From NCBI GenBank assembly GCA_902799185.1, contig CADBZO010000004.1, positions 485-64,484 on the forward strand: a stretch of DNA of 64,000 nt, written 5' to 3'. This DNA is from an uncultured Bacteroidales bacterium (GTDB lineage: Bacteria > Bacteroidota > Bacteroidia > Bacteroidales > Paludibacteraceae). Position numbers and translations under genes: made by a program. Below the pieces are notes generated by a model that was given only the letters and a program-made list of their open reading frames with translations, did no database searches and was not told the origin of the DNA. Below are positions 1 to 64,000 of the stretch, piece by piece. Each line of letters starts with the position of its first letter. Within the stretch, counting starts at the first letter, position 1.

Positions 1-378
1 GGCACGACCATTGATCAGATCCGCGAGGCGTGGCTCAGTATGCTGGACACGCTGCCGCAGGAGCGGCTGGACTATATCGCGTCCCTGCGGCGGAAAGGGT
101 ACAGGACCATCCTGCTCTCCAACTCCAACGAGCTCCATTGGAACCCGATATGGGAGCAGTACCGGCTGGGGGAGTATTTCGATGCGGTTTTTGCGTCCCA
201 CCATCTGCATATGGCGAAACCGAACCGGGAGATCTTCGGCCATGTGGTACGCGAGGCGCAGGTGGATAGCGCGCACACGGTCTATGTAGATGATCTGGAG
301 AAGAACCGCAAGGCGGGAGAGCAATATGCCGGATGGAAGACAGTCGCCTCTATTGAGGAATTGAGAATTGAGAATTGA
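1..378 (+). CDS. HAD-superfamily hydrolase, C-terminal part (5' end outside window)
   Basis: Frame 1 is open from base 1. Translation contains LLSNSN, MAKPN and VYVDDLEKN, resembling HAD motifs II-IV. The stop TGA (376-378) lies inside the TTGAGAA array. Confidence 0.7.
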   Translation, partial: GTTIDQIREAWLSMLDTLPQERLDYIASLRRKGYRTILLSNSNELHWNPIWEQYRLGEYFDAVFASHHLHMAKPNREIFGHVVREAQVDSAHTVYVDDLEKNRKAGEQYAGWKTVASIEELRIEN

Positions 379-425
379 GAATTGAGAATTGAGAATTGAG
401 AATTGAGAGTTGAGAATTGAGAATT
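353..425. repeat. Tandem heptamer array (TTGAGAA), about 10 copies
   Basis: Direct reading. Units at 353, 361, 368 ... 417, with two variant units (TTGAGGA, TTGAGAG). Fills the gap between the HAD gene and the next ATG (432). Confidence 0.95.
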
Positions 426-431
426 ATTACC

Positions 432-1559
432 ATGAAAGAGATACTTAGCCATTTTGCCATTCCCAACGAGACAGGCGAGCCGCAGCCTTTGCATATAGGT
501 TTTATCAACGACTCGTTCATCGTACCCGCCCGGCGCGTAGGCGAGAGGTCGTATTGCCTCCAGCGCATCAACCATCGTATCTTCAAAGACGTGAAGGGGC
601 TGATGCGCAATATAGAAACCGTCACAAACCATATCCGTGAGAAACTGCAGACCGCAGGCGTGCCGGACATTGACCGGAAGGTGCTACAACTGGTACCGAC
701 CAAAGAGGGGAAACTCGATTACCGTACAGCGGAAGGCAACTGCTGGCGGTTGTACGTACTGGTGGAACCCGCTACCTCGCAGGAGAAAGTGACCCCGCTC
801 TCCGCGGAACTGACAGGCGAAGCCTTCGGGCGGTTCCAGAAACAGTTAGCCGACCTGCCTTTCGACGCGCTATGTGAGAGTATCCCGAATTTCCATAACA
901 TGGAGTTCCGTTTGCAGCAGTTGGATGAAGCCATCATGAATGTACAAAGGGACGATGTACAATGTACAAGGGACGATGTACGATGTACGAAGGAGCGTGA
1001 ACGGTTAGAGGCGTGCGGGGAGATCATGGACGCCATCAACCAACGGCGGGAAGAGATGTGTCTTGCCGAGCGGCTCTTCCGCGAAGGAAAACTGCAGAAA
1101 CATATCAACCATTGCGACACCAAGGTCAACAATGTGCTCTTTGACGAAGCCGGCAGACCTATCTGTATCGTCGATCTGGATACCGTGATGCCGGGTTTTG
1201 TATTCTCCGACTTCGGCGATTTCATGCGTACCGCTGCGAATACGGGTCTGGAGGACGACCCCGTATTGGAGAATATACACGTGGATATGGCGGTCTTCGA
1301 GGCTTACACGCGCGGGTATTTGAAAGAGGCAACCTTCCTCACGGATCTGGAGAAAGAGCTCCTGCCCTATGGCTGCCGGCTGATGAGTTACATGCAGGCG
1401 GTGCGTTTCTTCACCGATTACATCAACGGGGACACGTATTACAAGATCGCGTACCCGGAGCATAACCTTGTGCGCACCAAGGCGCAGTTACGGCTTTTAG
1501 AAGAGCAGGAGAAGGTGGCGGAGGAGATGAAGGCGATTATCCACCGCTTAAGTAAATAA
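432..1559 (+). CDS. APH-fold phosphotransferase, N-acetylhexosamine-1-kinase (NahK)-like
   Basis: ORF with ATG at 432, after the repeat. Contains HCDTKVNNVLFD and IVDLDTV, resembling the catalytic-loop and DxD motifs of APH/NahK-type kinases. Amino-sugar gene context. Confidence 0.6.
   Translation: MKEILSHFAIPNETGEPQPLHIGFINDSFIVPARRVGERSYCLQRINHRIFKDVKGLMRNIETVTNHIREKLQTAGVPDIDRKVLQLVPTKEGKLDYRTAEGNCWRLYVLVEPATSQEKVTPLSAELTGEAFGRFQKQLADLPFDALCESIPNFHNMEFRLQQLDEAIMNVQRDDVQCTRDDVRCTKERERLEACGEIMDAINQRREEMCLAERLFREGKLQKHINHCDTKVNNVLFDEAGRPICIVDLDTVMPGFVFSDFGDFMRTAANTGLEDDPVLENIHVDMAVFEAYTRGYLKEATFLTDLEKELLPYGCRLMSYMQAVRFFTDYINGDTYYKIAYPEHNLVRTKAQLRLLEEQEKVAEEMKAIIHRLSK
939..994. repeat. In-frame heptamer array (ATGTACR / AAGGGAC units) inside the kinase CDS
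   Basis: aatgtacaaagggacgatgtacaatgtacaagggacgatgtacgatgtacgaaggag has period 7 and encodes NVQRDDVQCTRDDVRCTKE. Confidence 0.85.
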
Positions 1560-1572
1560 AAAAAGATAAAAG

Positions 1573-1697
1573 CTGAATAATAATCTTATCACTGCGTGAT
1601 TTTGAATCTTCTTTTGCCAAAATGCCCCTCCGAATAAATTCGATGACCATTTTAGCAAAAGAAGTTTCACCTCTTCGAGACCCAAATTATTATTCAG
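1573..1697. repeat. Long imperfect inverted repeat (MITE-like or structured RNA)
   Basis: Outer arms ctgaataataat (1573-1584) / attattattcag (1686-1697). Inner arms cttcttttgccaaaatg (1608-1624) / cattttagcaaaagaag (1648-1664) match 16 of 17. Confidence 0.6.
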
Positions 1698-1916
1698 AGA
1701 TAAATTAAGATAAATTCATTGCCGATGTATGCAAATAGCACTAAAACGTATTATATTTGGTTGATGGAGCGGCATGGGAACTTGCTCACACGGACGCTAC
1801 AGCAAACAAAGATACATTAGCCCAAAGGGCTTACAAACGGCAGAGGGGTTTATCTTGGTTTATTTTCTATAAAAATCAGCAACCGGGAAACTTTAATTTA
1901 TTTATAAAACTATACT

Positions 1917-2516
1917 ATGAAACTATATGTCAACCAAGTGAACTGGCGGGAGGCGTATCCAGAGAAGCCGGAGGTGCATGTGGAGGTGAGCAATGACCGG
2001 GAGGCGTTGTATCTGCACTGGCATGTGCAAGGCGGGCAGTTGCGCGCCGTGACGACGGAGGACCAGGGTCCGGTATGGGAGGACAGCTGCGTGGAGTTCT
2101 TCTGCCAAGTACCGGGTGAGAGGCATTACTGCAATTTCGAGTGCAACTGTATCGGAGCGATGGTAGGTTCGCGCCGGCTGAGCCGGAACGAAGAGGTAGT
2201 GCCTTTTTCCGCCTCGGAGATGAGCCGGATAGCACGGCGGTGCCGGATCAGGCGTGCAGGCGAGGAATGGGTGGCTGCCGGGCGCACCGCTTTCGAGGAG
2301 CAAGACGGTTGCTTTGAATGGGAGGCGGAGCTGCGTATTCCGCTGGATATGATTTTCAGGGAGAGCAAGCCGGTGTTCCCGCAGGTATTGCGGGCGAACT
2401 TCTACAAGTGTGCGGATAAGACAAAGAAACCGCATTTCCTGAGTTGGCAGCCGATCCGGACAGAGAAGCCTGATTTCCACCGCCCTGAGTTCTTCGGGGA
2501 TCTCATATTGAATTGA
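1917..2516 (+). CDS. CBM9-like / DOMON-like carbohydrate-binding domain protein
   Basis: 199-aa ORF. The WEDSCVEFF and ANFYKC pattern resembles the small CBM9_2-type proteins of Bacteroidota. Family call is from memory only. Confidence 0.45.
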   Translation: MKLYVNQVNWREAYPEKPEVHVEVSNDREALYLHWHVQGGQLRAVTTEDQGPVWEDSCVEFFCQVPGERHYCNFECNCIGAMVGSRRLSRNEEVVPFSASEMSRIARRCRIRRAGEEWVAAGRTAFEEQDGCFEWEAELRIPLDMIFRESKPVFPQVLRANFYKCADKTKKPHFLSWQPIRTEKPDFHRPEFFGDLILN

Positions 2517-2525
2517 CGATGAAGA

Positions 2526-5500
2526 TTATTTGACGATTTGTCCTATCGTAGTATATATATGTGAATTACGACGGACGAACAGATGACCATCCTGAAGGAA
2601 TTTCTGAGATTCAGAAGTTCCTTTTATATTTTCCAAACCGGTATTGTCAATCACGTTCTCTGATATCCACTGTGCGCCGGCTTCGGGAGCAGACCAGTTA
2701 TCGAGATCATCCGCAGCAAAAGCGCCGTAGTAATAGACCTGTCCTACCACCGCCGAAGCATCTGCGCAGGTTTCTTCCGTTCCGCGGTAGATCTCTATGC
2801 CATCGGTCGGCGAGGCAGGGAAAGCATTCTCCTTGCGCACAATAACCGTTTGTGCATAATCCGGAGCGGGATAGATGTCACCGCTCAGATGCAAGTCATC
2901 CAGATAGAACGTACCGGAAACGACCTCCCCGGTAGAGACGCTGAAGGAAAGGCGAACTATCCCTTCGCAGCGATTACGATCATCGGTATTAGTGTACCAG
3001 TCGAACGCCTGCAGCGTCCGCAGATCCAGCGTCACCTCCTGCCATTCGCTAACTGAGAGATTGACACGCTCGGTAAACCACCAATCTTCATGTCCATCGG
3101 ACATATTCTTGGTCACGATACGCAGATCGGTGGAAGAACCATTCCCTTTGAGTCGGAAGGTAAGGATCGGTGTTTGGTGTAAGTCCGTAGGGGCATCGAA
3201 CACATAATCTGCCGAAGCAGTCGCCCAGGCAGTTGCGATGCTATAATCACATTGGAGCGCACCATCTGATGCCTGAATCACCATCGATGCTCCATCGTCA
3301 TCTAATTGCTGCATGTTTCCTATTCCATCACTGAAGTCCGTGAGGGTTTCATCCAGATGGACAAGGTGAGTCGGGTTGAGCCACGAGAGCGAAATATATC
3401 CGTCCTGTTCTTTGCCGGAAAGGGCTGTCGGAGCCGGTGGAGGCGTAGTATCCGCCAGCAGGTTCACTACCGCCGTATTACCGCCCATATAGGTTTTACC
3501 GCCGGAAGAGATGACAGCGTAGATATAATACTTGCCTTTCGGGAAGATGTCCCGTGTACGCCATATGTATTTCTCTGTGGCGCCGGGCAAGCCGGTAACG
3601 ATGGGTGTCATGCCTTCGACAGAGGAAGCGCCCGGAGTCTGCGAGTAATAGAACGAGACAGACGCATCACCCGCCGGATCGAACGTGAACCAACGGAGTT
3701 GGATCGAGTCTTCCACATCCACTTCGTTTGCCGGAACGGTGAAACGGACCGCGGGAGAGATCACTTCGCCTTCTAAGAGGAAATCATAGTGATAGAACGG
3801 CGTTCCCACTGAGTCATAAGCGGTGAGGTATATATGCGAAGCGTCGGCAGACATGTCGAGCGTAGAGAAACACGACACACGGCAGTAGAACATAGAGTAC
3901 CGGAAGTCACCCAATTGTTTCTGCTGCTCATAGTTGGCATCCCTGCCGCAGCCTGGACGCACATAGTGGACACCGTCTTTATAGAGGTGCTCAAAGGAAT
4001 GATCATCGCCGGAGAGGGAAATGATATGTTTGCCAAGCGCTGCATGTTTCTCGAAGAGCGTACCCATCTGACGAGGTTCATCCGCCCACTGACCATGATA
4101 GCCGGTGGTGTGAACACCGACGTGGTGGCAGATGATAATCCACGGACGCGTGCAAGTGCCGAGAATAGAATCCGCCCATGCATACTGACGGCCACCCGGC
4201 AGGAAATGTGGAGAAGAAGGATCGCCGTTGAGGTTGAGCATAATCACATCTGCATTGCCATAGACAAAATGGAAATACGCTTCTCCGCGCGGATCGATGG
4301 TGTCTCCTTCGGATGCGCCTTCATGGCTGAACTGATGGAAATAATCGTAATAGGAGGACCAACGATAAGTAAACGGATCACCCGTCTCATGGTTACCGGA
4401 GGAAGACATCAGCGGCACTTGGCTGAGGAAGGGTGCACCGGGAGTGAAGAAATAATTATTCCAATTACGGTCGTTCCCTTTGCTACTAACGAAATCACCG
4501 TTCATGAGCGATATATCGCAGTTGAGATTGCAAATGAAGTCCTGCATGTTCGACCAGTTATTACGGGCGTTTCCGTGAATATCGCTAATGGTAAAGATAC
4601 GGAAAGCTGTGCCGGCTTCGGGCGCCGTTTTTGTGCTGCACACTTTATCAAAGCGGCGAGTGGCACTGGCGCCTACGGTGAAATAATAACGCGTATTAGG
4701 TTGGAGACCGGTGAGAGTGACAACATGTACAAATCCTTCATCCTCTACATTCCATCCGTCGTTCGTCAGAACCTGTTGGTCCAAGTTTTCGGCATTTGTA
4801 CCATAATAGACGAGTGCATCGGTCGGTTTGGCCTCATCATTCATCTGCCAGAGAATCTTGACAGAGGTAGTCGTCGGCGCCATAGAATACGGCTGTTTGT
4901 AGGGTACGTACGGATCATCATCTGTATCGTATTGCTCCGAAGAAACGCCCCACCTCGGGTCACCGAGTGTGCTGTTGTCTGTTCCTGCTTCTACCGCAGG
5001 ACTATTTGCAAAAAGTTGGAAATTGCCATTCGCTGCATCTACAAAGTAGGGATTTCTGCTGATACATTTCTTTTGTGAGCCACCTGTTCCTACTTTAACC
5101 GGCGCATTATACGCAAGGCAGTTATGCACGTACGAGTTGGAGCCATATACCGCAAAGCTATTGGCTCCTTCCCGCTCTTCGGGATTCATAAAAATGCAGT
5201 TGGTAATATGGCAGTTGTCGAGGTTGGCCGGATAGACGCCCCGGGTATCGGTGCTGTTATAGAACGTGCAGTGGTCGATCAGGGCGGAGCCAACCATCGG
5301 GACTAAAGAACTACCTCCATACAGATAGATGAAACGACCGGTACCGTTTGCGCCGCCATCGAAGGTGCAGTTGGTGATAGAAATGTTACGTAGTTGTTGT
5401 GGCACATCGGCGGCATATATCGTGCGTGCAGAGTTGGCTGTGCTTCCGAGAAGGAAGAGACAGTTATTAATGGTAACGTCGAAGAGCGCGTCACCGGTTA

Positions 5501-5810
5501 CCATTCGCAGCACATCGGCGGTACTCTGGATAATAAGTCCTTGGAGCGTGAAGTCCGTTTTTATCTCTATCCGGCTGGAGAGTTTGAGGACAGGTTGGGT
5601 CCCTTCTGCGGCTTGGATAGTAAGCGGTACTGTGGGTTTAATGGACGAAGACTCCGTGTACTCGCCGTCCGTGAGAACAAGGACATCACCGGAAGAGGCA
5701 GCGGTTACTGCTGTTCGGAGCGTACCTGATCCGGGCGCGACGTTGATTGTCGCGGCATGGAGAATGGCGCAGAGTGAAGCACCAAGAATGAGGATAGAGA
5801 TGCGTTTCAT
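2526..5810 (-). CDS. Secreted beta-helix / FN3 / calcineurin-like metallophosphoesterase fusion protein (1094 aa)
   Basis: Signal peptide MKRISILILGASLCAILHA. N-terminal region has repeated N/C/T-rich beta-helix-like segments ending GDPRWG. Metallophosphoesterase motifs ISDIHGN, NGDFVS, GNHE and GDDHSFEH. Paralog of 14648-17890. Confidence 0.8.
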   Translation of the reverse strand: MKRISILILGASLCAILHAATINVAPGSGTLRTAVTAASSGDVLVLTDGEYTESSSIKPTVPLTIQAAEGTQPVLKLSSRIEIKTDFTLQGLIIQSTADVLRMVTGDALFDVTINNCLFLLGSTANSARTIYAADVPQQLRNISITNCTFDGGANGTGRFIYLYGGSSLVPMVGSALIDHCTFYNSTDTRGVYPANLDNCHITNCIFMNPEEREGANSFAVYGSNSYVHNCLAYNAPVKVGTGGSQKKCISRNPYFVDAANGNFQLFANSPAVEAGTDNSTLGDPRWGVSSEQYDTDDDPYVPYKQPYSMAPTTTSVKILWQMNDEAKPTDALVYYGTNAENLDQQVLTNDGWNVEDEGFVHVVTLTGLQPNTRYYFTVGASATRRFDKVCSTKTAPEAGTAFRIFTISDIHGNARNNWSNMQDFICNLNCDISLMNGDFVSSKGNDRNWNNYFFTPGAPFLSQVPLMSSSGNHETGDPFTYRWSSYYDYFHQFSHEGASEGDTIDPRGEAYFHFVYGNADVIMLNLNGDPSSPHFLPGGRQYAWADSILGTCTRPWIIICHHVGVHTTGYHGQWADEPRQMGTLFEKHAALGKHIISLSGDDHSFEHLYKDGVHYVRPGCGRDANYEQQKQLGDFRYSMFYCRVSCFSTLDMSADASHIYLTAYDSVGTPFYHYDFLLEGEVISPAVRFTVPANEVDVEDSIQLRWFTFDPAGDASVSFYYSQTPGASSVEGMTPIVTGLPGATEKYIWRTRDIFPKGKYYIYAVISSGGKTYMGGNTAVVNLLADTTPPPAPTALSGKEQDGYISLSWLNPTHLVHLDETLTDFSDGIGNMQQLDDDGASMVIQASDGALQCDYSIATAWATASADYVFDAPTDLHQTPILTFRLKGNGSSTDLRIVTKNMSDGHEDWWFTERVNLSVSEWQEVTLDLRTLQAFDWYTNTDDRNRCEGIVRLSFSVSTGEVVSGTFYLDDLHLSGDIYPAPDYAQTVIVRKENAFPASPTDGIEIYRGTEETCADASAVVGQVYYYGAFAADDLDNWSAPEAGAQWISENVIDNTGLENIKGTSESQKFLQDGHLFVRRNSHIYTTIGQIVK

Positions 5811-5830
5811 GGGTATTTGGATTTTGATAC

Positions 5831-5861
5831 AATAGCAGCCCGAAATATTTCAGGCTGCTAT
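5831..5861. terminator. Intergenic hairpin
   Basis: aatagcagcc-cgaaatatttc-aggctgctatt gives an 11-bp stem. There is no clear T-run. Confidence 0.3.
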
Positions 5862-5885
5862 TGTGTTGATACGAATCACGATTCA

Positions 5886-6020
5886 TTAAATCGGATCACC
5901 ATCGATGTCGGTGAAATTCAAGTCTAAGTTACCTTGAACGGAACCAACAGCGGCTTGGCACAGATAAGCAGTGCGAAATGCCATTGAGGTCATGTTGGGG
6001 ATAATATATTGCTTTTTCAT
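5886..6020 (-). CDS. Candidate small ORF (44 aa) between two giant secreted-protein genes
   Basis: Hand-translated as MKKQYIIPNMTSMAFRTAYLCQAAVGSVQGNLDLNFTDIDGDPI. ATG at 6018-6020, stop at 5886-5888. Below the ORF-track length cutoff. Confidence 0.3.
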   Translation of the reverse strand: MKKQYIIPNMTSMAFRTAYLCQAAVGSVQGNLDLNFTDIDGDPI

Positions 6021-6070
6021 ATTCGTAATTTTTTAGAGTTTCAGTATTCTTATTAGTTGGTATTCTGGAA

Positions 6071-9019
6071 TTATTCAATCATAACGCCCATTGCATTGTA
6101 ACGAACACCGTCACGGATGATGATGAGTTGACCGTTTTCGATAGTCTTGATTATTCCATTGTTCTCTAATTCTACCAGATTAATCTCGGTCGGTACTTTG
6201 TTCGGAGTAATAATATTTGCACGACGGATAGGAGCAGAATTCGCGCCACCATTAATCTGGAAGTAAGCACGGAAGCCCTTGAGTGTTCTGTCTTGTTGCG
6301 GATAAGCCAGTTGGTTATTTGCCATCAATAACAGTACTTGGTCTCCATTATGGAAATCTTTCTGAACGAATGTACCTTGGAAAGTTACGAAACCACCATT
6401 GGTATGATCAGCAGTTTCGCTTTCAATGGTTACATTTTCAAATAATGGGTTAACAATATCCGATGATGTCTTAATAAGAATCGGTGTCCCATTCCAGATA
6501 TCGCTGGCTGTGTTAAATTGCAGGTTAAGGATATCTCCGCTGAGGGTTGCACTGCCCAGCGTGTACAGCTCTACATCGTTACCGAAGATAGCTTTGCATT
6601 TTGCGCTGGAAAGTTTGAACGGCAAGCAGATCGTATTGTACATGCCACCTAAGATAGTGCGAGTCATTTGTACATCAACCGTGTTGTTTAGATCTGCAAT
6701 CCATCTGGTATTGTCGGTGTCTGTGTCTTTCATAACAACGCCTGCCGGAGCTACATACGGAGCAATAGTTACGCTGTGAAGAACACATACAGAATATTGC
6801 TGTTTATTAATGAGTTTGAGAGTGTAATCACCTGCTGCCGGAATGTTTAAATGTTGCGTGAGGCTATAGTTGTTATCCCATTTTGTATCCTCTCCCTCTT
6901 CTGCACTTCTCTTGAGTGTGTTGCCTTCATATAATTCAAAGCGTAAGGTATGTCCTCCGTTTGGCGCGTTAACTGTAATTACCATTTCGCCGGCTTCTGT
7001 AGCATGGAGATTCCATAGAGCATATTCAGTTTCGTTATCCTCATTCGCGTCATATTTGATATCACCGTTTGCAAGATGGGTCATTTTTAGTGTACCGCCA
7101 TCTTCTTTGAGCAGTTTTGCATCTGTGGCAAGTATCTCACCAGGAGCATTCACTATAGCACCACCTTCATAAGAAGCTGCGATATACTCAATACGTCCGT
7201 GAGAATAATTGGTAGTATCTTTGATAAATAATACATAATTGCCTATAGCCAGATTTTCTACATCCAAAGCAAATTTCAGCGGAGTATTGGATGAACCCTT
7301 CTGCACTTTTGATGCGATGTCACTGGTCTCAGTACTATTTCGTAAAATTAATTGGTAAGCATGTGCATTATCACTATTTGCACTAACGGCGAATTTGTAA
7401 TTACCAGCCTTTGCTATACTGATTTTCCATTTACCGTACTGGTCGCGTACATAACCTGAGTGACTGTCATCGGTAAAGCGTAATTCGCCGGCTTCATTAA
7501 CAAAAGCTCTTTCACTCTTTAATGCATCAATAGCTCTCAAAGTATCAGGAATAGCAATAGTTCTACCACCTTCGTAAGTTGCATCAATGAAGAGAACTCT
7601 ACTCTTTGCCCAGTTGTAGAGAGTGCGGACTTTTACGACATAATTACCTGCCGTCAGCTCATATTTACCAGTACTGATAGTTTGTTCTCCAGTACTCATA
7701 CTAGTGTTAGTATTAGAGATCAACTCAGAGGTCTCATCGCTATTGAGGAGTTTAATCTCAAATTTTTGGCTACCATCAGCGCGGAATACGTGAGCAGTGA
7801 AGTTGTAATAACCTGCCTTGGTAACTGAAACTTTCCATTTTGCCCATTCTTTGTCTTCGTAGTCGTAATCTCCACCAGGGTAAAGTTTAAAGGATATAGA
7901 GTCCGGAGCGTCTACAACAGCAGCAGAAATAACACCTGCCGTATCACTTACGATAGCATCAACGGCATTTAATCTGGCAGGGATAGCAATTGTTTGAATT
8001 GCAGTTTCCCAACGCGGGTCACCCCAAATAGCACCATTTTCACGTCTTGCTACAGAAGCATTGTGCATTCTAAAGTTATTATTGGCTGCATCCACAAATA
8101 GCGGATTTCCAGTGAAGTTACCGGAAAGTGCCGGCTTTCCACCACTCTGACGGTGTGCGTGTCTACCTGAATCATATGTTAAGTTGTACGTCAAACAGTT
8201 ACTGATAGTTCCGCCATAGCAACTTGTTGCGCGACGGTCATATGCCACAGGATGAGCAAAGATACAATTGGAAATAGTAACATCACTTATATTGAGTGGG
8301 CGAATCGCCGAATAATCCGAGTTAATTGTCGGATTGTTGTAGAACGTACAATGGTCAACAATTACTTTTACGGCATCCGATGTAGCATCATTGTACGGAT
8401 GAATATCTATAGTGCTTGTATAATTTGCTAACGCGTCCGAATTGGCAATCGTAGTATTAGTTACAGCAAGTTTATCGCACGGGTGTTTGCCTTCAATAGT
8501 TCCTTTTGGAAAATATACAGCATTCTTTTTGTTGTTATGCAAGAAGCAATCTTTAATAATAAGAGAATCTGTATGGGTACTTCCGGCTCCGTAGAAAACG
8601 TAATTCTTTATGCTGTATAACTCGCAGTCTTCTATAACAAGGCTGGTCTTCGAATCGTCATAAAAACGGAAATAATAGTCATAGGAGGTGCCTTGTACAC
8701 TACCATCAAATTTCAAACCTTTTATTTTGATGTTTGCGCCACTTTTAATTTGAGCATACGTGGTCATTTTAATTACAGGATTAGCACCCTCTGCAGCCAA
8801 GATGACTAAATTTTTGTCCAAATAAAGATAATCATCGTACTCATCATAAATACCATCTGCCAAAACAATGGTATCATAATTTTGCTCTGCTGCATACCAA
8901 ATTGCTAAACGCAAATTGTCGTGCGTTTCGAACGGTGTTGTAGGAGTAATGTTTTTCACCGCAGCATTCATCATCATTGAGAGGATCAATGCGGGAAGGA
9001 GTAAGAAAATTTTTCTCAT
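6071..9019 (-). CDS. Secreted beta-helix protein with three CBM6/35-like repeats (982 aa)
   Basis: Signal peptide present. The N-terminal roughly 330 aa are paralogous to 17944-19728 (DGIYDE...NLVILAAEGANPVIK...GDPRWE). Three internal modules of about 130 aa (about 6787-7987) contain KWKVSVTKAGYYNF / KWKISIAKAGNYKF. Confidence 0.8.
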   Translation of the reverse strand: MRKIFLLLPALILSMMMNAAVKNITPTTPFETHDNLRLAIWYAAEQNYDTIVLADGIYDEYDDYLYLDKNLVILAAEGANPVIKMTTYAQIKSGANIKIKGLKFDGSVQGTSYDYYFRFYDDSKTSLVIEDCELYSIKNYVFYGAGSTHTDSLIIKDCFLHNNKKNAVYFPKGTIEGKHPCDKLAVTNTTIANSDALANYTSTIDIHPYNDATSDAVKVIVDHCTFYNNPTINSDYSAIRPLNISDVTISNCIFAHPVAYDRRATSCYGGTISNCLTYNLTYDSGRHAHRQSGGKPALSGNFTGNPLFVDAANNNFRMHNASVARRENGAIWGDPRWETAIQTIAIPARLNAVDAIVSDTAGVISAAVVDAPDSISFKLYPGGDYDYEDKEWAKWKVSVTKAGYYNFTAHVFRADGSQKFEIKLLNSDETSELISNTNTSMSTGEQTISTGKYELTAGNYVVKVRTLYNWAKSRVLFIDATYEGGRTIAIPDTLRAIDALKSERAFVNEAGELRFTDDSHSGYVRDQYGKWKISIAKAGNYKFAVSANSDNAHAYQLILRNSTETSDIASKVQKGSSNTPLKFALDVENLAIGNYVLFIKDTTNYSHGRIEYIAASYEGGAIVNAPGEILATDAKLLKEDGGTLKMTHLANGDIKYDANEDNETEYALWNLHATEAGEMVITVNAPNGGHTLRFELYEGNTLKRSAEEGEDTKWDNNYSLTQHLNIPAAGDYTLKLINKQQYSVCVLHSVTIAPYVAPAGVVMKDTDTDNTRWIADLNNTVDVQMTRTILGGMYNTICLPFKLSSAKCKAIFGNDVELYTLGSATLSGDILNLQFNTASDIWNGTPILIKTSSDIVNPLFENVTIESETADHTNGGFVTFQGTFVQKDFHNGDQVLLLMANNQLAYPQQDRTLKGFRAYFQINGGANSAPIRRANIITPNKVPTEINLVELENNGIIKTIENGQLIIIRDGVRYNAMGVMIE

Positions 9020-9218
9020 AGTATTGAAATTTTTAAGTTAATAGAGAACTATTTTTCAGAGGTTTGGTGTCTCAAAACCGGTGCAAAGTTAGTACTTTCG
9101 CGCGTTATATTTTATATATGGAGACGTGTTAAAAAACATAAATTCCGAGAAAATGCACCACAAGACCGCCAATAGCCACAATATGAGCCATTTATGCAGT
9201 AGATTAACCAAGAAAAAA

Positions 9219-9245
9219 GTTCTTTCGTAATCTTTCGAAACAAAA
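9219..9245. promoter_or_regulatory. Putative DeoR/AgaR-type operator (CTTTCG repeats)
   Basis: gttctttcgtaatctttcgaaacaaaag lies in the divergent intergenic region. The same TTTCGAAA core occurs at 9466-9500 and 20622-20684. Confidence 0.4.
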
Positions 9246-9315
9246 GACAGGCTGTTCATCGTCAGGAACAGTCCACAAGCCGCCTACATCTGCAGGGCTC
9301 TGAGCCTATTATGAT

Positions 9316-9370
9316 GCACTTATTGCGCACTTATGGCACACTTATCGCGCACTAATCACGCACTAATTTT
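9316..9370. repeat. Five tandem 11-bp units (GCACTWATNNC)
   Basis: Units read as gcacttattgc, gcacttatggc, acacttatcgc, gcactaatcac, gcactaatttt. Confidence 0.9.
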
Positions 9371-9465
9371 CGCATATTACCCTTTAGTATTATATACTAC
9401 GTATATAATACCGCCATGTTCGGTATCGGGCTTAGAAACAAAAGGCGGTACCAGCCCTCAGACAA

Positions 9466-9500
9466 ACCTTTTTCGAAAGGTTGCGAAAGAGGAAACGAAA
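9466..9500. promoter_or_regulatory. Putative AgaR-type operator shared with the regulator's own promoter
   Basis: tttttcgaaaggttgcgaaaga (9469-9490) nearly matches tttttcgaaaccttgcgaaaga (20661-20682). Confidence 0.5.
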
Positions 9501-9596
9501 GTTGTATGATGTTTATTTACAGCAAGTTGCGTTCGGAAGTTTCGGAAATGTGCTGTAGAGCATAAAAATAGTTATTAAAGTAAGGATAAAAAGTTG

Positions 9597-9604
9597 TAAT
9601 TTTG
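9597..9604 (+). promoter_or_regulatory. Bacteroidota -7 promoter box TAATTTTG
   Basis: Matches TAnnTTTG, 67 nt upstream of the agaS-like ATG. Confidence 0.5.
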
Positions 9605-9619
9605 CGGCGATTTAGACAG

Positions 9620-9649
9620 AGTCAAAAGTCAAAAGTCGAAAGTCAAAAG
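9620..9649. repeat. Tandem heptamer array (AGTCAAA), about 4 copies, in the agaS leader
   Basis: Reads agtcaaa agtcaaa agtcgaa agtcaaa ag. Confidence 0.9.
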
Positions 9650-9670
9650 AAAAATAACACATCTAAAGAT

Positions 9671-10813
9671 ATGAACAACACAGGATTTACCTTCAATGAG
9701 ATTCACCAGCAGCCGGCGATGTGGCGTAAAGAGCTAGAGGCGCTGCTGGCACAGAAAGCAGCCGTGAGTGCATTCATGCACCAGTACCTCACTTCCGAGA
9801 CCGACATCGTTCTGACCGGTGCCGGCACTTCGGCTTTCATCGGCGATGCGATAGAGCCGGTAATGCGCGGCATGTGGCGTAACGTCCGCGCCGTGCCGAC
9901 CACCGACCTGATTACTCACGCCGAGTATCTGTTAGACGCCGAGCGGCCGTTGTTGCTGATCAGTTTTGCACGTTCGGGCAACAGTCCGGAGAGCGTGGGG
10001 GCGGTGAAGCTCGCCAACAAGCTATGCAAGAACGTAGCGCATATCTATATCACCTGCAACAAGAACGGGAAACTGGCGCAGCAAGCAGTCGAAAGTCAAA
10101 AGTCTAAAGTCGAAAGCAATATTCTGCTACTCCTGTTGCCGGAGGAGACGGACGACAAGAGTCTGGCTATGACGAGCAGTTTCTCGACGATGCTGCTGAC
10201 CTGTCTCATGCTGGGGCATATTGACACGCTGGAGCAGGATAAGGAGATGATAGAGAAAGCGGTGAAGAACGCGGAAGCGGTGATAGCCGGCTATGAGGAG
10301 CAGCTCAAGGAGATAGCGAGCCGTCCGTTCGAGCGGGGTGTGTTCCTCGGGTCCGGAGCGTTGAAAGGTATCGCGGAGGAGTGCCACCTGAAGCTACAGG
10401 AGCTGACGGACGGCGCGGTAGTATGCAAGTACGACTCGTTCTTAGGTTTCCGCCACGGTCCGAAGGCCGTAGTGAACAGCAAGTCCATCGTGGTGTATCT
10501 GATGACGGACGAGGAGAAAGTGATGCGGTATGAGCGTGACTTGGTGCGTCAGGTGGACGCCAACAACAAGCCGGTGGCGCAGATCATCGTGATATCGGGC
10601 AGAAAGCCGGAGATGCCGGAGGTGAAGGCTGACTTGGTGGTGGAACTGCCGTACAGCAAGGCAGAGACCGACTTCTACGGTATCGTACCTTACGTGCTCG
10701 TAGGACAATTATTAGGATACTACGCGTCACTCGCGCACGGGCTGAATCCCGATGCACCGAGCGTGAGCGGAAACATACACCGCGTGGTGGAAGGAGTGAC
10801 CATTTACGATTGA
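9671..10813 (+). CDS. agaS: SIS-domain sugar isomerase/deaminase, AgaS-like (galactosamine-6-P to tagatose-6-P)
   Basis: The N-terminus FTFNEIHQQPAMW, LTGAGTS and SFARSGNSPES resemble the AgaS/GlmS-type double-SIS family. ATG at 9671 chosen because the longer ORF start runs through the heptamer array. Confidence 0.75.
   Translation: MNNTGFTFNEIHQQPAMWRKELEALLAQKAAVSAFMHQYLTSETDIVLTGAGTSAFIGDAIEPVMRGMWRNVRAVPTTDLITHAEYLLDAERPLLLISFARSGNSPESVGAVKLANKLCKNVAHIYITCNKNGKLAQQAVESQKSKVESNILLLLLPEETDDKSLAMTSSFSTMLLTCLMLGHIDTLEQDKEMIEKAVKNAEAVIAGYEEQLKEIASRPFERGVFLGSGALKGIAEECHLKLQELTDGAVVCKYDSFLGFRHGPKAVVNSKSIVVYLMTDEEKVMRYERDLVRQVDANNKPVAQIIVISGRKPEMPEVKADLVVELPYSKAETDFYGIVPYVLVGQLLGYYASLAHGLNPDAPSVSGNIHRVVEGVTIYD
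10087..10116. repeat. In-frame heptamer array (AGTCRAA), 4 copies, inside agaS
   Basis: agtcgaa agtcaaa agtctaa agtcgaa encodes VESQKSKVES. Same unit as the leader array at 9620-9649. Confidence 0.9.
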
Positions 10814-10829
10814 CGTCGACCGTCAATCG
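10807..10829. terminator. Perfect 9-bp-stem hairpin overlapping the agaS stop
   Basis: cgattgacg-tcgac-cgtcaatcg. No T-run follows. Confidence 0.3.
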
Positions 10830-10835
10830 TAAATG

Positions 10836-10872
10836 AATGTACGAAGGACAAATGTACGATGTACGAAGGAAA
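10836..10872. repeat. Heptamer array of the ATGTACG / AAGGAC family (intergenic)
   Basis: gaatgtacgaaggacaaatgtacgatgtacgaaggaa uses the same unit family as 939-994 and 23643-23677. Confidence 0.8.
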
Positions 10873-10922
10873 TCCGCCAAACTTGGCGGATAAAACAAAG
10901 ACAAACAAAAACAATACATTTT

Positions 10923-12161
10923 ATGGCAAAGACAGAAAATATCCTCCGTGTGATGGAGGAACGCAAAAAAGCAACAGGAGTACCGATGACGTTATTTGCG
11001 GCATGCCCGAACTCGCTGTCGGTTATCAAAGCGTCGTTCCGTGCGGCGAAACGTAATAACTCACCTATCTATTTTGCTACGACGCTGAACCAAGTGGACT
11101 GCGACGGCGGTTACACCGGCATGACACAGGCGGAGTTCACGAAGATCCTCGCCCGCGAGGCGGCAGCCGTTCATTACACGGGTCCGTACGTAGTAGCCAT
11201 CGACCACGGCGGTCCATGGCTCAAAGACAAACAGAGCATCGAGCGTTGGGACACCGAGCGCGCCATGCAGGGCGTGAAAGAGAGCTACGAGGCAGCCATT
11301 CTTGCCGGCTATGACCTGATACACGTGGACCCGACGGTAGATATTTTCCTGCCGAAAGGCGAAATCATAGACATCCACGTGGTAGTGAAACGCACGGTGG
11401 AGCTCATCAAGCACGCGGAGGATTTCCGCAAGGCGCACAACCTGCCTCCTATCTCCTATGAGGTAGGCACGGAAGAGGTACACGGCGGTCTGGCGGACGA
11501 GAAGACGTTCGACACCTTCCTGGAGGGACTGAAAGCCGGTCTGCACGAGGTGGGTCTGGACGACATATGGCCGTGCTTCATCGTCGGCAAGGTAGGCACC
11601 GACCTGCACACCACGTTCTTCGACGCCGAGGTGGCCCGCAAGCTGACGGCTAAGGTACGTCCGTACGGCAGTTATATCAAGGGTCACTATTCCGACGACG
11701 TGGACAACCCCGAGGACTACCCGAAGGCAGGCATGGGTGCTGCGAACGTAGGTCCGGAGTTCACGATGAACGAATACGAGGCATTGGCGGAACTCGAGGA
11801 AGAAGAGAAGAAACAGTTCGCGGAGGGCAAGGTTGCGCAGCTGAGCCATATGACCGAGGTGCTGTGGCAATGCGTATATGAGAGCAACCGCTGGAAGAAA
11901 TGGCTGCACGGCGAAGAGGTAGGCAAAGACCTGAAGGAGTGCACGCCGGAGCGGCAGTTATGGCTCGTGATGACCGGCTGCCGGTATATATGGCAGAAGC
12001 CGGAGGCGCTGGTAGCCCGCCAAAAGCTCTACGACAACCTGCAGCACTTAGGTATCAACGCCGAAGAGGTGGTGCTGATGCGTATCGAGCGGAACATGGA
12101 CAAATACTACCATGCGTTCAATATCGTTAATTTGAACGACTATTTGAAAGGTGAAAGGTGA
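10923..12161 (+). CDS. GatZ/KbaZ-family protein (tagatose-bisphosphate aldolase accessory subunit / tagatose-6-P 4-epimerase family)
   Basis: LFAACPNS...IYFATTLNQVD...AIDHGGPW...HVDPT pattern typical of GatZ/KbaZ. ATG at 10923 lies after the repeat. The stop TGA lies in the GAAAGGT array. Confidence 0.7.
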   Translation: MAKTENILRVMEERKKATGVPMTLFAACPNSLSVIKASFRAAKRNNSPIYFATTLNQVDCDGGYTGMTQAEFTKILAREAAAVHYTGPYVVAIDHGGPWLKDKQSIERWDTERAMQGVKESYEAAILAGYDLIHVDPTVDIFLPKGEIIDIHVVVKRTVELIKHAEDFRKAHNLPPISYEVGTEEVHGGLADEKTFDTFLEGLKAGLHEVGLDDIWPCFIVGKVGTDLHTTFFDAEVARKLTAKVRPYGSYIKGHYSDDVDNPEDYPKAGMGAANVGPEFTMNEYEALAELEEEEKKQFAEGKVAQLSHMTEVLWQCVYESNRWKKWLHGEEVGKDLKECTPERQLWLVMTGCRYIWQKPEALVARQKLYDNLQHLGINAEEVVLMRIERNMDKYYHAFNIVNLNDYLKGER

Positions 12162-12187
12162 AAGGTGAAAGGTGAAAGGTGAAAGCA
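12146..12187. repeat. Tandem heptamer array (GAAAGGT), 6 copies
   Basis: Direct reading. The array ends one base before the ATG at 12188. Confidence 0.95.
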
Positions 12188-13600
12188 ATGAAGAACACAC
12201 GGATATCCATATACGCGCTCGCGTTCCTGTTCCTCTTCGGTGCGTGCGGGTGCGAGAAGCCGAAGGCGGTAGAGGAGCCTCAGCCCAACGACTCCACCCG
12301 AGTGGAGCCGACCGAGGAGGTAATGAGCAACCCGGATCTGTCGCTCGTCAGTTATGAGATACTGGCGAACGACAACCGCGTGTGGAGCGGGAAGCCGCAG
12401 ATCACCATCCGTATCACGAACAGCAACCCGGGTGCCGTAAAATTAGGTCTGAAGGCAGTTATCACGACCGACAAGAAAGCGGCTGTGCTCACGATAGAGG
12501 ACCACGTGGTGGTGGGTTCCAAGAGTCCGAAGGATGCGGTACTGACGACCGCCGAAACGATGGAGCCCGGTATTTATCACGCCGCCTGTTCCGCTGAGGG
12601 CACCGCTCTGAGCGAGTTCAATTTTGCCATCGACCCGTTCCGGATTACCTCGGTGAATGACAAGCCGGGAGATTTCGACGCTTTCTGGCAGGCAGCGAAA
12701 GACCAGCTGGCGGGCATAGACATGCATGCGACGCTGACGGAGATCCCCGAGCGGAGCACTGCCCAATGCAAGGTCTATCTGGTGACGATGAACTCCATCC
12801 CGGACGGCACGGAAGGCGAGCCGGTGGTTATCCGCGGCTATTACTGCGAGCCGCAGGACGGCAAGAAACACCCGGTGGTCCTGCATTTCTACGGCTATGA
12901 CACCCAAGGCTATACGGGTGCTGTCGATTGTCCGTACGGCGGTACGAACGCCGAGCTGTATCTCTCCCACCGCGGCCAGTATCTCAACAACCGCCCTGCC
13001 GGCACGAACTTAGGCGTGGCGGAGGAGACGACCAATATCTACGGAGACTGGTTCCGGTATCATCTGGGCGAGAAGGAGAGTTATTACTACCGGGGTGCGT
13101 ACATGGACGCCGTGCAAGCAGTGCGGTTCATGGCCACGCGCGAGAGCAGCGACATGACGAAGCTGTTTGCCGAGGGTTCGAGCCAAGGCGGCGCGCTGAC
13201 CTACGCCTGCGCGGCACTGAGCGACTACCCCTTCACGGCTATCGCCGCCAACGTAGCGTTCATGGGCGATTTCGCAGACGCGAAAGACATCGAGAGTCTC
13301 GCCTATTGGGAGATCAGCGACCATTACTGGGTGGACGGAGTGGCTGTCGAACAGAGTCTGCAGTACCTGCCGTATTTCGACATCAAGCACCTGACACCGC
13401 GTATCTCGTGCCCCGTGCTGGCGTCAAGCGGTCTGGCGGACGACGTATGCCCGGCGAGACTGAACCTCGTGCCGTTCAACAACTTAGCCACACCGGCGGA
13501 CCAGAAGGAATACATCATCGAGCCGGAGATGGGACACAGTTTTCCCGCCGGGTGGTGGAACAAGATGAACCAATTGTTCCAATCAAAGATTGGGAGTTGA
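12188..13600 (+). CDS. Lipoprotein, acetyl-xylan-esterase/cephalosporin-C-deacetylase (CE7, AXE1)-like
   Basis: Lipobox LFLFGAC. GSSQGG nucleophile-elbow motif. YYCEP...HPVVLHFYGY resembles AXE1. Confidence 0.65.
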   Translation: MKNTRISIYALAFLFLFGACGCEKPKAVEEPQPNDSTRVEPTEEVMSNPDLSLVSYEILANDNRVWSGKPQITIRITNSNPGAVKLGLKAVITTDKKAAVLTIEDHVVVGSKSPKDAVLTTAETMEPGIYHAACSAEGTALSEFNFAIDPFRITSVNDKPGDFDAFWQAAKDQLAGIDMHATLTEIPERSTAQCKVYLVTMNSIPDGTEGEPVVIRGYYCEPQDGKKHPVVLHFYGYDTQGYTGAVDCPYGGTNAELYLSHRGQYLNNRPAGTNLGVAEETTNIYGDWFRYHLGEKESYYYRGAYMDAVQAVRFMATRESSDMTKLFAEGSSQGGALTYACAALSDYPFTAIAANVAFMGDFADAKDIESLAYWEISDHYWVDGVAVEQSLQYLPYFDIKHLTPRISCPVLASSGLADDVCPARLNLVPFNNLATPADQKEYIIEPEMGHSFPAGWWNKMNQLFQSKIGS

Positions 13601-13659
13601 TAGTTGAGAGTTGAGAGTAGTTGAAAGTTGATAGTTGATAGTTAATAGTTGATAGTTAT
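13594..13659. repeat. Tandem heptamer array (AGTTGAK), about 9 copies
   Basis: gagttga tagttga gagttga ... tagttga tagttat. Ends two bases before the ATG at 13661. Confidence 0.95.
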
Positions 13660-13660
13660 T

Positions 13661-14605
13661 ATGAAACAGTTTGATATCATAGCCTTGGGCGAGCTGAACG
13701 TGGATCTGATCCTCAACCAGATAGAGAGCGAGCCGGAGATAGGCAAGGAGAAGTTTGCCAAACAGATGACGCTGACATTGGGCAGTTCGACGGCTATCTT
13801 TGCCGCCAACGCCGCTGCGTTGGGAGCCAAAGTGGCGTTCTGCGGCATGATCGGCAATGACGCTTTCGGCGACCTGGTAGAGAGCAGTCTGAAAGCGAAA
13901 GGCGTGGACACGCGTTACCTCATCCGCCAGGACCGGTACGCCACCGGCGCGACTATCTGCATGAGTTACGACGAGGACCGCGCGAACCTGACCTACCAGG
14001 GGGCGATGGACTATATGTCCTTAGAGGACATCCATCCGGAGGTGTTCCAAGAGGCGAAGCATATCCATATATCCTCCATCTTCATGCAAAGCGGCGTGAA
14101 GCGCGACTTGATGAAGATTTTAGAGCTTTGCAAAGCCAACGGCGTGACGACCTCACTCGACACGCAGTGGGACCCCGTAGAGCAATGGGACCTGGATTAC
14201 AAACAGGTGCTGCCGCTGCTGACGGTGTTCATGCCCAACGAGACGGAGCTGAAATACCTGACGGGCAGTCAGACCCTGGAAGAGGCCATCGAGAAGATAC
14301 GTCCGTACGTCCACGCCGCCGTCATCAAATGCGGCAGCAGGGGCTCTCTGCTCCTCCGCAAAGGGCAGCCCGACCGGATGCAGGAGGCGCTGCTGAACAA
14401 GCACGTAGTCGATTGCATCGGTGCGGGTGACAGCTTCAACAGCGGTTTCATCACCCGTCTGGCGGCAGGCGACCCGTTGGACCGGTGCCAACAGTACGGC
14501 AACATGACCGGCGCGGTGAACACCACCGCTGCGGGAGGCACCACAGCGTTCACCAGCCGTGAGGACGTAGAGCGCATCGGACGCGAGCGCTTCGGATGGC
14601 AATAA
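13661..14605 (+). CDS. PfkB-family carbohydrate kinase (tagatose-6-P/ketohexose-P kinase-like)
   Basis: N-terminal IALGELNVDL and C-terminal DCIGAGDSFNSGF resemble the PfkB signatures. Confidence 0.75.
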   Translation: MKQFDIIALGELNVDLILNQIESEPEIGKEKFAKQMTLTLGSSTAIFAANAAALGAKVAFCGMIGNDAFGDLVESSLKAKGVDTRYLIRQDRYATGATICMSYDEDRANLTYQGAMDYMSLEDIHPEVFQEAKHIHISSIFMQSGVKRDLMKILELCKANGVTTSLDTQWDPVEQWDLDYKQVLPLLTVFMPNETELKYLTGSQTLEEAIEKIRPYVHAAVIKCGSRGSLLLRKGQPDRMQEALLNKHVVDCIGAGDSFNSGFITRLAAGDPLDRCQQYGNMTGAVNTTAAGGTTAFTSREDVERIGRERFGWQ

Positions 14606-14647
14606 CTATCGGGAAGCTCTATATAACTAACCTTAAAACATATACTT

Positions 14648-17600
14648 ATGAAACGATTCTTACTCCTTTGGACGGTCTGCACGGCGGTGCTGTGCGCGTC
14701 AGCAAGCAACCGTTATGTCTCCCCTACGGGCAGCGACGGCGACGGCAAGTCGTGGGCGAACGCCGTACACACGATAGCCCAGGCTATCTGGAACGTAGGG
14801 GCAGGCGACACGATGTTCATCGCCGAAGGCGTGTATAACGAGGCTATCTCCGCGCAGAGCGGTGCTACCTATTTAGGCGGTTACAATGCCGAGACGGGGC
14901 TTCGCGATCCGGAGCTGTACGAGAGTATCATTGACGGTACGGGGCGTACGTCGTGGTCGCTCGTCAAATATGACGGCGACCCGGAGTCACGCATCACCGT
15001 GGACGGTCTGGTATTCCAAAACGCCAACCATAGCGAGTGGGGCGGCGCAGCGATGTACCTGCGCGGCAACATGACCATCCACCACTGCGTCTTCCGCAAT
15101 AACACCAGCGGTTCGAAAGCCGGTGGGCTGTTTATTGATCCGTCCGGGAGTGAGCAGACCATCATCAGTAACTGTCTTTTTGAGAACTGTAACAACACCG
15201 CGGGAGACCAAGCGGCGGCTATCAGTTGTGAGGAGGCGAACCTGAATGTGCTGGTGGAGAACTGCATCATCCGCGGTTGTAGCGGCGATGTCATGATTTA
15301 TTCGAAACCCGGCATGGTAGTCCGCAACTGCGTGATTTACAACAATCATGCGAATAAGAACGGCTGTATCTACGGTGGCGGCAGTTTCTTCAACAACACC
15401 GTTTGCAACAACACCGGCACGCGTTATGCGGGCAGCCGTACGACAGGACGGGTGACGAACACCGTCTTCTGGGGCAATGTACGTACGGGAAGCGGTACGG
15501 AGTACGTCAATTATGTGGACGCTTCCTCCGGCGCAACGAATAATATCGCCGATGAAGGACAAGGCGTTCCCGTAGGGCTGGCTGCAGACAACAGCGACAC
15601 GGACGGCCCTAACTTCGTCAACCCGACGAATTTCGCAGGTCTGCCGAAGAACGATCTGGAGCGTGCGGCGATGCAGCAAGCCGACTTCTCGCTGACCGCG
15701 TTCTCCGCCAAGCTCATTGACCAAGGTGACAACGCCTCCGCACCGGTGCAAGACCTCCGCGGCGTGGCGCGTCCGAAAGGAACAGCTGCGGACATAGGCG
15801 CCTATGAGTATGACCCGAATGCGGTGAACATCCCCGTCACGGGCGTGAACATCCTCCAGGATACCCTCCGCGTCATCGTAGGCGAGTCGGGTTCGCTCAT
15901 TGCGCAGGTAGCCCCCGTGAACGCCACCAACAACCGCGTGGAATGGACTATCGACGACGCCACCGTGGCTACCATCAAGAACGGGAAGGTGACGGGCCTC
16001 CAGGTGGACACCACCATCGCCCGCGTGAAGACCCTCGACGGCGGTTTTGAGGACTACGCCGTAGTGATCGTCAAACCCGTTCCGCCCAAGTTCTACCCGC
16101 AGGAGGTGCTGGACGCCGATGTCCACTACCGCATCGAGGACTACACCATCCCGAGTTTCATTCCTTTCCTCGTAGCCAAGGAGGAGGCGCGTATCGACAG
16201 TCTGGAGACCAAGGACAATCCCGACATCGCCTTGATAGAGGGCAAGTTAGCGGTGATGCGTACGCGTATTACGGAGCTGCAGCCCAAGGAGAACCCCTAT
16301 AATCCGATAGCCACCATCCACGGCGACCCGGCTACGCATATGGGCTTCTGCTGGTTCACCAACGGCGGCATCCAAGAGGGCGAGGTGCAGCTGGTAGCCA
16401 AAGCCAATGCCACCGAGGGGGACTTCAACGGCGCGGACGTCATCTCCGTTCCCGCACAGACCTCCGACGCTACCCTCCACTACACGCCCATCCAGGCTTC
16501 CGAGAGTCCCAAATACGACATCTGTACGGCTGCCGGTCTGCCCCGCAACACAAAGTTTGACTACGTCAGCCATAAGGCACAGGCCACCACGCTCCAACCG
16601 GGTACCGTCTATAGTTGGCGCGTAGGCTTCAACGGCCACTGGAGCGAGATTGCACAGTTCGTCACCAAGGACGAGAAGCAGGGCAATTTCTCCTTCGTAT
16701 ATATGTCCGACAGCCATATCCAGGACGCCGAATATATCACCGAGGCACGGAAATGCGCCCAGGCGGTAGCCAAGAACGAGAGTGACGTGAAGTTCTGCGT
16801 CTTCCCCGGCGACTTTGTCGATACCGGCGGTGCCACCAACTCCGAGTGGCAGTGGGAGCAGTGGTTCGAAGGCTCTATGCGGGCTATGCTCAACAAGATG
16901 GCAGTAGTGCCTACCGACGGCAACCACGACGACAGCCCGTCGCTCAACTACGACTACCATTTCAACACCGACTGGGGTTTTGCCAATGCCGCCCAGACCA
17001 AGCCGCAGTTCAAAGGCATCACCTACAGCTTCGTCTATGGCGATGTGCTCTTCCTCGTCTATTCGATGCAGGACTGGTGGCGTGCTCCCGGCACCAGCGA
17101 GTCAGGCATGACCTCGCCGTATTTCACCCATGACCTGCGGAACTGGTTCCAGGAACAGATAGCCAAATACCCGGATACCAAATACCGCGTGACGCTGTGC
17201 CACAAGAACGTCTTCTCCGGTGCCGGGCACCACACCGATGACGAGTCGTCGCTCATCCGCGCGATGATGCTGCCTATCTTCAAGGAGTGCGGCATCGACC
17301 TGGCTATCCAGGGACATGACCACTGCTATGAGATCATCGGTCCGGTCAACCCCGACACCCGCGAACTGATTACATCCGCCGTCTCCGGCGTGAATACCGT
17401 GGCGGTGAACACCAACACGAACATGACCGGCAAAGAGGGCGGTACGTTTGTCACCGACGACGGTACGCTCTATTTCATCGGCGCTACCTGCGGACGCAAG
17501 CGTTACTATCCGTATTCACGCGAGAAGATGGAGGCGGAGTACACCACCGACCCGGCTATCCTCTTTGACTACAAGCACCACAACGTGAAGAACCTCTTCG

Positions 17601-17890
17601 ACCTGTTCTCGTCGAAGTTCGGCCAGCCGGGCAGCCCGAGTTACAGCCGCTTCAACGTCACCGGCGAGTATATCGAGATTGTCACCTACAAGACCGACGA
17701 CAACGGCAACAAAGAGGTGTTCAACACCATCCGCGTGAAGAACAGCCGGCCGAGCAATACCGGCAGCGGCATCCCGCAGACCCGGGACAACGACCTGAAC
17801 GCGTGCAGCAAATACCTCCGCGACGGCAAACTGTTCGTGGTAAAAAACGGAGTGACCTATAACGTTATCGGGCAGCGTATTGCCCGGTAA
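14648..17890 (+). CDS. Secreted beta-helix / Big_2 / FN3 / metallophosphoesterase fusion protein (1080 aa)
   Basis: Signal peptide present. Beta-helix-like N-terminus (GDGKSWANA...). Ig-like segment (VTGVNILQDTLRV...). Metallophosphoesterase motifs MSDSHIQD, PGDFVD, DGNHDD and QGHDHCYE. Confidence 0.8.
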   Translation: MKRFLLLWTVCTAVLCASASNRYVSPTGSDGDGKSWANAVHTIAQAIWNVGAGDTMFIAEGVYNEAISAQSGATYLGGYNAETGLRDPELYESIIDGTGRTSWSLVKYDGDPESRITVDGLVFQNANHSEWGGAAMYLRGNMTIHHCVFRNNTSGSKAGGLFIDPSGSEQTIISNCLFENCNNTAGDQAAAISCEEANLNVLVENCIIRGCSGDVMIYSKPGMVVRNCVIYNNHANKNGCIYGGGSFFNNTVCNNTGTRYAGSRTTGRVTNTVFWGNVRTGSGTEYVNYVDASSGATNNIADEGQGVPVGLAADNSDTDGPNFVNPTNFAGLPKNDLERAAMQQADFSLTAFSAKLIDQGDNASAPVQDLRGVARPKGTAADIGAYEYDPNAVNIPVTGVNILQDTLRVIVGESGSLIAQVAPVNATNNRVEWTIDDATVATIKNGKVTGLQVDTTIARVKTLDGGFEDYAVVIVKPVPPKFYPQEVLDADVHYRIEDYTIPSFIPFLVAKEEARIDSLETKDNPDIALIEGKLAVMRTRITELQPKENPYNPIATIHGDPATHMGFCWFTNGGIQEGEVQLVAKANATEGDFNGADVISVPAQTSDATLHYTPIQASESPKYDICTAAGLPRNTKFDYVSHKAQATTLQPGTVYSWRVGFNGHWSEIAQFVTKDEKQGNFSFVYMSDSHIQDAEYITEARKCAQAVAKNESDVKFCVFPGDFVDTGGATNSEWQWEQWFEGSMRAMLNKMAVVPTDGNHDDSPSLNYDYHFNTDWGFANAAQTKPQFKGITYSFVYGDVLFLVYSMQDWWRAPGTSESGMTSPYFTHDLRNWFQEQIAKYPDTKYRVTLCHKNVFSGAGHHTDDESSLIRAMMLPIFKECGIDLAIQGHDHCYEIIGPVNPDTRELITSAVSGVNTVAVNTNTNMTGKEGGTFVTDDGTLYFIGATCGRKRYYPYSREKMEAEYTTDPAILFDYKHHNVKNLFDLFSSKFGQPGSPSYSRFNVTGEYIEIVTYKTDDNGNKEVFNTIRVKNSRPSNTGSGIPQTRDNDLNACSKYLRDGKLFVVKNGVTYNVIGQRIAR

Positions 17891-17943
17891 CGTGCCCTCG
17901 GGCAAACCCACAAACATATATAAACCATTAAAATCTAATCATT

Positions 17944-19728
17944 ATGAGAAAAATCTTCTCTTTCCTCGCTGCGATGCTGGTAGCAGTAGTAGCGAATGCA
18001 GCGGTAGTAAACATCACCCCGGACGGAGCAACCGATCTTCGCCACGCAGTAAGGGATGTTGCCGTAGCCGGTGATACCGTCGTTCTGGCTGATGGTACTT
18101 ATACCCAAGGCGGAGACTACACGTATTTTGACAAGAACCTCGTAGTCATGGCTGCTGAGGGGGCTAACCCTGTGGTTAAGTTCACCGTTCCCGCGCAGAT
18201 CAAGGGCGGCGCAAGAGCTGAGTTTATAGGTATCAAGTTCGACATGGAGAATCTGCATGGCCAGAGTTGGTACGAACATCTGATTTACGCTACCGATGCA
18301 ACGGCTGGCAATGTGCTGGTTTTCGACGGCTGCGAGTTCTATAACGACACGTTGAACAACAGCGTCATCTATTGCAGCAGCTCAAATTTACTGGACTCTA
18401 TCATCGTCAGGGATTGTAAATTCCATGATATTATGAAGAGCTGCATCTTTGTAGAGAGTACAAGTTTCAAGGGGCTGCATATATCCAATTCTACTTTCTA
18501 CAATATATCCACCAACATCACAAGTTACTGGGCTGGTGTTGTGGACATCCGGGCTACTGGATGTGAGCTCCATGTAGATCATTGTACGTTCTATAATGTC
18601 ATCCCAATGAACACCGATTACTCCGCTGTCTCCAAAGTTGCAATCGCAAACGGTATTGTCTCCAACTGTATCTTCATGCTGCCCACAGCGCAGGACGGCA
18701 TTCGCGCTATGCGTGGCGTGACAGCGAATAACTGTATTACTTACAATTACCTGAAAGACAGCGGCACAGGTATCCATAGTTCGGTTACCAAGAACAACTG
18801 CACTCAGGTTGACCCGCTCTTCAAGGATGCTGCCAATGCTGATTTCACCCTTCTGGAGAACTCTCCGGCTTTGACGATGAATAATGGTGAGCCTATCGGA
18901 GACCTGAGATGGGTAGCATCAGAAGACCCCCAACCCGAAACCATGACCCTCTACCTCAAACTGAGTGCCGATTGGGCAGGATGGCCTGCTAAATATGCTA
19001 TCTACTATTTCAATGACGCTACCAACGGATGGTCCGATTTCATGACCGCTGTAGAGGGCGAGCAGAACGTCTATGTGGGTACTATTCCTGCTGAATATGC
19101 CGATGACAAGATCATCTTCGTTCGTCTGAACGGCGAGGCAACAGAAGCTAACTGGGATAACAAGTGGAGCCAAACGGTCGATCTGGAGATCCCGGAAGGC
19201 AAAGACTTCTTTACCGTTACTTCCGGAAGCACCGGCAGCGAGTGCAATGGTGTTTGGTCGAAGTATGGCGAGGAGTATGTTCCTGCTCTGGCTAACGGCT
19301 TCTATCTCGTAGGTACGTTCGGCGGTGTAGAGGCATGGAATTATGAAGCTTTGAGTGCTGCAAAACAGTTCAAGGAGAATGAAGAAAACGCTGGTGAGTA
19401 TAAGCTCGAATACACTTTGGCTGAAGGCGATAAGTTCAAAGTCGTTTATGTGGAGAATGATGCTATCAAGACCTGGTATCCGGATGGATCAGACAACGAC
19501 TATGTAGTAGATGCTGCTCATGCCGGCGAGAAGACTATCTATTTCAAGCCCGAATACCAAACAGACTGGAACGGATACGTGTATATTGAGGCGAATGCAG
19601 AGCCCCAACCTACCGCACTCACGAACACCACTTCTGAGACAAAGGCGGTGAAGACCCTCAAAAACGGTATCCTCGTCATCGAGAAAGCCGGGGTGAAATA
19701 CAACGTACTGGGACAAACCGTCCGCTAA
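17944..19728 (+). CDS. Secreted beta-helix protein (594 aa), paralog of the 6071-9019 N-terminal domain
   Basis: Signal peptide present. DGTYTQ...NLVVMAAEGANPVVK...DPLFKDAANADFTL...GDLRW. Shares the C-terminal tail motif. Confidence 0.75.
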   Translation: MRKIFSFLAAMLVAVVANAAVVNITPDGATDLRHAVRDVAVAGDTVVLADGTYTQGGDYTYFDKNLVVMAAEGANPVVKFTVPAQIKGGARAEFIGIKFDMENLHGQSWYEHLIYATDATAGNVLVFDGCEFYNDTLNNSVIYCSSSNLLDSIIVRDCKFHDIMKSCIFVESTSFKGLHISNSTFYNISTNITSYWAGVVDIRATGCELHVDHCTFYNVIPMNTDYSAVSKVAIANGIVSNCIFMLPTAQDGIRAMRGVTANNCITYNYLKDSGTGIHSSVTKNNCTQVDPLFKDAANADFTLLENSPALTMNNGEPIGDLRWVASEDPQPETMTLYLKLSADWAGWPAKYAIYYFNDATNGWSDFMTAVEGEQNVYVGTIPAEYADDKIIFVRLNGEATEANWDNKWSQTVDLEIPEGKDFFTVTSGSTGSECNGVWSKYGEEYVPALANGFYLVGTFGGVEAWNYEALSAAKQFKENEENAGEYKLEYTLAEGDKFKVVYVENDAIKTWYPDGSDNDYVVDAAHAGEKTIYFKPEYQTDWNGYVYIEANAEPQPTALTNTTSETKAVKTLKNGILVIEKAGVKYNVLGQTVR

Positions 19729-19771
19729 GACTGATACTCAGCATGTGCGCTGAGAGTTAAACGAAAAAAGA

Positions 19772-19802
19772 ACAGCCCGCACCTTTCTACGATGCGGGCT
19801 GT
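19772..19802. terminator. Bidirectional rho-independent-type terminator between convergent genes
   Basis: acagcccgca-N11-tgcgggctgt followed by ttatttt, with an A-run on the other side. Confidence 0.7.
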
Positions 19803-19808
19803 TTATTT

Positions 19809-20585
19809 TCAAACTATTCGAACCTCCACCCCAAGTGCCTTCAGTTTGGACGCCATGCCGGTCGGGATGGCGGAGTCGGTAATGATACAATCAAGGTCTT
19901 GGGCATTGGCTATGAACGAATAGCTGCGTTTGTTGAACTTCGACGAGTCAAAGACGGCAATTACTTTGTCCGCCTGCTGAATCATGAGTTGGTTGAGCAA
20001 AGCCTCCTCCAACGAAGGCGTGGATACACCGTTCTCGATAGAGAAGGAGTCCACTCCTAAAAAGAGCTTGTATTTACTGAAATTCCGCAGCACGTTCAGT
20101 GCCAGAGGTCCTACCGTCGAATGACTGTTGGAGCGCACATCCCCCCCGAGCATAACTACCGTGAAACGCTTATAGTTCAGCAACTCCTCCGCAATGTTCA
20201 TGGCATTGGTCAGAATATACAGATTCTGGAACTTATGCAGGTTCTTGGCTATCTCCAAGGTCGTGGTGCCCGAATCCAGCATGATATGGTCACCCTCCTT
20301 GATCAGTTTCACCGCCTCGGCACCTATCCGCTCTTTTTCGCGGAAGTTGAACATCTGTTTCTTGGAAATAGCCACCTCTTCGTTCTGGTTCTCTACGGGA
20401 CGCCGTATGGCACCTCCGCGGGTACGGAGAAGAAGATGCCGGTTCTGCAAGATGGTCAGGTCCTTACGGATAGTCACTTCCGAAATACCGGTTTGACGGC
20501 TCAACTCGGTGACCATCACTTCTTCATTGGTCTCCAAGAGCCTCAAAATCATGGCTCTGCGTTCTTTAGCGGATGAGGGATTCAT
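19809..20585 (-). CDS. DeoR/GlpR-family transcriptional regulator (AgaR-like)
   Basis: MNPSSAKERRAMILRLL...VTELSRQTGISEVTIRKDL forms the HTH, followed by a DeoR C-terminal sensor domain. ATG at 20585 preferred over the 20735 ORF start. Confidence 0.8.
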   Translation of the reverse strand: MNPSSAKERRAMILRLLETNEEVMVTELSRQTGISEVTIRKDLTILQNRHLLLRTRGGAIRRPVENQNEEVAISKKQMFNFREKERIGAEAVKLIKEGDHIMLDSGTTTLEIAKNLHKFQNLYILTNAMNIAEELLNYKRFTVVMLGGDVRSNSHSTVGPLALNVLRNFSKYKLFLGVDSFSIENGVSTPSLEEALLNQLMIQQADKVIAVFDSSKFNKRSYSFIANAQDLDCIITDSAIPTGMASKLKALGVEVRIV

Positions 20586-20609
20586 GGTATTCTTTTGCTT
20601 AATTCGCTG

Positions 20610-20617
20610 CAAAGTTA
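20610..20617 (-). promoter_or_regulatory. -7 box TAACTTTG for the DeoR-family gene
   Basis: The plus strand reads caaagtta. A TTTG -33 element lies 19 nt upstream on the minus strand (20637-20640). Confidence 0.5.
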
Positions 20618-20621
20618 CAAC

Positions 20622-20684
20622 AAATTTTCGAAACATGCAAATAAAAAGTTTCGATCCCTCTTTTTCGAAACCTTGCGAAAGAAC
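20622..20684. promoter_or_regulatory. Putative AgaR-type operator cluster in the divergent promoter
   Basis: Contains aaattttcgaaac, agtttcgat and tttttcgaaaccttgcgaaaga. One site lies between the -33 and -7 elements of the regulator promoter. Confidence 0.5.
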
Positions 20685-20799
20685 ATAATAATAGCCTGCC
20701 GAAAATACAAATAACTGTTTTATAACGTTTTGCAATGGACGAAATGAAGGATGTGCTTTTTAGCATAATAAAATATACTATATATTAAAATAAATGTAG

Positions 20800-20807
20800 T
20801 AAATTTG
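20800..20807 (+). promoter_or_regulatory. -7 box TAAATTTG upstream of the amidohydrolase gene
   Basis: Matches TAnnTTTG, 25 nt before the ATG at 20832. Confidence 0.45.
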
Positions 20808-20831
20808 CACCCGAATTAAAACAATGATACA

Positions 20832-21923
20832 ATGAAACACACCTTTCCCTTTTATCTGACCGTATTGCTGGCATTCGTGGCTTGCGCTCCGAAAGAAACA
20901 GCCCAATCACCGGCGGACCATATTCTCTTGAAGGAATTCGCACCCGTGGTAATCAATAACATTCCGGTGACCCAGGTGGCGCGTGCCAAATATGACATCA
21001 TCGACATGCACGCCCATGACTATGCCGGCTCGGAGGAGGAGATAGCCCAATGGTGCCGGACGATGGACGAGGTAGGCGTGCTCCACACCGCTGTCATGCA
21101 CTGCTCGTGGATAGGCCGCCCGTTCGAGGAGTACGTAGCCGCCTATGCGCCGTACAAAGACCATTTCCGCTTCTGGTGCTGCTTCGATTACACCGATATA
21201 GACACCCCTGAAGGTATCGCCAAAGCCTGCGAGACTCTGGAGCGCTACCATGAGATGGGCGCGGTAGGCGTAGGTGAGTTAGGCGACAAAGGCGAAGGGG
21301 ACACCTACGCCCGGCCGGCAGACGGCAAGGACATCCATATCGACGACCCGCGCCTGAAACCCCTCATTGCCAAATGCGCGGAACTGAAGATGCCCATCAG
21401 CATCCATATCGCCGAGCCGTACTGGATGTATCTGCCTATGGATGAGACGAATGACGGACTCGTCAACGCCGTTACATGGCATGTGGACACCGCTCACTGT
21501 TACGGCTACGACAAACTCATGGAGACTTTTGAGAACGCCGTGCGCGAGAACCCCGGGACCATCTTCATCGCCTGCCATTATCTCAACATGACGCATGACC
21601 TACCGAGGCTGGGAGCGCTTCTGGACCAATACCCCAACCTCTATCTCGACATCTCGGCGCGCGTAGCCGAATCGGCACACACCCCGCGTGCCACACGGGC
21701 GTTCCTTATCAAATACCAGGACCGCGTCCTCTTCGGTACTGACAACGGCATGGATGCGGCGATGTACCAAAACATCTTCCGCGTCCTGGAGACCGACGAC
21801 GAACACTTCTACGTCCCCGAGTACGGCTACCACTGGGCGCTCTCGGGCTTCCACCTGCCGGACGAGGTATTGAAGAAGATTTACCACGATAACGCAGAGC
21901 GGATTTTGACGGAGTATAAGTAG
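20832..21923 (+). CDS. Lipoprotein, metal-dependent amidohydrolase-fold (TIM barrel) protein
   Basis: Lipobox LLAFVAC. IIDMHAHD (HxH-like) and downstream SIHIAEP / GTDN motifs. Confidence 0.55.
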   Translation: MKHTFPFYLTVLLAFVACAPKETAQSPADHILLKEFAPVVINNIPVTQVARAKYDIIDMHAHDYAGSEEEIAQWCRTMDEVGVLHTAVMHCSWIGRPFEEYVAAYAPYKDHFRFWCCFDYTDIDTPEGIAKACETLERYHEMGAVGVGELGDKGEGDTYARPADGKDIHIDDPRLKPLIAKCAELKMPISIHIAEPYWMYLPMDETNDGLVNAVTWHVDTAHCYGYDKLMETFENAVRENPGTIFIACHYLNMTHDLPRLGALLDQYPNLYLDISARVAESAHTPRATRAFLIKYQDRVLFGTDNGMDAAMYQNIFRVLETDDEHFYVPEYGYHWALSGFHLPDEVLKKIYHDNAERILTEYK

Positions 21924-21981
21924 ACCGCTTCGTTCAAAGACAAAAGACCGCACCTTAGGTGCTCAAAGATAAAAGAAAATT

Positions 21982-23874
21982 ATGAAACGTAATTTATTAT
22001 ATATTCTTGCGGTGGTGGCATTGATGGGATGCACGAAGCCGGAGAGTGAGCGCTTGATCTGCGCGGAAGCGGAGATGCGTGCTTTCCCGTATAACGAGAA
22101 TGGCCTGAGAGTAAGCAAATACCAGACCGTGACGGGGGTGGAGGGAGTCGAAGGGATGGAGGTCATCGAGACGTATTTCGTGAACCACGGCAAGCCGGTA
22201 ACCGTCAAGGCCTATGAGCTCTGCCGCACGGAGGTGGAGGCCCAAGACACGGTTGTCTGGTCGCTCCAGCCCTCCAGCACGAATGCCCGTCTGGACTGGG
22301 TGCTGCCCGTGACAGAAGGCTTTGCGCAACAGAACTATCTGGGCATGAACAATTCCGACTACGGCGGCGGTATCCCGCTGGTCGATCTGTGGCAGAAAGA
22401 CGGCGGCGTGGCGATAGGTCTGTTGGAACCGGTGCTGCGTATGATCTCCATGCCCGTGGAGTGGAAACGGTACGGACGGACGGTGACGATGGCGCTGAGG
22501 TACGACCTGCCCGAGCCTCGCGAACTGGCTACGGGAGACACGCTCTTCTGCTATCGCGCTTTCCGATATACCCATAAGGGCGACTATTTCAATGCCCTGC
22601 GCGCTTTCTCAGACTATATGCAGGTCCACGCAGGCATCGCGATGAAGCCCTCGGAGCCGGAGGCGTTTGAGCCGGTCTGGTGCGCCTGGGGATACGGGCG
22701 GCCGTTTAAGATGGATATGGTATTAGGCACCCTGGACAAGGTGGCGGAACTCGGGTTTACATGGGTGGATATCGACGACGGCTACCAGATAGCCGAGGGC
22801 GACTGGAACACCAACGCGTATTTCCCGGGCGGAGATGCAGACATGCGGCATATCACGGACGAGGTGCACCAACGCGGCATGAAAGCCAAGTTATGGTGGG
22901 CACCCCTGGCTGCTGACCCGGACACGAAGCTCGTGAAGGAACATCCGGAGATGTTGCTCAAAACAGCAGAACGGGCGCACGAATATATCACGTGGTGGGA
23001 CAGTTGGTATCTCTCCCCCGTCAATCCTGCGGTGGATGCCTATACGTCCGAGTTGCTGAAGATGTTCCTCGGGCGGTGGAATTTCGACGGACTGAAGATT
23101 GACGGCCAGCATCTGAACTGCTGTATGCCGGATTACAACGAAGCTTCCTGTCTGGAGAGCGCCTATGACGCGCCGGAGCAGATGCCGGGGTATTTCGGCA
23201 AGATCTATGACCAAGCCCGTGCGATGAAGCCGGATGCCGTCATTCAGGTTTGTCCGTGCGGTTGTGCGGTGAACTATTTCCTCCTTCCTCAAATCAACCA
23301 GGCGGTGGCATCCGACCCGACGAGCTCCCGGCAGGTACGTATGAAACGCAAAGCCTATGCCGCCATGGCTCCCGGTCTGGCGTATTACGGAGACCATATC
23401 GAGTTGACCGACGGAGGCGATGACTATGCTTCGCAGATCGGTACCGGTTCGGTCATCGGCACGAAATTCACCTGGCCGAAAGACAACCCCGACTGGAACG
23501 AAGGACCGTTCCTGCTGACGGAGGAGAAAGAGGCGTTGCTCCGCAAATGGATGAAGATTTATAAGGAGCACCACCTCGCCCGCGGAGAGTATCTGAACCT
23601 CTACACCTGGGGGTACGACTACCCCGAGGGCCACGTCATTAAGGTACAAGGGGACCATGTACAATGTACAAAGGACGCGCTCTATTACGCTTTCTATGCC
23701 GACGAGCCTTTTGACGGAGAGATAGAGCTGCGCGGACTGGACAAAGAGGCAACCTATACGGCGGTGGAATATACGGCGGACGTACCGCGGGAGTTTGTGG
23801 TGAAAGGTAACGCACCTGTGATACAAGTCTCCTTTGAGAAGAATTACCTTGTCAAACTAACGAAAAACAATTAA
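21982..23874 (+). CDS. Clan GH-D glycoside hydrolase (GH36/GH27-like alpha-galactosidase / alpha-N-acetylgalactosaminidase candidate)
   Basis: WCAWGYG...GFTWVDIDDGYQIAEGDWN...RGMKAKLWWAP...FDGLKIDGQ follows the melibiase-type layout. Lipoprotein-like N-terminus (VALMGC). Confidence 0.6.
   Translation: MKRNLLYILAVVALMGCTKPESERLICAEAEMRAFPYNENGLRVSKYQTVTGVEGVEGMEVIETYFVNHGKPVTVKAYELCRTEVEAQDTVVWSLQPSSTNARLDWVLPVTEGFAQQNYLGMNNSDYGGGIPLVDLWQKDGGVAIGLLEPVLRMISMPVEWKRYGRTVTMALRYDLPEPRELATGDTLFCYRAFRYTHKGDYFNALRAFSDYMQVHAGIAMKPSEPEAFEPVWCAWGYGRPFKMDMVLGTLDKVAELGFTWVDIDDGYQIAEGDWNTNAYFPGGDADMRHITDEVHQRGMKAKLWWAPLAADPDTKLVKEHPEMLLKTAERAHEYITWWDSWYLSPVNPAVDAYTSELLKMFLGRWNFDGLKIDGQHLNCCMPDYNEASCLESAYDAPEQMPGYFGKIYDQARAMKPDAVIQVCPCGCAVNYFLLPQINQAVASDPTSSRQVRMKRKAYAAMAPGLAYYGDHIELTDGGDDYASQIGTGSVIGTKFTWPKDNPDWNEGPFLLTEEKEALLRKWMKIYKEHHLARGEYLNLYTWGYDYPEGHVIKVQGDHVQCTKDALYYAFYADEPFDGEIELRGLDKEATYTAVEYTADVPREFVVKGNAPVIQVSFEKNYLVKLTKNN
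23643..23677. repeat. In-frame heptamer array (ATGTACA / AAGGGAC family) inside the GH gene
   Basis: ggtacaa ggggacc atgtaca atgtaca aaggacg encodes VQGDHVQCTKD. Confidence 0.75.
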
Positions 23875-23879
23875 TACCC

Positions 23880-26800
23880 ATGAAAAAGTTTCTATTTATC
23901 TTTTTCTGCCTGATGCTGAGTGCGAGCGCGTTCGCCGACGTCCGGGTAAAGGGCAGTGTGATGGATGCGGACAACGCCGAACCCATGATCGGTGTCAGCA
24001 TCCTGGTCAAAGGTACCACTACCGGTACCGTCACGGATTTTGACGGCCATTTCGAACTATCCGTACCCGAGAAAGCGACCTTACAGCTCTCCTATATGGG
24101 CTATAAGACGATAGAGGTACGTGCCGTGGATGGTATGAAAATAATCATGGAGACCGATGCGCAGCAACTCGAAGAAGTGGTCTCGCTCGGTTATTCGGCG
24201 GTGAAGAAAGCCGAACTGTCTTCCGCCGTCGTGACCGTAGATGCCGAGAAACTGACCGACGTCACCACCGCCGATGTGGGTAACATGCTCCAGGGTAAGA
24301 TCGCCGGTGTGCAGGTCACCAATGCCGGCGGACAGCCGGGTGACGCGGCGCAGATACGTATCCGCGGTACCGGTTCCATCACCGCCTCCTCCGCGCCCGT
24401 CTATGTCGTCGATGGCGTGATGGGCGGTTCGTTCAACCCCAATGACGTAGAGACTATCTCTGTCCTCAAAGATGCCGGTTCGACCGGTATCTACGGAGCC
24501 GCAGCCGCCGGTGGTGTCATCGTAGTCACTACCAAATCCGGCAAGAAAGGCTCCAAGGTCTCCGTGGACCTCAAAGGTACGGTCGGCGGCAAACAGGCGC
24601 TGTTCGGCAATTTCCGGATGATGGACTCCGAGGAACTGTATAACTACCATAAGACGCTGTACGATCCGTATCTGTTCGCCGACGAGCGACCCAAATCGCT
24701 GCTCCAACAGGACTGGAACTGGCAGAACGAGTTCTTCCGCACGGGGCTTATCCAGAACTACAACGTAGCTGTCAAGGGCGGTTCGGAACACGTAGGCTAC
24801 TACGCTTCGCTGGACTATTTCGGCGAGCAGGGTACGCTCATCGGCACCGGCATGCAGAAAGTGTCCGGACACGCTTCCATCAAAGCCGACATAGCCAAAT
24901 GGCTGGACATGAACGTCAAAGTCGATTTCTCCAAGTCCTCCGTCAGCTATGCTCCCTCGTGGATGATGATGGATGACGCGTTCTACAAGATGCCGTGGGA
25001 CTGCCCGTACGTGCTGGACGCACAAGGCAACCCCACCTCCGAGTATATCTATATCGACCCGCAGCACACCATCCGCTCCGACAACGGAGAACCTTGGTAC
25101 AGCCATATGCAGTGGAACTCCCTCCAGTCGGCGCAGTATAACTACGCCCGGTCCAACAGCTTCGATTTCTCGGGCGTGCTGCAACTCAACGTCCATTTCA
25201 CCGACTGGCTCCATTTCACTACCACCAACACCTTCAATACCGGCTACTCCAAAGGCACCGAGTCCACCGACCGCCGCACCTATCACGACACCTACAAGAC
25301 CGGCCATCTGAGCGAAGGGACCGGGTTGAACCGGTCGTTTGGTACCACCAACATCCTCAAGGGCGGCAACCAGTGGGGCGCACATAGTTTCAACGCCATG
25401 GCGGGTTTTGAGTACGGCGTATGGAGATCCGAGACCTCCTCTGCCGCCGGTACCGGTCTGCCTGCCGGGATAGACGTACTGAACGCTTCCGTTCCCTACT
25501 CCGTAGGCGGTTATCACACACCCGGAGCCTCCTGGTCGGCTTTCGTTCAGGCGAGCTACGACTACGGCAAACGTTATTTCGTTACTGCAACCTACCGCGC
25601 TGAGGCCAGTTCTATCTTCGCCCCGAAGCACCGCGTGGGACATTTCCCCTCGGTAGCCGCCAGCTGGCTCATCTCCAACGAGCAGTTTATGAAAGACCAG
25701 AAGGTAGTCTCCTTCTTCAAACTCCGCGCCTCCTATGGTATCACGGGTAACAACAACATACCGCCATACCAGTATCTGGCTACCTATAAGCTCAACAACC
25801 TCTACCAGAACAGCGTCTCGGCTACCTCCAGCCGCCTCGCCAGTCCCGACCTCCGTTGGGAGACAGCGTATATGGCGTCGGTGGGTATAGACCTGACGTT
25901 CATCAAACGCATCGACATGTCTATCGACCTCTACCAGACCGATAACACCGACTTGCTTCTGGACGTACCGGTAGCGCCCTCCACGGGATTCTTCAAGGTT
26001 ACCCAGAACGCCGGATCGGTACGTAACAGAGGTATCGAGTACCGCATTGACGCGAACATCATCGACATGCGCAAATGGCGGTGGGATATAGGTTTCAATA
26101 TCGGCTTCAACCAGAACCGCGTCACCAAGACGCCCGATCACCTGCCGTTCCTCCAGACTGCTATCAACGTCAGCCAGCAGGTGAAGGAAGGACAGGATAT
26201 CTACTCCTGGTACATGAAAGAGTGGGCGGGAGTCGATCCCGCCAACGGAGACCCGCTGTGGTACGTGGTGGATAAGGACGGCAACTACGTCCTTGATGCG
26301 GCCGGCAACAAACAGACCACCAATGACTATAACGCTACCTACGCCCGCGTAGTAGGTTCTGCGAGTCCCGTCTTCTCCGGTGGTCTGAACACCCAGCTCA
26401 GCTGGAACGGCATCTTCATCCATGTCAACACCAACTTCACCTACGGCAACAAGATTTACAACAGCACCCGTGAGTTCACCGACGCCGACGGAGCGTATAT
26501 AGATATCAACCAGATGTCGCTCCTCCACTCCGCCCAGGGCTGGACACGGTGGCAGCAACCCGGAGACGTAGCTACCCACCCCAGAGCGGAACTGCCTAAC
26601 AACACCCACTCCAACGACGTCTCTTCGCGTTACTTGGAAGACGGTTCGTTCTTCCGGCTGAGGAACATCACCGTCGGGTATGACTTCCCCGCCGCTCTTA
26701 TCAAAAAGGCGCATATGACCAAATGCCGCATCTATTTCACGGCGGACAACTTGGCTACGGCTACGAAGTTCTCCGGCATGGACCCGGAGATCAACCTCAC

Positions 26801-26888
26801 CTCCGGTGCTAACACATTAGCCGGACTCTATAGTTCCAACTACCCCGTAGGAAGAACCTTTCAGGGAGGTATAGAGATTTCGTTCTAA
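23880..26888 (+). CDS. SusC/RagA-family TonB-dependent outer-membrane transporter
   Basis: N-terminal CarboxypepD_reg-like segment VKGSVMDADNAEPMIGVSILVKGTTTGTVTDFDGHFEL. About 1000 aa, ends with F, and is followed directly by a SusD gene. Confidence 0.9.
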   Translation: MKKFLFIFFCLMLSASAFADVRVKGSVMDADNAEPMIGVSILVKGTTTGTVTDFDGHFELSVPEKATLQLSYMGYKTIEVRAVDGMKIIMETDAQQLEEVVSLGYSAVKKAELSSAVVTVDAEKLTDVTTADVGNMLQGKIAGVQVTNAGGQPGDAAQIRIRGTGSITASSAPVYVVDGVMGGSFNPNDVETISVLKDAGSTGIYGAAAAGGVIVVTTKSGKKGSKVSVDLKGTVGGKQALFGNFRMMDSEELYNYHKTLYDPYLFADERPKSLLQQDWNWQNEFFRTGLIQNYNVAVKGGSEHVGYYASLDYFGEQGTLIGTGMQKVSGHASIKADIAKWLDMNVKVDFSKSSVSYAPSWMMMDDAFYKMPWDCPYVLDAQGNPTSEYIYIDPQHTIRSDNGEPWYSHMQWNSLQSAQYNYARSNSFDFSGVLQLNVHFTDWLHFTTTNTFNTGYSKGTESTDRRTYHDTYKTGHLSEGTGLNRSFGTTNILKGGNQWGAHSFNAMAGFEYGVWRSETSSAAGTGLPAGIDVLNASVPYSVGGYHTPGASWSAFVQASYDYGKRYFVTATYRAEASSIFAPKHRVGHFPSVAASWLISNEQFMKDQKVVSFFKLRASYGITGNNNIPPYQYLATYKLNNLYQNSVSATSSRLASPDLRWETAYMASVGIDLTFIKRIDMSIDLYQTDNTDLLLDVPVAPSTGFFKVTQNAGSVRNRGIEYRIDANIIDMRKWRWDIGFNIGFNQNRVTKTPDHLPFLQTAINVSQQVKEGQDIYSWYMKEWAGVDPANGDPLWYVVDKDGNYVLDAAGNKQTTNDYNATYARVVGSASPVFSGGLNTQLSWNGIFIHVNTNFTYGNKIYNSTREFTDADGAYIDINQMSLLHSAQGWTRWQQPGDVATHPRAELPNNTHSNDVSSRYLEDGSFFRLRNITVGYDFPAALIKKAHMTKCRIYFTADNLATATKFSGMDPEINLTSGANTLAGLYSSNYPVGRTFQGGIEISF

Positions 26889-26890
26889 TG

Positions 26891-26916
26891 GAAAGTTGAA
26901 AATTGAAAGTTGAAAG
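26891..26916. repeat. Short heptamer array (AAGTTGA / AAATTGA)
   Basis: Lies between the SusC stop and the SusD ATG. Confidence 0.8.
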
Positions 26917-26924
26917 GAGTTATT

Positions 26925-28649
26925 ATGAAAACGACTTTTGAAAATAGATTCTTTCGTACCTTGGTACTTGGTACTTTGTCCCTTTGTACTTTTTCCTGTA
27001 ATCTGGATTATTATCCCTCCGACGAGCAGAGCAGCGAGGCGATTATGAAAGACGCCTCCTCCACTATCATGGACGGCTGCTACGCGCTGATGAAGGATGA
27101 GATAGAATACCTCGGTTATCCCAGCGGAAACACTTATTGCCGTCATTGGTTCCAGATGGCGGAGTTTCCCGCCGATAACATCTGCGTCTCCGGCAAGAGT
27201 ACCGACCCCCTCTTCCAAGCCGCTACCTATACCATGACCGATAACCTCCAGAACGTAGGTACGCTCTGGATGGTAGGGTATAAAATCATCTACATGACCA
27301 ACACCCTCATCGAGTCCCTGAATGCCGTTACCCCCGAGGAACAGCAGATCTTGGGCGAAGCCTATTTCGTACGGGCGCTGGTGCACCTGAACATGGTATC
27401 GCTCTATGCCAAACCTTACTCCATGGGACGGAACAACCCGGGCGTACCACTGCGTACCTCCTCCACTTCTACGGAGGTCAAGCGTAATACCGTAGGAGAG
27501 GTCTATGACCAGATTGTCAAAGACCTGCAGCAAGCCTCTTCCCTGCTCTCTGTCGCAGGACGGACTACCAACGGCAACAAGGGCTATCCCTCCAAAGACG
27601 CAGCCCTCGGTCTTCTCTCCCGCGTGTATCTCTATATGGAGAACTACACGGAGTGCTACAAGACAGTAGAGACCATGCTCAACGGAGCGGACCCGGCTAC
27701 TAAACTGGAGGCGAACTACGCCAAGTATTTCGCAAACGCCAAATCCTCCGTGGAGACCCTCTTCTGTATCGCCCATGAGCCTACCGAAGACCGCGGACAG
27801 TCGTCCATCGGATCGATGTACAACGCCGACGGAGGCGGATGGGGAGAGATCTATCCTTCTGCGCCGTTGCTCAACCTCTACGAGCGGTATCCCTCCGATA
27901 TCCGTTACACCGAGTTCATCCGGCCGCAATACAAAGGCGACGGACCGTCCGAACGGCTCAGCGTCTATTTCCCTGCCGGCGAACCCGGCTCCGAAGAGAT
28001 GCGTAACCAGAAAGCACTGGCTGTCACCTATGACGACGCTACCGGTACCTATTCCTACAACGACGGAGGCAAACAGACCGTGGAGAAACGTATCATCAAC
28101 GGTGCCGGAGAGGCGGATCCGGACGGCGAGTATTACGAATACCACGTAACCGTGAAAGGCGAAGACCTCGTGGCGCGTATTATGCCTTCGAACATGGCTG
28201 TCCGTAACTCCCATCCGAAATATTTCATTACGAAATTCGGTTACCAGGACGGCAGCGCCACGCTCTCCTCGCCTGTCGTACTCCGCTGGGCGGAGGTGCT
28301 GCTGAACGCCGCCGAGGCGTACGCCCGCACCGGTAATGACACCAAGGCGCTGGCGCTCGTCAATGCGATCCGTACACGTGCCGGCATTCCTGACGAGGGA
28401 CTCTTCTCCGCGGCGAACATGCACGGCTATCCTTCGGCGATAGAGGTGGTCATGGACGAGAGAAGGCTCGAACTCGCTTTTGAGGGACATCGGATGTTCG
28501 ATGTTTACCGCAACAAACAAGACATGAACCGCCAATACCCGGGCTTCCAGCCATGGAAGATTATCCGCTATACCGATCCCCTCACCCAATACCCCATCCC
28601 GAATGGCGAATGGACGGTGAGCCATATAGAGCAAAACCCCGGCTATTAA
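26925..28649 (+). CDS. SusD/RagB-family nutrient-binding outer-membrane lipoprotein
   Basis: Lipobox LSLCTFSC. C-terminal ERRLELAFEGHRMFD...IPNGEW...NPGY is typical of SusD. Confidence 0.9.
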   Translation: MKTTFENRFFRTLVLGTLSLCTFSCNLDYYPSDEQSSEAIMKDASSTIMDGCYALMKDEIEYLGYPSGNTYCRHWFQMAEFPADNICVSGKSTDPLFQAATYTMTDNLQNVGTLWMVGYKIIYMTNTLIESLNAVTPEEQQILGEAYFVRALVHLNMVSLYAKPYSMGRNNPGVPLRTSSTSTEVKRNTVGEVYDQIVKDLQQASSLLSVAGRTTNGNKGYPSKDAALGLLSRVYLYMENYTECYKTVETMLNGADPATKLEANYAKYFANAKSSVETLFCIAHEPTEDRGQSSIGSMYNADGGGWGEIYPSAPLLNLYERYPSDIRYTEFIRPQYKGDGPSERLSVYFPAGEPGSEEMRNQKALAVTYDDATGTYSYNDGGKQTVEKRIINGAGEADPDGEYYEYHVTVKGEDLVARIMPSNMAVRNSHPKYFITKFGYQDGSATLSSPVVLRWAEVLLNAAEAYARTGNDTKALALVNAIRTRAGIPDEGLFSAANMHGYPSAIEVVMDERRLELAFEGHRMFDVYRNKQDMNRQYPGFQPWKIIRYTDPLTQYPIPNGEWTVSHIEQNPGY

Positions 28650-28668
28650 ATCACAAATCATAAATCAC
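28648..28668. repeat. Short heptamer array (AAATCAY), 3 copies
   Basis: aaatcac aaatcat aaatcac overlaps the SusD stop codon. Confidence 0.75.
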
Positions 28669-28687
28669 CCATTAAAATCTTACCATT

Positions 28688-29458
28688 ATGAAACTGAATT
28701 GGAAAATTGCACTCTGTGCACTGGCAACCGTAGTAATGGTTGCATGTAAAGACAAAAAGGAAGTAACCGACCCGGGTACTGACCCCGGCACACAAACGGA
28801 GGACACCACCAAACAGCAGCCTACCGACTACACCAGTCCGATCAAGATCAACGACAAGTCCATCGCCGACTGGGACAAGCTCGATCAGTCGAAAGTGGCT
28901 GTAGCCAAACTGCCCAACGACCCGCTCTACACGGCTTTGAAAGAGATCCGTGTCTATGCCGACCAGGTCTATATCAACTACATCGTGATCTTTAATCCGG
29001 AGGAGATGACAAGCCACACGCCGCTTGATGTCATGCACATCTACATGAATGCAGACAACAACGATGAGACCGGCGGTTATTTCGACCAGTTCGATGCTAT
29101 TGGACAAGGCAACACCGATCTTATGTTCGAAGGTCCGATCTGGGATGACATGGGTCTGCAGATTTCCTACAATCCTGCTGTCTCGCTTTGGGCTGGTGAG
29201 ACCAAAGGAGAAGGATGGCTCTGGGAGGAAGTGGACGCTGCCGGTACACTCGGCGCCAGCCAGTTCGTAGAGGATGGCATCATCGAGGGTCGTCTCATCA
29301 AACAGTATATCCCTTGGAAGAACTGGACGGACGCTTTCGAAATCGGCTTCGATATCCAGCAGAACTACGAGTCTGTAGGACTCCTCCCGCAAGGCAACAC
29401 CCCGGATGGAGAACTGATTGGCCGCGCCAGAAAGTTATACGTCACCTTTGACAAATAA
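28688..29458 (+). CDS. PUL-encoded surface lipoprotein of unknown function (SGBP-position)
   Basis: Lipobox VVMVAC followed by a T/D/P-rich linker. Sits directly downstream of SusD. Confidence 0.6.
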   Translation: MKLNWKIALCALATVVMVACKDKKEVTDPGTDPGTQTEDTTKQQPTDYTSPIKINDKSIADWDKLDQSKVAVAKLPNDPLYTALKEIRVYADQVYINYIVIFNPEEMTSHTPLDVMHIYMNADNNDETGGYFDQFDAIGQGNTDLMFEGPIWDDMGLQISYNPAVSLWAGETKGEGWLWEEVDAAGTLGASQFVEDGIIEGRLIKQYIPWKNWTDAFEIGFDIQQNYESVGLLPQGNTPDGELIGRARKLYVTFDK

Positions 29459-29485
29459 CAGCGTTTAATCTAATCTGCGCTTTGT

Positions 29486-30937
29486 ATGAGAAAGCTATTC
29501 CTTTTCATGGCTCTGCCCTTGCTCATGATTGCGTGCAAGGGCAATGAGCCTACCCCTGTGGAGCCGAAACCGGAAGACACCACCGCTGTCATCGTACCCG
29601 ATCCCGAAGGAACACTCTATTTCACCGAGACGGAAGAACAGATAGCCAACCCCGAACGAGGGTTGTATGTACAGAAATATTACACCACCGCGAACCTCGA
29701 AGAGGTGGCTTCCGTCGATGCCATCAATACCAGCAGGGAGATCTCGCAGACCACCCTCTGTCTCCATTCCTATTATATGGCGGACTCCGTATCAGGCTCC
29801 GCCAACTACATGGAGAGCGACATTGCGCCGGAGTTTCTCGACCGTCTGGACAGGAACATGGACATCGTGCGCCAAGCCGGAGCGAAAGTAATCTTGCGTT
29901 TCTCATACGCCTATCATCATAACACCAAGAAAAAACCATGGGACGCATCGCCCGAATGGGCGTTGCGCCACATGGAGCAGATAGCCCCGTACCTCAAGAA
30001 ACACGCGGATATCATCTTCTGCGTCCAAGCTGGTTTCATCGGATCCTGGGGAGAGTGGTATTACACCACCAACTACCCGCAGAACCCCGCCAAAGACGAG
30101 GGCTACGAGACTCGCTGGCCCATCGCCGAGAAACTCATGGAAATCGTGCCGGAGGACAGGCAGATATGTTTCCGTCAGCCGCAGTTCAAGATGCGGTATC
30201 TCCGTACCCACGGCATGGAGGAGGCACCGCTGACTGCCGACGAAGCCTACCTGCCTACCGTCAAAGCACGCTGGGCGGGACATAACGACTGTTTCGTTTC
30301 CGGAGAAGGGGACGTAGGTACCTACCACAACGACGAGGAGCGGGCTTTCTGGGCTAAAGACACGAAATACACCCTCATGGGTGGCGAGACGTGCAAACTG
30401 TGCGAGTACTCCGCCGGAGAGAACGCCGTACGGGAGATGGAGACCTACCATTGGACCTACCTCTGCAACTCCTACCATCCTGACATCTTGAAGTCGTGGA
30501 AAGCCTCCGGCCATTACGAGACGATCAAACGCCGCCTCGGCTACCGTTTCGTGCTGGACAAAGCGACCCTCACACAGGCCCCCAAAGGCGGCGAAGTTTT
30601 CCAGGCGGAGATCACGCTTCATAACGCAGGATTTGCCGCGCCGGCGAACAAACGCGACGTGGAACTCGTCTTTGTCTCTGCCACCAACCCGAAAGAGAAA
30701 TATATCTTCCCCCAGACGGCTGACCCGCGGTTCTGGATGGCGGGCGAGAAACGTATCGTGACCCTCTCCTGTACCCTCAACGAGGCGATGCACGGTGCTT
30801 ACAAACTGTATCTCAACCTGCCCGACCCCTACCCCTCACTGCATGACGACCCGCGCTACTCGATACGCCTCGCCAACGAGAACGTGTGGGAACCCGAGAC
30901 CGGTTATAATCTACTTACCACTATAAATATTAACTGA
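29486..30937 (+). CDS. Lipoprotein, DUF4874/DUF4832-like putative glycoside hydrolase
   Basis: Lipobox LLMIAC. NPERGLY and AGFIGSWGEWYY resemble that family. Call is from memory. Confidence 0.5.
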   Translation: MRKLFLFMALPLLMIACKGNEPTPVEPKPEDTTAVIVPDPEGTLYFTETEEQIANPERGLYVQKYYTTANLEEVASVDAINTSREISQTTLCLHSYYMADSVSGSANYMESDIAPEFLDRLDRNMDIVRQAGAKVILRFSYAYHHNTKKKPWDASPEWALRHMEQIAPYLKKHADIIFCVQAGFIGSWGEWYYTTNYPQNPAKDEGYETRWPIAEKLMEIVPEDRQICFRQPQFKMRYLRTHGMEEAPLTADEAYLPTVKARWAGHNDCFVSGEGDVGTYHNDEERAFWAKDTKYTLMGGETCKLCEYSAGENAVREMETYHWTYLCNSYHPDILKSWKASGHYETIKRRLGYRFVLDKATLTQAPKGGEVFQAEITLHNAGFAAPANKRDVELVFVSATNPKEKYIFPQTADPRFWMAGEKRIVTLSCTLNEAMHGAYKLYLNLPDPYPSLHDDPRYSIRLANENVWEPETGYNLLTTININ

Positions 30938-30938
30938 T

Positions 30939-31811
30939 ATGAAAGATAAATTGTGGTTGCTTTTCATCCTCATCACCGTCGTCACATGGGGGGTATGGGG
31001 TGCTTTCTCCGGATACCAGATTCAGAATGGTATTCCCGATACCGTGGTCTATATCCTCTGGGCGCTGTCGATGATCCCGTGCGCCCTCGTGGCACTGGCT
31101 ATCAACAAGGGTAAGTTCCTCTGCGACGCACGTTCCGCGTTGCTCGGCTGCACCGTAGGACTCCTCGGCGCAGGAGGACAACTCGTGCTCTTCAAGGCGC
31201 TCACCCTCGGACCCAGTTATATCATCTATCCGTTTATCTCCATGTCGCCGGTAATCGTCATCACCCTCGCCGCCGTCTTCCTCAAGGAGAAAGCTACACG
31301 CTGGCAGATAGCCGGTATCGTCGTGGCGCTCATCGCAATCCTGCTCCTCTCTCTGGAGACCGGACAGGAAGGCAGCCCCGTCTCCGGATGGCTGTGGATA
31401 GTCCTCGCCGTGCTCGTGCTCTTTGCATGGGGTATTCAGGGTTTCTTCATGAAGTTTGCCAACAACTCCATGGATGCGGAGTCGATCTTCATCTGGATGG
31501 CACTCTCCGGTCTGGTACTCATCCCCGTAGCGTGGTATATGAACGGCGACGCGGCGGCTTTCTTCGCTGCCCAGGAATCGACATCCACCAGCCTCGGCTG
31601 TTTCGGTATCCAGCTCCTCAACTCCATCGGCGCACTCACCCTCGTCTATGCCTACCGTTATGGCAAGGCGGTCATCGTCTCGCCCATGGAAGGCCTCTCG
31701 CCGATGGTCACTGTACTGCTCTCGCTTGTCATTTTGGCGGTGATACCGAATCCCCTCCAGATAGCCGGCATCGCTTGCGCCGCCTTCGCCATGTACGCCC
31801 TCTCCAAATAA
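30939..31811 (+). CDS. DMT-superfamily (EamA/GRP sugar-porter-like) membrane transporter
   Basis: 290 aa with about 10 hydrophobic segments. The start is 1 nt after the upstream stop. Confidence 0.55.
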   Translation: MKDKLWLLFILITVVTWGVWGAFSGYQIQNGIPDTVVYILWALSMIPCALVALAINKGKFLCDARSALLGCTVGLLGAGGQLVLFKALTLGPSYIIYPFISMSPVIVITLAAVFLKEKATRWQIAGIVVALIAILLLSLETGQEGSPVSGWLWIVLAVLVLFAWGIQGFFMKFANNSMDAESIFIWMALSGLVLIPVAWYMNGDAAAFFAAQESTSTSLGCFGIQLLNSIGALTLVYAYRYGKAVIVSPMEGLSPMVTVLLSLVILAVIPNPLQIAGIACAAFAMYALSK

Positions 31812-31812
31812 C

Positions 31813-31860
31813 CCCCGCATCGACCATGCATAAACCCCGCATCGACCATGCATGGTCGAT
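31813..31860. repeat. 22-bp direct duplication ending in a perfect 20-bp palindrome
   Basis: ccccgcatcgaccatgcat occurs twice. atcgaccatg/catggtcgat lies at 31841-31860. Confidence 0.85.
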
Positions 31861-31878
31861 CTTAATACCCCTACTATC

Positions 31879-33483
31879 ATGAAAACAACTACCCTTTTAG
31901 CTACTGCCCTCTGCGCAGCCTTAAACCTGCAAGCCGCAGTAGTTGAACTCGACCTGAGCAAAGCGCAGGCAACCTCCTCTGCCGGCTCCGCTACGCTGGC
32001 GTATGACGCCGCCAATGGTGAACTGACCGTCAACTGGACCGTCAACACCGGATGGGAAGTGTCCGGCATCAATATCCCGTTGAGAAGCATCACGGGAATC
32101 ACCGGGCTGCTGTTCGATTACCAAGGAGATGGCTCTGCCGTAGCCCTCCTGCATTATTTCGTGGATGAACAAGGCACGTACTGGTGGGACGAAAACGGAG
32201 CGTTTGACCACGCATCCACGGAATGGCAATCCGCTTCGCTCACTCCCTCTAAAGCGCTATGGAGTACCCCTGCCTATGAGTTTGGTGCCTCTCCGATGCT
32301 GGGACTGCGTTTCGTTGCCAACCCTGCCGACCCCGCTTCAGGTACCTTCAAACTGCGTAACGTCAAACTCGTTACCTCCGGCGAGGGAGGAGACCCCGTC
32401 AATCCCGAAGGACAATCGTTGCCGTTGACCTATAACGGAGAGGTTCTGCCGATAAACACCGACTTTACACGCACCATGAGCGGACAGATTGGCAAAAACA
32501 TCGGCATACCCGAAGTCTCCGGCATCGCCTGCTCACGTGTCACACCCGGATATATATGGATGCAGAGTGATGAGACCGACAAGAACACCAACCCTTTCAT
32601 CATCGCTACGGACGAGACCGGTTCGGTACTCGGAGCCAAGGTCACTTTTGACAATGTCTATCGCTGGGACTGGGAAGACATGTGCGGGGGCGTCTATGAC
32701 AACAAGAACTACCTCTTCATCGGCGGCTTCGGCGACAATAACCACACCGATGGAGAATATTGTATCATCTATTTCGAGGAACCGGCTATCGACCCCGCCA
32801 ACCCCGATGTCTCCGTTAAGGCCAAACGCATCAAGTTCGCCTACCCCGACGGACAGAAACACAACTGCGAGTCCATGATGTACGACAATATAGAACAGAA
32901 ATTGTATATTGTCACGAAAGTCTATGATGACGTCAATCAGGTCTATTCACTGCCTTTCTCCCTCGACTACGGCGACACGCAGCAGACCCTCACCTACGTC
33001 TGTGACCTCGGCGTCAAGTCCGACATAGGCGAAGGAGAGTTCCAAGGGGCTACCCACCGCTACAAAGGATTCCATCTCGCTACCGCAGCAGACATCTCAC
33101 CTGACGGCAAATATATCCTCATCAAGAACCATAACAACTACGTAGCCATCTATTCGTGGATTCTCTATTGGGAGCGCGTGGGTAACGAAAGCATCTCCGA
33201 GACCCTCAAGAACCGCCGGCCGCAGGTCATCGACTGCTATGAGTACGAATGGCAGGGAGAAGCCATCGCCTGGCGTGACAACAACACCTTCTACACCACC
33301 TCCGACTCCGACATAGACAGCGAACCGCCTATCTACAAATATGTCCGCGAAGGGAAAGAAGAAGGCTTCGCCTCAGCCCGTCCGGAGAAAAACAGCCGGA
33401 ACACGCTCGTGCTCATCAACGGAGTGACCTATATCCGCACCCCGCGCGGTCTCTACTCCTTGGACGGCAGAAAAGCGGAATAA
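31879..33483 (+). CDS. Secreted protein of unknown function (535 aa) with the shared C-terminal tail
   Basis: Signal peptide MKTTTLLATALCAALNLQA. No recognisable family. The ATG at 31879 is preferred. Confidence 0.6.
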   Translation: MKTTTLLATALCAALNLQAAVVELDLSKAQATSSAGSATLAYDAANGELTVNWTVNTGWEVSGINIPLRSITGITGLLFDYQGDGSAVALLHYFVDEQGTYWWDENGAFDHASTEWQSASLTPSKALWSTPAYEFGASPMLGLRFVANPADPASGTFKLRNVKLVTSGEGGDPVNPEGQSLPLTYNGEVLPINTDFTRTMSGQIGKNIGIPEVSGIACSRVTPGYIWMQSDETDKNTNPFIIATDETGSVLGAKVTFDNVYRWDWEDMCGGVYDNKNYLFIGGFGDNNHTDGEYCIIYFEEPAIDPANPDVSVKAKRIKFAYPDGQKHNCESMMYDNIEQKLYIVTKVYDDVNQVYSLPFSLDYGDTQQTLTYVCDLGVKSDIGEGEFQGATHRYKGFHLATAADISPDGKYILIKNHNNYVAIYSWILYWERVGNESISETLKNRRPQVIDCYEYEWQGEAIAWRDNNTFYTTSDSDIDSEPPIYKYVREGKEEGFASARPEKNSRNTLVLINGVTYIRTPRGLYSLDGRKAE

Positions 33484-33548
33484 CACGTTTGAGTGCCTTT
33501 TGAACTCCACCGGGGCTCTTTTTGAACTCCATTGGGCACAATAATGAG

Positions 33549-33595
33549 GACATACGCAAGAATTTTTCAAAAAAACTTGCGTATGTCATTTTTTT
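33549..33595 (+). terminator. Rho-independent terminator
   Basis: 12-bp stem gacatacgcaag / cttgcgtatgtc followed by attttttt. Confidence 0.75.
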
Positions 33596-33607
33596 GTTGT
33601 ACCTTTG
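33577..33607 (+). promoter_or_regulatory. Strong Bacteroidota promoter (TTG-N20-TACCTTTG) for ssrA
   Basis: One of four near-identical copies of TTGCRTAT...GTACCTTTGCAC (also 34689, 35401, 57307). Confidence 0.65.
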
Positions 33608-33632
33608 CACCCGCTTTTATTTCAACCATTCA

Positions 33633-33668
33633 CTCGGGACGTAAAACTTGTTTTGCGGACCGAAGAGC
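33633..33668 (+). repeat. CTCGGGACG-hairpin-ACCGAAGAGC motif, copy 1 (tmRNA leader)
   Basis: ctcgggacgtaaaacttgttttgcggaccgaagagc. Confidence 0.8.
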
Positions 33669-33670
33669 AA

Positions 33671-34059
33671 GGGGCTATTTGGTTTTGACAGCAGGTAGAA
33701 TGGTTGTGTAAGCACGCCGGGCAATGAGGCAACGCCCGTTAATCTCGCTTCAAAATATAACTGGCAACACTTCTTATGCTCTCGCTGCCTGATCGAAGTA
33801 TAGTAGATCGGCTTATTCGGGCGCAAGGCGCTTGAACGGGACATCGCTCCAAGCCGAGTCTGTGGGCTGAAGGATTAAGCGGTGCAGAAATTCACAGAAT
33901 AGGTGTCGCAGGCTGCGATGCGGCGCCGAAAATCAAGCAGATAAGACGGTAGTTGGTGGCTTGGGTCTTGCTACCGGACGAAAATCAAGGCCAAGATAAG
34001 CGTGTAGAAAGCACAAGTATTCCTTGTTTGGACACGGGTTCGACTCCCGTTAGCTCCAC
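33671..34059 (+). ncRNA. ssrA: tmRNA (SsrA)
   Basis: 5' ggggctatttggttttgacagc pairs with 3' ...gggttcgactcccgttagctccac (tRNA-like T-arm and acceptor). Internal tag ORF ggc aac act tct tat gct ctc gct gcc tga = GNTSYALAA-stop at 33763-33792. Confidence 0.9.
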
Positions 34060-34086
34060 TCGGTAAAAACGATTAAATTCTTCTTC

Positions 34087-34131
34087 CTCGGGATGTAAAC
34101 CAAGCCATAGGCTGTTTGCAGACCGAAGAGC
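34087..34131 (+). repeat. CTCGGGA-hairpin-ACCGAAGAGC motif, copy 2
   Basis: ctcgggatgtaaaccaagccataggctgtttgcagaccgaagagc. Confidence 0.75.
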
Positions 34132-34176
34132 GGAGGCACAAGTTGCCCGTCCATTAAGCGGAGGCATCTGTTCTCC

Positions 34177-34212
34177 CTCGGGACGTAAAACGTGTTTTAC
34201 GAACCGAAGAGC
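34177..34212 (+). repeat. CTCGGGACG-hairpin-ACCGAAGAGC motif, copy 3
   Basis: ctcgggacgtaaaacgtgttttacgaaccgaagagc, with a perfect 8-bp stem. Confidence 0.8.
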
Positions 34213-34276
34213 GCAGCATAACACGTAGCGTAATCGAGCGGCGCTGCCGCGAGTCACGCGAGTGTTAATGCAAGCA

Positions 34277-34349
34277 GGGGTATTAGCTCAGTTGGTAGAG
34301 CGCAACGTTCGCAATGTTGAGGTCAGGGGTTCGACTCCCCTATGCTCCA
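34277..34349 (+). tRNA. tRNA-Ala: tRNA-Ala (anticodon CGC)
   Basis: Hand-folded cloverleaf. Acceptor ggggtat/atgctcc with G3:U70, D arm gctcagttggtagagc, anticodon loop ttCGCaa, T arm ggggttcgactcccc. Confidence 0.9.
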
Positions 34350-34352
34350 CGA

Positions 34353-34378
34353 AAATCCGGCACACACCGGATTTTTTT
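34353..34378 (+). terminator. Rho-independent terminator after tRNA-Ala
   Basis: aaatccgg-cacaca-ccggattt followed by tttt. Confidence 0.8.
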
Positions 34379-34688
34379 ATGGCTATTTTCTATTGGGCGT
34401 CAACTTTTTCTGCCATTTCTGTATAATATTGAGAAATAACGCATTACGAGAATTATATTATTATTTATTTAAATCAACAATGTTTTTTATGTTTATGTCT
34501 TTGAGTGCTTTTTACTCGTAGAGTTGTACAAATTGGTAGTAAAAGCTGTCTGGAAACTTGCTTACAGGCAGATTTTAGTAGCATTTTGTGCAAGAAGCAA
34601 AGCTTCTAAAGCACTCAAAGGGTTTTATCGGTTTTTGTTTATTTTTTAGTGGACAGTAGTGATATTGAGAAATTTTTTGCAGAAAAAC

Positions 34689-34719
34689 TTGCATATATCA
34701 GGAAAAAGCAGTACCTTTG
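34689..34719 (+). promoter_or_regulatory. Promoter TTG-N20-TACCTTTG (copy 2 of the conserved promoter)
   Basis: acttgcatatatcaggaaaaagcagtacctttgcac. Confidence 0.6.
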
Positions 34720-34740
34720 CACTGAATTACGTGTCAATCC

Positions 34741-34773
34741 CGACGGTCAACCGACAGTCAACCGACAGTCAAC
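34741..34773. repeat. Three tandem 11-bp units (CGACRGTCAAC) in a 5' leader
   Basis: Reads cgacggtcaac cgacagtcaac cgacagtcaac. Confidence 0.9.
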
Positions 34774-34850
34774 TATAACGTATAAATACCGAATAAGGCC
34801 CCTATACCGCCAAACAAAACCCAATTTAACCCTTTAAAACCTATCTTATT

Positions 34851-35201
34851 ATGTCCGAAATTATAACATCATCCGGAATCGACTATGTCCGCGGAAAATT
34901 CAAGAAAAGAGACGCCGGCTATTTCTATGTCCGTAATGGTAAACAGTTCTACCGCGACCGCGAAGAGACCTACCAAAAGAACCAGTCTCCCCGCCAGAAA
35001 TGGAACTCCGAGGCTTTTGCTTATGCCAACCGTGAATTAGCCCGTCTCCGTGCCACGCCCGAACTGGAGGCGCAGCTCCGTTCGGAATACGAAACCGCGG
35101 ACCACCTCGCCTCAAACGGCAAAACCTACTCCACCGTCTGGGCATGGAAATTCAATTCCCTCCTCTACGACTACAAGCAATCCCACCCCTTTGTTTCTTA
35201 G
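34851..35201 (+). CDS. Hypothetical protein (116 aa), paralog family with 57446-57757 and 57821-58201
   Basis: Shared N-terminal I-x-x-(V/I)-(R/S)-G-K-(F/I) motif and later P-x-S/Q...F segments. Preceded by the conserved promoter. Confidence 0.55.
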   Translation: MSEIITSSGIDYVRGKFKKRDAGYFYVRNGKQFYRDREETYQKNQSPRQKWNSEAFAYANRELARLRATPELEAQLRSEYETADHLASNGKTYSTVWAWKFNSLLYDYKQSHPFVS

Positions 35202-35275
35202 CAAATCGCGCCCCTTTGTGTCTTAGTAAAGCGCCCCTCGTCCATTAGTATACCGCGCCCCTTCGTTCATTAGCC
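35180..35275. repeat. Four degenerate tandem units of about 23 bp (GCGCCCCTTYGTNNNTTAG)
   Basis: ccacccctttgtttcttagcaaat / cgcgcccctttgtgtcttagtaaa / gcgcccctcgtccattagtatac / cgcgccccttcgttcattagccc. The first unit is the 3' end of the CDS. Confidence 0.8.
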
Positions 35276-35400
35276 CGGCATCCGATGCCGGTTGTTTCGT
35301 CTTTGTTTATCATGCCTATTTTTATCTCCCCCTGCTTTCCTGCCCAGCCTTGCTTATCCCTGCTTATTCCTGCCTAAAATGGCCTATTCATGCAAATAAA

Positions 35401-35432
35401 TTTGCATATGTCCGAAAAATATTGTACCTTTG
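35401..35432 (+). promoter_or_regulatory. Promoter TTTG-N20-TACCTTTG (copy 3)
   Basis: tttgcatatgtccgaaaaatattgtacctttgcac, about 40 nt before the ATG at 35473. Confidence 0.6.
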
Positions 35433-35472
35433 CACCCGAATAGATAACCAGAAAGAAAAGAAAACTACTACA

Positions 35473-36834
35473 ATGAATAACGAGAACCAAAACATTGAGT
35501 ACAAAGAGTCTTGGCGCGATGAGTATGTCAAGTGGCTATGCGGCTTTGCCAATGCACAAGGCGGCAAACTCTATATCGGCATAAACGACAAAGGCGAAGT
35601 GTGCGGTGTGGAGAATGCTCACAAGTTGTCTGAAGATATTCCTAACAAAGTAGTTTCTTTCTTGGGTATTGTGGCCGATGTGAACGTTCTCCATAAAGAC
35701 GGAAAGGATTATATAGAAATCGACGTGGCTCCGAGCGATGTGCCCATCAGCTACAAGGGAAAGTACTATTTCCGTTCCGGCAGCACATTGCAGGAACTGA
35801 ATGGTGCAGCTCTGCAGAACTTTGTTCTCAGGAAGATGGGACGCTCGTGGGACGAGGTGACGAATGACCGTGCAGCACTCAAAGACATTGACCGTGAGGC
35901 GGTTGATTATTTTATCCGCAAAGGAATAGAGGCCGAGCGTGTTCCCGAGGACCTCCGCAAAGCCTCAACGGAAGAAGTGTTAACGAGCTTGGGCTTGATT
36001 GACGACAACGGCGGACTGACCAATGCGGCTGTTCTGCTTTTCGGCAAGAACCCTCAGCGCTATTATCCGAGTGCTGTCTTCAAGATAGGTCGTTTTGGCA
36101 TCGACGAAGCGGATCTGAGGTTTCAAGATGTAATTGAGGGCAATATCCTGCAAATGGCTGAGCGCGTGATGGATGTGCTCAAAGCCAAATATCTGATTTC
36201 TCCGGTTCGTTTCGAAGGAATGCAGCGATACGAAAAACTGGAACTACCCAAAGAGGCTTTACGAGAGATTCTTTATAATGCCCTTGCGCATAAGGATTAT
36301 ACAGGGCCGGACATCCAGATGCATGTCTATGACAGCAGTATTGAGATTTGGAACGAAGGAGAATTGCCGGAGGGTTATACTCAAGAGACTCTTTTTGCCA
36401 GCCACTCATCCAAACCGCGCAATCATAAGATTGCTAATGTCTTCTTCAAATCCGGTTTTATCGACACATGGGGACGAGGCTTCCAGAAGATCCGTGATGG
36501 TTTTGCGGCAGACGGGATCCCGATGCCCAAGGTCGAGAATTTCTGCGGCGGTGTACGAGTGACTATTGAACGAACCGTATTCGTAAAACTGTCGGTCAGT
36601 GGTCAGACAGGTGGTCAGACAGGTGGTCTGACAAGTGGTCAGACTGGTGGTCAGACGAGAGAACGTGTATATGAATTAATAAAGACTAATCCCTATATAA
36701 CACGAGATGAATTAAGTAAGGTTCTCGGAATATCTCCTTCTGCAATACAAAAGCACATTGACAAACTAAAAGAAGTTCGTATTAGAAGAATAGGAGGTGA
36801 TTTTGGTGGTCATTGGGAAATAATTGAAAAATAG
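35473..36834 (+). CDS. AlbA_2 (Schlafen-like) + HATPase_c_4-like + C-terminal wHTH protein
   Basis: NIEYKESW...GFANAQGGKLYIGINDKGEVCGV is the classic AlbA_2 N-terminus. The C-terminus RERVYELIKTNPYITRDELSKVLGISPSAIQKHI is HTH-like. Confidence 0.7.
   Translation: MNNENQNIEYKESWRDEYVKWLCGFANAQGGKLYIGINDKGEVCGVENAHKLSEDIPNKVVSFLGIVADVNVLHKDGKDYIEIDVAPSDVPISYKGKYYFRSGSTLQELNGAALQNFVLRKMGRSWDEVTNDRAALKDIDREAVDYFIRKGIEAERVPEDLRKASTEEVLTSLGLIDDNGGLTNAAVLLFGKNPQRYYPSAVFKIGRFGIDEADLRFQDVIEGNILQMAERVMDVLKAKYLISPVRFEGMQRYEKLELPKEALREILYNALAHKDYTGPDIQMHVYDSSIEIWNEGELPEGYTQETLFASHSSKPRNHKIANVFFKSGFIDTWGRGFQKIRDGFAADGIPMPKVENFCGGVRVTIERTVFVKLSVSGQTGGQTGGLTSGQTGGQTRERVYELIKTNPYITRDELSKVLGISPSAIQKHIDKLKEVRIRRIGGDFGGHWEIIEK
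36598..36657 (+). repeat. Coding 12-nt tandem repeat (GGTCAGACAGGT x5) encoding an SGQTGGQTGGLTSGQTGGQT linker
   Basis: Direct reading. Confidence 0.9.
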
Positions 36835-36870
36835 AATCGGCTGTCACCGCCCATCCATCCACCGAGCGAT

Positions 36871-36903
36871 GAGCGGGAGAAGAGCGGGAGAAGAGCGAGA
36901 GAT
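36871..36903. repeat. Three tandem 11-bp units (GAGCGGGAGAA)
   Basis: Reads gagcgggagaa gagcgggagaa gagcgagagat. Intergenic. Confidence 0.9.
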
Positions 36904-36950
36904 GACCGAGACACAAAACCGCCGAAAAAAGAAAAAATTGGCAAAAAGAA

Positions 36951-37790
36951 ATGGGGAGAACATTGTATAAATATTTGGATGTAACGGGAGCGAAATGTAT
37001 GGTAGCATATTCTAACCTGCAATTTACAAACGCATCCCAATTGAACGATCCTTTCGATTGCTCCCCATCCCTTATGGACTATTCCGATATTCCGGATTCC
37101 ATGACGCATGGATGGATACCCAAAGAGTGGTTAATGGAGAAAGAAGAAAGTGATGCTCTAAATTTACGAGACGCCACTTGGCTGTGCAGCCTGTCGAAAG
37201 TCAACGATTCTATGCTGATGTGGAGTCATTATTGCGCCAACCATCGCGGGATTTGTATAGGTCTGAACATGGATGAAGTTAAGAAGAATTATCCTCCGAT
37301 GTTTGGCACAATATATCTGGAACCGTTGGAATTTGAGGTAAAATACCAAGATATTGCGGAACGTCGGCCGTGTAACCAAGCATCATGGTACTTTCAATGG
37401 GAAACGAAAGACAAAAAATGGGAGTATGAGCAAGAGGTGAGATTAGTAGTCAAAGATCCTTCTGGCATGTATGCCGAACTAACGATGGAGCAAGCAGACC
37501 GAAAAGGAGAGATAGATTGGAGAGAGGTGCGCCACTACATGCCATTGAAAGGCGAATGTTTTGAATCTATCTATTTCGGCATACATGTAGATACGGAACT
37601 GAAGGAAAAAATCACCAATTATGCTCTTGTCAAACTAAATCCGAATATTAAAATCTACCAAATGAGTATAGATGAAAATGCTCTTCGTCTAAAACCAATT
37701 CTTGAGGAGATACAGATAGACAAGAACGCTCATCTCCCAATGCTCAAACCGGCAAAGAAAAAGTTTGTTTATAAAACATTTAGAATGTAA
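36951..37790 (+). CDS. DUF2971-family protein
   Basis: The N-terminus LYKYLDVTGAKCMVAYSNLQFTNASQLNDPFDC matches the DUF2971 hallmark (Y.Y......l....l.f.....fNDPfE). Confidence 0.65.
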   Translation: MGRTLYKYLDVTGAKCMVAYSNLQFTNASQLNDPFDCSPSLMDYSDIPDSMTHGWIPKEWLMEKEESDALNLRDATWLCSLSKVNDSMLMWSHYCANHRGICIGLNMDEVKKNYPPMFGTIYLEPLEFEVKYQDIAERRPCNQASWYFQWETKDKKWEYEQEVRLVVKDPSGMYAELTMEQADRKGEIDWREVRHYMPLKGECFESIYFGIHVDTELKEKITNYALVKLNPNIKIYQMSIDENALRLKPILEEIQIDKNAHLPMLKPAKKKFVYKTFRM

Positions 37791-37804
37791 ATAATATACC
37801 CAAA

Positions 37805-39352
37805 ATGGCAAAAAATACAACGACAAACACAGCCGACATCGGCTTTGAAAAACAAATCTGGGAGGCAGCTGACAAATTACGAGGCAATATAGATGCTTCC
37901 GAGTATAAATCCGTTATACTGGGACTCATCTTCCTGAAGTATCTTTCCGATCGCTTTGAGGAAGTATATAACAAGTTGCTGCTTGATCCATTGGCGGATT
38001 TTGAGGATAAAGACGAGTACTATGCCAATGAAGATGAAGAAGGCAATAGTGATCCTGTTTTTTATGTTCCCCAAGAAGCTCGTTGGTCAGTTATCTCGGA
38101 AGCTGCACATACACCGGAAATCGGAACGGTCATTGACAATGCCATGCGCCTGATAGAAAAAGAGAATGCCCGTCTAAAAGGTATTCTTCCTAAAAATTTT
38201 GCACGGCCGGAGTTGGATAAGCGCCGTTTGGGGGATGTGGTGGATATTTTCACTAATATCCGCATGAAGGAGCATGGCGATAGCAAGGATATTTTAGGGC
38301 GAACCTATGAATATTGCCTTTCCAAATTTGCAGAGGCAGAGGGTAAACTTGCAGGAGAATTCTATACCCCTGCCTGCATCGTCCGTACCTTGGTCGAGGT
38401 TTTGCAGCCTTTTAATGGGCGTGTTTATGATCCGGCTTGCGGTTCAGGCGGCATGTTTGTGCAATCTGCGCGTTTCATAAAGAACCATCAAGGTAATATA
38501 AAGAATATTTCTGTATTTGGTCAAGATAGCAACCCAACGACATGGAAGATGGCTCAAATGAATCTTGCCATTCGCGGAATAGAGGCTGATTTAGGGAAAT
38601 ACAATGCTGATACATTCTTTGATGACCAGCATCCTTTCTTAAAAGCAGATTATATAATGGCTAACCCTCCTTTCAATCTTAGTGATTGGGGTGCTGACAA
38701 ACTACAGGATGACCCAAGATGGAAATATGGAATTCCGCCTGCTGGAAATGCCAACTTCGCATGGCTACAGCATATGATTTATCACTTGTCTCCAGATGGG
38801 AAAATTGGTATGGTTTTAGCCAATGGTTCTTTATCTTCTCAAATAGGAGGTGAAGGGGATATACGTGCTAATATCGTCAAAGCAGATTTGATAGAGGGAA
38901 TAGTAGCATTACCATCTCAATTGTTTTACACTACAGGTATCCCTGTTTCATTATGGTTCCTTAACCGTCAGAAAAAACAAAAAGGAAAGGTTCTTTTTGT
39001 TGACGCCCGTAACTTAGGATCAATGGTAACTCGTAAACTGCGCGAACTTTCAGATGGGGAAGATGGAGATATCAACCGCATAGCCAAAACATTCCGAGAA
39101 TTTGAAGCTGGTACATTAGAAAATGAAAAAGGCTTCTGCGCTGTAGTAAATCTGGAGAGAATAGCAAAAGAAGATTACATTCTAACACCGGGACGCTATG
39201 TGGGAATTGCAGAGCAAAAGGATGATGGAATACCGTTTGAAGAGAAAATGGGAAAACTGACAAATGAACTTTCCGAATTGTTCGCTAAGTCACATGATTT
39301 AGAGGATGAGATACGGAAACAATTGGGCAATATCGGTTTTCCCTTTAAATAA
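37805..39352 (+). CDS. hsdM: Type I restriction-modification system methyltransferase subunit
   Basis: N-terminal HsdM_N-like LRGNIDASEYKSVILGLIFLKYLSD. AdoMet motif DPACGSGGMF. Catalytic NPPF. Confidence 0.9.
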   Translation: MAKNTTTNTADIGFEKQIWEAADKLRGNIDASEYKSVILGLIFLKYLSDRFEEVYNKLLLDPLADFEDKDEYYANEDEEGNSDPVFYVPQEARWSVISEAAHTPEIGTVIDNAMRLIEKENARLKGILPKNFARPELDKRRLGDVVDIFTNIRMKEHGDSKDILGRTYEYCLSKFAEAEGKLAGEFYTPACIVRTLVEVLQPFNGRVYDPACGSGGMFVQSARFIKNHQGNIKNISVFGQDSNPTTWKMAQMNLAIRGIEADLGKYNADTFFDDQHPFLKADYIMANPPFNLSDWGADKLQDDPRWKYGIPPAGNANFAWLQHMIYHLSPDGKIGMVLANGSLSSQIGGEGDIRANIVKADLIEGIVALPSQLFYTTGIPVSLWFLNRQKKQKGKVLFVDARNLGSMVTRKLRELSDGEDGDINRIAKTFREFEAGTLENEKGFCAVVNLERIAKEDYILTPGRYVGIAEQKDDGIPFEEKMGKLTNELSELFAKSHDLEDEIRKQLGNIGFPFK

Positions 39353-39378
39353 AATGCAGGCTGGTTCTTCAATGAGAG

Positions 39379-40404
39379 ATGATTTATTCACCCATAAAAA
39401 CATTGAAGAATATGAAAGAGAAACTAATTTTTGAAATCAGTAATGCAATGACGGATGTCTTGAGTGTTGAACAGATGGCGCAATTGAATGGTGTTCTTTT
39501 GCAGATCATTAGTCGCTATAATATAAGCGATGATTCCGCCTTTGTACAAGAAAACACAACATCCAACGACCGATTACTTGACATTTTCCTGTCAGCCAAA
39601 CAAGTGGAAGGATGCACAACTCCTACTATCCGTTACTATGGAGCAACTATCCGTCATTTCTTCCGTAAGATGCCAAAGAAAGTCACCAACTATACAACGG
39701 AAGACATCCGTGCCTATTTGGCGGTTTTCCAGCGGAAGCATAAATCAAGCAAAGTAACTATAGATAATATTCGCCGTATATTCTCTTCCTTTTTTGCTTG
39801 GTTGGAAGAAGAGGATTATATTATCAAAAGTCCGGTGCGACGCATCCATAAAGTAAAGACAGGAGCGCAAGTAAAAGAGGTGCTGACAGACGAGAATCTG
39901 GAAAACTTGAGAGACTCATGCGTCCAATTACGTGATATAGCCATGATAGACCTGCTTGCATCCACAGGAATGCGTGTTGGAGAGTTGGTAAAACTGAACA
40001 GGGAAGATATAAATTTTGCAGAGCGTGAATGTATAGTGTTTGGGAAGGGAAATAAAGAAAGAATTGTATATTTCAACGCCCGAGCCAAAATACATTTGCA
40101 ACAATATCTTACAACACGGCGTGATCGTAACAAAGCCTTATTTGTCTCGTTGGCACGTCCTCATTACCGTTTACAAATATCCGGTGTGGAAACTCGCTTA
40201 CGTAAAATCGGACAAGAGGCAAAAATAATGAGAGTGCATCCGCATAAATTTCGGCGTACATTGGCGACGATGGCAATAGACAAGGGAATGCCAGTTGAGC
40301 AGGTTCAGCGCTTATTAGGGCATGTCAAAATAGATACAACCATGCACTACGCTATGGTAAACCAGAATAATGTGAAACAATCACACCGCAAATATCTCAG
40401 TTAA
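39379..40404 (+). CDS. Tyrosine site-specific recombinase (XerC/D-like) embedded in the R-M locus
   Basis: STGMRVGELVKL (catalytic R box), HPHKFRRTLAT, and LLGHVKIDTTMHY (the H-x-x-x-x-x-Y end). An alternative ATG lies at 39412. Confidence 0.85.
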   Translation: MIYSPIKTLKNMKEKLIFEISNAMTDVLSVEQMAQLNGVLLQIISRYNISDDSAFVQENTTSNDRLLDIFLSAKQVEGCTTPTIRYYGATIRHFFRKMPKKVTNYTTEDIRAYLAVFQRKHKSSKVTIDNIRRIFSSFFAWLEEEDYIIKSPVRRIHKVKTGAQVKEVLTDENLENLRDSCVQLRDIAMIDLLASTGMRVGELVKLNREDINFAERECIVFGKGNKERIVYFNARAKIHLQQYLTTRRDRNKALFVSLARPHYRLQISGVETRLRKIGQEAKIMRVHPHKFRRTLATMAIDKGMPVEQVQRLLGHVKIDTTMHYAMVNQNNVKQSHRKYLS

Positions 40405-40407
40405 ATA

Positions 40408-41049
40408 ATGCGAACGCACCTTACATATCGCTTATGTTATCGACCTCGTAGAAAAAATACGCGGATAAATGATAATTTAGAACAACAAGCAATAGATCTT
40501 TTCGATTACATGTTTCCTTCTATAACAACTGGAAACTATAAAATTGGTGATTGGCTGAAACCAAAACGAGGAATAGGACTGTTAACAAAAGATACTATAT
40601 TGGGTGATGTGCCCGTTGTAGCAGGAGGATTGCGGCCTGCTGCATATCATAATAAGGCCAATACATTAAGTCCGGTCGTTACCATTTCTGCATCTGGAGC
40701 AAATGCAGGATATGTTGCATTATGGAATAAACCAGTTTGGTCTTCGGACTCATCCTATATAGATCCTTCACTAACACCTGATGTGTATTTTTGGTATGTG
40801 ATGTTAAAAAAACGACAAAAAGAAATATTTGATGCTCAAACAGGATCTGCACAACCTCATATATACCCGCAACACATTGCAGAACTGCCTATAAAGCAAT
40901 TGGAAAATGAGCAGATAATTAAATATACAGAACAAGTAACGCCATTATTTAAAATGATAGGCGATACAACAGAAGAAAATGTCAAATTAGCCCAACTTCG
41001 TGACACCTTATTACCCAAATTGATGTCAGGAGAACTCAAAATATCGTAA
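40408..41049 (+). pseudogene. hsdS: Half hsdS cassette (central conserved region + one TRD + C-terminal conserved region)
   Basis: Begins inside the central repeat (RINDNLEQQA) and ends LAQLRDTLLPKLMSGELKIS. It lacks the first target-recognition domain. Confidence 0.7.
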
Positions 41050-41086
41050 AACAGACTTATAAATTCTCATTTATGGAAGAGTGGAA
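40984..41086 (+). repeat. 103-bp direct repeat (hsdS 3' conserved region + spacer + MEEWK start), copy 1
   Basis: Identical to 42102-42204 except for one base. Confidence 0.9.
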
Positions 41087-42167
41087 GAAAGTAAAATTAG
41101 GCGAAATTACCAACATGAAGAATGGAAGGAAACGCCCACAAAGCAATGGTGTATTCCCTGTATATGGTGGCAATGGTATCATGGACTATACTGATTCTTA
41201 TAATGCAGAAAATGTAATCATAGTTGGACGTGTAGGTGCGTATTGTGGATGTGTCTATAAGTGTGAGAGTAAATGCTGGGTGTCGGATAATGCAATTTCG
41301 ATATCTGCAAAAGAAGTTGTTGATCCACTGTTCCTTTATTATCTCATGTCGACACTTGATTTACATCATCATCACATTGGCGGAGCACAACCTTTGATGA
41401 CACAAGATATTGTCGGTGATTTTGTAGTGTCAATACCTCCATTGTCAGTCCAGGATCAGATAGTGCAGATCCTTTCTTCTTTAGACGACAAAATCGAACT
41501 CAACCGACGGATAAATGATAATTTAGAACAACAAGCACAGGCATTATTTAAGTCATGGTTCGTAGATTTTGAGCCGTGGGGTGGCAAAATGCCAAACGAT
41601 TGGAAAGAGGGAACATTACTAGATATAGCAGATTATCTAAATGGACTTGCAATGCAGAAATATCCTTCAAAAGAAGGCTTTGTGTCTTTGCCAGTTCTTA
41701 AAATAAAGGAATTGAGACAAGGTTATTGTGACGACGCTAGTGACAGATGCACTTCTACTATATCTTCACAATACATCGTAAATGATGGGGACGTTATTTT
41801 TTCTTGGTCAGGAACATTGTTGGTTGATATTTGGTGCGGTGGGGTATGTGGATTAAATCAGCATTTGTATAAAGTAACCTCAAAAAGTTATCCGAAATGG
41901 TTTTATTTATATTGGACCATATCTCATTTAGAGAAATTTCGGCGGATAGCATCAGATAAAGCTGTTACGATGGGGCATATAAAACGAGGCGATTTGGAGA
42001 AAGCCAAAGTATTAATACCTCCTATTACCACCATAGTTACTCTTTCTAATCAAATTACTCCAATGATAGAAAATATTATTAATGTCAGGAAAGAAAATAC
42101 AAAATTAGCCCAACTTCGTGACACCTTATTACCCAAATTGATGTCAGGAGAACTTAAAATATCGTAA
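41073..42167 (+). CDS. hsdS: Type I R-M specificity subunit, complete (two TRDs)
   Basis: Layout is TRD1, central LDDKIELNRRINDNLEQQA, TRD2, then LAQLRDTLLPKLMSGELKIS. Confidence 0.85.
   Translation: MEEWKKVKLGEITNMKNGRKRPQSNGVFPVYGGNGIMDYTDSYNAENVIIVGRVGAYCGCVYKCESKCWVSDNAISISAKEVVDPLFLYYLMSTLDLHHHHIGGAQPLMTQDIVGDFVVSIPPLSVQDQIVQILSSLDDKIELNRRINDNLEQQAQALFKSWFVDFEPWGGKMPNDWKEGTLLDIADYLNGLAMQKYPSKEGFVSLPVLKIKELRQGYCDDASDRCTSTISSQYIVNDGDVIFSWSGTLLVDIWCGGVCGLNQHLYKVTSKSYPKWFYLYWTISHLEKFRRIASDKAVTMGHIKRGDLEKAKVLIPPITTIVTLSNQITPMIENIINVRKENTKLAQLRDTLLPKLMSGELKIS
41473..41537 (+). repeat. hsdS central conserved repeat
   Basis: A 52-bp stretch matches 42677-42729 with one mismatch. A 30-bp stretch is identical to 40462-40491. 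Confidence 0.9.
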
Positions 42168-42204
42168 AACAGACTTATAAATTCTCATTTATGGAAGAGT
42201 GGAA
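42102..42204 (+). repeat. 103-bp direct repeat, copy 2
   Basis: See 40984-41086. Confidence 0.9.
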
Positions 42205-42742
42205 AGAATACAGATTAGAAGAATTATGCAAAGGGAGAGGAACCTATGGTATAGGGGCTTCAGCAGTTCCTTATGATAAAAGTAAATATACTTATCTACG
42301 CATTACTGATATCAATGATGATGGAACTATAAATAAGAAAGGACTCTTATCTGTAGATTCACCCGAAGCATGTAATTATGTTCTTAGCAAAAACGATATT
42401 GTGTTTGCAAGAACAGGAAATAGCACAGGACGCTCTTATTTTTATGATGGAACAGATGGAGTATTAGTATATGCAGGGTTCTTAATCAAGTTTTCTTTGG
42501 ACGAAAAGAAAGTTAATCCGCGTATTTTGAAATATTACACGCATTCAAATAAATATTATGATTGGGTCAATTCTTTTAATACGGGTAGTACAAGAGGAAA
42601 CATAAATGCACAAACTTATGGAAATATGCCCATATTGCTACCTTCTAGAGCTATTCAAGATAAGATTGTATCTGTTCTTTCTTCTTTAGACAACAAAATC
42701 GAACTCAACCGACGGATAAATGATAATTTGATAGCTGCATAA
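42191..42742 (+). pseudogene. hsdS: Truncated hsdS cassette (one TRD + central conserved region)
   Basis: Starts MEEWKEY, ends LDNKIELNRRINDNLIAA-stop. There is no second TRD. Confidence 0.7.
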
Positions 42743-42743
42743 T

Positions 42744-43937
42744 ATGGAAGAGAATAATCATATGCAAGACGAAGAATACAAGGTTCAAACAGTTACTGAC
42801 TATTTGAACCAGATCACAGGTATTCGTAATAAGTTGATTGCAGAAGGTCGTTCGGATAACTTGTTTTTCCGAGGGCAAAGCAATTCAACGTGGGAAATAC
42901 GACCAAGTGTTTTCCGAGATTCTCTATTAAGTGTAGAAGATCTTATTATTCAACGAGCCATTGCACGTGCTCCCTATGAATTTGCAAATAGCAGCGCTAT
43001 AGAAGAATTAACAAAATTACAACATTATGGTTTACCTACGCGCTTGTTGGATGTTACAATGAATCCGTTAGTCGCGCTGTATTTTGCATGTGCGACTGAA
43101 AATAATAATAGCGCAACAGATGAGGAAATTCCCGATGGAGTCGTTTTCTATTGTACTGGATATGGAGAGTATAGTAATGCTGAGGATATAAAAATTCTTG
43201 CTTCGTTAGCTAAAATTAAAATTGATGGAAATATTACATTACAACAGCTTGCAGAAAATTTAGGAATTAAGGATCAAAAGAATGCTTTAAATTTTATTTC
43301 TCAATTACAAAGGCATGTGTTTGTAATGCCACATTACAGCAACAGCCGTATAATTAGTCAGAGTGGCGCATTTTTATTAACAGGAGCTATCAATGTTACA
43401 GAAAACGAGACGGATTTGTGGCAAAGTAAGGTGCAAAAAAGCGTTTGTAATTTGAACTCCATTTTTGCAGAACCCATACTGATTGACGGAAAAGAAAAGC
43501 AGAATATATTAAATGAGTTGGATTTCTTAAATATAAATGAAGGCTCTTTATTCCCAGAATTAGAACATCAAATGTCACACATCAAGCACACCGGTATTAA
43601 AGGTATTCAAGAATCAATTCCAGAATTCATTAAATTTGAAGTGTTAAAGCAAATGAACGTTGTCGAAGATACTGAAAAAGAAGACTTATATTTTACACCA
43701 TCAAAACAAGAAATACATAAAATTATTGAAAGATATATCAAAAACAAAGAACTTGAGGAACAGGTATACCAAATTATTGAAAGGAATACAATTTACCCTG
43801 ATTGGAATATAAAAGCTGCCGTATTGAGTTCAATGCAACTTTCTATAAGGAAACTCCTACAGAAGCAAGAAATAGGAATGGCAAAGGAAATAGCTCATAG
43901 TATTGTTAGAAAAGTAGCCGAAATGGATTATATATGA
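42744..43937 (+). CDS. FRG-domain protein
   Basis: LFFRGQSNSTWEIRPSVFR...LQHYGLPTRLLDVT matches the FRG-domain hallmark. The stop overlaps the hsdR start (ATGA). Confidence 0.7.
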   Translation: MEENNHMQDEEYKVQTVTDYLNQITGIRNKLIAEGRSDNLFFRGQSNSTWEIRPSVFRDSLLSVEDLIIQRAIARAPYEFANSSAIEELTKLQHYGLPTRLLDVTMNPLVALYFACATENNNSATDEEIPDGVVFYCTGYGEYSNAEDIKILASLAKIKIDGNITLQQLAENLGIKDQKNALNFISQLQRHVFVMPHYSNSRIISQSGAFLLTGAINVTENETDLWQSKVQKSVCNLNSIFAEPILIDGKEKQNILNELDFLNINEGSLFPELEHQMSHIKHTGIKGIQESIPEFIKFEVLKQMNVVEDTEKEDLYFTPSKQEIHKIIERYIKNKELEEQVYQIIERNTIYPDWNIKAAVLSSMQLSIRKLLQKQEIGMAKEIAHSIVRKVAEMDYI

Positions 43938-46900
43938 TGACATATAACGAAAATAACTACGAATATGCTGTGATAGCTTTATTTCAAGGAATGGGCTATC
44001 AACATCTCTATGGACCGGACATAGAGAGAGATTATTATGTTCCTTACTATGCAAAACAGTTGCAGCAAAGTTTGGAAACCATTAATCCCGATAAACCTTC
44101 TGCTGCAATACAGGAAGCAATTAGTAAGTTAAAGGATATTGATTCTCGTAATTTGGTTTTAGCCAATGAAACTTTTATGGATTATCTGCAACACGGAATA
44201 GAAGTTAGTTGGTTTGATGGTAAAGAACAAAAAAATGATCTGGTCTATTTAGTCGAATATGATCCGGAATTGATAAATAGAAACTCTTTTCTTGTTGTCA
44301 ATCAGTGGACCTTTGTAGAGAATGAAACGGAGAAACGCGCGGATATAGTGGTATTCATCAACGGACTACCTTTGGTCGTTATCGAACTAAAATCTCCATC
44401 AAGAGAAGAGACGGACGCTTCGGAGGCATATTTACAACTGCGGAATTATATAACCCAGATTCCATCATTATTCGTGTATAACGCGTTCTGCGTAATGAGC
44501 GACATGGCAATCTCCAAAGCCGGAACAATCACCAGTTCGGAAGACCGATACATGGAATGGAAAACGAAAACAGGAGAGTACGAAAGCAAAGCCCATGCCG
44601 ATTTTGATACTTTTTTTGAAGGAATGTTCCGCCGTGATTGGTTGCTTGACATCCTAAAGAATTTTATTTGTTTCTCTAAAGACGAAGCAGGCTCTGCCAA
44701 GATATTAGCGGGATACCATCAGTTCTTCGCCGTGCGTAAAGCCGTAGAGCGAACAAAATATGCCACACAGACAGAGAAGAAAGAGCATAAAGGGAAGATT
44801 GGCGTTTTCTGGCATACACAAGGTTCCGGCAAATCGTTATCTATGGTGTTCTATGCCCATCTACTACAGGCAGAGTTATCTCAACCAACCATTATTGTCA
44901 TTACCGACCGAAACGATTTGGATGATCAGTTGTATACGCAATTCTCCAAGTGTCAACATTTTCTTCGTCAAAAACCGGAGCAAGCCAGCAGCCGTGAACA
45001 TCTGAAACGGTTGCTTGCCGGGCGTGAAGCAAATGGCATCATCTTTACAACGATGCAGAAATTTGAAGAGTCTTCAGAAGCCTTGTCGATGAGACGCAAT
45101 ATAGTGGTCATGACAGACGAGGCTCATCGCGGGCAATATGGTTTTGAAGAGAAAGTGGATGCTAAAACCGGCAAGATATCTGTAGGTATTGCGAGAGTCA
45201 TCCATAATTCATTACCTAATGCTTCGTATATAGGCTTTACTGGTACTCCTATCTCCTTGAAGGATCGCGATACACAAGAGGTTTTCGGTGATTATATTGA
45301 TGTTTATGATATGACCCAGGCCGTTCTTGATAATGCGACCTGCCCGGTATTCTATGAATCAAGAGTTATCAACCTAAGATTGGACGAGAAAACCCTGAAA
45401 GCGATAGATGATGCATATGATCAATTAGAAGAAGAGGGCGCAACAACGGAACAGATAGAAAAGAGCAAAAAGGAAATGTCGCATCTGGAGGAACTATTGG
45501 GGGCTCCGGAAACGATAGACTCATTATGCCAGGATATAATACAACATTATGAAGAAAATCGTCAGTATGAGCTGACGGGAAAGGCAATGATTGTTGCCTA
45601 TTCGCGTCCAATAGCAATGAAGATTTATCACCGTATGTTGGAATTACGCCCCAATTGGACAGAAAAAGTTAAAGTGGTTATGACTTCGGGTAATCAGGAT
45701 CCCGAAGATTGGCATAAAATTATTGGCAACAGCCAATATAAGAAAGAACTCGCAAAACGCTTCAAAGACAATAGCGACCCGATGAAAATAGCCATTGTTG
45801 TTAATATGTGGTTGACGGGTTTTGATGTTCCTTCGTTGGCTACAATGTATGTATACAAACCGATGAAAGGGCATAATCTGATGCAGGCCATAGCACGAGT
45901 AAATCGTGTGTTCCAAGACAAATCAGGCGGTTTGGTGGTGGATTATATCGGTATTGCAAAGGCTCTCAAAGAAGCCATGCACGATTATACCAAACGCGAC
46001 AAAGACAATTATGGCGATACGGATATCAAAAAGACGGCATTGGTTAAATTTAGAGAGAAACTGGAGATATGCCGTGATATATTTCATGGGTTTGACTATA
46101 GTGATTTCCAAACAGGCACAGATGCAGATCGGGCTCTTATTATAAAGGGGGGTGTCAATTTTATGATGTGTCCCGAAAAGGGAGATGTGCTTCGAGTTTA
46201 CTTAAAAGAATCCTCTTTGTTGCATAGCGCGGTAACATTGTGCCGTAGCCTATTAGAGGAAGATGAACGATATGAAGCAGCCTTCTTTGAAACAGTGCGA
46301 ACATTGTTAAACCGTTTGAAAGGTAAAGGAAAAGTCTCCAAAAAGGAGATTAATGCCCACATAGGAGAACTCTTAAAACAAAGTGTTCATAGCGACGGAG
46401 TAGTAAATCTATTCTCTGATATAAAAGCGGAGTTCTCATTATTTGACGCTGCGTTCTTGGAAGAAATATCCAAGATGAAAGAAAAGAATATTGCCATTGA
46501 GTTGTTAAAACGGTTGTTGGCAGAAAGAGTACATCTGTATCAGAAAACCAATGTAATTCAGGCAGAGAAATTCTCGGATATGCTCAATGCATCACTCTCC
46601 AACTATTTGAAAGGGCTTTTGACGAACGAAGAAGTCATTCAAGAATTATTAAAACTGGCGAAGGAGATAGCAACATCCGAGGCACAGGGAAACGAATTGG
46701 GTTTGACGATGGAAGAAAAGGCATTTTATGATGCCCTGACACGTCCACAGGCCGTAAAAGATGTATATACCAATGAGCAACTGGTAGAAATGACGCATGA
46801 ATTGACTGACCAATTGCGTAAGAATAGAACCATAGATTGGCAAAAGAAAGAAACAGCACGCGCAGGTATGCGTAGAATGATAAAACGTCTTTTAAAGAAA

Positions 46901-47500
46901 TATAAATATCCGCCTGAGGAAGCTGACAATGCAATGGATATTGTTCTTCGGCAATGTGAACAATGGACTGATAATATTAGTCTATCAACCTCATCACAAC
47001 ATATTACACCTGATCAAAATCAAGAAAATCCCCAAATAAGACCTCTTTATCCTGACTATCGGGAAGGCAGCCTTCCGCTTTATTCCATCCGTGCAGCGTG
47101 TGGTTATTTTGGAGAAGGCGAGGAAGTGGAAGTGCAAGGATGGATTTCCGCAGAAGGTATCGGGCGGCTTAACGAAGATATGTTCGTTGTGCAAGCCGCA
47201 GGCAATTCCATGGAACCGCGTATCCATGATGGCGACTACTGCGTCTTTGAGCGATATAAAGGCGGCTCACGAAACGGGAAGATTGTCCTTGCGCAACACC
47301 GTGGATACTATGACGATGACAATGCCGGAGCCTTCTCCATCAAGGAGTATAATAGTACCAAATCTGCAGATGAGTACGGCAATTGGCAGCATGAGTCTAT
47401 AGAACTCCGTCCGCTAAATCCTGCCTATAATCCCATCGTTCTCACGCCGGATGATATAGAAGATTTCCGCATCATCGGAGAGTTTGTAGCAACACTTTGA
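43934..47500 (+). CDS. hsdR: Type I restriction enzyme R subunit with a C-terminal S24/LexA-like peptidase domain (1188 aa)
   Basis: N-terminal nuclease region (ADIVVFINGLPLVVIELK). Helicase motifs HTQGSGKS, DEAH and TGTP. A DUF3387-like tail. Then GNSMEPRIHDGDYCVF (47201-) ... AFSIKEY ... LRPLNPAYNPIVL ... IIGEFVATL. Confidence 0.85.
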   Translation: MMTYNENNYEYAVIALFQGMGYQHLYGPDIERDYYVPYYAKQLQQSLETINPDKPSAAIQEAISKLKDIDSRNLVLANETFMDYLQHGIEVSWFDGKEQKNDLVYLVEYDPELINRNSFLVVNQWTFVENETEKRADIVVFINGLPLVVIELKSPSREETDASEAYLQLRNYITQIPSLFVYNAFCVMSDMAISKAGTITSSEDRYMEWKTKTGEYESKAHADFDTFFEGMFRRDWLLDILKNFICFSKDEAGSAKILAGYHQFFAVRKAVERTKYATQTEKKEHKGKIGVFWHTQGSGKSLSMVFYAHLLQAELSQPTIIVITDRNDLDDQLYTQFSKCQHFLRQKPEQASSREHLKRLLAGREANGIIFTTMQKFEESSEALSMRRNIVVMTDEAHRGQYGFEEKVDAKTGKISVGIARVIHNSLPNASYIGFTGTPISLKDRDTQEVFGDYIDVYDMTQAVLDNATCPVFYESRVINLRLDEKTLKAIDDAYDQLEEEGATTEQIEKSKKEMSHLEELLGAPETIDSLCQDIIQHYEENRQYELTGKAMIVAYSRPIAMKIYHRMLELRPNWTEKVKVVMTSGNQDPEDWHKIIGNSQYKKELAKRFKDNSDPMKIAIVVNMWLTGFDVPSLATMYVYKPMKGHNLMQAIARVNRVFQDKSGGLVVDYIGIAKALKEAMHDYTKRDKDNYGDTDIKKTALVKFREKLEICRDIFHGFDYSDFQTGTDADRALIIKGGVNFMMCPEKGDVLRVYLKESSLLHSAVTLCRSLLEEDERYEAAFFETVRTLLNRLKGKGKVSKKEINAHIGELLKQSVHSDGVVNLFSDIKAEFSLFDAAFLEEISKMKEKNIAIELLKRLLAERVHLYQKTNVIQAEKFSDMLNASLSNYLKGLLTNEEVIQELLKLAKEIATSEAQGNELGLTMEEKAFYDALTRPQAVKDVYTNEQLVEMTHELTDQLRKNRTIDWQKKETARAGMRRMIKRLLKKYKYPPEEADNAMDIVLRQCEQWTDNISLSTSSQHITPDQNQENPQIRPLYPDYREGSLPLYSIRAACGYFGEGEEVEVQGWISAEGIGRLNEDMFVVQAAGNSMEPRIHDGDYCVFERYKGGSRNGKIVLAQHRGYYDDDNAGAFSIKEYNSTKSADEYGNWQHESIELRPLNPAYNPIVLTPDDIEDFRIIGEFVATL

Positions 47501-47675
47501 CTTTTTATCTCCTAAAATAGTAGACCCCTTTTAACCATGCCCTGTCCGCGTAATTCTGCAAAAAAAAGTTGCTTTCAGGTGATAGATTTTAGGTCTTTTT
47601 TGACTTATATATGGAGGGGTATATAAATACGAATCTATTAACACAAAACACAACGGATAAAATATTATTAGATAT

Positions 47676-48710
47676 ATGTCCAAACAACTACAAATACGCA
47701 ACTCCACGGCTGAGTTCTTGATCTTCCAAGCCGAAGACAAGGCGCAAGGCGTGCAGGTGTTCTACCAAGATGAGACCATCTGGGCTTCGCAAAAAGCCAT
47801 CGCCGCTTTGTTTGATTGCTCAACAGACAACGTAAGTCTGCACTTGAAAAACATCTTTGAGAGCGGAGAATTACAAACGGAGGCAACAACCGAGAAATTC
47901 TCGGTAGTTCAAAAAGAGGGTAATAGAGAAGTTACTCGCTCAGTTCTCTTCTACAATCTTGATGCTATTATTGCTGTCGGCTATCGCGTTAATTCCCGGC
48001 GAGCTACGCAGTTCAGGCAGTGGTGTACGGCTGTGTTAAGGCAGTTTGCCATCCGTGGATATGTCATAGACAAGAAACGCATGGAGAACGGAGCTTTCAT
48101 CAGCGAGGATTACTTCGAGCACCTGTTAGCAGAAATTCGTGAGATTAGGCTCTCCGAACGACGCTTCTATCAGAAACTGACAGATATATATGCAACGGCT
48201 ATCGACTATAACCGTGATGCACCCACCACGCGGGAGTTTTTCGCCAAAGTGCAGAACAAAATGCACTACGCCGTACACGGACAGACGGCTGCGGAACTGA
48301 TTGTATCGCGCGCCAATGCTCAGAAAGAGCACATGGGACTTACCACTTGGGAGAATGCTCCGCATGGGAAGATTGTCAAACCCGATGTGAGCATTGCCAA
48401 GAACTATCTCAACGAAGCCGAATTGGAAGACATGGGACAATTGGTCAACTCTGTTTTGGACGCCGCCGAACGTATGGCCAAACGGCATATCCCGATGACC
48501 ATGGAGGATTGGGCGAAACGTATCGACATCATTCTGGAAGCCACTGACGACAGAATACTGACCGATGCCGGCTCAGTCTCGCATGAGTTTGCACAAGCTT
48601 TTGCAGAGACAGAATTTGAGAAATACCGCGTCATCCAGGACCGTCTGTTTGAGTCAGATTTTGACAAGTTCACTCTGCCGACATTGCCTTTTGAAGATCA
48701 AGAAGATTAA
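47676..48710 (+). CDS. rhuM: RhuM-family protein
   Basis: LFYNLDAIIAVGYRVNSRRATQFRQWCTAVLRQFAIRGYVIDKKRME is characteristic of RhuM. Confidence 0.8.
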   Translation: MSKQLQIRNSTAEFLIFQAEDKAQGVQVFYQDETIWASQKAIAALFDCSTDNVSLHLKNIFESGELQTEATTEKFSVVQKEGNREVTRSVLFYNLDAIIAVGYRVNSRRATQFRQWCTAVLRQFAIRGYVIDKKRMENGAFISEDYFEHLLAEIREIRLSERRFYQKLTDIYATAIDYNRDAPTTREFFAKVQNKMHYAVHGQTAAELIVSRANAQKEHMGLTTWENAPHGKIVKPDVSIAKNYLNEAELEDMGQLVNSVLDAAERMAKRHIPMTMEDWAKRIDIILEATDDRILTDAGSVSHEFAQAFAETEFEKYRVIQDRLFESDFDKFTLPTLPFEDQED

Positions 48711-48730
48711 CCCTACCCTGTCCGCATAAC

Positions 48731-48764
48731 AAAAGTGAGCCGCCTTTCTGGGCGACTCACTTTT
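48731..48764 (+). terminator. Terminator hairpin after rhuM
   Basis: aaaagtgagccgcc-tttctg-ggcgactcactttt. The A/T-rich flanks suggest it is bidirectional. Confidence 0.6.
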
Positions 48765-48765
48765 A

Positions 48766-48803
48766 TCTCCCCCTCTCTTGAGGAGAGGGACGGGGTGAGG
48801 TTA
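48766..48803. repeat. REP-like palindromic unit (CCCTCTC..GGAGAGGG..CGGGGTGAGG)
   Basis: Reverse-orientation copy of unit 1 of the element inserted in mutA (62181-62215). Confidence 0.7.
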
Positions 48804-49099
48804 TTACTCTTGCATCAGCAGTTGCATAACCACTTTCGCAGAGTATGCAACCGGGGTGCCGGGGCCGAAGATGGCGGCAACGCCGGCTTTGTAGAGGAAG
48901 TCATAGTCCTGCGCGGGGATGACACCACCGGCGGTGACCATGATATCCGGACGGCCGAGTTTCTTGAGCTCCTCGATGACCTGCGGGATGAGGGTCTTGT
49001 GACCTGCCGCGAGGCTGGAGACACCCAGTACATGGACGTCGTTCTCCACTGCCTGTTTAGCTGCCTCTGCCGGAGTCTGGAACAACGGTCCCATATCGA
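48804..49099 (-). pseudogene. mutB: Displaced 3' fragment of methylmalonyl-CoA mutase large subunit (B12-binding domain C-terminus)
   Basis: Encodes the same 96 residues (...[14 protein letters not shown]...VVMQLLMQE) as 58821-59116. My hand alignment gives about 18 synonymous differences. Homology stops abruptly at 49099. Confidence 0.85.
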
Positions 49100-49106
49100 T
49101 CGTCAA

Positions 49107-49590
49107 ACGCTGCGTTTAAGCGAGGGCAGAGGATATGCACTTGTATATATCCTATGCCGAGCGTAGCAGGGTCTCTAAGCCGTCATGCCGACAACTTGTT
49201 TGGCGGCTTTAATAAAAAGGCTTAGAGGTATATGGGAAAGGTACAGACTCCGTGCAGAGGCAGCCACAAACAGGCGGGACGATGGACATGGCCGGGGTGT
49301 ATGCGTGGGAGCAGGGCACAAAAGAGACTCAGACCGCGCAAGGGCATAGAAGGAGCACAAAAGAAATTCGGGCGTCCGTACGGATAGCAGGGTCACGGTG
49401 GAGGCAGCCCCGCGCGCAAGGACTACAGACTTCGGCTAAGTCGGTGTCGCCGCTCAGATTCGGGCACAGGGCACACAAGGTTGGCTACGGAAAGGTGGGT
49501 AATGGAAAGGATGCAGGGAATGATCCAGAAAATCTATTGCTAACGAAAGGGAGGATATAACGCAGTTCAATATCCGCAATTTTTATGCTC
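49107..49590 (+). ncRNA. ORF-free purine-rich region with many hairpins (unclassified structured-RNA candidate)
   Basis: Hairpins at 49130-49153, 49177-49209 and 49553-49575, the last followed by a T-run. GGAAAGG / GCAAGG / GGGAA-type segments. The only ORF (49252-49560) is low-complexity. Confidence 0.3.
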
Positions 49591-49646
49591 ACTCCACGCG
49601 CAGAAGAACTATCCCCTCGCACAATATATCTTCTTCTTGCTCAATA

Positions 49647-49745
49647 AACAAAGCCCTGAGCGAAGCGATGACCTTATTAAAAAGGGAAAGAAAATCAACA
49701 AACAAAGCCGTGAGCAGAGCGAACACCTTATTGGGGAAAGAAAAT
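49647..49745. repeat. Two tandem imperfect units of about 48 bp
   Basis: aaacaaagccctgagcgaagcgatgaccttattaaaaagggaaagaaaat / aaacaaagccgtgagcagagcgaacaccttattggggaaagaaaat. Confidence 0.8.
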
Positions 49746-49853
49746 AAAAAACGATACCAAGTTACGATAGTTTTTTGACATAGGCAAAAATATTCCGATT
49801 TAGACGGAAACGCAAAAAACTTACGCATATATCATTGCAAAATCAAAACATTA

Positions 49854-49885
49854 TTTGCTTATCTCGAAAAATTATTGTATCTTTG
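49854..49885 (+). promoter_or_regulatory. Well-formed Bacteroidota promoter TTTG-N20-TATCTTTG with no downstream CDS
   Basis: tttgcttatctcgaaaaattattgtatctttg. The next roughly 240 nt on this strand are non-coding. Confidence 0.5.
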
Positions 49886-49894
49886 TGCTATCGG

Positions 49895-50135
49895 ATACCG
49901 ATTGACAATCGGCGGAATACGAAGAAAAATATAGTAGTGATACAATCACCGCGAAATGGACAAACATTTTGAACCAGAATAGAATTTCTGGAAACGAACA
50001 AAGGTGGGATGTCCGAATAGTATTCGGACGCAATGGACAAACGGCAGTTATTAATTGCGGATGTAAATGAGTGGCGGATTAAATCCATCTGAAACACGAA
50101 GAAAGAAAAACGCGGCACGGGTGTGTCGCGTTGTG
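49895..50135 (+). ncRNA. Candidate small RNA downstream of the orphan promoter
   Basis: Hairpins at 49898-49912, 50011-50029 and 50109-50132 (aacgcg-N12-cgcgtt). AATGGACAAAC occurs twice (49956 and 50032). Confidence 0.25.
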
Positions 50136-50137
50136 GA

Positions 50138-50902
50138 TTATTTAAACCAACCGTCTTCTTTGTTGCGAGCGCGGTAATAGTCGTTGCGCTCTTGCTTGGA
50201 CATGCCTTTGGTATCTTTGTTGTACTGAGACATGCGCTCATAGTAATCAGCAGAAGCGTCTATGCCGCTCTGCCATGCTTCTTTCATGCCTTCCGCTGTA
50301 TATTCGAATACCCTATAGTTATCTATGTGTAAAGAAGCCGCTGTTTGCGCTACATTCTGGTTCGTCCCCATAAATACAAACATAACTCCATGCTCTTTTA
50401 AGGCATCTATGCGGTCTATTACTGCGAAAATTGAATAGCGTTTAGAAGCATTTTCGAGACCATCGCTGATAATGGTAACAACTGCCGTGGCATTTTCAAG
50501 ACTATCCAATTTGATTTTGAGAGAATCTAGTGAAATACCTATGGCATCCAATAACGCAGTGTTGCCTATTGGTCTATAATCATCGAGCAATAAATCAGGA
50601 ATATTCCGAATAGTATCGCAGTCAAAGACATTCGTTACAGAATCGTTAAAAAACGATAAAGTGATATAATTCTGTTGCACAAGAGCATTTTGTTCCTGTG
50701 CGTTACGAACTACTTCCAAAATGCCATTATAACCTTGCACCGCAGCATCTCGAAGAGGATACATGGAAGCACTCCGATCTAAGATCACGATATTATAAAT
50801 CTTAACAACATCGACATTTTCGTCGGTAGTTTGAGCATGTTGCTTGGCACAACCGAATAGAACGAAAACAGAAAAAATCAATAATAGAAATCTACTTTTC
50901 AT
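50138..50902 (-). CDS. Lipoprotein with von Willebrand factor A (vWA) domain
   Basis: Lipobox VLFGC. MIDAS-like ILDRSASM. ATG at 50902 preferred over 50935. Confidence 0.65.
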   Translation of the reverse strand: MKSRFLLLIFSVFVLFGCAKQHAQTTDENVDVVKIYNIVILDRSASMYPLRDAAVQGYNGILEVVRNAQEQNALVQQNYITLSFFNDSVTNVFDCDTIRNIPDLLLDDYRPIGNTALLDAIGISLDSLKIKLDSLENATAVVTIISDGLENASKRYSIFAVIDRIDALKEHGVMFVFMGTNQNVAQTAASLHIDNYRVFEYTAEGMKEAWQSGIDASADYYERMSQYNKDTKGMSKQERNDYYRARNKEDGWFK

Positions 50903-51623
50903 GTGCGCAAGGTTTAATAATTTCATACGGAACAAAGCTCATAAAGGTATCAGCGGCAAAGCATGCGATGTCGTATTGATTATATACAAAAGTCAAACCT
51001 CTATCGGAAATAATGAAGTTGTTATTTGGCAGAATCGTGTCTACCAAAATTCCCCATGCCTTGTCGGATTGACGGATATGACTATCTAAATACGCAGAGA
51101 CGGATGAAACATCACTCGCTAGGTTTTCTATAGAAATCGGTTCGCCAGTGTGCGTATCGAAGTAGCGATAGTAATAACCCTCTGTACCATGTGCGCCTAA
51201 GTCGTACCATTTTGTGTGACAATAATATCCGTAAATCGAATCGTCCAGATGATACGTACGCAGACTGATATAGTCGTTGTGCTGATACGCGTATATAGAT
51301 TCAGTATCTTTTACGACCACAGCCGGATACTCATACAGCTTCTGCAAATCTGCGGTATCAAACCTTGCACGATTGCTTGTGGTGTCGTTCAAGAACTCTG
51401 CTACAATATGGTCGTGAATCTTTGTCCATGCTTCATTTGTTGGTAACGGACATTCTATGTCGCGATAGATCTGAGATGACATTTCAGGCATATCATCAGA
51501 TGCAGGGAGTGTGATTGCACTATTGTAATAATAGCACACAAGCTGAGGGGTGTTATCTGCTTTATTGCACGCCACAAGTGCGAATGCTAATAGAGCTATT
51601 GAGAATATTTTAGATGTTTTCAT
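50892..51623 (-). CDS. Lipoprotein, DUF3298/DUF4163-like
   Basis: Lipobox ALVAC. The C-terminal GLTFVYNQYDIACFAADTF resembles the DUF3298 end. Call is from memory. Confidence 0.5.
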   Translation of the reverse strand: MKTSKIFSIALLAFALVACNKADNTPQLVCYYYNSAITLPASDDMPEMSSQIYRDIECPLPTNEAWTKIHDHIVAEFLNDTTSNRARFDTADLQKLYEYPAVVVKDTESIYAYQHNDYISLRTYHLDDSIYGYYCHTKWYDLGAHGTEGYYYRYFDTHTGEPISIENLASDVSSVSAYLDSHIRQSDKAWGILVDTILPNNNFIISDRGLTFVYNQYDIACFAADTFMSFVPYEIIKPCAHEK

Positions 51624-52273
51624 TAGTCGCGATATTTCAAGGGTTTCCAGATATCTTCTCTTGCGTTTAACTCTTTAAGTGCTCGTTTGACGCGGTTAAG
51701 CATTTTGCCGTTCCAAAGAATCTCTTTGTAGGGATATATAAAACGCACACGGCACTTGTCTCCGTGACGATATACATTAAACTTTTCTATAGTTTCATTC
51801 CACAGAACCGGCATGTGAAACCGCAAGATGTGATTCGGATTCGCACGCTTGTTCGCCATCTCCTCGCATTGTTCCAAATAGGTTATAGGATCATCCGTCA
51901 AATCCGTATAGGGATATACCACGTGCACCTTATATTGACCATCGCGAATAACCAGTATACCCAAAGGTTTATCTCCTTCATTAAGGGAATATATTTCAAA
52001 CTCTTTAGAATCCTTATCTTCAGCACGAACCTTTTGAAACTCCTCAAAGAGCAAATCAAGCAACCATCTTGTTTTCTCCTCGGTCGTCAACTCCGGATCT
52101 ACAATAGAGCCGACCTGCTCGTGCAGAAAGCCTTTGATTGTAAAGCGCTTCTCTTTGCGGTTCTTATATAGGAAGCACGCCTCAATTAAATCCAAATTAG
52201 CAGGAACATCTTGCTCGTGATATTCCATTGTGCTTGTCTCTATGAAATGATATTTAATCATACACTTATCCAA
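51623..52273 (-). CDS. Hypothetical protein (216 aa)
   Basis: ORF whose start and stop overlap both neighbours. No recognisable family. Confidence 0.55.
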   Translation of the reverse strand: MDKCMIKYHFIETSTMEYHEQDVPANLDLIEACFLYKNRKEKRFTIKGFLHEQVGSIVDPELTTEEKTRWLLDLLFEEFQKVRAEDKDSKEFEIYSLNEGDKPLGILVIRDGQYKVHVVYPYTDLTDDPITYLEQCEEMANKRANPNHILRFHMPVLWNETIEKFNVYRHGDKCRVRFIYPYKEILWNGKMLNRVKRALKELNAREDIWKPLKYRD

Positions 52274-53351
52274 AAAGTTTTTGAGTTTTTATTTTGATTT
52301 CATTCTCACGTCTCTTAATTTCGCCATCCAACCACTTCAATGCCTCATCGGGAAAAGGAGACTCAGATGAAGAAAGATTTGCCCCAGACTGAAACTCTAC
52401 TGACCATTGGGAATTGGAGTCTACAGCATTATTATATCTTATTCGGCAGCGCGACAATTCAGCCCGAAGTTCATCAAGCTCCTTGCGCCTCGACCAATTC
52501 AACCAATCTATTGCATAGCGACTATCTCTTAATTCACACCGTTTTATTAAAATAGTATCTCCGAGAAAAATATTATCCGGTTGACTATTCTTCAAAGAAT
52601 GACGATAAAACATTATTTCCTCTGCAACAAAATCATCAGTCTCTTTCGCAGAATAAAAAGCTCCAATTATATCCTCATATAGATAGACTACCTTGTAAAA
52701 CCCTGGCGCATAATAGTTATACCTATAGCCCTGCAATAATGGTCTATGTTCCCAAGAATTATCATCTTCCAAATTGTAATCACAATTCTCCCTAAGTCTC
52801 CAATCTAGCATTATGTCATATGCAATCTTTCCGCTCCAAGAATATGCCTTAATATCATCTAGATTATAGTTGTTTTTCCTATAAAACGCATATTCTTTTG
52901 CTGGCAAATAAGTACCGCATTGAAAAGGATGATGCATCACTACCGATGAACGAGAAGACGATATGAACTCACTCCATTTACATTTATATTCTTCCCATTT
53001 ACCACGCATTCTTTCCGAATCAAAATCAAACTTGTCATCGAAGAAGTGGATATAGTCTACCAGTGCAGAAGCAGAAGAAAACGGGCGCACTCGTCCTTCA
53101 TGTACTTTCTGATGGCACGACTCACACAACGTAATTAAGGTGTCATCTGGATATTCCCACGGCAACAATGAAGAAACATACCCTTTGTGATGTACATGCA
53201 AAAATTCATCAGCGGCTTCTGCTCCACATTCCTGACAAGTATAATTATCCCTACGAAGTATCTCATGTCTGCGCGATTGCCATTCATTAGTAAGCAATTG
53301 CTCTTGATAAAAATTACTATACTCTGCGCTATATTTATCTGCTGATGCCAC
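52266..53351 (-). CDS. HNH nuclease domain protein with an unknown roughly 270-aa C-terminal region
   Basis: RRDNYTCQECG...HVHHKGY...LITLCESCHQKVH forms an HNH zinc-finger pattern. Confidence 0.7.
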   Translation of the reverse strand: MASADKYSAEYSNFYQEQLLTNEWQSRRHEILRRDNYTCQECGAEAADEFLHVHHKGYVSSLLPWEYPDDTLITLCESCHQKVHEGRVRPFSSASALVDYIHFFDDKFDFDSERMRGKWEEYKCKWSEFISSSRSSVVMHHPFQCGTYLPAKEYAFYRKNNYNLDDIKAYSWSGKIAYDIMLDWRLRENCDYNLEDDNSWEHRPLLQGYRYNYYAPGFYKVVYLYEDIIGAFYSAKETDDFVAEEIMFYRHSLKNSQPDNIFLGDTILIKRCELRDSRYAIDWLNWSRRKELDELRAELSRCRIRYNNAVDSNSQWSVEFQSGANLSSSESPFPDEALKWLDGEIKRRENEIKIKTQKLFG

Positions 53352-53363
53352 AGTATTTGGTGT

Positions 53364-53624
53364 TTATAAAGGCATTAATTTATACACAAGTTTTAAATCC
53401 TCAAGGAAACGTTCCGCTAAAGGAATATACATATAAGATTGTCTTCTGAAATCTATAAAAGCATTCACTTGCTGCTCTATTTCCTCCCATACATACGGGG
53501 TGTGTAATTCTTCTCTGTAGAGTTCCGTAAAATGACTAAGCAACTTACCATCATTAGAAATGGAATCAATTGCGAAATATTTACCCAATATCTCGTTCAA
53601 ACTATCTGATAATGCTTCGCTCAT
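53364..53624 (-). CDS. Hypothetical protein (86 aa), first gene of the five-gene operon
   Basis: ORF 12 nt upstream of the HNH gene, with a promoter-like palindrome just upstream. Confidence 0.5.
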   Translation of the reverse strand: MSEALSDSLNEILGKYFAIDSISNDGKLLSHFTELYREELHTPYVWEEIEQQVNAFIDFRRQSYMYIPLAERFLEDLKLVYKLMPL

Positions 53625-53642
53625 GTTGTATGTGCTTTAAAT

Positions 53643-53666
53643 GTAATTTTGCGACTGCAAAATTAC
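53643..53666. promoter_or_regulatory. Palindrome carrying TAATTTTG -7 boxes on both strands
   Basis: gtaattttgc-gact-gcaaaattac. The minus-strand box lies 33 nt upstream of the ATG at 53624. Confidence 0.45.
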
Positions 53667-53826
53667 TAAAAAGATTTGACATGTACAAGTTTTCGGGCGA
53701 GAAAGTGCGGAGAAAGTATATTTTGCAGGGAAAATACGAAAAAACTCGCAGTTAGAGGCTGCGAGTTTGGGAAAACCCGGGGGCTTCACCGACACTACGT
53801 TCGGGAGAGGACTTTCCGGGACAGGA

Positions 53827-54718
53827 TTATTGCCAAAGGGTTTCTTTGTCCCAATCTGTAGGGAAACCCATAGCACTTATATCAGCATCGGGAAACTCTG
53901 CAAAGAGGGCTTTCAGTCGAGCAGGGAACGTTGTGTTAGGATTGACCTTCAGCAACAGATATTGGATGATGCACAATACATAGTACAATCGATCACTGCG
54001 TACCGGAGTTGATATGAACATGCCATTAACCTTACGCGGGAATAATGGACGGATACGGAGCGTTTTATTCCAAAGACGGCTATGGTGCGCGCATATATTT
54101 CGCACGTACACAATACTATGCAACCATGACTCAAACACACTATCGCTCACTCCATAGTAATTTGCAATCCTCCGTTTCGTGAGACTCGGTTTGAGCAACT
54201 TATAAAGCATTGAAAGCGTGCCAAAAGAAGTGACTTCCATCGTCATCCATGCCGGTGGAAATGCATCATCATACTTGCGTTTGAAAAGCAAGATTTGGTC
54301 ATCGTCCGTTCTGTCTAACTCTGATTGCAGACTGACTGGCAATGAGTCCCGCGTGCTTGGTCGTACTGACAAAATTGGCAGCATCAGCAAACCAATAGAT
54401 ATCCACTTCATCCGAAAGCGTATAAGCCATTTGCGTACGGATGGAGACCTCAATCTTTTCCAACTCTCCGGCAATCAACTTGCGGAGGCGACTATCAAAC
54501 TTATACAACGTATAAGCTTGCTCAAAGGTTGCATCGTTCTTGAAAGTATGCAGCACTTTGTCGCTCATCAACGGCATTAGGTAACTCTTCAATCGGAAAT
54601 AACTAATCTGTTGCAATGTATGCAACGCTTTGGACTCATCCGCGAACGAAAGTCCATTGCCTTTGAGCAACGCTATCTGCTGCTGAAAGGATAGTGGTTT
54701 GTCGGTATAATTAGCCAT
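53827..54718 (-). pseudogene. Abi_2 (AbiD/AbiF-like) abortive-infection gene, frameshifted
   Basis: The N-terminal 139-aa ORF (54299-54718) and the C-terminal ORF (53827-54474) overlap in different frames. Together they give the Abi_2 layout (ISYFRLKSY...RNICAHHSRLWN). Confidence 0.7.
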
Positions 54719-54870
54719 ATTTACAAAAAAGACTTACCCTAAGCGCGCTGATCTTACGGGAAGCGGGGTAAGTTTGTTGGTGCAAAAGTACTGCTTTTTT
54801 CTGACATGTGCAAATATTTGAAGCAGAAAATGCAGAAAAAGTGTAAAATTTAATAAAAAATTAACAAAAA

Positions 54871-55191
54871 ATGGCAATTATGAACGAAAAACAAATGAGT
54901 TTGGAGCAAATGTGTGCGATGATTGAGAAAATGCACGCGAGTTTAGAAGATTTGGAAAAAGCCTTAAATGAGGGAGTTTTGGAAGGGGATGAGAAATGGA
55001 TGTTTCCGGAAGGTAATTACACGGTCTTAGCGATATGGCTGCTGTATGATCCAAAGGCGCGGAGATTGTTTGCGGTGAACGAGCGGAAGAGTTGGGTTGA
55101 ATTAGCGGAGAGACTGACAAAATACGTAGAATGGATGGTGGATTGGGATTGTTTACGAAGGAATTACACGCGAAAAAGCTTTCGAAAATAA
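54871..55191 (+). CDS. Hypothetical protein (106 aa)
   Basis: ORF followed by the hairpin ttgtccg-N7-cggacaa (55205-55226). Confidence 0.5.
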   Translation: MAIMNEKQMSLEQMCAMIEKMHASLEDLEKALNEGVLEGDEKWMFPEGNYTVLAIWLLYDPKARRLFAVNERKSWVELAERLTKYVEWMVDWDCLRRNYTRKSFRK

Positions 55192-55255
55192 AAATACAGC
55201 CAAGTTGTCCGCTAAAAACGGACAAGTTGTCCTCGCACAGGTCAAGGAAAAGCAG

Positions 55256-55263
55256 TAATTTTG
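55256..55263 (+). promoter_or_regulatory. -7 box TAATTTTG
   Basis: Matches TAnnTTTG upstream of the ATG at 55328. Confidence 0.4.
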
Positions 55264-55327
55264 CGGCGGAATTTCACAGCTAACGGCTGGCGCCAGCCAT
55301 TTTAGTAACCAATAAAACAGTATTAAA

Positions 55328-55867
55328 ATGGCAAAAGAGTATTATTGCTACCCCCGTGAGGGGTTTGTGCCGGAGGTTTGCACGCATGAAGGGCTTTATC
55401 TCGCACATGCACAAGGCACTCCATTCTGGCTGTCTGAAAAGGGCGATGTATTCATTCGTTACGCCAACGGGCGTTGGCACAGGCGTATCGTAGATACATG
55501 TGCCCGAAAAAGTTACAACACACGCACACCGAATGGTGTCATTAGAGGCAGGATATACCCGGGTGTGACGTACAAAGGCGTACACTACCGCGTGCATATC
55601 CTCATGGCACTGGCTTGGATCGGTTCCATTCCCGCAGGTTGGGAGGTGGATCATATCAACGGCGACATCAACAACTGGACGCGCGACAACATCCGTATCG
55701 TGACCGTGGCGGAGAACTACCGATGCGCGGTTATACTGCGGGCAAGGCGCATGGTGGCACGGCAAGACAATGATCCAAGCAAACTGCCGGAGAACATGTC
55801 TTCCGAAGAATTACTCCAATTGTTTAACATGTACAACGTAGCCGGTGACGTTTACGCCGGAGAATAA
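55328..55867 (+). CDS. Phage-type HNH (HNH_3) endonuclease
   Basis: HILMALAWIG...WEVDHINGDINNWTRDNIRIVTVAEN. Confidence 0.7.
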   Translation: MAKEYYCYPREGFVPEVCTHEGLYLAHAQGTPFWLSEKGDVFIRYANGRWHRRIVDTCARKSYNTRTPNGVIRGRIYPGVTYKGVHYRVHILMALAWIGSIPAGWEVDHINGDINNWTRDNIRIVTVAENYRCAVILRARRMVARQDNDPSKLPENMSSEELLQLFNMYNVAGDVYAGE

Positions 55868-55868
55868 T

Positions 55869-56255
55869 ATGAACACAACGAATTTGAAAGAGTTGCGTGA
55901 GTTGCGCAACCAAGAAAAAGCTATTAAAGCACGTATTGACGAGATTTCTACCGAGGCGACCAACGAAGCCGTTGCCATCCTTGCTGAAAAGGGGTTGGAG
56001 AAAGGCGAATTTGAGGTGGAAGGCGTTGGTAAGTTCCAACTCCAGCGCACCGAGGTTTTCGACTTTGCCGATTACCACAAGTACCAACAGGAACAGGCGG
56101 TAAAATGGCGCGAGAATGCCAAGGAGAAAGTCAAAGAGCAAAATCTGGTCAAAGCCCGTACCGCTGTCATGAACGGATACGTGAAGACGTTCGTGGAGTT
56201 GTACCCAGACCAAGAGCCGGACGAGATCAAGCTGAAGGTGAAAGTGATAGAGTAA
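55869..56255 (+). CDS. Hypothetical protein (128 aa)
   Basis: The ATG lies directly after the HNH stop. Charged, coiled-coil-like sequence. Confidence 0.5.
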   Translation: MNTTNLKELRELRNQEKAIKARIDEISTEATNEAVAILAEKGLEKGEFEVEGVGKFQLQRTEVFDFADYHKYQQEQAVKWRENAKEKVKEQNLVKARTAVMNGYVKTFVELYPDQEPDEIKLKVKVIE

Positions 56256-56364
56256 AGACAAAAAAGAAAAGTAGCAAAAGAATAAAAAGAAAATCGTAGT
56301 GGGGAGACTCTCTGCATAGAAAATACTCTCTCTGTAGTCCCCCTCGCTATTTTTAAGAAAATTT

Positions 56365-56778
56365 ATGGAAGCTTTAGACGACATTTTGAGGAAACGTAGA
56401 AGCTGGGCGGTGATGGTGGACTTGCTGACACCCAACATCGCTCCGCAGTATGCACACATGGTGAAGCCGGCACAGGAGCAATGGAACGCTATTCCGTTGC
56501 AACGGCAGAGGCAGATTTATGTCACGCTTTGGGAGCAGAAACTACGCGGAGTGGCCATCAAAAATCATCCGTACTATGCTATCAAAGACTGTGTGCCGAT
56601 GCCGTTCAACTGGAACGGTACGGACCACCTCAACAGTATGATGAAGCATTTTAAGATGGTCAGTGCCCGGTACTATGACCGCTACGGCATCTACACCGCC
56701 CAAGCCGCTGAAGCGTTCCAGTTGAATGATGTTAAACCTTTAAATTTCAAAGCAAATGGCAAGCAAAGAAACGAATGA
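56365..56778 (+). CDS. Hypothetical protein (137 aa)
   Basis: ORF in a same-strand overlapping series. Confidence 0.5.
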   Translation: MEALDDILRKRRSWAVMVDLLTPNIAPQYAHMVKPAQEQWNAIPLQRQRQIYVTLWEQKLRGVAIKNHPYYAIKDCVPMPFNWNGTDHLNSMMKHFKMVSARYYDRYGIYTAQAAEAFQLNDVKPLNFKANGKQRNE

Positions 56779-57055
56779 AGCGTTTATGGAACGCATAATT
56801 AACGAGATTGATTTATGGCAAGAAGGAAACCGGAAACATCGAGCCGCTATGGTGGTATTCATGGACGAGAACGGGAAGAACCGGTTCCAAGCATTCTCGG
56901 ACAACAAGGGCAAGAACCCGTGGCTGCGGTTCATCGGCATCATGTCAGGCGGTTTGGCGAGTTGTGAGGCTCTGTATAACAGCGCGGTGCTAATGGTGAA
57001 ATTAGCAACGAAAATTCGTAACAGAAAGGAAAAAGAAAATGCTGCGGATAAGTAA
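56756..57055 (+). CDS. Hypothetical protein (99 aa)
   Basis: ORF that overlaps its neighbours at both ends. Confidence 0.5.
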   Translation: MASKETNEAFMERIINEIDLWQEGNRKHRAAMVVFMDENGKNRFQAFSDNKGKNPWLRFIGIMSGGLASCEALYNSAVLMVKLATKIRNRKEKENAADK

Positions 57056-57263
57056 AGAACAGGTGGCGCGGAACTTGGCAAACAAAGTGCCGATAGCCGA
57101 TGACAAGACACCGATACAGGCATTGAACATACTTGTACACGGTTGGCTCAAATACCGGAAATACGGGAAGAAGTACTACTTTGCGATACACAACAGAGAT
57201 TTCTTGTATATCACCGAAATACATGATTTAAGCAGTTATGCAGGGTGCGATTTAAGCCAATAA
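57039..57263 (+). CDS. Hypothetical protein (74 aa)
   Basis: ORF overlapping the upstream stop. Confidence 0.4.
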   Translation: MLRISKEQVARNLANKVPIADDKTPIQALNILVHGWLKYRKYGKKYYFAIHNRDFLYITEIHDLSSYAGCDLSQ

Positions 57264-57306
57264 AATCGTTTTTTCAATCGTGATTAAATTTGCGGGTTCA
57301 CATTTT

Positions 57307-57336
57307 TTGCGGGCTCGCATTTTTGTTGTACCTTTG
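57307..57336 (+). promoter_or_regulatory. Promoter TTG-N19-TACCTTTG (copy 4 of the conserved promoter)
   Basis: ttgcgggctcgcatttttgttgtacctttgcac. Confidence 0.6.
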
Positions 57337-57445
57337 CACCGTCGTTTGAGAGAAGGACAAAATCCGAGGTCTTGAACACGTATGAGATACGTATGAGAGA
57401 CGGATAAAAAATATTTATTGTTAAACACTTAAAACCTAAACTATT

Positions 57446-57757
57446 ATGGCAAAGTACAAACCTATTGACATGGTAAAAGAGTACCGTGGGAAGATTTGCG
57501 AACATTCGGACACGTATTTCCAGAAACGCGGACGCACGCTGTGCACCGGTCGCATCTGTGAACCGCGTGACTTGGCAAAAAAGCCGTACTCCGAGAAAGA
57601 GATTGTAACTCACACCAAGTTCCAGCAGACCTATGCTGCTATCAAAGCACTGACACCGGAACAAAAAGCGGAGTACAAAACCGCGTTCGAGGCGCAGAGC
57701 AAGTACACCTCATTGCGAGGATATATCTTCGCGAAAGAGTATGCGAAATTAGCGTAA
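57446..57757 (+). CDS. Hypothetical protein (103 aa), same family as 34851-35201
   Basis: Shares the N-terminal ..V.EYRGKI motif. The leader contains the duplicated 11-mer acgtatgagat/acgtatgagag. Confidence 0.55.
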   Translation: MAKYKPIDMVKEYRGKICEHSDTYFQKRGRTLCTGRICEPRDLAKKPYSEKEIVTHTKFQQTYAAIKALTPEQKAEYKTAFEAQSKYTSLRGYIFAKEYAKLA

Positions 57758-57820
57758 TACAAGCGGGATGCCATCCCGCGCAAAGAAAGATCATTAACCT
57801 AAACTTTAACTATTTTTATT

Positions 57821-58201
57821 ATGGCAGATGTAGTTTTTGAGGACCCGATTCACCACATTTCGGGCAAGATTTCAAGAAAGTACCGGACCTGTTACAACTA
57901 CCGCCGTTGGAGCGGGCGTAAGTACACGAGCATTCACGGAGACCGGACTACGCCGGTGAGTGCCGAGGAGAAAGCACGACAGGAGCGGTTCAAGGTAGTG
58001 CGTCTGGCGGCACGGAGCCGTGCGATGGATCTGAGCAAGCTGACCTACGACCAGATGGATTTCGTCGAGGAGCGCAAGACCAAAGGCACAGCGTTCAAGT
58101 ACACGACCTACAAGGGTTGGCTGTTCGGAAAGGCGTGGAAATGCTACGACGAGAGTACGGGGCAAGTGAACATGCCGGAGCGGTTGAACACCGTGGGGTA
58201 A
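57821..58201 (+). CDS. Hypothetical protein (126 aa), same family
   Basis: IHHISGKISRK...TPVSAEEKARQERF. Confidence 0.55.
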   Translation: MADVVFEDPIHHISGKISRKYRTCYNYRRWSGRKYTSIHGDRTTPVSAEEKARQERFKVVRLAARSRAMDLSKLTYDQMDFVEERKTKGTAFKYTTYKGWLFGKAWKCYDESTGQVNMPERLNTVG

Positions 58202-58232
58202 ATTGTTAAACCGTTAAACCGTTAAATTGTTA
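58201..58232. repeat. Four tandem 8-bp units (AAYYGTTA)
   Basis: aattgtta aaccgtta aaccgtta aattgtta lies immediately before the ATG at 58232. Confidence 0.9.
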
Positions 58233-58435
58233 TGACTAAACAGCAGATTTATAAAATGGTAGCAACAGTGGCTACCGCTATCGTGACGTGTGTGGCGATT
58301 GCGCTGGGGCTGAGTTCGTGCAACGTGACAAGGACAATCACCACCCGAAGCGAGGCATGGCAGAAAGGCGACACAAGCGTGGTTATTCAAACCAAGACGG
58401 TGGAGACCTACGATGCGTCGAAAAAGGGGTTGTAA
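58232..58435 (+). CDS. Small lipoprotein (67 aa)
   Basis: Lipobox LGLSSC. The C-terminus QTKTVETYDASKK recurs in the partial gene at 63958-64000. Confidence 0.55.
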   Translation: MTKQQIYKMVATVATAIVTCVAIALGLSSCNVTRTITTRSEAWQKGDTSVVIQTKTVETYDASKKGL

Positions 58436-58478
58436 CTCGCGGAAACAGCCGCGAGAACTAAACGGCAAAGAGCGGAGG

Positions 58479-58505
58479 GGAGCGGCAGAGATGCCGCTCC
58501 TTTTT
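58479..58505 (+). terminator. Rho-independent terminator
   Basis: ggagcggc-agagat-gccgctcc followed by ttttt. Confidence 0.7.
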
Positions 58506-58820
58506 CCGATAGACCGATAGATCGGGTTATCGAGAGATCGAAGGAAAAGACGAACCGGCATCAAATGCCGGGCTAATTGACGAAGAAAAACGCGCATGGA
58601 TACGCGGAGCATAAACGCTACATCCGACCGATGGTAATTATAAATACGCGAAGCGTTGCTTTTCCCCCTTTAAATTTTTCGCGAAGCGAGTAAATAAAAT
58701 AATAAAGAGCAAGAAGAAGATATATTGTGCAAAGAGGGGTATTATTCTGAGCGAGGAGAGAGTATAAAAAAAGCGGGCAACTATGAAATAGAAGCCCGCC
58801 TTTCGTTAGCAAGAGATGGA

Positions 58821-59294
58821 TCATTCCTGCATCAATAATTGCATAACCACTTTGGCGGAGTAGGCAACCGGGGTGCCGGGGCCAAAGATGGCGGCAACAC
58901 CGGCTTTGTAGAGGAAGTCATAGTCCTGCGCGGGGATGACACCACCAGCGGTGACCATGATATCCGGACGGCCGAGTTTCTTGAGCTCCTCGATGACCTG
59001 CGGGATGAGGGTCTTGTGACCTGCCGCAAGAGAGGAGACACCCAGTACATGGACATCGTTCTCCACCGCCTGTTTAGCTGCCTCTGCCGGAGTCTGGAAC
59101 AACGGTCCCATATCGACATCAAAGCCGCAATCGGCATAACCGGTGGCTACCACTTTGGCGCCACGATCATGGCCATCCTGTCCCATCTTGGCAATCATGA
59201 TACGGGGTTGACGACCTTCTTTCTTGGCAAACTCTGCCGTGAGACGACAAGCTTCCTGGAAGTTATCGTCGTTCTTAGTACCTGAAGCGTACAC
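58821..59294 (-). CDS. mutB: Methylmalonyl-CoA mutase large subunit, B12-binding domain portion (separate frame)
   Basis: [18 protein letters not shown] (DxHxxG B12 motif) ...GVSSLAAGH... The frame stays open upstream to 59336 and reads [26 protein letters not shown]. Confidence 0.85.
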
Positions 59295-59329
59295 GCCTGA
59301 AATAGTTCTGATGGTTGCTTTATAACGTC

Positions 59330-60904
59330 CTACGACTTTCTCGCAGGCATCGGAGATCTCGCCGAGCCGTCAGCCCATTTCTGTACGGACTCGGTGATCT
59401 CTGCAAGGGCAGCCTGCACGGCTTTCTCGTCACGGTTAGCACGGAGTTCAGCGAGGCGTGCTACCTGTTGCTCACGCACGGCGGTGTTATCAATCTCAAG
59501 GATATCAATCGGGTCTTCGTGCTCCAGACGATACTCGTTGATACCGATGATCTTCTGTTTGCCGGAGTCGATACGCGCCTGTGTACGAGCGGCGGCTTCC
59601 TCGATACGCATCTTAGGAATACCGGTCTCGATAGCTGCTGCCATACCGCCCAGTTTCTCGATCTCCTGGATATGTGCCCACGCTTTCTCCATGAGTTCCT
59701 GGGTCAGCGACTCTACGTAGTAGGAACCGCCCCACGGGTCGATCTCCTTGCAGATCTTGGTCTCCTCCTGGATGTAGATCTGGGTGTTACGAGCGATACG
59801 AGCGGAGAAGTCCGTCGGCAGCGCGATGGCCTCGTCGAGTGCGTTGGTGTGGAGCGACTGGGTGTGACCGAGTGCAGCTCCCATCGCCTCGATACAGGTA
59901 CGGCCTACGTTGTTGAACGGGTCCTGCTCGGTGAGCGACCAACCGGAGGTCTGACAGTGAGTACGGAGCGCCATGGATTTCGGGTTCTTGGCACCGAAAG
60001 ACTTGACGATCTTCGCCCAGAGCATACGTCCTGCACGCATCTTGGCAATCTCCATGAAATGGTTCATACCGATTGCCCAGAAGAAGGACAGACGCGGAGC
60101 GAAAGTGTCCACATCCATGCCGGCGTTGACACCTGCGCGGAGGTACTCCATACCATCGGCAAGCGTGTAAGCCAACTCGATATCCGCCGTAGCACCGGCT
60201 TCCTGCATGTGGTAACCGGAGATGGAGATGGAGTTGAACTTAGGCATGTTCTGCGAGGTATATTCGAAGATATCAGCGATGATCTTCATGGAGAACTTAG
60301 GCGGATAGATATAGGTGTTACGCACCATGAACTCCTTGAGGATATCGTTCTGGATGGTACCTGCCATCTCCTCGAGTTTGGCACCCTGCTCGAGTCCGGC
60401 GTTGATATAGAACGCGAGGATAGGCAGCACGGCGCCGTTCATGGTCATGGAGACGGACATCTTATTCAACGGAATACCGGCGAAGAGGACTTTCATGTCC
60501 TCCAGCGAGCAGATGGACACACCTGCTTTGCCGACGTCACCTACGACGCGCATGTTATCGGCGTTGTAGCCGCGGTGGGTCGGGAGGTCGAAGGCTACGG
60601 ACAGACCTTTCTGACCGGAAGCGAGGTTACGGCGGTAGAAAGCGTTGGACTCCTCTGCGGTGGAGAATCCGGCGTACTGGCGGATGGTCCAGGGACGCAG
60701 CGGATACATGGCGCTGTACGGGCCACGGAGGAACGGAGGGATACCGGAGACGTAGTCGAGGTGCTCCATGCCTTTGAGGTCCTCTTTGGTATAGATCGGC
60801 TTGACGTCGATGAGCTCCGGCGTCTGCCAGTCGGCGGTGTTCGGGCCAACTACTTTGCTGGCCGAAACCTGTGTAATGTCAATATCTTTAAAATTCGGCT
60901 TCAT
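59330..60904 (-). CDS. mutB: Methylmalonyl-CoA mutase large subunit, catalytic barrel portion
   Basis: [18 protein letters not shown]...[11 protein letters not shown]... is typical MCM. It ends prematurely after ...[13 protein letters not shown]. Confidence 0.85.
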
Positions 60905-60945
60905 AACTTTTCAATTTTGAGTCAACAATTTTAGTTTTTCTTTTA

Positions 60946-61110
60946 GGTCAACAATTAAAGACAATTAAAGACAATTTCTTTTCATTGCTGGCTTGTCTCT
61001 TGAGTCGACTATTAAAAACAATTTAAGACAATTTTGATAATTGTTGGTAATTGTGGATAATTGTTGACTTATCTTTTGTGGTCAACAATTAAAGACAATT
61101 TAAGACAATT
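60946..61110. repeat. Decamer-phased ACAATT arrays (direct and inverted) flanking the GxxExxY gene, left side
   Basis: ggtcaacaattaaagacaattaaagacaatt (60946-60976, and again at 61080-61110) with the inverted partner taattgttggtaattgtggataattgttgac (61038-61068). Confidence 0.85.
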
Positions 61111-61111
61111 T

Positions 61112-61588
61112 CTATCTTCTCATCTCGGCGATGAGATGATGAATATCGGATAATTTAATATTATCTGGAATCTTGTATCTGAAGAATGAAACATCATTGG
61201 TTTCTGCATCGTAAAAATACTTCTCCACATAAACACTTCTGCCAAAGTTAATCAACAGACCTATCGGCTTTTGAGTAATCCTAAGGTAGTTGAATAACTG
61301 CGCCCTGTGCTCGGGAATAACTTCTTCTACGGCTTTCAGTTCAATGATAATATCCTCCTCTACAACAATATCCAAACGATAGTGCTTCTCCAACAACTGA
61401 CCTTTGTAGAACACAGGAAACTCCACTTGGTTCTCTGCTCGCAGACCGAGCGCTTTGAGTTCCAAGCAAAGACATTCCTCATAAATAGCTTCCGAGAGGC
61501 CATAATGTAACTCCCGATGAACCTCATGTGCTGCGCCAATAATGGCGTATATCAGGTTCGCGTATGCTATTTGTTCTAATTCGGTCAT
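61112..61588 (-). CDS. GxxExxY-family protein (PD-(D/E)xK-like)
   Basis: GLSEAIYEECL (the GxxExxY motif), DIVVEEDIIIELKAV, and IGLLINFG at the end. Confidence 0.75.
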   Translation of the reverse strand: MTELEQIAYANLIYAIIGAAHEVHRELHYGLSEAIYEECLCLELKALGLRAENQVEFPVFYKGQLLEKHYRLDIVVEEDIIIELKAVEEVIPEHRAQLFNYLRITQKPIGLLINFGRSVYVEKYFYDAETNDVSFFRYKIPDNIKLSDIHHLIAEMRR

Positions 61589-61620
61589 AAATTAATTGTT
61601 CTTTTTTAGTTTTTATATGT

Positions 61621-61697
61621 GGTCAACAATTAAAGACAATTAAAGACAATTCGAGTCATTTTTTTTAATTGTTGGTAATTGTTGATAATTGTTGACT
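61621..61697. repeat. Decamer-phased ACAATT arrays, right side
   Basis: ggtcaacaattaaagacaattaaagacaatt (61621-61651) and taattgttggtaattgttgataattgttgac (61667-61697). Confidence 0.85.
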
Positions 61698-61727
61698 AAA
61701 AAAACTATAATATTGTTGACTTGTTAG

Positions 61728-63701
61728 TTATTTGTTTAATAGTTGGCTATTCAGTTGTTTTAACGTCTCCAATACGTTGCAGCGGACGTGGATGAAGTTC
61801 TGGATGCCGAGCTTCTGGAGATCCTCCATGCAAGCCGGAGCACCGGCGACGATGAAGAGCTCTTTGGCGTTCTGGAGCTTCTTCCATGCCTTCGGCGCGA
61901 GGGTTGCGTACTCGTCGTCGGACGAACAGAGGACGATGATGTCCGCTTTCGCCTTGCGAGCCGCCTTGATACCTTCGGCGATAGTGGCAAAACCGTTGTT
62001 GTCGATGACCTTGTATCCTGCGCACGCGAGGAAGTTACAACTGAATTGCGCACGCGCAATACGCATAGCGAGGTTACCGATGGTCAGCATGAACGCAACC
62101 GGCTGTTTCTTAGCGGCTTCGGTCTCCAAACGGAGTTGTTCGAACTCCTCGGCAGCACGAGCCACAGGCAAGGTGGGCAACACCTCACCCCGACCCTCTC
62201 CCAAGGAGAGGGAGGAAGAATTACCACACGAGGAACCGCAGCCCTCTCCCCTTAGGGGAGAGTTGGAGAGAGGTGTTTTGCACGTACAAATACTACTGCA
62301 AGCACCGGCGTCGGCTTTGATCTTCTTGCCGGCTTTCTCGGTGAAGTTCGGGAACTGGTTGGAACCGAGCAGCACCTCTTTGCGTTTGGCTACGTCGTTG
62401 AGACGCGCTTTGAGGTTTGCCGCCATGTGCTCCTGCACCTTACCTTCGGCTACCATCTGGTACATACCGCCCTGCTCCTGGATAGCGAGGAACTGCTTCC
62501 ATGCCTCGGCAGCGATGGAGGCGGTCAGGTTCTCCAGATAATACGAACCGGCAGCCGGGTCCACAATCTTGTCGAAGTGTGCCTCCTCTTTGAGAAGCAG
62601 CTGCTGGTTGCGGGCGATACGCTCGGAGAAGTCGGTCGGACGCTCGTAGGTGATATCGAACGGCGTGACGGTGATCTCATCCACGCCTGCCAGAGCAGCA
62701 GACATCGTCTCGGTCTGCGTGCGGAGGAGGTTCACATACGCGTCGAAGATGGTCATATTGAAACGGCTGGTCTCGGCACTGACATTCATCTTAGCCGCAT
62801 TGCGGAGAGCGGTGGTGAAGATAGGCGCTTTGTATGCCTCTACAATCTTTGCCCACAGCAGACGCGCCGCACGGAACTTAGCCAGCTCCATGAAGTAGTT
62901 GCCGCCGATACCCATGTTGAAACGGATAGCGTTGGCAGCGCGGTAGTTAGGCACACCGGCTTCGGTGAGCATCGTCATGTACTCGGCACCCCAAGCGAGG
63001 GCGTAAGCGAGTTCCTGCGTAGCATATGCGCCGGAGTTGTTGAGGACAACAGAGTTCACACCCACTACGCGGTAACCCGGCAGCGCTTTGGCGGCTTTCA
63101 CCACCTCGGCGATCTTAGCCGATACCTGCTCACGGGTCAGCGGTTTGCCCTTGACGAGCATGTTCTTGATCGGGTCCACGTTGATGGAACCTACCATGTG
63201 CTTCACATCGTAGCCCATGCGGCCGTAGTAGCGCACGAGGATGTTCGCGAGCTTCGGCGCAGCGCAGGCGCAGATGGAGAAGTTGATGGCGATGCAGTCA
63301 GCGGCGATACCGTTGAGCAGCGTCTTGATGAAATGGTAGGTCAACTTCTCTTTGTCCAGACAAAAACCGAGGGAGTTGATACCCTTGTTGAGCACCTCGA
63401 GGGCTTTCTCGTTCGCCTTGCGTGCGTTCTTGCAGGCGCAGATGTTCTGACGGATAGCCCAGTCGTTGTTTGTACGCGTACCGCGGACGTAGGGGAACTG
63501 ACCGGGGGCGGAGACGGTGGTCTTGAGCCCTTTCAGGTCCTCACGGCGGTAGAACGGCTGCACGTTGAATCCTTCCGGCGTGCGCCATACCAGCTTCTTG
63601 TCGAAGTCGGCACCTTTCAGGTCAGCGATGATCTTGTCCTTCCATACTTGCGTGGAGACCGGCGCAAAATCCGCCAACATGTTTACTTTGTTTTCTGCCA
63701 T
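61728..63701 (-). CDS. mutA: Methylmalonyl-CoA mutase small (beta) subunit
   Basis: MCM-family fold without the DxHxxG motif. Lies immediately upstream of mutB on the same strand. Confidence 0.8.
   Translation of the reverse strand: MAENKVNMLADFAPVSTQVWKDKIIADLKGADFDKKLVWRTPEGFNVQPFYRREDLKGLKTTVSAPGQFPYVRGTRTNNDWAIRQNICACKNARKANEKALEVLNKGINSLGFCLDKEKLTYHFIKTLLNGIAADCIAINFSICACAAPKLANILVRYYGRMGYDVKHMVGSINVDPIKNMLVKGKPLTREQVSAKIAEVVKAAKALPGYRVVGVNSVVLNNSGAYATQELAYALAWGAEYMTMLTEAGVPNYRAANAIRFNMGIGGNYFMELAKFRAARLLWAKIVEAYKAPIFTTALRNAAKMNVSAETSRFNMTIFDAYVNLLRTQTETMSAALAGVDEITVTPFDITYERPTDFSERIARNQQLLLKEEAHFDKIVDPAAGSYYLENLTASIAAEAWKQFLAIQEQGGMYQMVAEGKVQEHMAANLKARLNDVAKRKEVLLGSNQFPNFTEKAGKKIKADAGACSSICTCKTPLSNSPLRGEGCGSSCGNSSSLSLGEGRGEVLPTLPVARAAEEFEQLRLETEAAKKQPVAFMLTIGNLAMRIARAQFSCNFLACAGYKVIDNNGFATIAEGIKAARKAKADIIVLCSSDDEYATLAPKAWKKLQNAKELFIVAGAPACMEDLQKLGIQNFIHVRCNVLETLKQLNSQLLNK
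62181..62276. repeat. 96-bp composite palindromic REP/MITE-like element inserted in frame in mutA
   Basis: Hairpins ccctctcc-caa-ggagaggg (62194-62212) and ctctcccc-tta-ggggagag (62244-62262). Outer inverted cacctc/gaggtg. Encodes ...PLSNSPLRGEGCGSS...SLSLGEGRGEV... Confidence 0.8.
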
Positions 63702-63772
63702 GCTATTAGTTAATTTAATGATTAATTAATAATGAATATCTTGTTTTTCGGGTGTTCTTCATAAAAACCGCA

Positions 63773-63780
63773 CAAAGTTA
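63773..63780 (-). promoter_or_regulatory. -7 box TAACTTTG upstream of mutA
   Basis: The plus strand reads caaagtta, about 72 nt upstream of the start at 63701. Confidence 0.4.
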
Positions 63781-63892
63781 CAATAAGTTTCGCATATATG
63801 CAAGAATTTTCGCCAAATTCTGCTCAAAAACTTTATTTTTATCCGTTTTCAACGCATTGCGAGCCATTTTTCTTGATTTTTGCGTCCCAAAA

Positions 63893-63926
63893 CAAAGAGA
63901 AGCGCCCGAAAGCACTTCTCTTTTTC
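63893..63926. terminator. Bidirectional terminator hairpin
   Basis: aaagagaagcgc-ccgaa-agcacttctcttttt. Confidence 0.6.
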
Positions 63927-63957
63927 ACAATTTCTTATCTCACATACGTTCAAACGG

Positions 63958-64000
63958 CTATTTCTTGCTCGCGTCGTAGGTCTCGACGGTTTTTGTTTGG
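63958..64000 (-). CDS. 3' end of a small gene (partial at window edge) homologous to the island lipoprotein 58232-58435
   Basis: The reverse strand reads ...QTKTVETYDASKK-stop, with the stop at 63958-63960. Confidence 0.4.
   Translation of the reverse strand, partial: QTKTVETYDASKK

Follow-up and report, generated by a model that had tools for sequence, protein, structure and literature searches.

Period-7 tandem arrays at operon junctions of gut Bacteroidales: heptanucleotide microsatellites probably filtered into Shine-Dalgarno-less leaders

Results

Heptamer arrays of the window

The window, that is, the entire stretch of 64,000 nucleotides from an uncultured rumen Bacteroidales bacterium (contig CADBZO010000004.1) analysed here, carries tandem arrays of 7-nt units, which were called with Tandem Repeats Finder (TRF) and by direct reading of the letters. 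All six arrays named in an initial annotation were recovered in place by both routes; as described there, five of them occupy the gap from a stop codon to the following same-strand ATG, and the sixth (9620-9649) lies in the agaS leader, downstream of a Bacteroidetes-type TAnnTTTG box (TAATTTTG, 9597-9604, direct reading). Further heptamer arrays were found at 939-993, 10087-10116, 10852-10866, 23657-23671 and 26960-26996, several of them in coding sequence. The arrays and heptamer blocks are:

352-425, plus strand: (AATTGAG)x10.4 array, 95% matches, filling the junction from a HAD-hydrolase gene to an APH-family kinase gene (TRF, sequence, Pfam)
939-996, plus strand: heptamer block of ATGTACR / AAGGGAC units, in frame in the kinase coding sequence 432-1559 (TRF, repeat search)
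9620-9649, plus strand: 5'-leader array (AGTCAAA)x4.3 of a gene for a SIS-domain (AgaS-like) protein, ATG 9671 (TRF, sequence, Pfam)
10087-10116, plus strand: (AGTCRAA)x4.3 inserted in frame into an AgaS loop (TRF, repeat search, D19)
10836-10870, plus strand: ATGTACG/AAGGAC heptamer block in the agaS-gatZ spacer (sequence, repeat search, D7)
12145-12187, plus strand: (TGAAAGG)x6 array (5.9 copies, 100% matches, TRF bounds 12145-12185) at the junction from gatZ to an AXE1-esterase gene (TRF, sequence)
13594-13659, plus strand: (AGTTGAK)x8.6 array, 79% matches with indels, TRF bounds 13595-13657, at the junction from AXE1 to a PfkB-kinase gene (TRF, sequence)
23636-23677, plus strand: in-frame copy of the dispersed heptamer block in the melibiase-like glycosidase coding sequence 21982-23874 (repeat search, D7)
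26887-26916, plus strand: (AAGTTGA-like)x3.7 array, TRF bounds 26891-26916, at the SusC-SusD junction, between stop TAA 26886-26888 and ATG 26925 (TRF, sequence, Pfam)
26959-26996, minus strand: reverse-orientation GTAC-type heptamer block, period 7, 4.6 copies (TRF, repeat search, I6)
28648-28668, plus strand: short (AAATCAY)x3 array between the SusD stop (28647-28649) and ATG 28688 (TRF score 35, weak alone)

Three coding sequences end on a TGA that an array provides, namely the two for which this had been proposed, the HAD gene (376-378; the array ends 6 nt short of ATG 432) and gatZ (12159-12161; GatZ becomes longer by 3 residues), and in addition the AXE1 gene (13598-13600), whose array reaches up to ATG 13661. 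The agaS leader array contains no stop codon, and its unit is shared by the in-frame insert of the AgaS loop 467 nt further downstream. The true start of gatZ is ATG 10923 and not 10833, so that the array 10852-10866 is intergenic; a small hairpin (10873-10888) follows the block 10836-10870. In the signal peptide of the SusD lipoprotein, the hydrophobic core is encoded by the minus-strand block 26959-26996.

Relative to order-3 Markov shuffles of the window, 14 period-7 arrays were observed where 1.1 are expected at a score of at least 30, and 7 where 0 are expected at a score of at least 45; periods 10 and 11 are likewise enriched in the window, and 7 is the modal repeat period of the window and the orthologous loci of 80 species. 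An assembly artefact, named in the initial annotation as a possible undoing of its claims, is ruled out by the unchanged arrays of independent assemblies (ENA ERZ27280626, ERZ1029111 and ERZ1029116; Logan ERR3201386), and arrays of like kind are present in MAGs from many separate projects. A known structured RNA family is ruled out as well, since no Rfam 15 covariance model matched an array at gathering score, the only matches in the window being a tmRNA (33671-34061) and a tRNA (34277-34349). The low-GC portion of the window corresponds to a defence island.

Placement of the arrays across species

The comparison set consists of 80 orthologous loci of other species (1.4 Mb), all around one syntenic operon, so that the junctions are few and form 12-24 independent clusters; genes were called as the longest ORF from the first in-frame ATG and not with a trained gene finder. 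These loci hold 145 period-7 arrays with 82 distinct units (145 arrays in 1.46 Mb), and this count, along with TRF and the shuffles, qualifies the arrays as tandem 5-11-nt units longer than chance, as in the class of long SSRs (LSSRs). At a score of at least 40, 119 rows have period 7, while period 6 accounts for 4 and period 8 for 46, and the array density is ~9-13 per 100 kb, compared with none at a score of at least 36 in a 50-kb E. coli control.

Same-strand junctions hold 45 of 71 arrays, although 92% of the DNA is coding; only 16 of the 71 were called genic, in keeping with the mostly intergenic location of LSSRs. For the 45 same-strand junction arrays, the median start position is 2 nt into the preceding stop codon and the median gap from array end to ATG is 6 nt (interquartile range 3-12 nt), compared with a median distance of 190 nt for the period-11 arrays. 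Spacers with an array have a median length of 55 nt, compared with 27 nt without, and arrays turn into 35-100-nt spacers what are compact junctions in many species, e.g., CTGAAATGAAA or ATGTAAT-ATG. Divergent (promoter) spacers are depleted of arrays, with 4 of 52 intergenic arrays compared with 28% of the intergenic bases. The positional regularity that had been put forward is hence stronger than stated, and the proposal that the arrays form a class set by period, position and A-richness, and not by sequence, likewise holds. Some junctions of other species contain separate hairpin-bearing elements.

Heptamer arrays also occur in frame within genes, that is, in loops, linkers and one signal peptide, where they preserve the reading frame. 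At the AgaS loop, most of the 80 orthologues are devoid of an insert, and heptamer inserts built of other units are present in ~10; in one linker of a ~770-aa protein, 5 species have in-frame heptamer inserts, with units that are all different. Taken together, the placements show that arrays persist only where extra sequence is harmless, namely in same-strand stop-to-start gaps, in 5' leaders and, as multiples of 3 nt, inside proteins.

Leader-like sequence and the possibility of a ribosome platform

In sense orientation, the arrays are composed of A.445, T.32, G.14 and C.09, compared with A.35, T.29, G.17 and C.195 in array-free spacers, and A exceeds T on the sense strand in 30 arrays, with 12 showing the opposite; together with the median of 6 nt to the start codon, this reproduces the forward-orientation arrays a few nucleotides before starts described by MacGregor (2015, PMC4679880). 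A sense AUG is present in just 1 of 45 units (6.6 expected, p =.003), and its antisense equivalent is not depleted. The depletion is not an artefact of a gene caller that takes the first in-frame ATG, as it was retained at the level of arrays in a selection immune to start calls (5/97, 14.1 expected, p =.002), although it is weaker for distinct units alone (5/65, 9.0 expected, p =.08). The position profile of array leaders equals that of array-free leaders, with the usual A at -13/-14 and -3, and matches the Bacteroidota start-context profile of Baez 2019 (PMC6847099). Array leaders fold more weakly than array-free ones (mean MFE -3.25 and -5.03 kcal/mol, respectively; p =.004) because their GC content is lower; the MFE difference from their own shuffles is 0.13 for array leaders and 0.16 for array-free leaders, so that any extra unstructuredness was rejected. 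The suggested role as unstructured leaders for Shine-Dalgarno-less initiation thus has support in part: composition, AUG depletion and start context agree with it, but the arrays fold no less than their own shuffles.

Since the arrays adjoin the start codon in a lineage without usable Shine-Dalgarno pairing, it is tempting to speculate that they are translational enhancers or platforms which recruit or position the 30S subunit, each 7-nt unit being the site for one OB-fold of bS1 or of a cold-shock protein. The proximity to the ATG that period-11 arrays do not share, along with the A/U-rich and AUG-free sequence, is consistent with such a role, as are published remarks that heptamer repeats are bound by B. 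subtilis CspB with one protein per unit and that bS1 is located near -12/-13 (PMC4679880, PMC6847099). Moreover, strong arrays exhibit a non-random register to the ATG, with A at -6/-13/-20 in 68-74% and T at -2/-9 in 57-62% (p < 1/3000 when all arrays are counted, and p =.003 when they are grouped into 12 junction clusters). However, the register disappeared in the wider set of arrays with a score of at least 30 (p =.23; 23 clusters), and 19 weaker arrays that formed an independent set did not show it either (p =.19; their best-shift histogram is flat); as it did not replicate, we do not claim it. The 82 units of the 145 arrays have no common motif, the same unit families occur in coding sequence and in reverse orientation, and many orthologous genes have compact array-free junctions, all of which argues against a dedicated binding platform; we consider it unlikely.

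Variation between genomes and the local origin of one array

At every junction compared, unit and copy number differ between genomes of ~95% ANI. The gatZ-AXE1 junction, which in many species has the compact overlapping CTGAAATGAAA form, carries alleles of AGTCGAA/AGCAAAA type with 3 to ~12 units in loci L001, L085, L007 and L008, those of L085 and L001 differing by exactly one 7-nt unit. The AXE1-pfkB junction, a compact ATGTAAT-ATG in most species, has 9 units in the window, 0 in L001 and (AATTACG)x8 in L085, and the counterparts of array 352-425 are 5 degenerate units in L001 and an independent (TTGAAGA)x3 in L032. The block within the kinase gene is shorter by exactly 21 nt (3 units) in L001. 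Hence, as for LSSRs, lengths differ between relatives by whole units (7 nt at gatZ-AXE1, 21 nt in the kinase gene). The L001 array matching the agaS leader array has the same copy number and 4 substitutions; array 28648-28668 has one substitution and constant length in L093, and its AAATCAY unit recurs at other junctions of L031, L038 and L042.

The unit of array 352-425 can be traced to the C-terminal I-E-E-L codons of the HAD gene, with the proto-repeat ATTGAGG-AATTGAR; judged from its sequence, this array demonstrably grew from local coding sequence. A search for within-species variants by one metagenome scan yielded one contig of ~95% identity, and exact-protein look-ups mostly returned the window's own strain and one relative of 99.15% identity, the kinase protein being without a record. 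In this relative (37 substitutions and 0 gaps over 4355 nt), copy numbers are identical at all 3 arrays covered, which are short ones and include 26887-26916, and copy numbers are identical in five other assemblies as well.

These observations bear on the earlier suggestion of slipped-strand contingency tracts. In such tracts, frequent gain and loss of units would alter intercistronic spacing or, inside genes, the frame, and would thereby give reversible, heritable variation in the expression of sugar-utilisation genes. In its favor, genomes of ~95% ANI differ at each compared junction (as the allele series at gatZ-AXE1 and AXE1-pfkB illustrate), several arrays flank genes of SusC/SusD surface proteins, and 3 short-k assemblies break exactly at arrays, which could reflect heterogeneity. 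Repeats longer than k, however, predict such breaks equally well, the affected genes mostly encode cytoplasmic catabolic enzymes, and arrays within coding sequences are found only in intact frames. The identity of copy numbers at 99.15% ANI, at three short arrays, suggests a turnover far slower than that of classical phase-variable loci. The variability part of the suggestion thus stands for genomes of ~95% ANI, while the three short arrays covered at 99.15% ANI are constant in copy number, and tuning by contingency appears very unlikely to us.

Dispersed blocks and genome-specific units

Each genome has its own favored units: pairs of units within 1 mismatch make up 18.8% between sites of one genome, compared with 7.1% (p < 2e-4). 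In addition, sites unrelated to one another share composite blocks of 32-50 nt. The block GTACAAGGGGAC.ATGTACAATGTACAAAGGA is present at at least 5 unrelated sites in the window and L001, while 20 shuffled patterns gave 0 matches, and its copies share a non-periodic 5' flank. The block 939-996 is a member of this dispersed family (D7), block 23636-23677 is 88% identical to 934-975 and differs by 1 mismatch in 32 nt from a block in the agaS gene of L001, and the minus-strand block 26959-26996 is 79% complementary to 939-972. At the AgaS loop, L001 has an ATGTACA/AGGGGAC block in place of the AGTCRAA units of the window. Furthermore, a block of at least 50 nt with a AAGTCGTCTAG interruption is located at different junctions in L024 and in L044/L046, and in L029 a hairpin insert is nested in an array.

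All these features would fit a small mobile or copy-paste element, or a rider on one, with a templated process (ectopic gene conversion, microhomology-mediated template switching or some enzyme) writing heptamer blocks into new sites and dispersal being the main source of arrays. Yet no target-site duplication, terminal inverted repeat or hairpin delimits the heptamer blocks, and no transposase, RAYT or reverse transcriptase was found near the arrays among the annotated ORFs of the window, so that a nearby mobilising enzyme was rejected there. Together with the weak folding of the array leaders, this also sets the arrays apart from REP, REPIN and MITE elements. The block families are found in close relatives only, the same pattern could result from ordinary recombination among arrays of similar sequence, and array 352-425 arose locally. 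Dispersal as the main source is therefore highly improbable.

Stop codons

It had been proposed that the arrays present stops in every frame, 7 being coprime to 3. Four of the six initially listed arrays do close all three frames; AGTCAAA has zero stops, and AAATCAY has a stop in one frame. Among the 45 junction arrays, stops in all three frames are present in 28 in sense and in 22 in antisense orientation, and six have zero stops, as has the agaS leader array. A stop is present in 35 of 45 sense units (31.3 expected, p =.08), and the total of sense stops is 42, compared with 36.2 expected from unit shuffles (p =.05). Arrays commonly begin on a native stop codon, which biases their units towards stops. 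Stops in all frames thus result mainly from the AT-rich composition and from the seeding of arrays at the stop codon. The idea of selected frame-independent insulators, at which ribosomes of any frame would stop before the next cistron, can point to the all-frame closures, to the three coding sequences ending on an array TGA and to the slight surplus of sense stops, but with an excess over composition that is marginal, an antisense strand nearly as stop-rich, and stop-free units that are those also able to live in genes, there is no good evidence for purpose-built insulators, and we find them scarcely credible.

Discussion

Relation to known heptamer repeats

No described element class had been recognised in the initial annotation; this does not hold, since bacterial heptanucleotide microsatellites have already been described, and the arrays are a lineage-rich case of that class. 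Heptanucleotide repeats were reportedly first noticed in cyanobacteria in 1990 and shown in 2007 to be the commonest long-SSR class. Rehm et al. (2015) stated that there is no detailed literature on heptanucleotide repeats. According to the summaries in PMC4679880 and PMC4692102, heptanucleotides are the commonest class of 'long SSR 5-11 nt' in prokaryotes (Mrázek 2007). As there summarised, the LSSRs of Mrázek, Guo & Shah (2007) resemble the present arrays in that (i) head-to-tail 7-nt units are repeated far beyond chance and mostly in intergenic DNA, (ii) they are found in non-pathogens, and (iii) length and sequence differ between close relatives, slippage being the presumed origin. Going by the same summaries, the rumen and gut 'Paludibacteraceae' MAGs are absent from those surveys, the tie to operon stop-to-start junctions and filters that fit Shine-Dalgarno-less initiation are features of the arrays here, and in-frame coding inserts and genome-specific unit families seem to lie outside that description.

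Forward-orientation heptamers a few nucleotides before start codons have been reported from Beggiatoaceae, cyanobacteria and five Bacteroidetes including Paludibacter (MacGregor 2015, PMC4679880), and binding of S1, Csp or CsrA was suggested for the TAACTGA repeats. These repeats are likewise close to start codons, have rare copies in ORFs and no canonical ribosome-binding site, repeat-free relatives have shorter intergenic regions, and Paludibacter propionicigenes is a carrier (PMC4679880). However, TAACTGA dominates a genome there, with related heptamers rarely repeated, whereas 82 units make up the 145 arrays here, and horizontal spread was proposed there, whereas local birth is seen here for one array. 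Tandem TAACTGA was found neither in the window nor in 82 sources.

Comparison by unit sequence likewise excluded the other known heptamer families. The cyanobacterial STRR heptanucleotide repeats are said to have been described by Mazel in 1990, a study cited in PMC4692102. None of the STRR1-3 units (CCCCAGT, TTGGTCA, CAACAGT) is in tandem here, where the host is a Bacteroidales bacterium and not a heterocystous cyanobacterium. The second family comprises the G-rich heptamers GGGAATC / GGGGATT of Xanthomonas and Nostoc (PMC4692102). STRR and G-rich heptamers are also intergenic, even within one operon (pecE-pecF), vary extensively in length and sequence and sometimes form inverted pairs, but they are G/C-rich and quadruplex-capable, while the present arrays are A/T-rich, G/C-poor and predicted to be unstructured; no STRR or G-rich unit was found among them. 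The small dispersed repeats (SDR) of Nostoc, attributed to Elhai (2008; cited in PMC3116915), are reportedly often nested in heptamer arrays, which resembles the hairpin insert of L029. Rickettsia palindromic elements sit in frame in coding regions. Both appear to share with the heptamer blocks a very short length, many unrelated sites and presence in coding sequences without a frame break; the blocks are built of heptamers, however, and are few, with no palindrome and no mobilising enzyme seen. Tandem 7-nt units are also known from Haemophilus influenzae, where phase-variable 7-bp repeats are located upstream of hmw1A/hmw2A between promoter and start codon and their number affects expression. 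Those repeats vary within clonal populations, whereas the short arrays here are constant at 99.15% identity and the arrays mostly lie between cistrons of catabolic operons.

A probable origin as slippage-born microsatellites filtered into leaders

Based on the evidence collected so far, we consider it probable that the arrays are slippage-born heptanucleotide microsatellites filtered into harmless Shine-Dalgarno-less leaders. They would originate from short native proto-repeats by slipped-strand mispairing and, occasionally, from a block that already exists elsewhere and is copied to a new site. Junction arrays would be transcribed within the operon mRNA and serve as the ribosome-loading leader of the downstream gene, and because of this new role selection would filter their sequence towards that of a normal Shine-Dalgarno-less Bacteroidota leader, that is, A/U-rich, G/C-poor, AUG-free and weakly structured, with A at -13/-14 and -3. 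The longer spacer probably loosens translational coupling and may mildly tune the downstream cistron.

Local slippage alone does not account for the likeness of units across the sites of one genome or for the recurring composite blocks, and a purely neutral model does not predict the depletion of divergent spacers or the hugging of start codons. Nor does the main explanation tell why 7 nt is so sharply preferred to 6 or 8 nt. To our knowledge, the sole proposal on record for this length is that 7 nt corresponds to the segment of DNA gripped by the replicative polymerase. A bolder reading, namely a self-propagating class in which blocks are copied by templating between unrelated sites and retained near the ATG as a bS1 landing pad, appears to us decidedly unlikely. 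If it were true, the 7-nt period would be functional as the footprint of one OB-fold, the unit families peculiar to each genome would result from copying, and the arrays would represent a lineage-specific way to build and diversify translation-initiation regions and protein linkers.

On the practical side, arrays of this kind break short-k metagenome assemblies, shift stop codons and alter C-termini (3 additional residues in GatZ; in the HAD protein, the array encodes the final residues), and mislead start-codon calling (10833 vs 10923); at the same time, they are candidates for markers that resolve strains finely in an abundant, uncultured group of the rumen. Bacteroidota ribosomes ignore Shine-Dalgarno sequences, and the data show what selection permits: AUG-free, A/U-rich arrays that span the distance from stop codon to start codon, and arrays that reshape protein loops in frame. 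With one operon junction in 80 species, with and without arrays, this gut Bacteroidales family constitutes a clean comparative system.

Heptamer arrays in the window

All six tandem arrays of a 7-nt unit that the initial annotation had described are present at their reported positions, as established by Tandem Repeats Finder (TRF) and direct reading, and further arrays were added to them.

Heptamer arrays of the window
353-425: principal array, junction of HAD hydrolase and APH-family kinase genes
9620-9649: agaS leader
12146-12187: gatZ-AXE1 junction
13594-13659: AXE1-pfkB junction
26891-26916: previously described
28648-28668: previously described
939-993: added, coding sequence
10087-10116: added, coding sequence
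23657-23671: added, coding sequence
26960-26996: added, coding sequence, reverse orientation
10852-10866: added, intergenic

The last of these is intergenic because the true start of gatZ is ATG 10923 (MAKTENILRVME), where orthologues place it, and not ATG 10833, at which the longest GatZ ORF opens within a heptamer block. Period-7 arrays number 14 at a score of at least 30 and 7 at a score of at least 45, versus 1.1 and 0 expected from 100 order-3 Markov shuffles; against such shuffles, periods 10 and 11 are likewise enriched in the window, and periods 8 and 9 are not. The flanking genes make up a Bacteroidota cluster for sugar utilisation (HAD hydrolase, APH-family kinase, SIS-domain AgaS-like protein, GatZ/KbaZ-like protein, AXE1 esterase, PfkB kinase and SusC/SusD). 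As proposed, five of the six arrays occupy the gap that separates a stop codon from the next same-strand ATG, and that at 9620-9649 occupies the agaS leader, directly 3' of a TAnnTTTG promoter-type box (9597-9604). The TGA codons at 376-378 and 12159-12161 had been read correctly as coding-sequence ends supplied by an array; with 13598-13600, there are three such ends rather than two.

An assembly artefact was ruled out, since four further samples or pipelines yielded independent assemblies with unchanged arrays. In short-k assemblies (Logan, k87 MEGAHIT; loci L084, L088 and L094), heptamer arrays mark the exact point at which contigs begin or end (window 13620s, 940 and 26924).

Abundance and anatomy across species

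The window lies within ENA scaffold STEW19-1 scaffold_92, which belongs to an uncultured Bacteroidales of the rumen with the label Paludibacteraceae. A scan with GatZ yielded 80 orthologous loci, each from a different species (79-100% protein identity; 1.4 Mb in total), among which 7 is the modal tandem-repeat period: at a TRF score of at least 40, there are 119 rows of period 7, versus 4 of period 6, 46 of period 8, 41 of period 9, 83 of period 11 and 43 of period 14. Rumen and non-rumen gut members alike carry 9-13 arrays per 100 kb, and a 50-kb E. coli control held no period-7 array at a score of at least 36. It is confirmed that the phenomenon generalises to the whole family.

With simple longest-ORF gene calls, which class 92% of the DNA as coding, same-strand junctions account for 45 of 71 period-7 arrays and called genes for 16, with a further 4 in divergent spacers, which make up 28% of intergenic bases, and 3 in convergent ones. 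At same-strand junctions, arrays begin at a median of 2 nt into the upstream stop codon, and a median of 6 nt (interquartile range 3-12) separates their end from the downstream ATG; the median spacer measures 55 nt with an array versus 27 nt without, 34% of the array-free spacers being 15 nt or shorter. Period-11 arrays, whose median distance from the start codon is 190 nt, probably differ in kind. Period-11 (and 22) repeats are the clade's second commonest class (83 TRF rows; loci L001-L080); 12 sit at contig ends, and the window holds them at 9309-9368, 31808-31853, 34740-34773 and 36863-36911.

Junction arrays as probable leaders

We consider it fairly probable that the arrays are heptanucleotide microsatellites which would be born by slippage, now and then copied between sites, and retained only where harmless, those in junctions being filtered to act as ordinary Shine-Dalgarno-less leaders. 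On the sense strand, arrays consist of A.445, T.32, G.14 and C.09. Leaders with and without arrays share one position-specific profile (A peak at -14/-13, A at -3, T at -1, G-poor), which matches the Bacteroidetes initiation region of Baez et al. 2019 (PMC6847099). Sense AUG is depleted, occurring in 1 of 45 units versus 6.6 expected (p = 0.003), and in 5 of 97 versus 14.1 (p = 0.002) under a selection independent of start calls; the antisense equivalent shows no depletion, and the effect weakens when distinct units only are counted (p = 0.08). The suggestion of an unstructured leader is partly supported, in that composition, AUG depletion and start context fit it. Folding is weaker in leaders with an array than in those without, but the former are lower in GC, and shuffling them makes no difference to it. 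It is unlikely that the arrays are an active OB-fold binding platform; for TAACTGA repeats, S1, Csp or CsrA have been suggested as binders (MacGregor 2015, PMC4679880).

Phasing of the arrays with the ATG, apparent among strong arrays, failed in a wider and in an independent set and is unconfirmed. Genes seem to share start-proximal leader segments: two unrelated genes have a common 36-nt leader, 83% identical and ending CCATTAAAATCTNANCATTATGA (17912-17947 and 28656-28691), and the leader end GTTATTATG recurs at 13652-13663 and 26917-26927.

Turnover and origin

In many genomes, the gatZ-AXE1 junction is compact (CTGAAATGAAA, with overlapping stop and start), as is AXE1-pfkB (ATGTAAT-ATG); across the three junctions compared, genomes that are not compact bear arrays of unrelated units. 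The window and loci L001 and L085, of ~95% DNA identity, differ at every junction.

Junctions in three closely related genomes
gatZ-AXE1: window, (TGAAAGG)x6; L001, AGTCGAA AGCAAAA AGTCGAA; L085, (AGTCGAA)x3 AGCAAAA
AXE1-pfkB: window, (AGTTGAK)x9; L001, none; L085, (AATTACG)x8
agaS-gatZ: window and L001, common non-repetitive 109-nt spacer; L085, (AATTAAA)x5 and (AATTACG)x7

A strain 99.15% identical to the window shows 37 substitutions and no gap over 4355 nt, and all three arrays covered, which are short ones, are unchanged in copy number; this speaks against the proposed role as contingency tracts and leaves it quite unlikely. Since the ~95% identical genomes differ and this strain does not, turnover is fast on the species scale, yet classical contingency loci change far faster.

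ATTGAGGAATTGAR, which codes for the C-terminal S-I-E-E-L of the HAD protein, is a ready-made 7-nt proto-repeat, expanded to ten units in the window and independently to (TTGAAGA)x3 in L032, with five degenerate units in L001. This shows the origin of the principal array, namely expansion of the HAD gene's own C-terminal codons.

Non-rumen gut members (L060-L079) have gatZ followed directly by pfkB at a compact junction; AXE1 is specific to the rumen group (L001-L059), and was therefore inserted into the operon. Hairpin-forming repeats, some in tandem 23-37-nt units, fill the agaS-gatZ and gatZ-AXE1 junctions of L010, L013, L016, L021, L028, L031, L034, L041, L047 and L054. Examples are GACCGCTNCGCTCAAAGANAAAAG ... 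CTTTGAG ... CGGTC, followed by T-rich heptamer-like tails (CTTTCGA CTTTTGA), and ATCGCCCAAGATTGGTCGAT. They look like REP elements or terminators, and the AAAGTCG/AAAGACA unit family may derive from them.

Arrays inside genes and dispersed blocks

Inside genes, heptamer arrays are in frame in every case. The AgaS loop carries heptamer-built inserts of different units (AGTCRAA, an ATGTACA/AGGGGAC block, GCYAAGA, GGCGAAW) in ~10 of 80 species, with a hairpin-bearing insert nested in the array in L029, and five species have an array at one and the same linker position of a ~770-aa protein, each built of a different unit. Units more than 1 kb apart agree within one mismatch in 18.8% of same-genome pairs versus 7.1% between genomes (31 similar same-genome pairs versus 11.75 expected, p < 2e-4; letter-shuffled control, 4.3%). 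Some composite blocks are found at several sites that are otherwise unrelated: GTACAAGGGGAC.ATGTACAATGTACAAAGGA in the APH-family kinase gene, the agaS-gatZ spacer, a glycosidase gene, the SusD signal peptide (reversed) and the L001 AgaS loop, 20 shuffled patterns of it giving no match, and a block of at least 50 nt with a AAGTCGTCTAG interruption at agaS-gatZ in L024 and gatZ-AXE1 in L044 and L046. Such recurrence, together with genome-specific units, is beyond local slippage, and the simplest process to invoke besides it is an exchange between arrays by ectopic recombination or template switching. That a copy-paste element is the main source of the arrays is very unlikely; no transposase or reverse transcriptase was seen near them.

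Stop codons

Three-frame stops, claimed as a general property, occur in four of the six arrays, AGTCAAA providing no stop and AAATCAY one. Across loci, 35 of 45 sense units contain a stop versus 31.3 expected with letters shuffled within the unit (p = 0.08), sense stops total 42 versus 36.2 (p = 0.05), and the sense strand closes all three frames in 28 arrays, the antisense strand in 22. Given this marginal excess and the stop-rich antisense strand, three-frame stops are mostly a by-product of AT-rich composition and seeding at a stop codon, and selected, frame-independent stop insulators are highly improbable.

Other features of the window

A tmRNA gene (33671-34061) and a tRNA gene (34277-34349) precede a low-GC (0.33-0.46) defence island.

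Defence island, ~35350-58000
Schlafen/AlbA_2 + HATPase_c_4 protein
DUF2971
type I R-M: HsdM, then tyrosine integrase adjoining two HsdS genes
FRG protein; HsdR fused to S24 peptidase domain
RhuM; HNH protein; Abi_2

The HsdS genes have 133-nt and 74-nt repeats in common and, with the integrase, likely form an hsdS shufflon. Two 297-nt stretches, 48803-49099 and 58820-59116, form a direct repeat with 94% identity. A 10-nt unit (ACAATTAAAG) makes up direct and inverted arrays (60929-61110 and 61604-61703; 30-64-nt arms, 70-80% complementary) that bracket a PD-(D/E)XK_3 family gene (158 aa, 61112-61588, minus strand). The arrangement resembles a bounded cassette, or else an operator/iteron set, and has no relation to the heptamers.

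Relation to known heptamer repeats

The initial annotation was mistaken in recognising no described element class. Mrázek et al. 2007, as summarised in PMC4679880 and PMC4692102, are credited with finding that heptanucleotide units are the most frequent among prokaryotic long SSRs of 5-11 nt, and with proposing that 7 nt corresponds to the stretch of DNA which the polymerase holds. Beggiatoaceae, cyanobacteria and five Bacteroidetes, Paludibacter among them, have forward-oriented TAACTGA arrays that precede start codons by a few nucleotides, repeat-free relatives having shorter spacers (MacGregor 2015, PMC4679880), and G-rich intergenic heptamers of Xanthomonas and Nostoc vary strongly between close relatives (Rehm 2015, PMC4692102). 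None of these units occurs among the arrays found here, which in contrast use 82 units among 145; they are therefore an unusually rich new case of described repeats and not a new class. For the Bacteroidales group concerned, the arrays fragment metagenome assemblies, and those bearing an ATG can mislead start-codon calling.

Follow-up and report, generated by a model that had tools for sequence, protein, structure and literature searches.

Two multidomain proteins, A and B, encoded in a stretch of 64,000 nucleotides from an uncultured member of the Paludibacteraceae (hereafter the window), may be exported PUL enzymes that hydrolyse phosphate esters and act on an alpha-GalN/GalNAc-rich polymer in rumen Paludibacteraceae. 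We place this proposal, drawn from domain content, homology and gene neighbourhood, slightly short of even confidence. The best reading of both proteins is that they are targeted phosphoesterases, which would either strip the phosphate of the glycan or clear phosphate polymers bound to it. If true, this suggests that rumen bacteria feed on a phosphate-carrying microbial slime sugar.

Domain architecture of proteins A and B

Protein A (14648..17890, + strand; 1080 aa) and protein B (2526..5810, - strand; 1094 aa) have exactly the coordinates and lengths given in an earlier sequence-only reading, which described each as a four-part protein with a signal peptide, an N-terminal right-handed beta-helix, a PAP_N-like segment and a metallophosphoesterase (MPE). 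All four parts were recovered, including the beta-helices (confidently modelled by AlphaFold2) and the PAP_N-like and Metallophos segments (Pfam matches above cut-offs). The description had left out the Big_2 domain of A and about 480 further residues of B.

Protein A, for which a homologue search returned more than 300 full-length homologues, starts with a predicted signal peptide (14648..14707, aa 1-20, ending LCASA|S), recognized by eye from the sequence and modelled as a helix at residues 2-15. It is followed by the beta-helix (14708..15817, aa 21-390; pLDDT about 80-90), which contains a sub-threshold Pfam match to DUF4957 (residues 190-256) and ends in a choice-of-anchor Q segment (residues 356-389; NCBIfam NF041518). 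In Foldseek searches, this helix matched Rhombotarget A (9cdv, E 6e-5) and a PL9 rhamnogalacturonan lyase (5olq/5olr, E 3e-4). Next come a Big_2 Ig-like domain (15821..16081, aa 392-478; Pfam match 396-453, E 3e-7; PDB 7quz, E 1e-12) and a helical linker (16097..16282, aa 484-545) with a conserved DYT(I/V)PS(F/W) motif, identified by core alignment and representative search as the first element of a widespread A-type core. The core continues with the PAP_N beta-sandwich (16295..16666, aa 550-673; Pur_ac_phosph_N PF16656, E 1.4e-10), the MPE catalytic domain (16694..17329, aa 683-894; Metallophos PF00149, E 7e-15) and a C-terminal part (17330..17752, aa 895-1035) conserved throughout the A-type core family. 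The tail KYLRDGKLFVVKNGVTYNVIGQRIAR (17804..17887), found by motif scan, aligns with the first half of the T9SS CTDs of relatives; an HMM search gave no match of this tail to CTD HMMs. All these features lie on the + strand. Within A, conservation is highest in MPE and PAP_N (mean identity 78% and 74%, respectively, compared to 60% for the helix).

In protein B (all features on the - strand), a hydrophobic N-terminus ending LHA|A was judged by eye to be a signal peptide. The DUF5123-type beta-helix (4941..5753, aa 20-290; Pfam DUF5123 178-287, E 5e-13) carries invariant DHCTFYN and GDPRW motifs and was modelled with pLDDT >90; its Foldseek matches were PL6 alginate lyases (7dmk, E 1e-9). The PAP_N beta-sandwich (4626..4874, aa 313-395; Pur_ac_phosph_N, E 2e-13) precedes a B-type MPE domain (3951..4604, aa 403-620; Metallophos 403-589, E 3e-12), which also matched the wheat PAP phytase 6gja (E 1e-5). 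Ig/FN3-like and CBM11-like beta-sandwich modules were identified with Foldseek in the C-terminal region (2676..3758, aa 685-1045), with matches to CBM11 structures 6r3m/1v0a at a target-normalized TM of 0.70-0.72 and also to 2c26; a Barnesiella orthologue of B has a Pfam CBM_11 match (E 2.5e-9). This orthologue carries a full Por_Secre_tail (T9SS sorting domain) at the place of the B tail KFLQDGHLFVRRNSHIYTTIGQIVK (2529..2606; motif scan).

A and B are only 20-26% identical; they are parallel architectures and not recent duplicates. In MAGs of rumen Paludibacteraceae, hundreds of protein clusters preserve each of them over its entire length.

Metal-ligand motifs and relationship to purple acid phosphatases

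Both proteins had been credited with a complete metallophosphoesterase motif set (DxH, GDxxD, GNH(D/E), GHxH). This holds for A (D688/H690, G721-D722..D725, G758-N759-H760-D761, H852, G889-H890-D891-H892), in which all ligand residues were invariant in an alignment of 32 homologues. Protein B has a variant set (D410/H412, G438-D439-F-V-S442, G472-N473-H474-E475, H562/H563, G601-D602-D603-H604), with GDxxS in place of GDxxD and with Asp replacing the first His of GHxH (GDDH). The variant is invariant in the B family, and the Barnesiella orthologue, from another bacterial family, keeps it as A-D-E-H. The domains of both proteins are thus intact and under constraint.

The models, which are of low confidence in places in both MPE domains (poor in B, with pLDDT <50 for residues 410-511), point to a PAP-like MPE fold, with matches that include plant PAPs, PPD1 and PhoD. 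PAPs (kidney bean 2qfp, wheat phytase 6gja, lupin PPD1 3zk4) likewise have an FN3-like beta-sandwich on the N-terminal side of a binuclear metallophosphoesterase domain; they are the best fold matches of A and B (E 1e-13 to 1e-9), and both Pfam domains score above cut-offs. Neither protein is a true PAP, because the Tyr ligand of GDxxY, which defines PAP chromophore chemistry, is missing; A has Asp at this position and B has Ser. A and B also differ from PAPs in motif I (DxH, not GDxG), in the Asp of B at the first GHxH His, and in the addition of large beta-helix, Ig and CBM modules within a bacterial PUL. Identity to PAPs is 12-17%, and a sequence search of the PDB with the A-family profile yields no PAP.

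A PAP-like fold is also common to A, B and PhoD of Bacillus subtilis (2yeq; Foldseek E 1e-7), at only 9% identity. PhoD is a phosphodiesterase/phosphatase that is reported to degrade wall teichoic acid during phosphate starvation. As a secreted enzyme with a phosphate-linked cell-wall polymer as its substrate, it provides a precedent for the kind of substrate proposed here. It differs from A and B in its metal site and has neither a beta-helix nor a PUL context; no PhoD domain was found above threshold in A or B, and a weak PhoD_N score was obtained for one paralogue only.

Role of the beta-helices

The profile of the B helix matched the C-terminal domain of the PL6 lyase BcAlyPL6 (7dmk, residues 430-744; E 1e-31) and those of Patl3640 (7o7t) and AlyGC (5gkd), compared to only 12.6 bits against the PL6 catalytic N-terminal domain. 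The B helix aligns over its full length, VDHCT motif included, with this C-terminal domain (Pfam DUF4957/DUF5123), which is present also in BoPL6, and the A helix is related to the DUF5123-type helix (hhalign probability 97.9%). In PL6 enzymes, the C-terminal domain binds the polymer, the polyanion polyguluronate, and shapes the active site of its partner, with no activity of its own (PMC12992946). Since the B helix is homologous to this non-catalytic domain and the A helix is related to it, glycan binding or active-site shaping is favoured over glycan cleavage, of the two roles previously offered for the helices. Unlike in PL6 enzymes, the helix lies N-terminal of its partner, which is a phosphoesterase and not a PL6 lyase domain.

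It is very improbable that the helices are instead the catalysts (glycanases or lyases) and the phosphoesterase-like domains, at least that of B, degenerate binding or structural modules. The fold matches to PL9 and PL6 polysaccharide lyases would agree with such an arrangement, as would the invariance of DHCTFYN and GDPRW among DUF5123-type helices of otherwise 29-41% identity and the two canonical residues missing from the B MPE. However, beta-elimination requires uronic acids, of which the locus genes give no sign, and no other domain is as well conserved as the MPE, whose ligand positions are all invariant. Moreover, it is to the PL6 domain without catalytic function (PMC12992946) that the helix is specifically homologous.

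Gene content of the locus

The assignment of A and B to a glycan locus was borne out by an ORF domain scan, which located SusC (23880-26888) and SusD (26910-28649) in the same window, within a conserved PUL core (20832..33483, +). The core further comprises (i) Amidohydro_2 (20832-21923), (ii) a GH36 alpha-galactosaminidase homologue (21982-23874; PDB 9awt, E 6e-49 over residues 124-625), (iii) a hypothetical protein (28688-29458), (iv) a 483-aa DUF4874+DUF4832 barrel (29486-30937), (v) an EamA transporter (30939-31811), and (vi) a hypothetical protein of 543 aa (31852-33483), all on the + strand.

Genes for an AgaS-family SIS protein (9602-10813; family match 374 bits), a GatZ/KbaZ-like protein (10833-12161), a CE7 esterase (12179-13600) and a PfkB sugar kinase (13649-14605) form a catalytic arm (9602..14605, +) that has the same orientation as A. 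The gaps measure 17-48 nt, and synteny is seen in at least 30 loci. Directly 3' of A lies the gene for a 594-aa DUF5123 beta-helix protein (17944..19728, +) with the same tail as A and B. The run AgaS-GatZ-CE7-PfkB-A-DUF5123 is operon-like (gaps 17-53 nt) and ends at a hairpin with a 13-bp stem (19771..19803), a likely terminator between the convergent genes of the 594-aa protein and an AgaR-like DeoR-family regulator (19809..20735, -; Pfam; NCBIfam AgaR 249 bits, cut-off 260). The AgaS and AgaR scores are both under the curated cut-offs, and no KbaY-type aldolase was present among the ORFs scanned.

B is adjoined by genes for a NahK-like N-acetylhexosamine 1-kinase (417-1559, +; PDB 4wh1, E 3e-57) and a CBM9_2 protein (1917-2516, +; Pfam), which are co-located with B in loci L014 and L031. 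On its other side is the gene for a 982-aa DUF4957+DUF5123 beta-helix protein (6071..9019, -) with repeated CBM-like modules and, again, the same tail. This gene lies in DNA of lower GC.

The candidate glycan and its proposed phosphate

The GH36, DUF4874/DUF4832, NahK-like, AgaS/AgaR/GatZ-like, CE7 and PfkB genes suggest that the locus glycan is probably rich in alpha-GalN/GalNAc (Pel-like). By sequence match, the GH36 neighbour is a homologue of the A-antigen alpha-galactosaminidase (FpGalNase). SIR_1591, a hydrolase that disperses Pel, has DUF4832 as its C-terminal domain (PMC12345266), and the DUF4874+DUF4832 protein of the locus has a similar size and the same C-terminal domain; the likeness consists in Pfam domain and size, and a profile scan from the locus protein did not reach Gram-positives. 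The comparison with Pel/galactosaminogalactan and A-antigen systems thus concerns genes that lie near those of A and B rather than the two proteins. No PUL directed at either Pel or galactosaminogalactan was found in a literature search.

A feature unique to the pel loci of streptococci and clostridia is that the DUF4832 gene has as neighbours genes for a secreted CotH-like kinase and for a polyphosphate polymerase (PMC7112168, PMC12345266), a gene-content hint that Gram-positive Pel may be phosphorylated. Given the PUL-embedded phosphoesterases and the CBM11-like module of B, a phosphate-bearing glycan or glycan-associated target can reasonably be inferred as the substrate. We know of no phosphate-bearing GalN polymer from the rumen. 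The sugar-phosphate substrate suggested earlier is reasonable to this extent, but the neighbouring genes indicate an alpha-GalN/GalNAc polymer and not specifically teichoic acid.

From the observed domain architecture, ligand sets, homologies and conserved gene neighbourhood, a mechanism can be proposed. The PUL would import and catabolize an alpha-linked GalN/GalNAc-rich polymer, either Pel-like or a comparable exopolymer or cell-wall polymer of microbial origin. A and B, presumably exported, would hold this polymer with non-catalytic modules, namely the beta-helix related to the PL6 C-terminal domain and DUF4957/DUF5123 in both proteins, Big_2 in A and the Ig-like and CBM11-like modules in B, which may also shape the adjoining active site. 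The PAP-like metallophosphoesterase domain, presumably binuclear, would hydrolyse the postulated phosphate esters of the polymer, whether mono- or diesters. Phosphate removal would allow the GH36 galactosaminidase-like and DUF4874/DUF4832 hydrolases to depolymerize the glycan, SusCD would import the resulting fragments, and the NahK-like, AgaS-like, GatZ-like and PfkB enzymes would catabolize the amino sugar under the control of the AgaR-like repressor.

The target might instead be a separate anionic polymer, such as extracellular DNA, polyphosphate or (lipo)teichoic acid, held on a cationic, partly deacetylated GalN polymer of a biofilm matrix or cell wall. A and B would then be glycan-tethered, matrix-clearing phosphodiesterases, nucleases or polyphosphatases that expose the glycan to glycosidases. 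We regard this as unlikely, if worth serious consideration. The ligand set of A is that of generic metallophosphoesterases capable of diesterase or nuclease activity and not that of PAP monoesterases, and the Foldseek matches include PhoD and PPD1, a diphosphonucleotide phosphatase/phosphodiesterase. Among viral proteins, the best match in fold (E 6e-18) is to a large Bacillus phage G protein, and distant relatives encoded on Bacillus plasmids bear annotations as 'phosphodiester glycosidase' fusions. Pel is known to bind eDNA, Gram-positive Pel loci contain a polyphosphate polymerase, and the PL6 homologue of the B helix binds a polyanion, polyguluronate. On the other hand, the domain scan detected no nuclease, nucleotide-uptake or glycerol-phosphate catabolic genes in the locus, and the sequences do not tell a separate polymer from covalent phosphate.

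Conservation of the locus and distribution of A-type and B-type proteins

The presence of secreted multidomain phosphoesterases within a PUL, as originally read from the window, is conserved over about 38 species, and the B type reaches Barnesiella. Gene order around A is kept in about 36 of 38 species loci, and more than 25 loci share the core DeoR-Amidohydro_2-GH36-SusC-SusD-hyp-DUF4874/4832-EamA; in Barnesiella, the same PUL core is paired with the B orthologue. Many Bacteroidales loci have the SusCD/DUF4874/AgaS core with no PAP-type gene within 10 kb; the phosphoesterases are therefore accessory and not required.

The activity was earlier considered non-standard for a PUL. It is indeed unusual, but phosphatases beside SusCD have a precedent in the 'PUS' loci of Flavobacterium, in which SusCD-like pairs induced by low phosphate occur with phosphatases and with the secreted proteins FI-FIII, whose homology to pectate lyases/polygalacturonases is weak (PMC8115612). 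As in the locus studied here, phosphoesterases and secreted proteins resembling beta-helices (FI-FIII being compared by description), some with T9SS domains, are thus encoded together with a SusCD-like pair. In PUS, however, helix and phosphatase are separate proteins, control is by the Pho regulon and glycoside hydrolases are absent, whereas the window locus has GH36, the DUF4874/4832 barrel, sugar-catabolic genes and an AgaR-like regulator.

These loci bear on another explanation, in which A and B are general extracellular phosphate scavengers or PAP-type phytases, anchored to particulate material by their beta-helix and CBM modules, and in which their presence in the PUL is either incidental or a matter of regulation. 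Phytate is plentiful in ruminant feed, and the wheat PAP phytase ranks at the top among matches in both fold and sequence. A-type cores that stand alone are common across the Bacteroidota, and PUS loci join SusCD-like pairs to phosphatases and weakly pectate-lyase-like secreted proteins (PMC8115612). Nevertheless, we consider scavenging distinctly improbable: A is co-oriented (gaps <55 nt) with cytoplasmic sugar-catabolic genes, the regulator is AgaR-like and not Pho-type, about 36 species loci share the arrangement, which for B extends over two families, and as many as four PAP-type genes occur per locus. No inositol-catabolic set was found in the locus; apart from an IolC-like score of the PfkB kinase, which is sub-threshold, nothing hints at one.

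The stand-alone A-type cores (about 600 aa, T9SS-tailed) occur in Prevotella, Parabacteroides and Paludibacter, where the genes around them are not conserved, which fits a generalist phosphoesterase. In related species, two further A-type paralogues are found in tandem, and in P0244 an A-type protein and a B-type module are fused in a single chain; these arrangements suggest that the A-type and B-type modules are linked.

Occurrence and domain organization of the two proteins

The sequence-only reading had described two fusions of a beta-helix with a purple acid phosphatase (PAP)-like metallophosphoesterase (MPE) domain, and both ORFs were recovered where it had placed them: protein A at 14648-17890 (+ strand, 1080 aa) and protein B at 2526-5810 (- strand, 1094 aa). 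These are not chance ORFs. More than 300 relatives of A are present in databases (the best 120 are each at least 66% identical, nearly all over the full length), and B has more than 470, with the same full-length, high-identity pattern; the sole name that they carry is 'MAG: metallophosphoesterase [Paludibacteraceae bacterium]'. A genome scan identified A orthologues in ~38 species-level genomes, all of them rumen or foregut MAGs classified as Paludibacteraceae or 'uncultured Bacteroidales', the nearest being RUG12032 (90% identity). The window accordingly derives from an uncultured member of the Paludibacteraceae of the rumen. A tblastn search of A against plasmids returned only PAP-like segments with 24-29% identity (Bacillus, Paenibacillus and others), which is a weak hint. 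A and B are just 20-26% identical to each other, in short stretches, and represent two different phosphoesterase lineages that have gained similar architectures.

Profile searches with A detected a sub-threshold match to DUF4957 (residues 190-256), a choice-of-anchor Q segment (356-389), a Big_2 domain (396-453), the PAP_N beta-sandwich Pur_ac_phosph_N (PF16656; 550-673; 42.1 bits, cut-off 30) and Metallophos (PF00149; 683-894; 56.3 bits, gathering cut-off 21.5); PF22842 and PF13229 are precomputed matches on some of its homologues. The structure of A predicted by AlphaFold2 on 32 homologues (mean pLDDT 71.8) is of good confidence in the helix and in Big_2 and of uneven confidence in the catalytic domain. 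It begins with a right-handed beta-helix (21-390), which an Ig domain and a helical linker connect to a beta-sandwich and then to an alpha/beta phosphoesterase domain. Foldseek matched this model in the PDB to plant PAPs and the lupin diphosphonucleotide phosphatase PPD1 (E ~1e-13), as well as to PhoD (E 1e-7) and GAP50. PDB searches with the sequence of A and with a family profile matched only Big_2 and found no solved PAP (GAP50, E 0.06); the catalytic domain of A is very divergent.

In the case of B, Pfam matches comprised DUF5123 (residues 178-287), Pur_ac_phosph_N (PF16656; 313-395; 51.0 bits, cut-off 30) and Metallophos (PF00149; 403-589; 47.9 bits, gathering cut-off 21.5). In its predicted structure the helix reaches a pLDDT of more than 90, and several beta-sandwich modules follow the catalytic domain, whose first half is modelled poorly. 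Foldseek hits to B included PAPs, PL6 alginate lyases and CBM11 (target-normalised TM 0.70-0.72), and a Barnesiella orthologue of B has a Pfam CBM_11 match in the region equivalent to the CBM11-like part.

The top viral fold match of A was Gp352 of Bacillus phage G (BFVD G3MA93, 866 aa; E 6e-18, 517 columns). It is the only long match, the others being mostly Big_2 tail or decoration proteins. A crAss-like phage 'phosphatase' (1117 aa) also matches A structurally, and PAP-like domains thus occur in large phage proteins.

Metal-ligand motifs and relation to purple acid phosphatases

A complete MPE motif set had been proposed for both proteins. A has all five metal-ligand motifs, without variation in its family: D688-x-H690, G721-D722-x-x-D725, G758-N759-H760-D761, H852 and G889-H890-D891-H892. 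Generic binuclear metallophosphoesterases, among which are many diesterases, have these ligands. The proposal did not hold for B, in which Ser442 ends the GDxxS442 motif, at the position of the PAP Tyr or the calcineurin second Asp, and GHxH is replaced by G601-D602-D603-H604, with Asp in place of the first His. Both departures (Ser442 and D602) are invariant in 32 family members, and the last motif is retained as A-D-E-H in the Barnesiella orthologue; the ligand set of B is a family-wide variant and not a product of decay.

Both A and B share with the PAP family a PAP_N beta-sandwich directly before the catalytic domain. However, they lack the Tyr of GDxxY, to which PAPs owe their Fe(III)-tyrosinate centre (A has GDFVD725 and B GDFVS442), and have first motifs of the DxH type (SD688SH in A, SD410IH in B) instead of GDxG. 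PAP identity is consequently not borne out; judged by these residues, 'PAP-like architecture' would be the fitting term for both proteins and 'PAP' would not.

The beta-helices resemble a non-catalytic domain of PL6 lyases

A profile was built from five DUF5123-type helices, namely those of B, of the two other beta-helix proteins of the window (594 aa and 982 aa), of the Barnesiella orthologue and of P0242, a metagenomic relative of A and B. It matched, over its full length, the C-terminal domain of two-domain PL6 alginate lyases: residues 430-744 of BcAlyPL6 (E 1e-31, with a VDHCT motif in common), Patl3640 (E 9e-14) and AlyGC (E 9e-13). The PL6 catalytic N-terminal domain scored just 12.6 bits against this profile (E 0.56). 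While two-domain PL6 lyases have a catalytic N-terminal helix, with a Ca site and catalytic Lys and Arg residues, B has a single helix followed by PAP_N. The C-terminal domain of BoPL6 has no catalytic activity; it binds polyguluronate and the catalytic domain, whose active site it reshapes, switching mode and specificity (PMC12992946).

The helix of A is akin to the DUF5123 type (hhalign probability 97.9%, E 5e-13, 186 columns), and the motifs DHCTFYN and GDPRW are invariant in the DUF5123-type helices. Mean identity to A among 36 orthologues is 78% for MPE, 74% for PAP_N, 60% for the beta-helix and 54% for Big_2, a pattern that fits a conserved catalytic core combined with a faster-evolving recognition module. 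In the nearest relative (L013:10001-13243, 90% identical overall), the helix is 76% identical to that of A and the other domains 94-99%, suggesting recombination or fast divergence limited to the helix.

The helices might themselves be catalysts. Foldseek aligned that of A with Rhombotarget A (E 6e-5) and with a PL9 rhamnogalacturonan lyase (E 3e-4; 5olq/5olr), the latter similarity being in fold only (14-15% identity). We set the lyase reading low, since the homologue of the helices is the non-catalytic PL6 domain. Together with the domain conservation pattern, this homology favours a role in binding or active-site shaping over glycan cleavage for the helices of both A and B.

Export signals

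The N-termini of A and B contain a hydrophobic signal-like segment. A C-terminal tail of ~25 aa, K-x-[LI]-x-x-G-x-L-x-[IV]...G-x-x-Y-x-x-x-G, is common to the four beta-helix proteins of the window and to no others there (17804-17887 in A, 2529-2606 in B, 19648-19725 in the 594-aa protein and 6074-6151 in the 982-aa protein). Neither A and B nor the four tails (NCBIfam scan) matched Por_Secre_tail/TIGR04183, even at E values up to 10. At the position of the tail, the Barnesiella orthologue of B carries a full sorting domain (PF18962, E 4e-11; TIGR04183, E 4e-10). Stand-alone relatives of the A core have a typical type A CTD at the C-terminus, and the tail aligns with the first half of such a domain. 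T9SS export, or descent from a T9SS route, is plausible for A and B, and the tail may represent a shortened, or a different, sorting signal of rumen Paludibacteraceae.

Genetic context of A and B

The assignment of both genes to a glycan locus was confirmed by the adjacent SusC (23880-26888; CarbopepD_reg_2 + Plug) and SusD (26910-28649) genes, a GH36 homologue directly upstream of them, and conserved synteny. A lies fifth in a run of six co-oriented genes, spaced 17-53 nt apart, that encode an AgaS-family SIS protein (374 bits, cut-off 529), a GatZ/KbaZ-like protein, a CE7 esterase, a PfkB kinase of no assigned subfamily, A and the 594-aa DUF5123 helix protein (17944-19728, +). The run is closed by a hairpin with a 13-bp stem (19771-19803); a sigma-70 promoter scan is uninformative for Bacteroidota, and this hairpin alone was used. 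The GatZ/KbaZ-like protein (10833-12161), 87-100% conserved across loci, scored only 86 bits against the KbaZ/GatZ equivalogs (cut-offs 569-707), and no KbaY/GatY-type aldolase was found among the ORFs scanned in the window. Speculatively, this protein may have a different role, e.g. as a tagatose-6-phosphate epimerase. A phytase reading was set low, because inositol genes are lacking and the score of the PfkB kinase against IolC falls well short of the cut-off.

Convergent to this run is a gene for an AgaR-like DeoR regulator (249 bits, AgaR cut-off 260), followed by genes for an Amidohydro_2 protein, a 630-aa protein, SusC, SusD, a hypothetical protein, a DUF4874+DUF4832 protein, an EamA transporter and a 543-aa hypothetical protein. 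The 630-aa protein is clearly homologous, over residues 124-625 (E 6e-49), to the GH36 'A type blood alpha-D-galactosamine galactosaminidase' (PDB 9awt; PMC11762096). B is adjoined by a homologue of the N-acetylhexosamine 1-kinase NahK (E 3e-57) and by a CBM9_2 protein. SIR_1591, encoded in the pel locus of Streptococcus intermedius, is a TIM-barrel protein of 468 aa whose C-terminal domain is likewise DUF4832; it disperses Pel-dependent aggregates, as does the PelA hydrolase (PMC12345266). When a profile of the Bacteroidales DUF4874/4832 proteins was run against genomes, the 80 loci retained were all close relatives, almost all from Bacteroidales or other Bacteroidota, and the Gram-positive pel-locus hydrolases were not reached. 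Considered as a whole, this set of catabolic and hydrolytic genes points to a polymer rich in alpha-linked GalN/GalNAc as the target of this polysaccharide utilization locus (PUL).

Conservation of the locus and shuffling of modules

Synteny was analyzed by tblastn of the window proteins against the fetched loci of relatives. The order AgaS-GatZ-CE7-PfkB-...-A-(DUF5123)-AgaR-Amidohydro_2-GH36-SusC-SusD is retained in nearly all of the 38 A loci, and many species have two extra A-type genes between PfkB and A (in locus L004, a 799-aa helix+PAP_N+MPE protein and a 606-aa PAP_N+MPE protein). Among loci centred on the DUF4874/4832 gene, a core of AgaR-Amidohydro_2-GH36-SusC-SusD-hyp-DUF4874/4832-EamA is found in more than 25 genomes; this gene is also present on at least 18 A contigs. 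Three Barnesiella loci carry PfkB-Amidohydro_2-GH36-SusC-SusD-DUF4874/4832-...-EamA and then a B orthologue (~40% identity).

Two metagenomic proteins combine both types. P0244 (1369 aa) consists of a complete A-type protein followed by a B-type PAP module, and P0242 (1542 aa) of a B-type DUF5123 helix with FN3-like repeats followed by a complete A-type protein. A-type and B-type modules are shuffled among relatives, and the fusions link both phosphoesterase types.

The 550-aa core of A is also widespread as a stand-alone protein of ~600 aa (signal peptide, A-type core and T9SS CTD; loci L211-L290), common in Prevotella, Xylanibacter (X. rarus), Parabacteroides (P. acidifaciens) and Paludibacter. 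Its first motif is D-x-Q, compared to D-x-H in A. Across 80 genomes with such stand-alone cores no neighbour family was common to more than nine loci, and this context gives no functional clue.

Possible function of A and B

A and B consist of parts of known kinds, i.e. a PAP-fold MPE, a PL6-CTD/DUF5123 helix, Big_2, CBM11 and a SusCD PUL. Literature and database searches returned no described example of these parts joined in one polypeptide, nor of such a combination conserved in a PUL apparently aimed at alpha-galactosamine polymers. A literature search on DUF5123/DUF4957 gave one passing mention, and one on a galactosaminogalactan PUL gave nothing relevant. The pairing of a PL6-CTD with a phosphoesterase, in an apparent GalN/Pel PUL, is noteworthy, and its function is assigned here wholly by inference.

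Most simply, A and B would be read as glycan-targeted phosphoesterases, taking off phosphate groups by which the glycosidases or the transporter would otherwise be hindered. This reading builds on the conserved core with intact ligands, the modules of polymer-binding type, the export signal, the embedding in a GalN-type PUL and the occurrence of several paralogues in a locus. Several other Bacteroidales with the AgaS-GatZ-PfkB-AgaR-SusCD-DUF4874/4832 set have no PAP-type gene within 10 kb, which counts against an obligatory phosphoesterase role. Alternatively, A and B may be general phosphate scavengers, as in the PUS loci of Flavobacterium; these combine SusCD-like pairs, phosphatases and secreted pectate-lyase-like proteins and provide a precedent for this grouping (PMC8115612). 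The targets may also be non-covalent anionic partners of a cationic GalN polymer, such as eDNA, polyP or teichoic acid; literature searches found no PUL with teichoic acid and phosphodiesterases.

If A and B are glycan-targeted phosphoesterases, gut Bacteroidota would handle phosphate on microbial glycans by fusing an alginate-lyase-derived polymer-binding helix to a phosphoesterase. Streptococcus gallolyticus belongs to a group common in the rumen. This species is named in the pel-cluster literature, in which the streptococcal/clostridial cluster is described as uniquely having a secreted CotH-like kinase, a polyphosphate polymerase and a membrane protein beside the DUF4832 gene, all three related by the authors to phosphate metabolism (PMC7112168; PMC12345266). 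A phosphate-decorated or polyphosphate-associated Pel-like polymer would explain up to four phosphoesterases in a GalN PUL. A bolder proposal, which we consider unlikely, is that the locus is a dedicated system for consuming a phosphate-modified, Pel-like alpha-GalNAc/GalN exopolysaccharide of Gram-positive rumen bacteria, with A and B as the first glycan-targeted phosphoesterases of the PL6-CTD-type helix + PAP-fold kind. If so, Gram-positive Pel would bear phosphate, either covalently attached or as bound polyphosphate, through the action of the CotH-like kinase and polyP polymerase encoded in the pel locus, and biofilm-matrix predation would be a new PUL specificity. On the simpler reading of A and B as glycan-targeted phosphoesterases, no SusCD system would have been described before this locus for alpha-galactosamine polymers such as Pel, which hold many bacterial biofilms together; the locus would supply candidate biofilm-dispersal enzymes and a further means by which bacterial exopolymers are recycled in the rumen, and the hint of phosphate associated with Gram-positive Pel would become testable. 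Should that reading fail, the analysis would still annotate two large families, labelled just 'metallophosphoesterase', whose conservation spans dozens of uncultured rumen species.

Other features of the region

The gene of the 982-aa DUF4957/DUF5123 protein (6071-9019, - strand), which has repeated CBM-like modules, lies in DNA of 40-42% GC between neighbours of 50-58% GC. Its counterparts in related loci are only 26-33% identical, and it has the look of a gene for a surface protein that is variable or was acquired recently. A low-GC (33-43%) defence island at 35350-48710 encodes a Schlafen/AlbA_2 + HATPase_c_4 protein, a DUF2971 protein, an FRG-domain protein, a RhuM-family protein and a type I restriction-modification system, whose HsdR (43934-47500) has a C-terminal Peptidase_S24 domain. 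An integrase gene is located between hsdM and hsdS, possibly indicating hsdS shuffling.

Follow-up and report, generated by a model that had tools for sequence, protein, structure and literature searches.

The 64,000-nt stretch of rumen Bacteroidales DNA analysed here (the window) contains a locus for type I restriction-modification in which, all on the plus strand, hsdM is followed by a tyrosine recombinase gene, a 3' half of hsdS (piece A), a complete hsdS (hsdS B), a 5' half of hsdS (piece C), a gene with an FRG domain and hsdR (Table 1). The presence of hsdM, hsdS and hsdR, recognised by Pfam and NCBIfam matches, makes this a type I system. The original prediction had placed a tyrosine recombinase after hsdM, followed by three hsdS pieces on the same strand, and the open reading frames and Pfam matches agree with both statements. 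The recombinase probably starts at 39412, because the gene is called there in public assemblies; the 330-aa form is a called gene in four public contigs, and an exact-protein look-up of the 341-aa ORF found nothing. The exact protein of hsdS B is likewise present in a public assembly. Piece A, whose ATG lies 4 nt past the recombinase stop, has a weak Pfam Methylase_S match (E 0.0075), and our own central-region profile matches it over positions 23-42 alone, with a match to the C-terminal-region profile behind it; piece C is matched by the central-region profile at positions 1-30 only. The Peptidase_S24 match of hsdR (8e-12) covers residues 1053-1185. In other strains (L119, L121), the position of the FRG gene is occupied by PIN_12. 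A promoter and terminator scan reported no attenuator-like hairpin between hsdM and the recombinase, and found 42 sigma-70 promoter-like sites against 34.6 expected, using models that exclude Bacteroidetes promoters.

Table 1. Genes and repeats of the hsd locus, in window coordinates
Feature	Position	Strand	Description
hsdM, type I methyltransferase subunit	37805..39352	+	Pfam N6_Mtase 5e-108, HsdM_N 2e-28
Tyrosine recombinase, TvrR/PsrA family	39412..40404 (ORF open from 39379)	+	Phage_integrase 4e-35, SAM_4
Piece A, 3' half hsdS	40408..41049	+	18-aa leader, central-region tail from core, TRD2a, C-terminal conserved region
Midpoint repeat copy 1 (L site)	40462..40479	+	Non-hsdS left flank, then core TAAATGATAATTTA (40466-40479)
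Tail-end repeat copy 1	40984..41086	+	C-terminal region 3' end, stop codon, spacer, next start; core TAAATTCTCATTTA (41060-41073)
hsdS B, complete	41073..42167	+	TRD1b, central region, TRD2b, C-terminal region; Methylase_S 8e-32, two stretches
Midpoint repeat copy 2 (full site)	41490..41537	+	Core 41512-41525
Tail-end repeat copy 2	42102..42204	+	Core 42178-42191
Piece C, 5' half hsdS	42191..42742	+	TRD1c and central region up to core; Methylase_S 2e-17
Midpoint repeat copy 3 (R site)	42695..42730	+	Core TAAATGATAATTTG, then unrelated right flank
FRG-domain gene, between array and hsdR	42762..43937 (ORF open from 42744)	+	Pfam FRG 5e-19
hsdR with C-terminal Peptidase_S24 (LexA-like) domain	43934..47500	+	HSDR_N, SWI2_SNF2, T1RH-like_C, TIGR00348 7e-171

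The hsdS array is built from two classes of repeat. As had been predicted, a 103-nt tail-end repeat occurs twice with one mismatch (41037 C / 42155 T), with weaker similarity extending out to 133 nt, and a central repeat occurs three times. The latter claim can be refined, as the 17-mer CGGATAAATGATAATTT (at 40462, 41508 and 42713) is the sole stretch common to all three central copies: those in hsdS B and piece C are 86% identical over 74 nt and exact over 35 nt (41490-41524 = 42695-42729), while those in piece A and hsdS B are exact over 30 nt (40462-40491 = 41508-41537). In dinucleotide-preserving shuffles, 0.00 to 0.01 matches to the repeat patterns are expected. The repeats are all direct, again as claimed, with no minus-strand (inverted) copy of either anywhere in the 64-kb window. 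We write the array as L-m1-a-T1-b'-m2-b-T2-c'-m3-R, where m is the midpoint repeat in the central conserved region, T the tail-end repeat (covering a stop codon, the spacer and the start that follows), a and b the C-terminal TRDs, and b' and c' the N-terminal TRDs.

Both classes contain a core of the form TAAAT-N4-ATTTA, the midpoint core being TAAAT-GATA-ATTTA and the tail core TAAAT-TCTC-ATTTA. The sequence TAAATNNNNATTTA occurs four times in 64 kb against 0.15 expected, and the four occurrences are m1, T1, m2 and T2. Homology begins exactly at the 17-mer core in piece A and ends exactly there in piece C, whose stop codon lies 13 nt beyond the core. Because the arms are palindromic, the orientation of a core is set by its centre, GATA or TCTC. 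The tail spacer matches the midpoint core in inverted orientation; a hidden inversion site was considered here and rejected, since these centres differ.

The recombinase gene lies upstream of the first repeat (40462) and outside all repeats. Its protein sequence contains GMRVGEL, GKGNKER, HPHKFRRT and GH...MHY, which we take to be tyrosine recombinase motifs. It scores 240.9 bits against NF040815 (cut-off 220), a cut-off that is also exceeded by TvrR, the recombinase of the Streptococcus pneumoniae tvr locus. Identity to TvrR is 64.6% over 280 aa, and identity to an inverting-type (ivr-like) streptococcal homologue (L058) is 62%.

The same layout was seen in ~30 species-level Bacteroidales genomes or loci from gut, oral and rumen sources, including those of Phocaeicola vulgatus ATCC 8482, Bacteroides cellulosilyticus DSM 14838, Segatella maculosa DSM 19339, Prevotella histicola T05-04 and Dysgonomonas sp. 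511. Common to these loci are a recombinase outside the array, half genes that bracket the array and the lack of a toxin-antitoxin pair; in some relatives, the array interior holds a Fic+HTH or YhcG gene. Their recombinases are intact and conserved in a monophyletic clade whose layout is always all-direct, neither the window nor any of the 33 clade members scored having sites or half genes on the opposite strand. Among ~29 related loci, the centre of the midpoint core varies (GATA, CATA, CGCA, GACA), yet the L, full and R sites of any one locus carry the same centre in nearly all cases. We take this combination to be the signature of the strand-exchange overlap region of tyrosine recombinases. 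The homology of the end pieces starts or stops at the core in these loci, and one of them (L015) has a degenerate R-site core. Throughout the clade, hsdS-hsdS junctions retain the tail core TAAAT-TC(T/C)C-ATTTA-TG. Arrays reduced to the two halves were found on one rumen contig (L113) and in reference genomes (L006, L012, L015, L020, which is P. vulgatus ATCC 8482, L037 and L127). A metagenome scan with the L flank plus core revealed no empty L-core-R site (two contigs only, from more distant strains). We found no description of this layout in the literature searched, nor of direct-repeat arrays in Atack 2020, Ben-Assa 2020 or a 2025 gut-microbiome preprint.

It had been proposed that known recombinase-linked phase-variable type I systems all act by inversion, a premise that is not borne out. 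In the tvr (SpnIV) locus of S. pneumoniae, the hsd genes are all on one strand, the midpoint (~18 bp) and tail-end (~70 bp) repeats are both direct, and TRD segments were shown experimentally to be shuffled by TvrR-dependent excision and reintegration through circles (Kwun 2018, PMC6265443). A small proportion of recombinase-linked direct-repeat loci has already been inferred to shuffle likewise (Huang et al. 2020, PMC7672463). The claim of a different switching logic thus stands with respect to ivr, Mycoplasma pulmonis and Bacteroides fragilis, but not as a novelty: excision and reintegration at direct repeats was known from tvr, and what has no counterpart in the literature searched is the gene layout.

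The locus resembles tvr in the placement of hsd genes and TRD segments on one strand, in its homologous recombinase, in the occurrence of natural rearranged and deleted forms (here known from different samples), and in its short midpoint and longer tail-end direct repeats with the common core AAAT-N4-ATTT; in the tvr locus compared (L093), the midpoint is CAAAT-CCCG-ATTTA and the tail repeat contains CAAAT-CACA-ATTT. However, tvr carries its recombinase and the tvrAT (phd-doc) toxin-antitoxin pair inside the array, where they are excised with the circle, whereas here the recombinase follows hsdM and the array has no toxin-antitoxin gene. Furthermore, the first TRD segment past hsdM is fixed in tvr and forms a complete gene, while the array described here has hybrid L and R sites at its ends, opening in a 3' half and closing in a 5' half. 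The recombinases of the present loci form a separate Bacteroidales clade, apart from TvrR in the tree, and the hsdS families are distinct; our conserved-region profiles miss tvr hsdS, and the comparison therefore rests on the recombinase and on repeats that were found directly. Finally, shuffling was shown by experiment in tvr, whereas here it is proposed from sequence comparison.

The inverting shufflons (S. pneumoniae ivr/SpnD39III with PsrA/CreX, S. suis, B. fragilis, M. pulmonis) also resemble the locus in part. The recombinase of ivr-like relatives belongs to the same family, and these systems have the same central-region recombination site, ATAAAT-N3/4-ATTTAG, and half genes that are cut off at the same codon. 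In contrast to the present locus, they have sites and half genes on opposite strands that are exchanged by inversion; in the window, all conserved-region features are on the plus strand and opposite-strand hsdS copies with inverted repeats are lacking. Integron arrays share the arrangement of same-orientation modules bounded by recombination sites beside a tyrosine recombinase, and circle excision and reinsertion is the logic that we propose below, but here the sites are double-stranded cores with palindromic arms within coding sequence rather than folded attC sites, and the modules are gene halves rather than promoterless genes. Membership among integrons was rejected on the integrase scores (TIGR02249, 73.9 bits against a cut-off of 265; NF011946, 36.6 against 435).

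Rearranged forms of the array are present on nearly identical contigs from other rumen samples. A 91.7-kb contig (L113/L118) has no mismatch with the window over 5.4 kb upstream, and only differences in repeat signatures over 7.8 kb downstream, but lacks hsdS B through a deletion exactly between T1 and T2. In two other samples (L116 and L117), we found the junctions b-T-b' (TRD2b, tail repeat, TRD1b) and b'-m-R (TRD1b, midpoint repeat, right flank), the latter adjoining the FRG gene, on contigs that differ from the window at just 1-2 other positions over the aligned lengths. These junctions combine repeat and flank markers in ways that do not exist in the window arrangement: within 55 nt, the TRD1b-type G at 41487 is joined to the R flank, and the end of TRD2b is joined to TRD1b via the tail-repeat marker. 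In related strains, a single complete hsdS unites close relatives of c' and a (99% and 93% identity in L123, 98% and 91% in L126), and TRD2b has other N-terminal TRDs as partners in P0002, P0009 and P0011. It should be noted that different samples, rather than a single clonal culture, are the source of the variant arrangements, which could be fixed differences between very close strains. L116 carries a T1-type base upstream of the tail core, which, barring a strain polymorphism, is at odds with a simple crossover at the core, and TRD1b-type markers upstream of m-b at its start, which suggest a duplication or a mixed-population assembly path rather than a clean translocation.

Based on the sites, their conservation, the homology of the recombinase and the natural variants, all of which are observed, we propose with a probability of about 0.68 that the array is shuffled by the adjacent recombinase through excision and reintegration at the two classes of direct repeat. 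The recombinase would bind the arms common to both core classes, and strands would be exchanged only between sites with the same 4-nt centre, m with m and T with T. As every site is direct, any exchange would excise a circle with part of the array on it, and reintegration at another site of the same class would re-pair an N-terminal with a C-terminal TRD. With two TRDs of each type, four complete alleles would be possible (b'b, c'a, b'a and c'b), each steering HsdM and HsdR to a bipartite DNA motif of its own, and deleted forms without a complete hsdS would be produced as well. The junctions in the natural variants bear out the expectation that recombination here deletes, circularises or duplicates cassettes instead of inverting them; the circular intermediates, together with recombinase dependence, reversibility and the methylation motifs, are what we infer beyond these junctions. 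The proposal leaves the retention of circles unaccounted for, because, in contrast to tvr, no excisable segment includes the recombinase and a toxin-antitoxin pair is lacking.

A different agent would be general homologous recombination only, through unequal crossover or gene conversion at the conserved regions of hsdS together with horizontal exchange, the recombinase being without relevance for the direct repeats or a relic of an inverting ancestor. Lactococcal hsdS plasmids recombine by this general route, as might the present array. In L113, its variant with the best documentation, the deletion is flanked by 103-bp repeats usable by RecA, and deletions of this type could be RecA-mediated. 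The recombinant tail repeats of L116 and L117 differ at the single marker position, and excision at the long tail repeats of tvr is partly TvrR-independent (Kwun et al., PMC6265443). We nevertheless regard general recombination as an unlikely sole cause, considering that the L and R end sites share ~12-17 nt with full sites yet keep a fixed nucleotide position in ~29 loci, that their centres co-vary within each locus, and that no more than 35 nt of identity served for the b'-m-R junction observed. The intact recombinase retained throughout an all-direct clade argues in the same direction, as does the conservation of the tail core, including its non-coding bases, where coding sequences have diverged.

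Still less probable is one-way ON/OFF switching or decay, by deletion only, in which circles are lost, half genes are dead remnants and nothing is reversible. The arrays with two halves only would fit such a process, as would circles that carry no replication or addiction function, but the b-T-b'-m-R junctions of L116 and L117 require more than deletion. Moreover, the half-complete-half layout with intact sites and ORFs is kept across ~29 diverged loci, and relatives of the terminal halves of the window form one complete gene in L123 and L126. That the locus is static, its alternative arrangements being artefacts created at repeats during metagenome assembly, seems highly improbable, even though some contigs end at or inside repeats (L003 in T1, L115 in m3, the start of L116 in m2), which is typical of unresolved repeats. 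L113 was assembled with k=141, such that a single k-mer at its a-T-c' junction covers the full 103-nt repeat, while the marker combinations of L116 and L117, absent from the window arrangement, lie within 55 nt and the same junctions were obtained from two independent samples.

Whichever way the array is rearranged, its terminal halves may have a function of their own. We tentatively consider that they may be translated rather than silent donors, and that they might form a non-covalent split HsdS (TRD1c and the central helix from one half, TRD2a and the C-terminal helix from the other), and possibly homodimers too. In 29 of 29 related loci, the open frame of the 3' half reaches back to the recombinase stop, with its ATG at -3 to +7 nt from that stop in 27 of them; control frames are open in just 24 of 58 cases. 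The recurrence of two-half arrays in reference genomes points the same way, and co-expressed N- and C-truncated S subunits of EcoDXXI restore wild-type specificity (PMC3874165). If the halves do assemble, several specificities would be present at once, each rearrangement would alter the whole set of motifs, and two-half arrays such as those of L113 and P. vulgatus ATCC 8482 would be active restriction systems, not OFF forms.

Surveys of epigenetic phase variation in the gut have mostly sought inverted repeats (Huang 2020, PMC7672463; Atack 2020; the 2025 gut-microbiome preprint), and such searches would miss direct-repeat loci. If the arrays described here switch as tvr does, they would constitute a second, overlooked, excision-based route to heterogeneity in methylomes and restriction barriers, one that would concern gut, oral and rumen communities. 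Identical arms with a class-specific 4-nt centre also provide a testable rule for how one recombinase could keep N- and C-terminal modules in register. The junction sequences predicted from the window are TTAGACAACAAAATCGAACTCAACCGACGGATAAATGATAATTTAGAACAACAAGCAATAGATC for c'-m-a, CGTAGAAAAAATACGCGGATAAATGATAATTTAGAACAACAAGCACAGGCATT for L-m-b and TTAGACGACAAAATCGAACTCAACCGACGGATAAATGATAATTTGATAGCTGCATAA for b'-m-R.

The type I restriction-modification locus and its repeats proved real as originally listed (Table), and a repeat search on both strands of the 64 kb found every repeat to be direct, with no minus-strand copies of the hsdS repeats in the whole window. The 103-nt repeat (40984-41086 and 42102-42204) carries one mismatch, the complete hsdS has a 35-nt exact match in common with the 5' piece and a 30-nt exact match in common with the 3' piece, and all three copies of the midpoint repeat contain the 17-mer CGGATAAATGATAATTT, while sequence shuffles give an expectation of about zero for such matches. 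A rumen metagenome scaffold in ENA (STEW19-1, SAMEA5383993, scaffold_92) is identical to the window. We write the array as L-m1-a-T1-b'-m2-b-T2-c'-m3-R, in which m is the midpoint repeat within the central conserved region, T the tail-end repeat (hsdS 3' end, spacer and next hsdS start), a and b are C-terminal target recognition domains (TRDs), b' and c' N-terminal TRDs, and L and R the non-hsdS flanks.

Table. Genes and repeat cores of the type I locus in the window
Feature	Position	Strand	Remarks
hsdM	37805-39352	+	
Tyrosine recombinase	39412-40404	+	as called in public assemblies; ORF open from 39379
3' part of hsdS	40408-41049	+	213-aa ORF
Complete hsdS	41073-42167	+	364 aa
5' part of hsdS	42191-42742	+	183 aa
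FRG-domain gene	42762-43937	+	after 5' hsdS part, before hsdR
hsdR	43934-47500	+	with C-terminal Peptidase_S24 domain
Midpoint core			TAAAT-GATA-ATTTA
Tail core			TAAAT-TCTC-ATTTA; in spacer, overlapping next ATG

Both repeat classes contain a 14-nt element whose inverted arms are identical and whose centre differs. In the 64 kb, TAAATNNNNATTTA has four occurrences where 0.15 are expected, and these are m1, T1, m2 and T2; the core copy of m3 deviates from it in the last base. Homology to hsdS starts exactly at the core in the first piece and stops exactly at the core in the last.

The original prediction held that recombinase-linked type I systems switch by inversion only, which is contradicted by the pneumococcal tvr (SpnIV) locus, where every coding sequence lies on one strand and midpoint (~18 bp) and tail-end (~70 bp) repeats with an ~11-bp core in common share a single orientation (PMC6265443). 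There, the tyrosine recombinase TvrR drives excision of a circle and its reintegration at another repeat, by which TRD segments are shuffled (PMC6265443). The topology of the window array does force excision rather than inversion, but the switching logic is not unprecedented. Huang et al. (2020) assigned TvrR to one of six recombinase clades and, based on one Sphaerochaeta locus with direct repeats, inferred excision-reintegration for a small proportion of such loci (PMC7672463).

The tvr loci retrieved via a published primer sequence have CAAAT-CCCG-ATTTA as midpoint repeat and CAAAT-CACA-ATTT within the tail repeat, the same core design as in the window, with arms, a 4-nt centre and two repeat classes. 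Over 280 residues, the window recombinase shares 64.6% identity with TvrR; its identity to a streptococcal homologue of the inverting type is 62%. A single NCBIfam model matches both the window recombinase and TvrR above its cut-off. Of the tvr features checked, the locus shows four and lacks one, namely where the recombinase and toxin-antitoxin pair are placed. Unlike tvr, the window has no toxin-antitoxin pair, half genes at hybrid sites bracket its array, and its recombinase lies outside every excisable segment and would therefore never be lost with a circle. We file the locus as tvr-like in its working.

We searched for related recombinases in one genome per species and kept the best 80 of 564 relatives as loci. 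Among these 80, all loci with at least 69% identity carry hsdM, recombinase, hsdS pieces and hsdR in this order on one strand; at 65% identity or below, most loci that contain hsdS pieces have at least one such piece on the opposite strand. In a neighbour-joining tree, the 33 scored all-direct loci form one clade, apart from TvrR and the inverting clades, with members in Phocaeicola vulgatus ATCC 8482, Bacteroides cellulosilyticus DSM 14838, Segatella maculosa DSM 19339, Prevotella histicola and Dysgonomonas. Read with profiles of two hsdS conserved regions, the anatomy of this clade is uniform, with the recombinase followed by a 3' half that starts at central-region position 23-27, 0-2 complete hsdS genes and a 5' half that stops at position 30. 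Surveys of gut bacteria based on inverted repeats would overlook this class of locus, and herein lies its main value. Some direct arrays contain accessory genes (L020:8759-9847 in P. vulgatus ATCC 8482, and L014:6434-7534 in another related locus), encoding either a Fic domain with a C-terminal winged-helix (HTH) domain, which recalls the Doc-family toxin TvrT of tvr, or a YhcG/DUF1016 nuclease.

The tail core is kept across the Bacteroidales clade, non-coding bases included. The centre of the midpoint core varies among related loci (GATA, CATA, CGCA, GACA), and the L, full and R sites of one locus have the same centre in nearly all loci, the exception being L015, where the R-site core is degenerate. 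Centres that match between partners yet are otherwise variable are a hallmark of the strand-exchange overlap region of tyrosine recombinases, and we infer from this pattern that the midpoint centre is such a region. The unlike centres at m and T would preclude m-by-T recombination and thereby keep the N-terminal modules in register with the C-terminal ones. This midpoint core also occurs in inverting relatives, where it lies at the same codon but on opposite strands. In two related loci (L018:9643-9800, L026:3832-3995) and a related protein (P0007), the central region of a complete hsdS holds two direct core copies ~130-140 nt apart, an R-type-like site followed by an L-type-like site, which together are translated in frame as ~20 inserted aa; the arrangement may represent a docking site or a scar left by recombination.

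Exact-protein look-up located the same locus in further rumen samples, where rearranged variants occur. A 91.7-kb contig (L113/L118) matches the window without mismatch over 5.4 kb upstream and, along 7.8 kb downstream, with repeat-signature differences only; the complete hsdS is missing from it, deleted exactly between T1 and T2, and the array reads L-m-a-T-c'-m-R. Contigs from two further samples (L116, L117) read b-T-b'-m-R adjoining the FRG gene, junctions that are underivable from the window unless exchange took place at both T and m, and combine markers within 55 nt in ways not found in the window arrangement. Because of this double exchange, the novel marker combinations and a single 141-mer that covers the L113 junction, we judge assembly artefacts unlikely. 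In related strains, close relatives of the window's terminal halves are joined as one complete c'a gene, both in L123 (99% and 93% identity) and in the JGI contig L126 (98% and 91%). The C-terminal TRD of the complete hsdS is paired with other N-terminal TRDs in three proteins of such strains (P0002, P0009, P0011), and its N-terminal TRD forms the terminal half in two of their loci (L121, L122).

The sites and their conservation, the homology of the recombinase and these natural variants make tvr-like excision and reintegration the best-supported reading of the window array. Exchange between L and R would release a circle with two complete genes (b'b, c'a) and leave an empty L-core-R site; a metagenome scan with the L flank plus core did not find this site, the two matching contigs both belonging to more distant strains. 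Through circular intermediates, which would probably depend on the recombinase and reintegrate reversibly, two TRDs of each type would yield four complete alleles plus some deleted forms, with a presumed change in motifs. Against a clean model of this kind, the rearranged variants come from different samples and RecA could use the long tail repeat. Moreover, in L116 a T1-type marker precedes the tail core and markers typical of the N-terminal TRD b' precede m-b, for which duplication or a mixed population is a better fit than a single translocation.

The half genes themselves may be expressed. In 29/29 loci the reading frame of the 3' half runs open from the stop codon of the recombinase, and in 27 of the 29 an ATG lies at -3 to +7 nt from that stop; the two alternative frames are open in 24/58 cases. 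Arrays that consist of the two halves alone are recurrent, as in L113 and P. vulgatus ATCC 8482. N- and C-truncated S subunits of EcoDXXI restore wild-type specificity when co-expressed (PMC3874165), and therefore the window's halves may, by analogy, form a split HsdS.

Several features of the neighbourhood were also observed. The Peptidase_S24 domain of the hsdR product (LexA/UmuD-like; residues 1053-1185, Pfam 8e-12) is likewise fused in the relatives L113 and L119. The FRG-domain gene overlaps the start of hsdR, and its position in related strains (L119:5992-7023) is taken by a PIN_12 gene and an ORF without family match. Upstream, a tmRNA gene whose tag peptide is GNTSYALAA (33671-34059) and a gene for tRNA-Ala(CGC) (34277-34350) closely precede a series of defence-type genes. 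These comprise Schlafen/AlbA_2 with HATPase_c_4, DUF2971, the type I system and RhuM, and the series may be an island that inserted beside the tmRNA. A 297-nt direct repeat of 94% identity (48803-49099 and 58820-59116) flanks 10 kb of sequence that follows the RhuM gene; its copies may delimit an inserted element or reflect a gene end that was duplicated. Within the Schlafen/AlbA_2-HATPase_c_4 gene (35350-36834), 4-5 tandem copies of a 12-nt unit (GGTGGTCAGACA-like, 36598-36656) encode a GQTG repeat.
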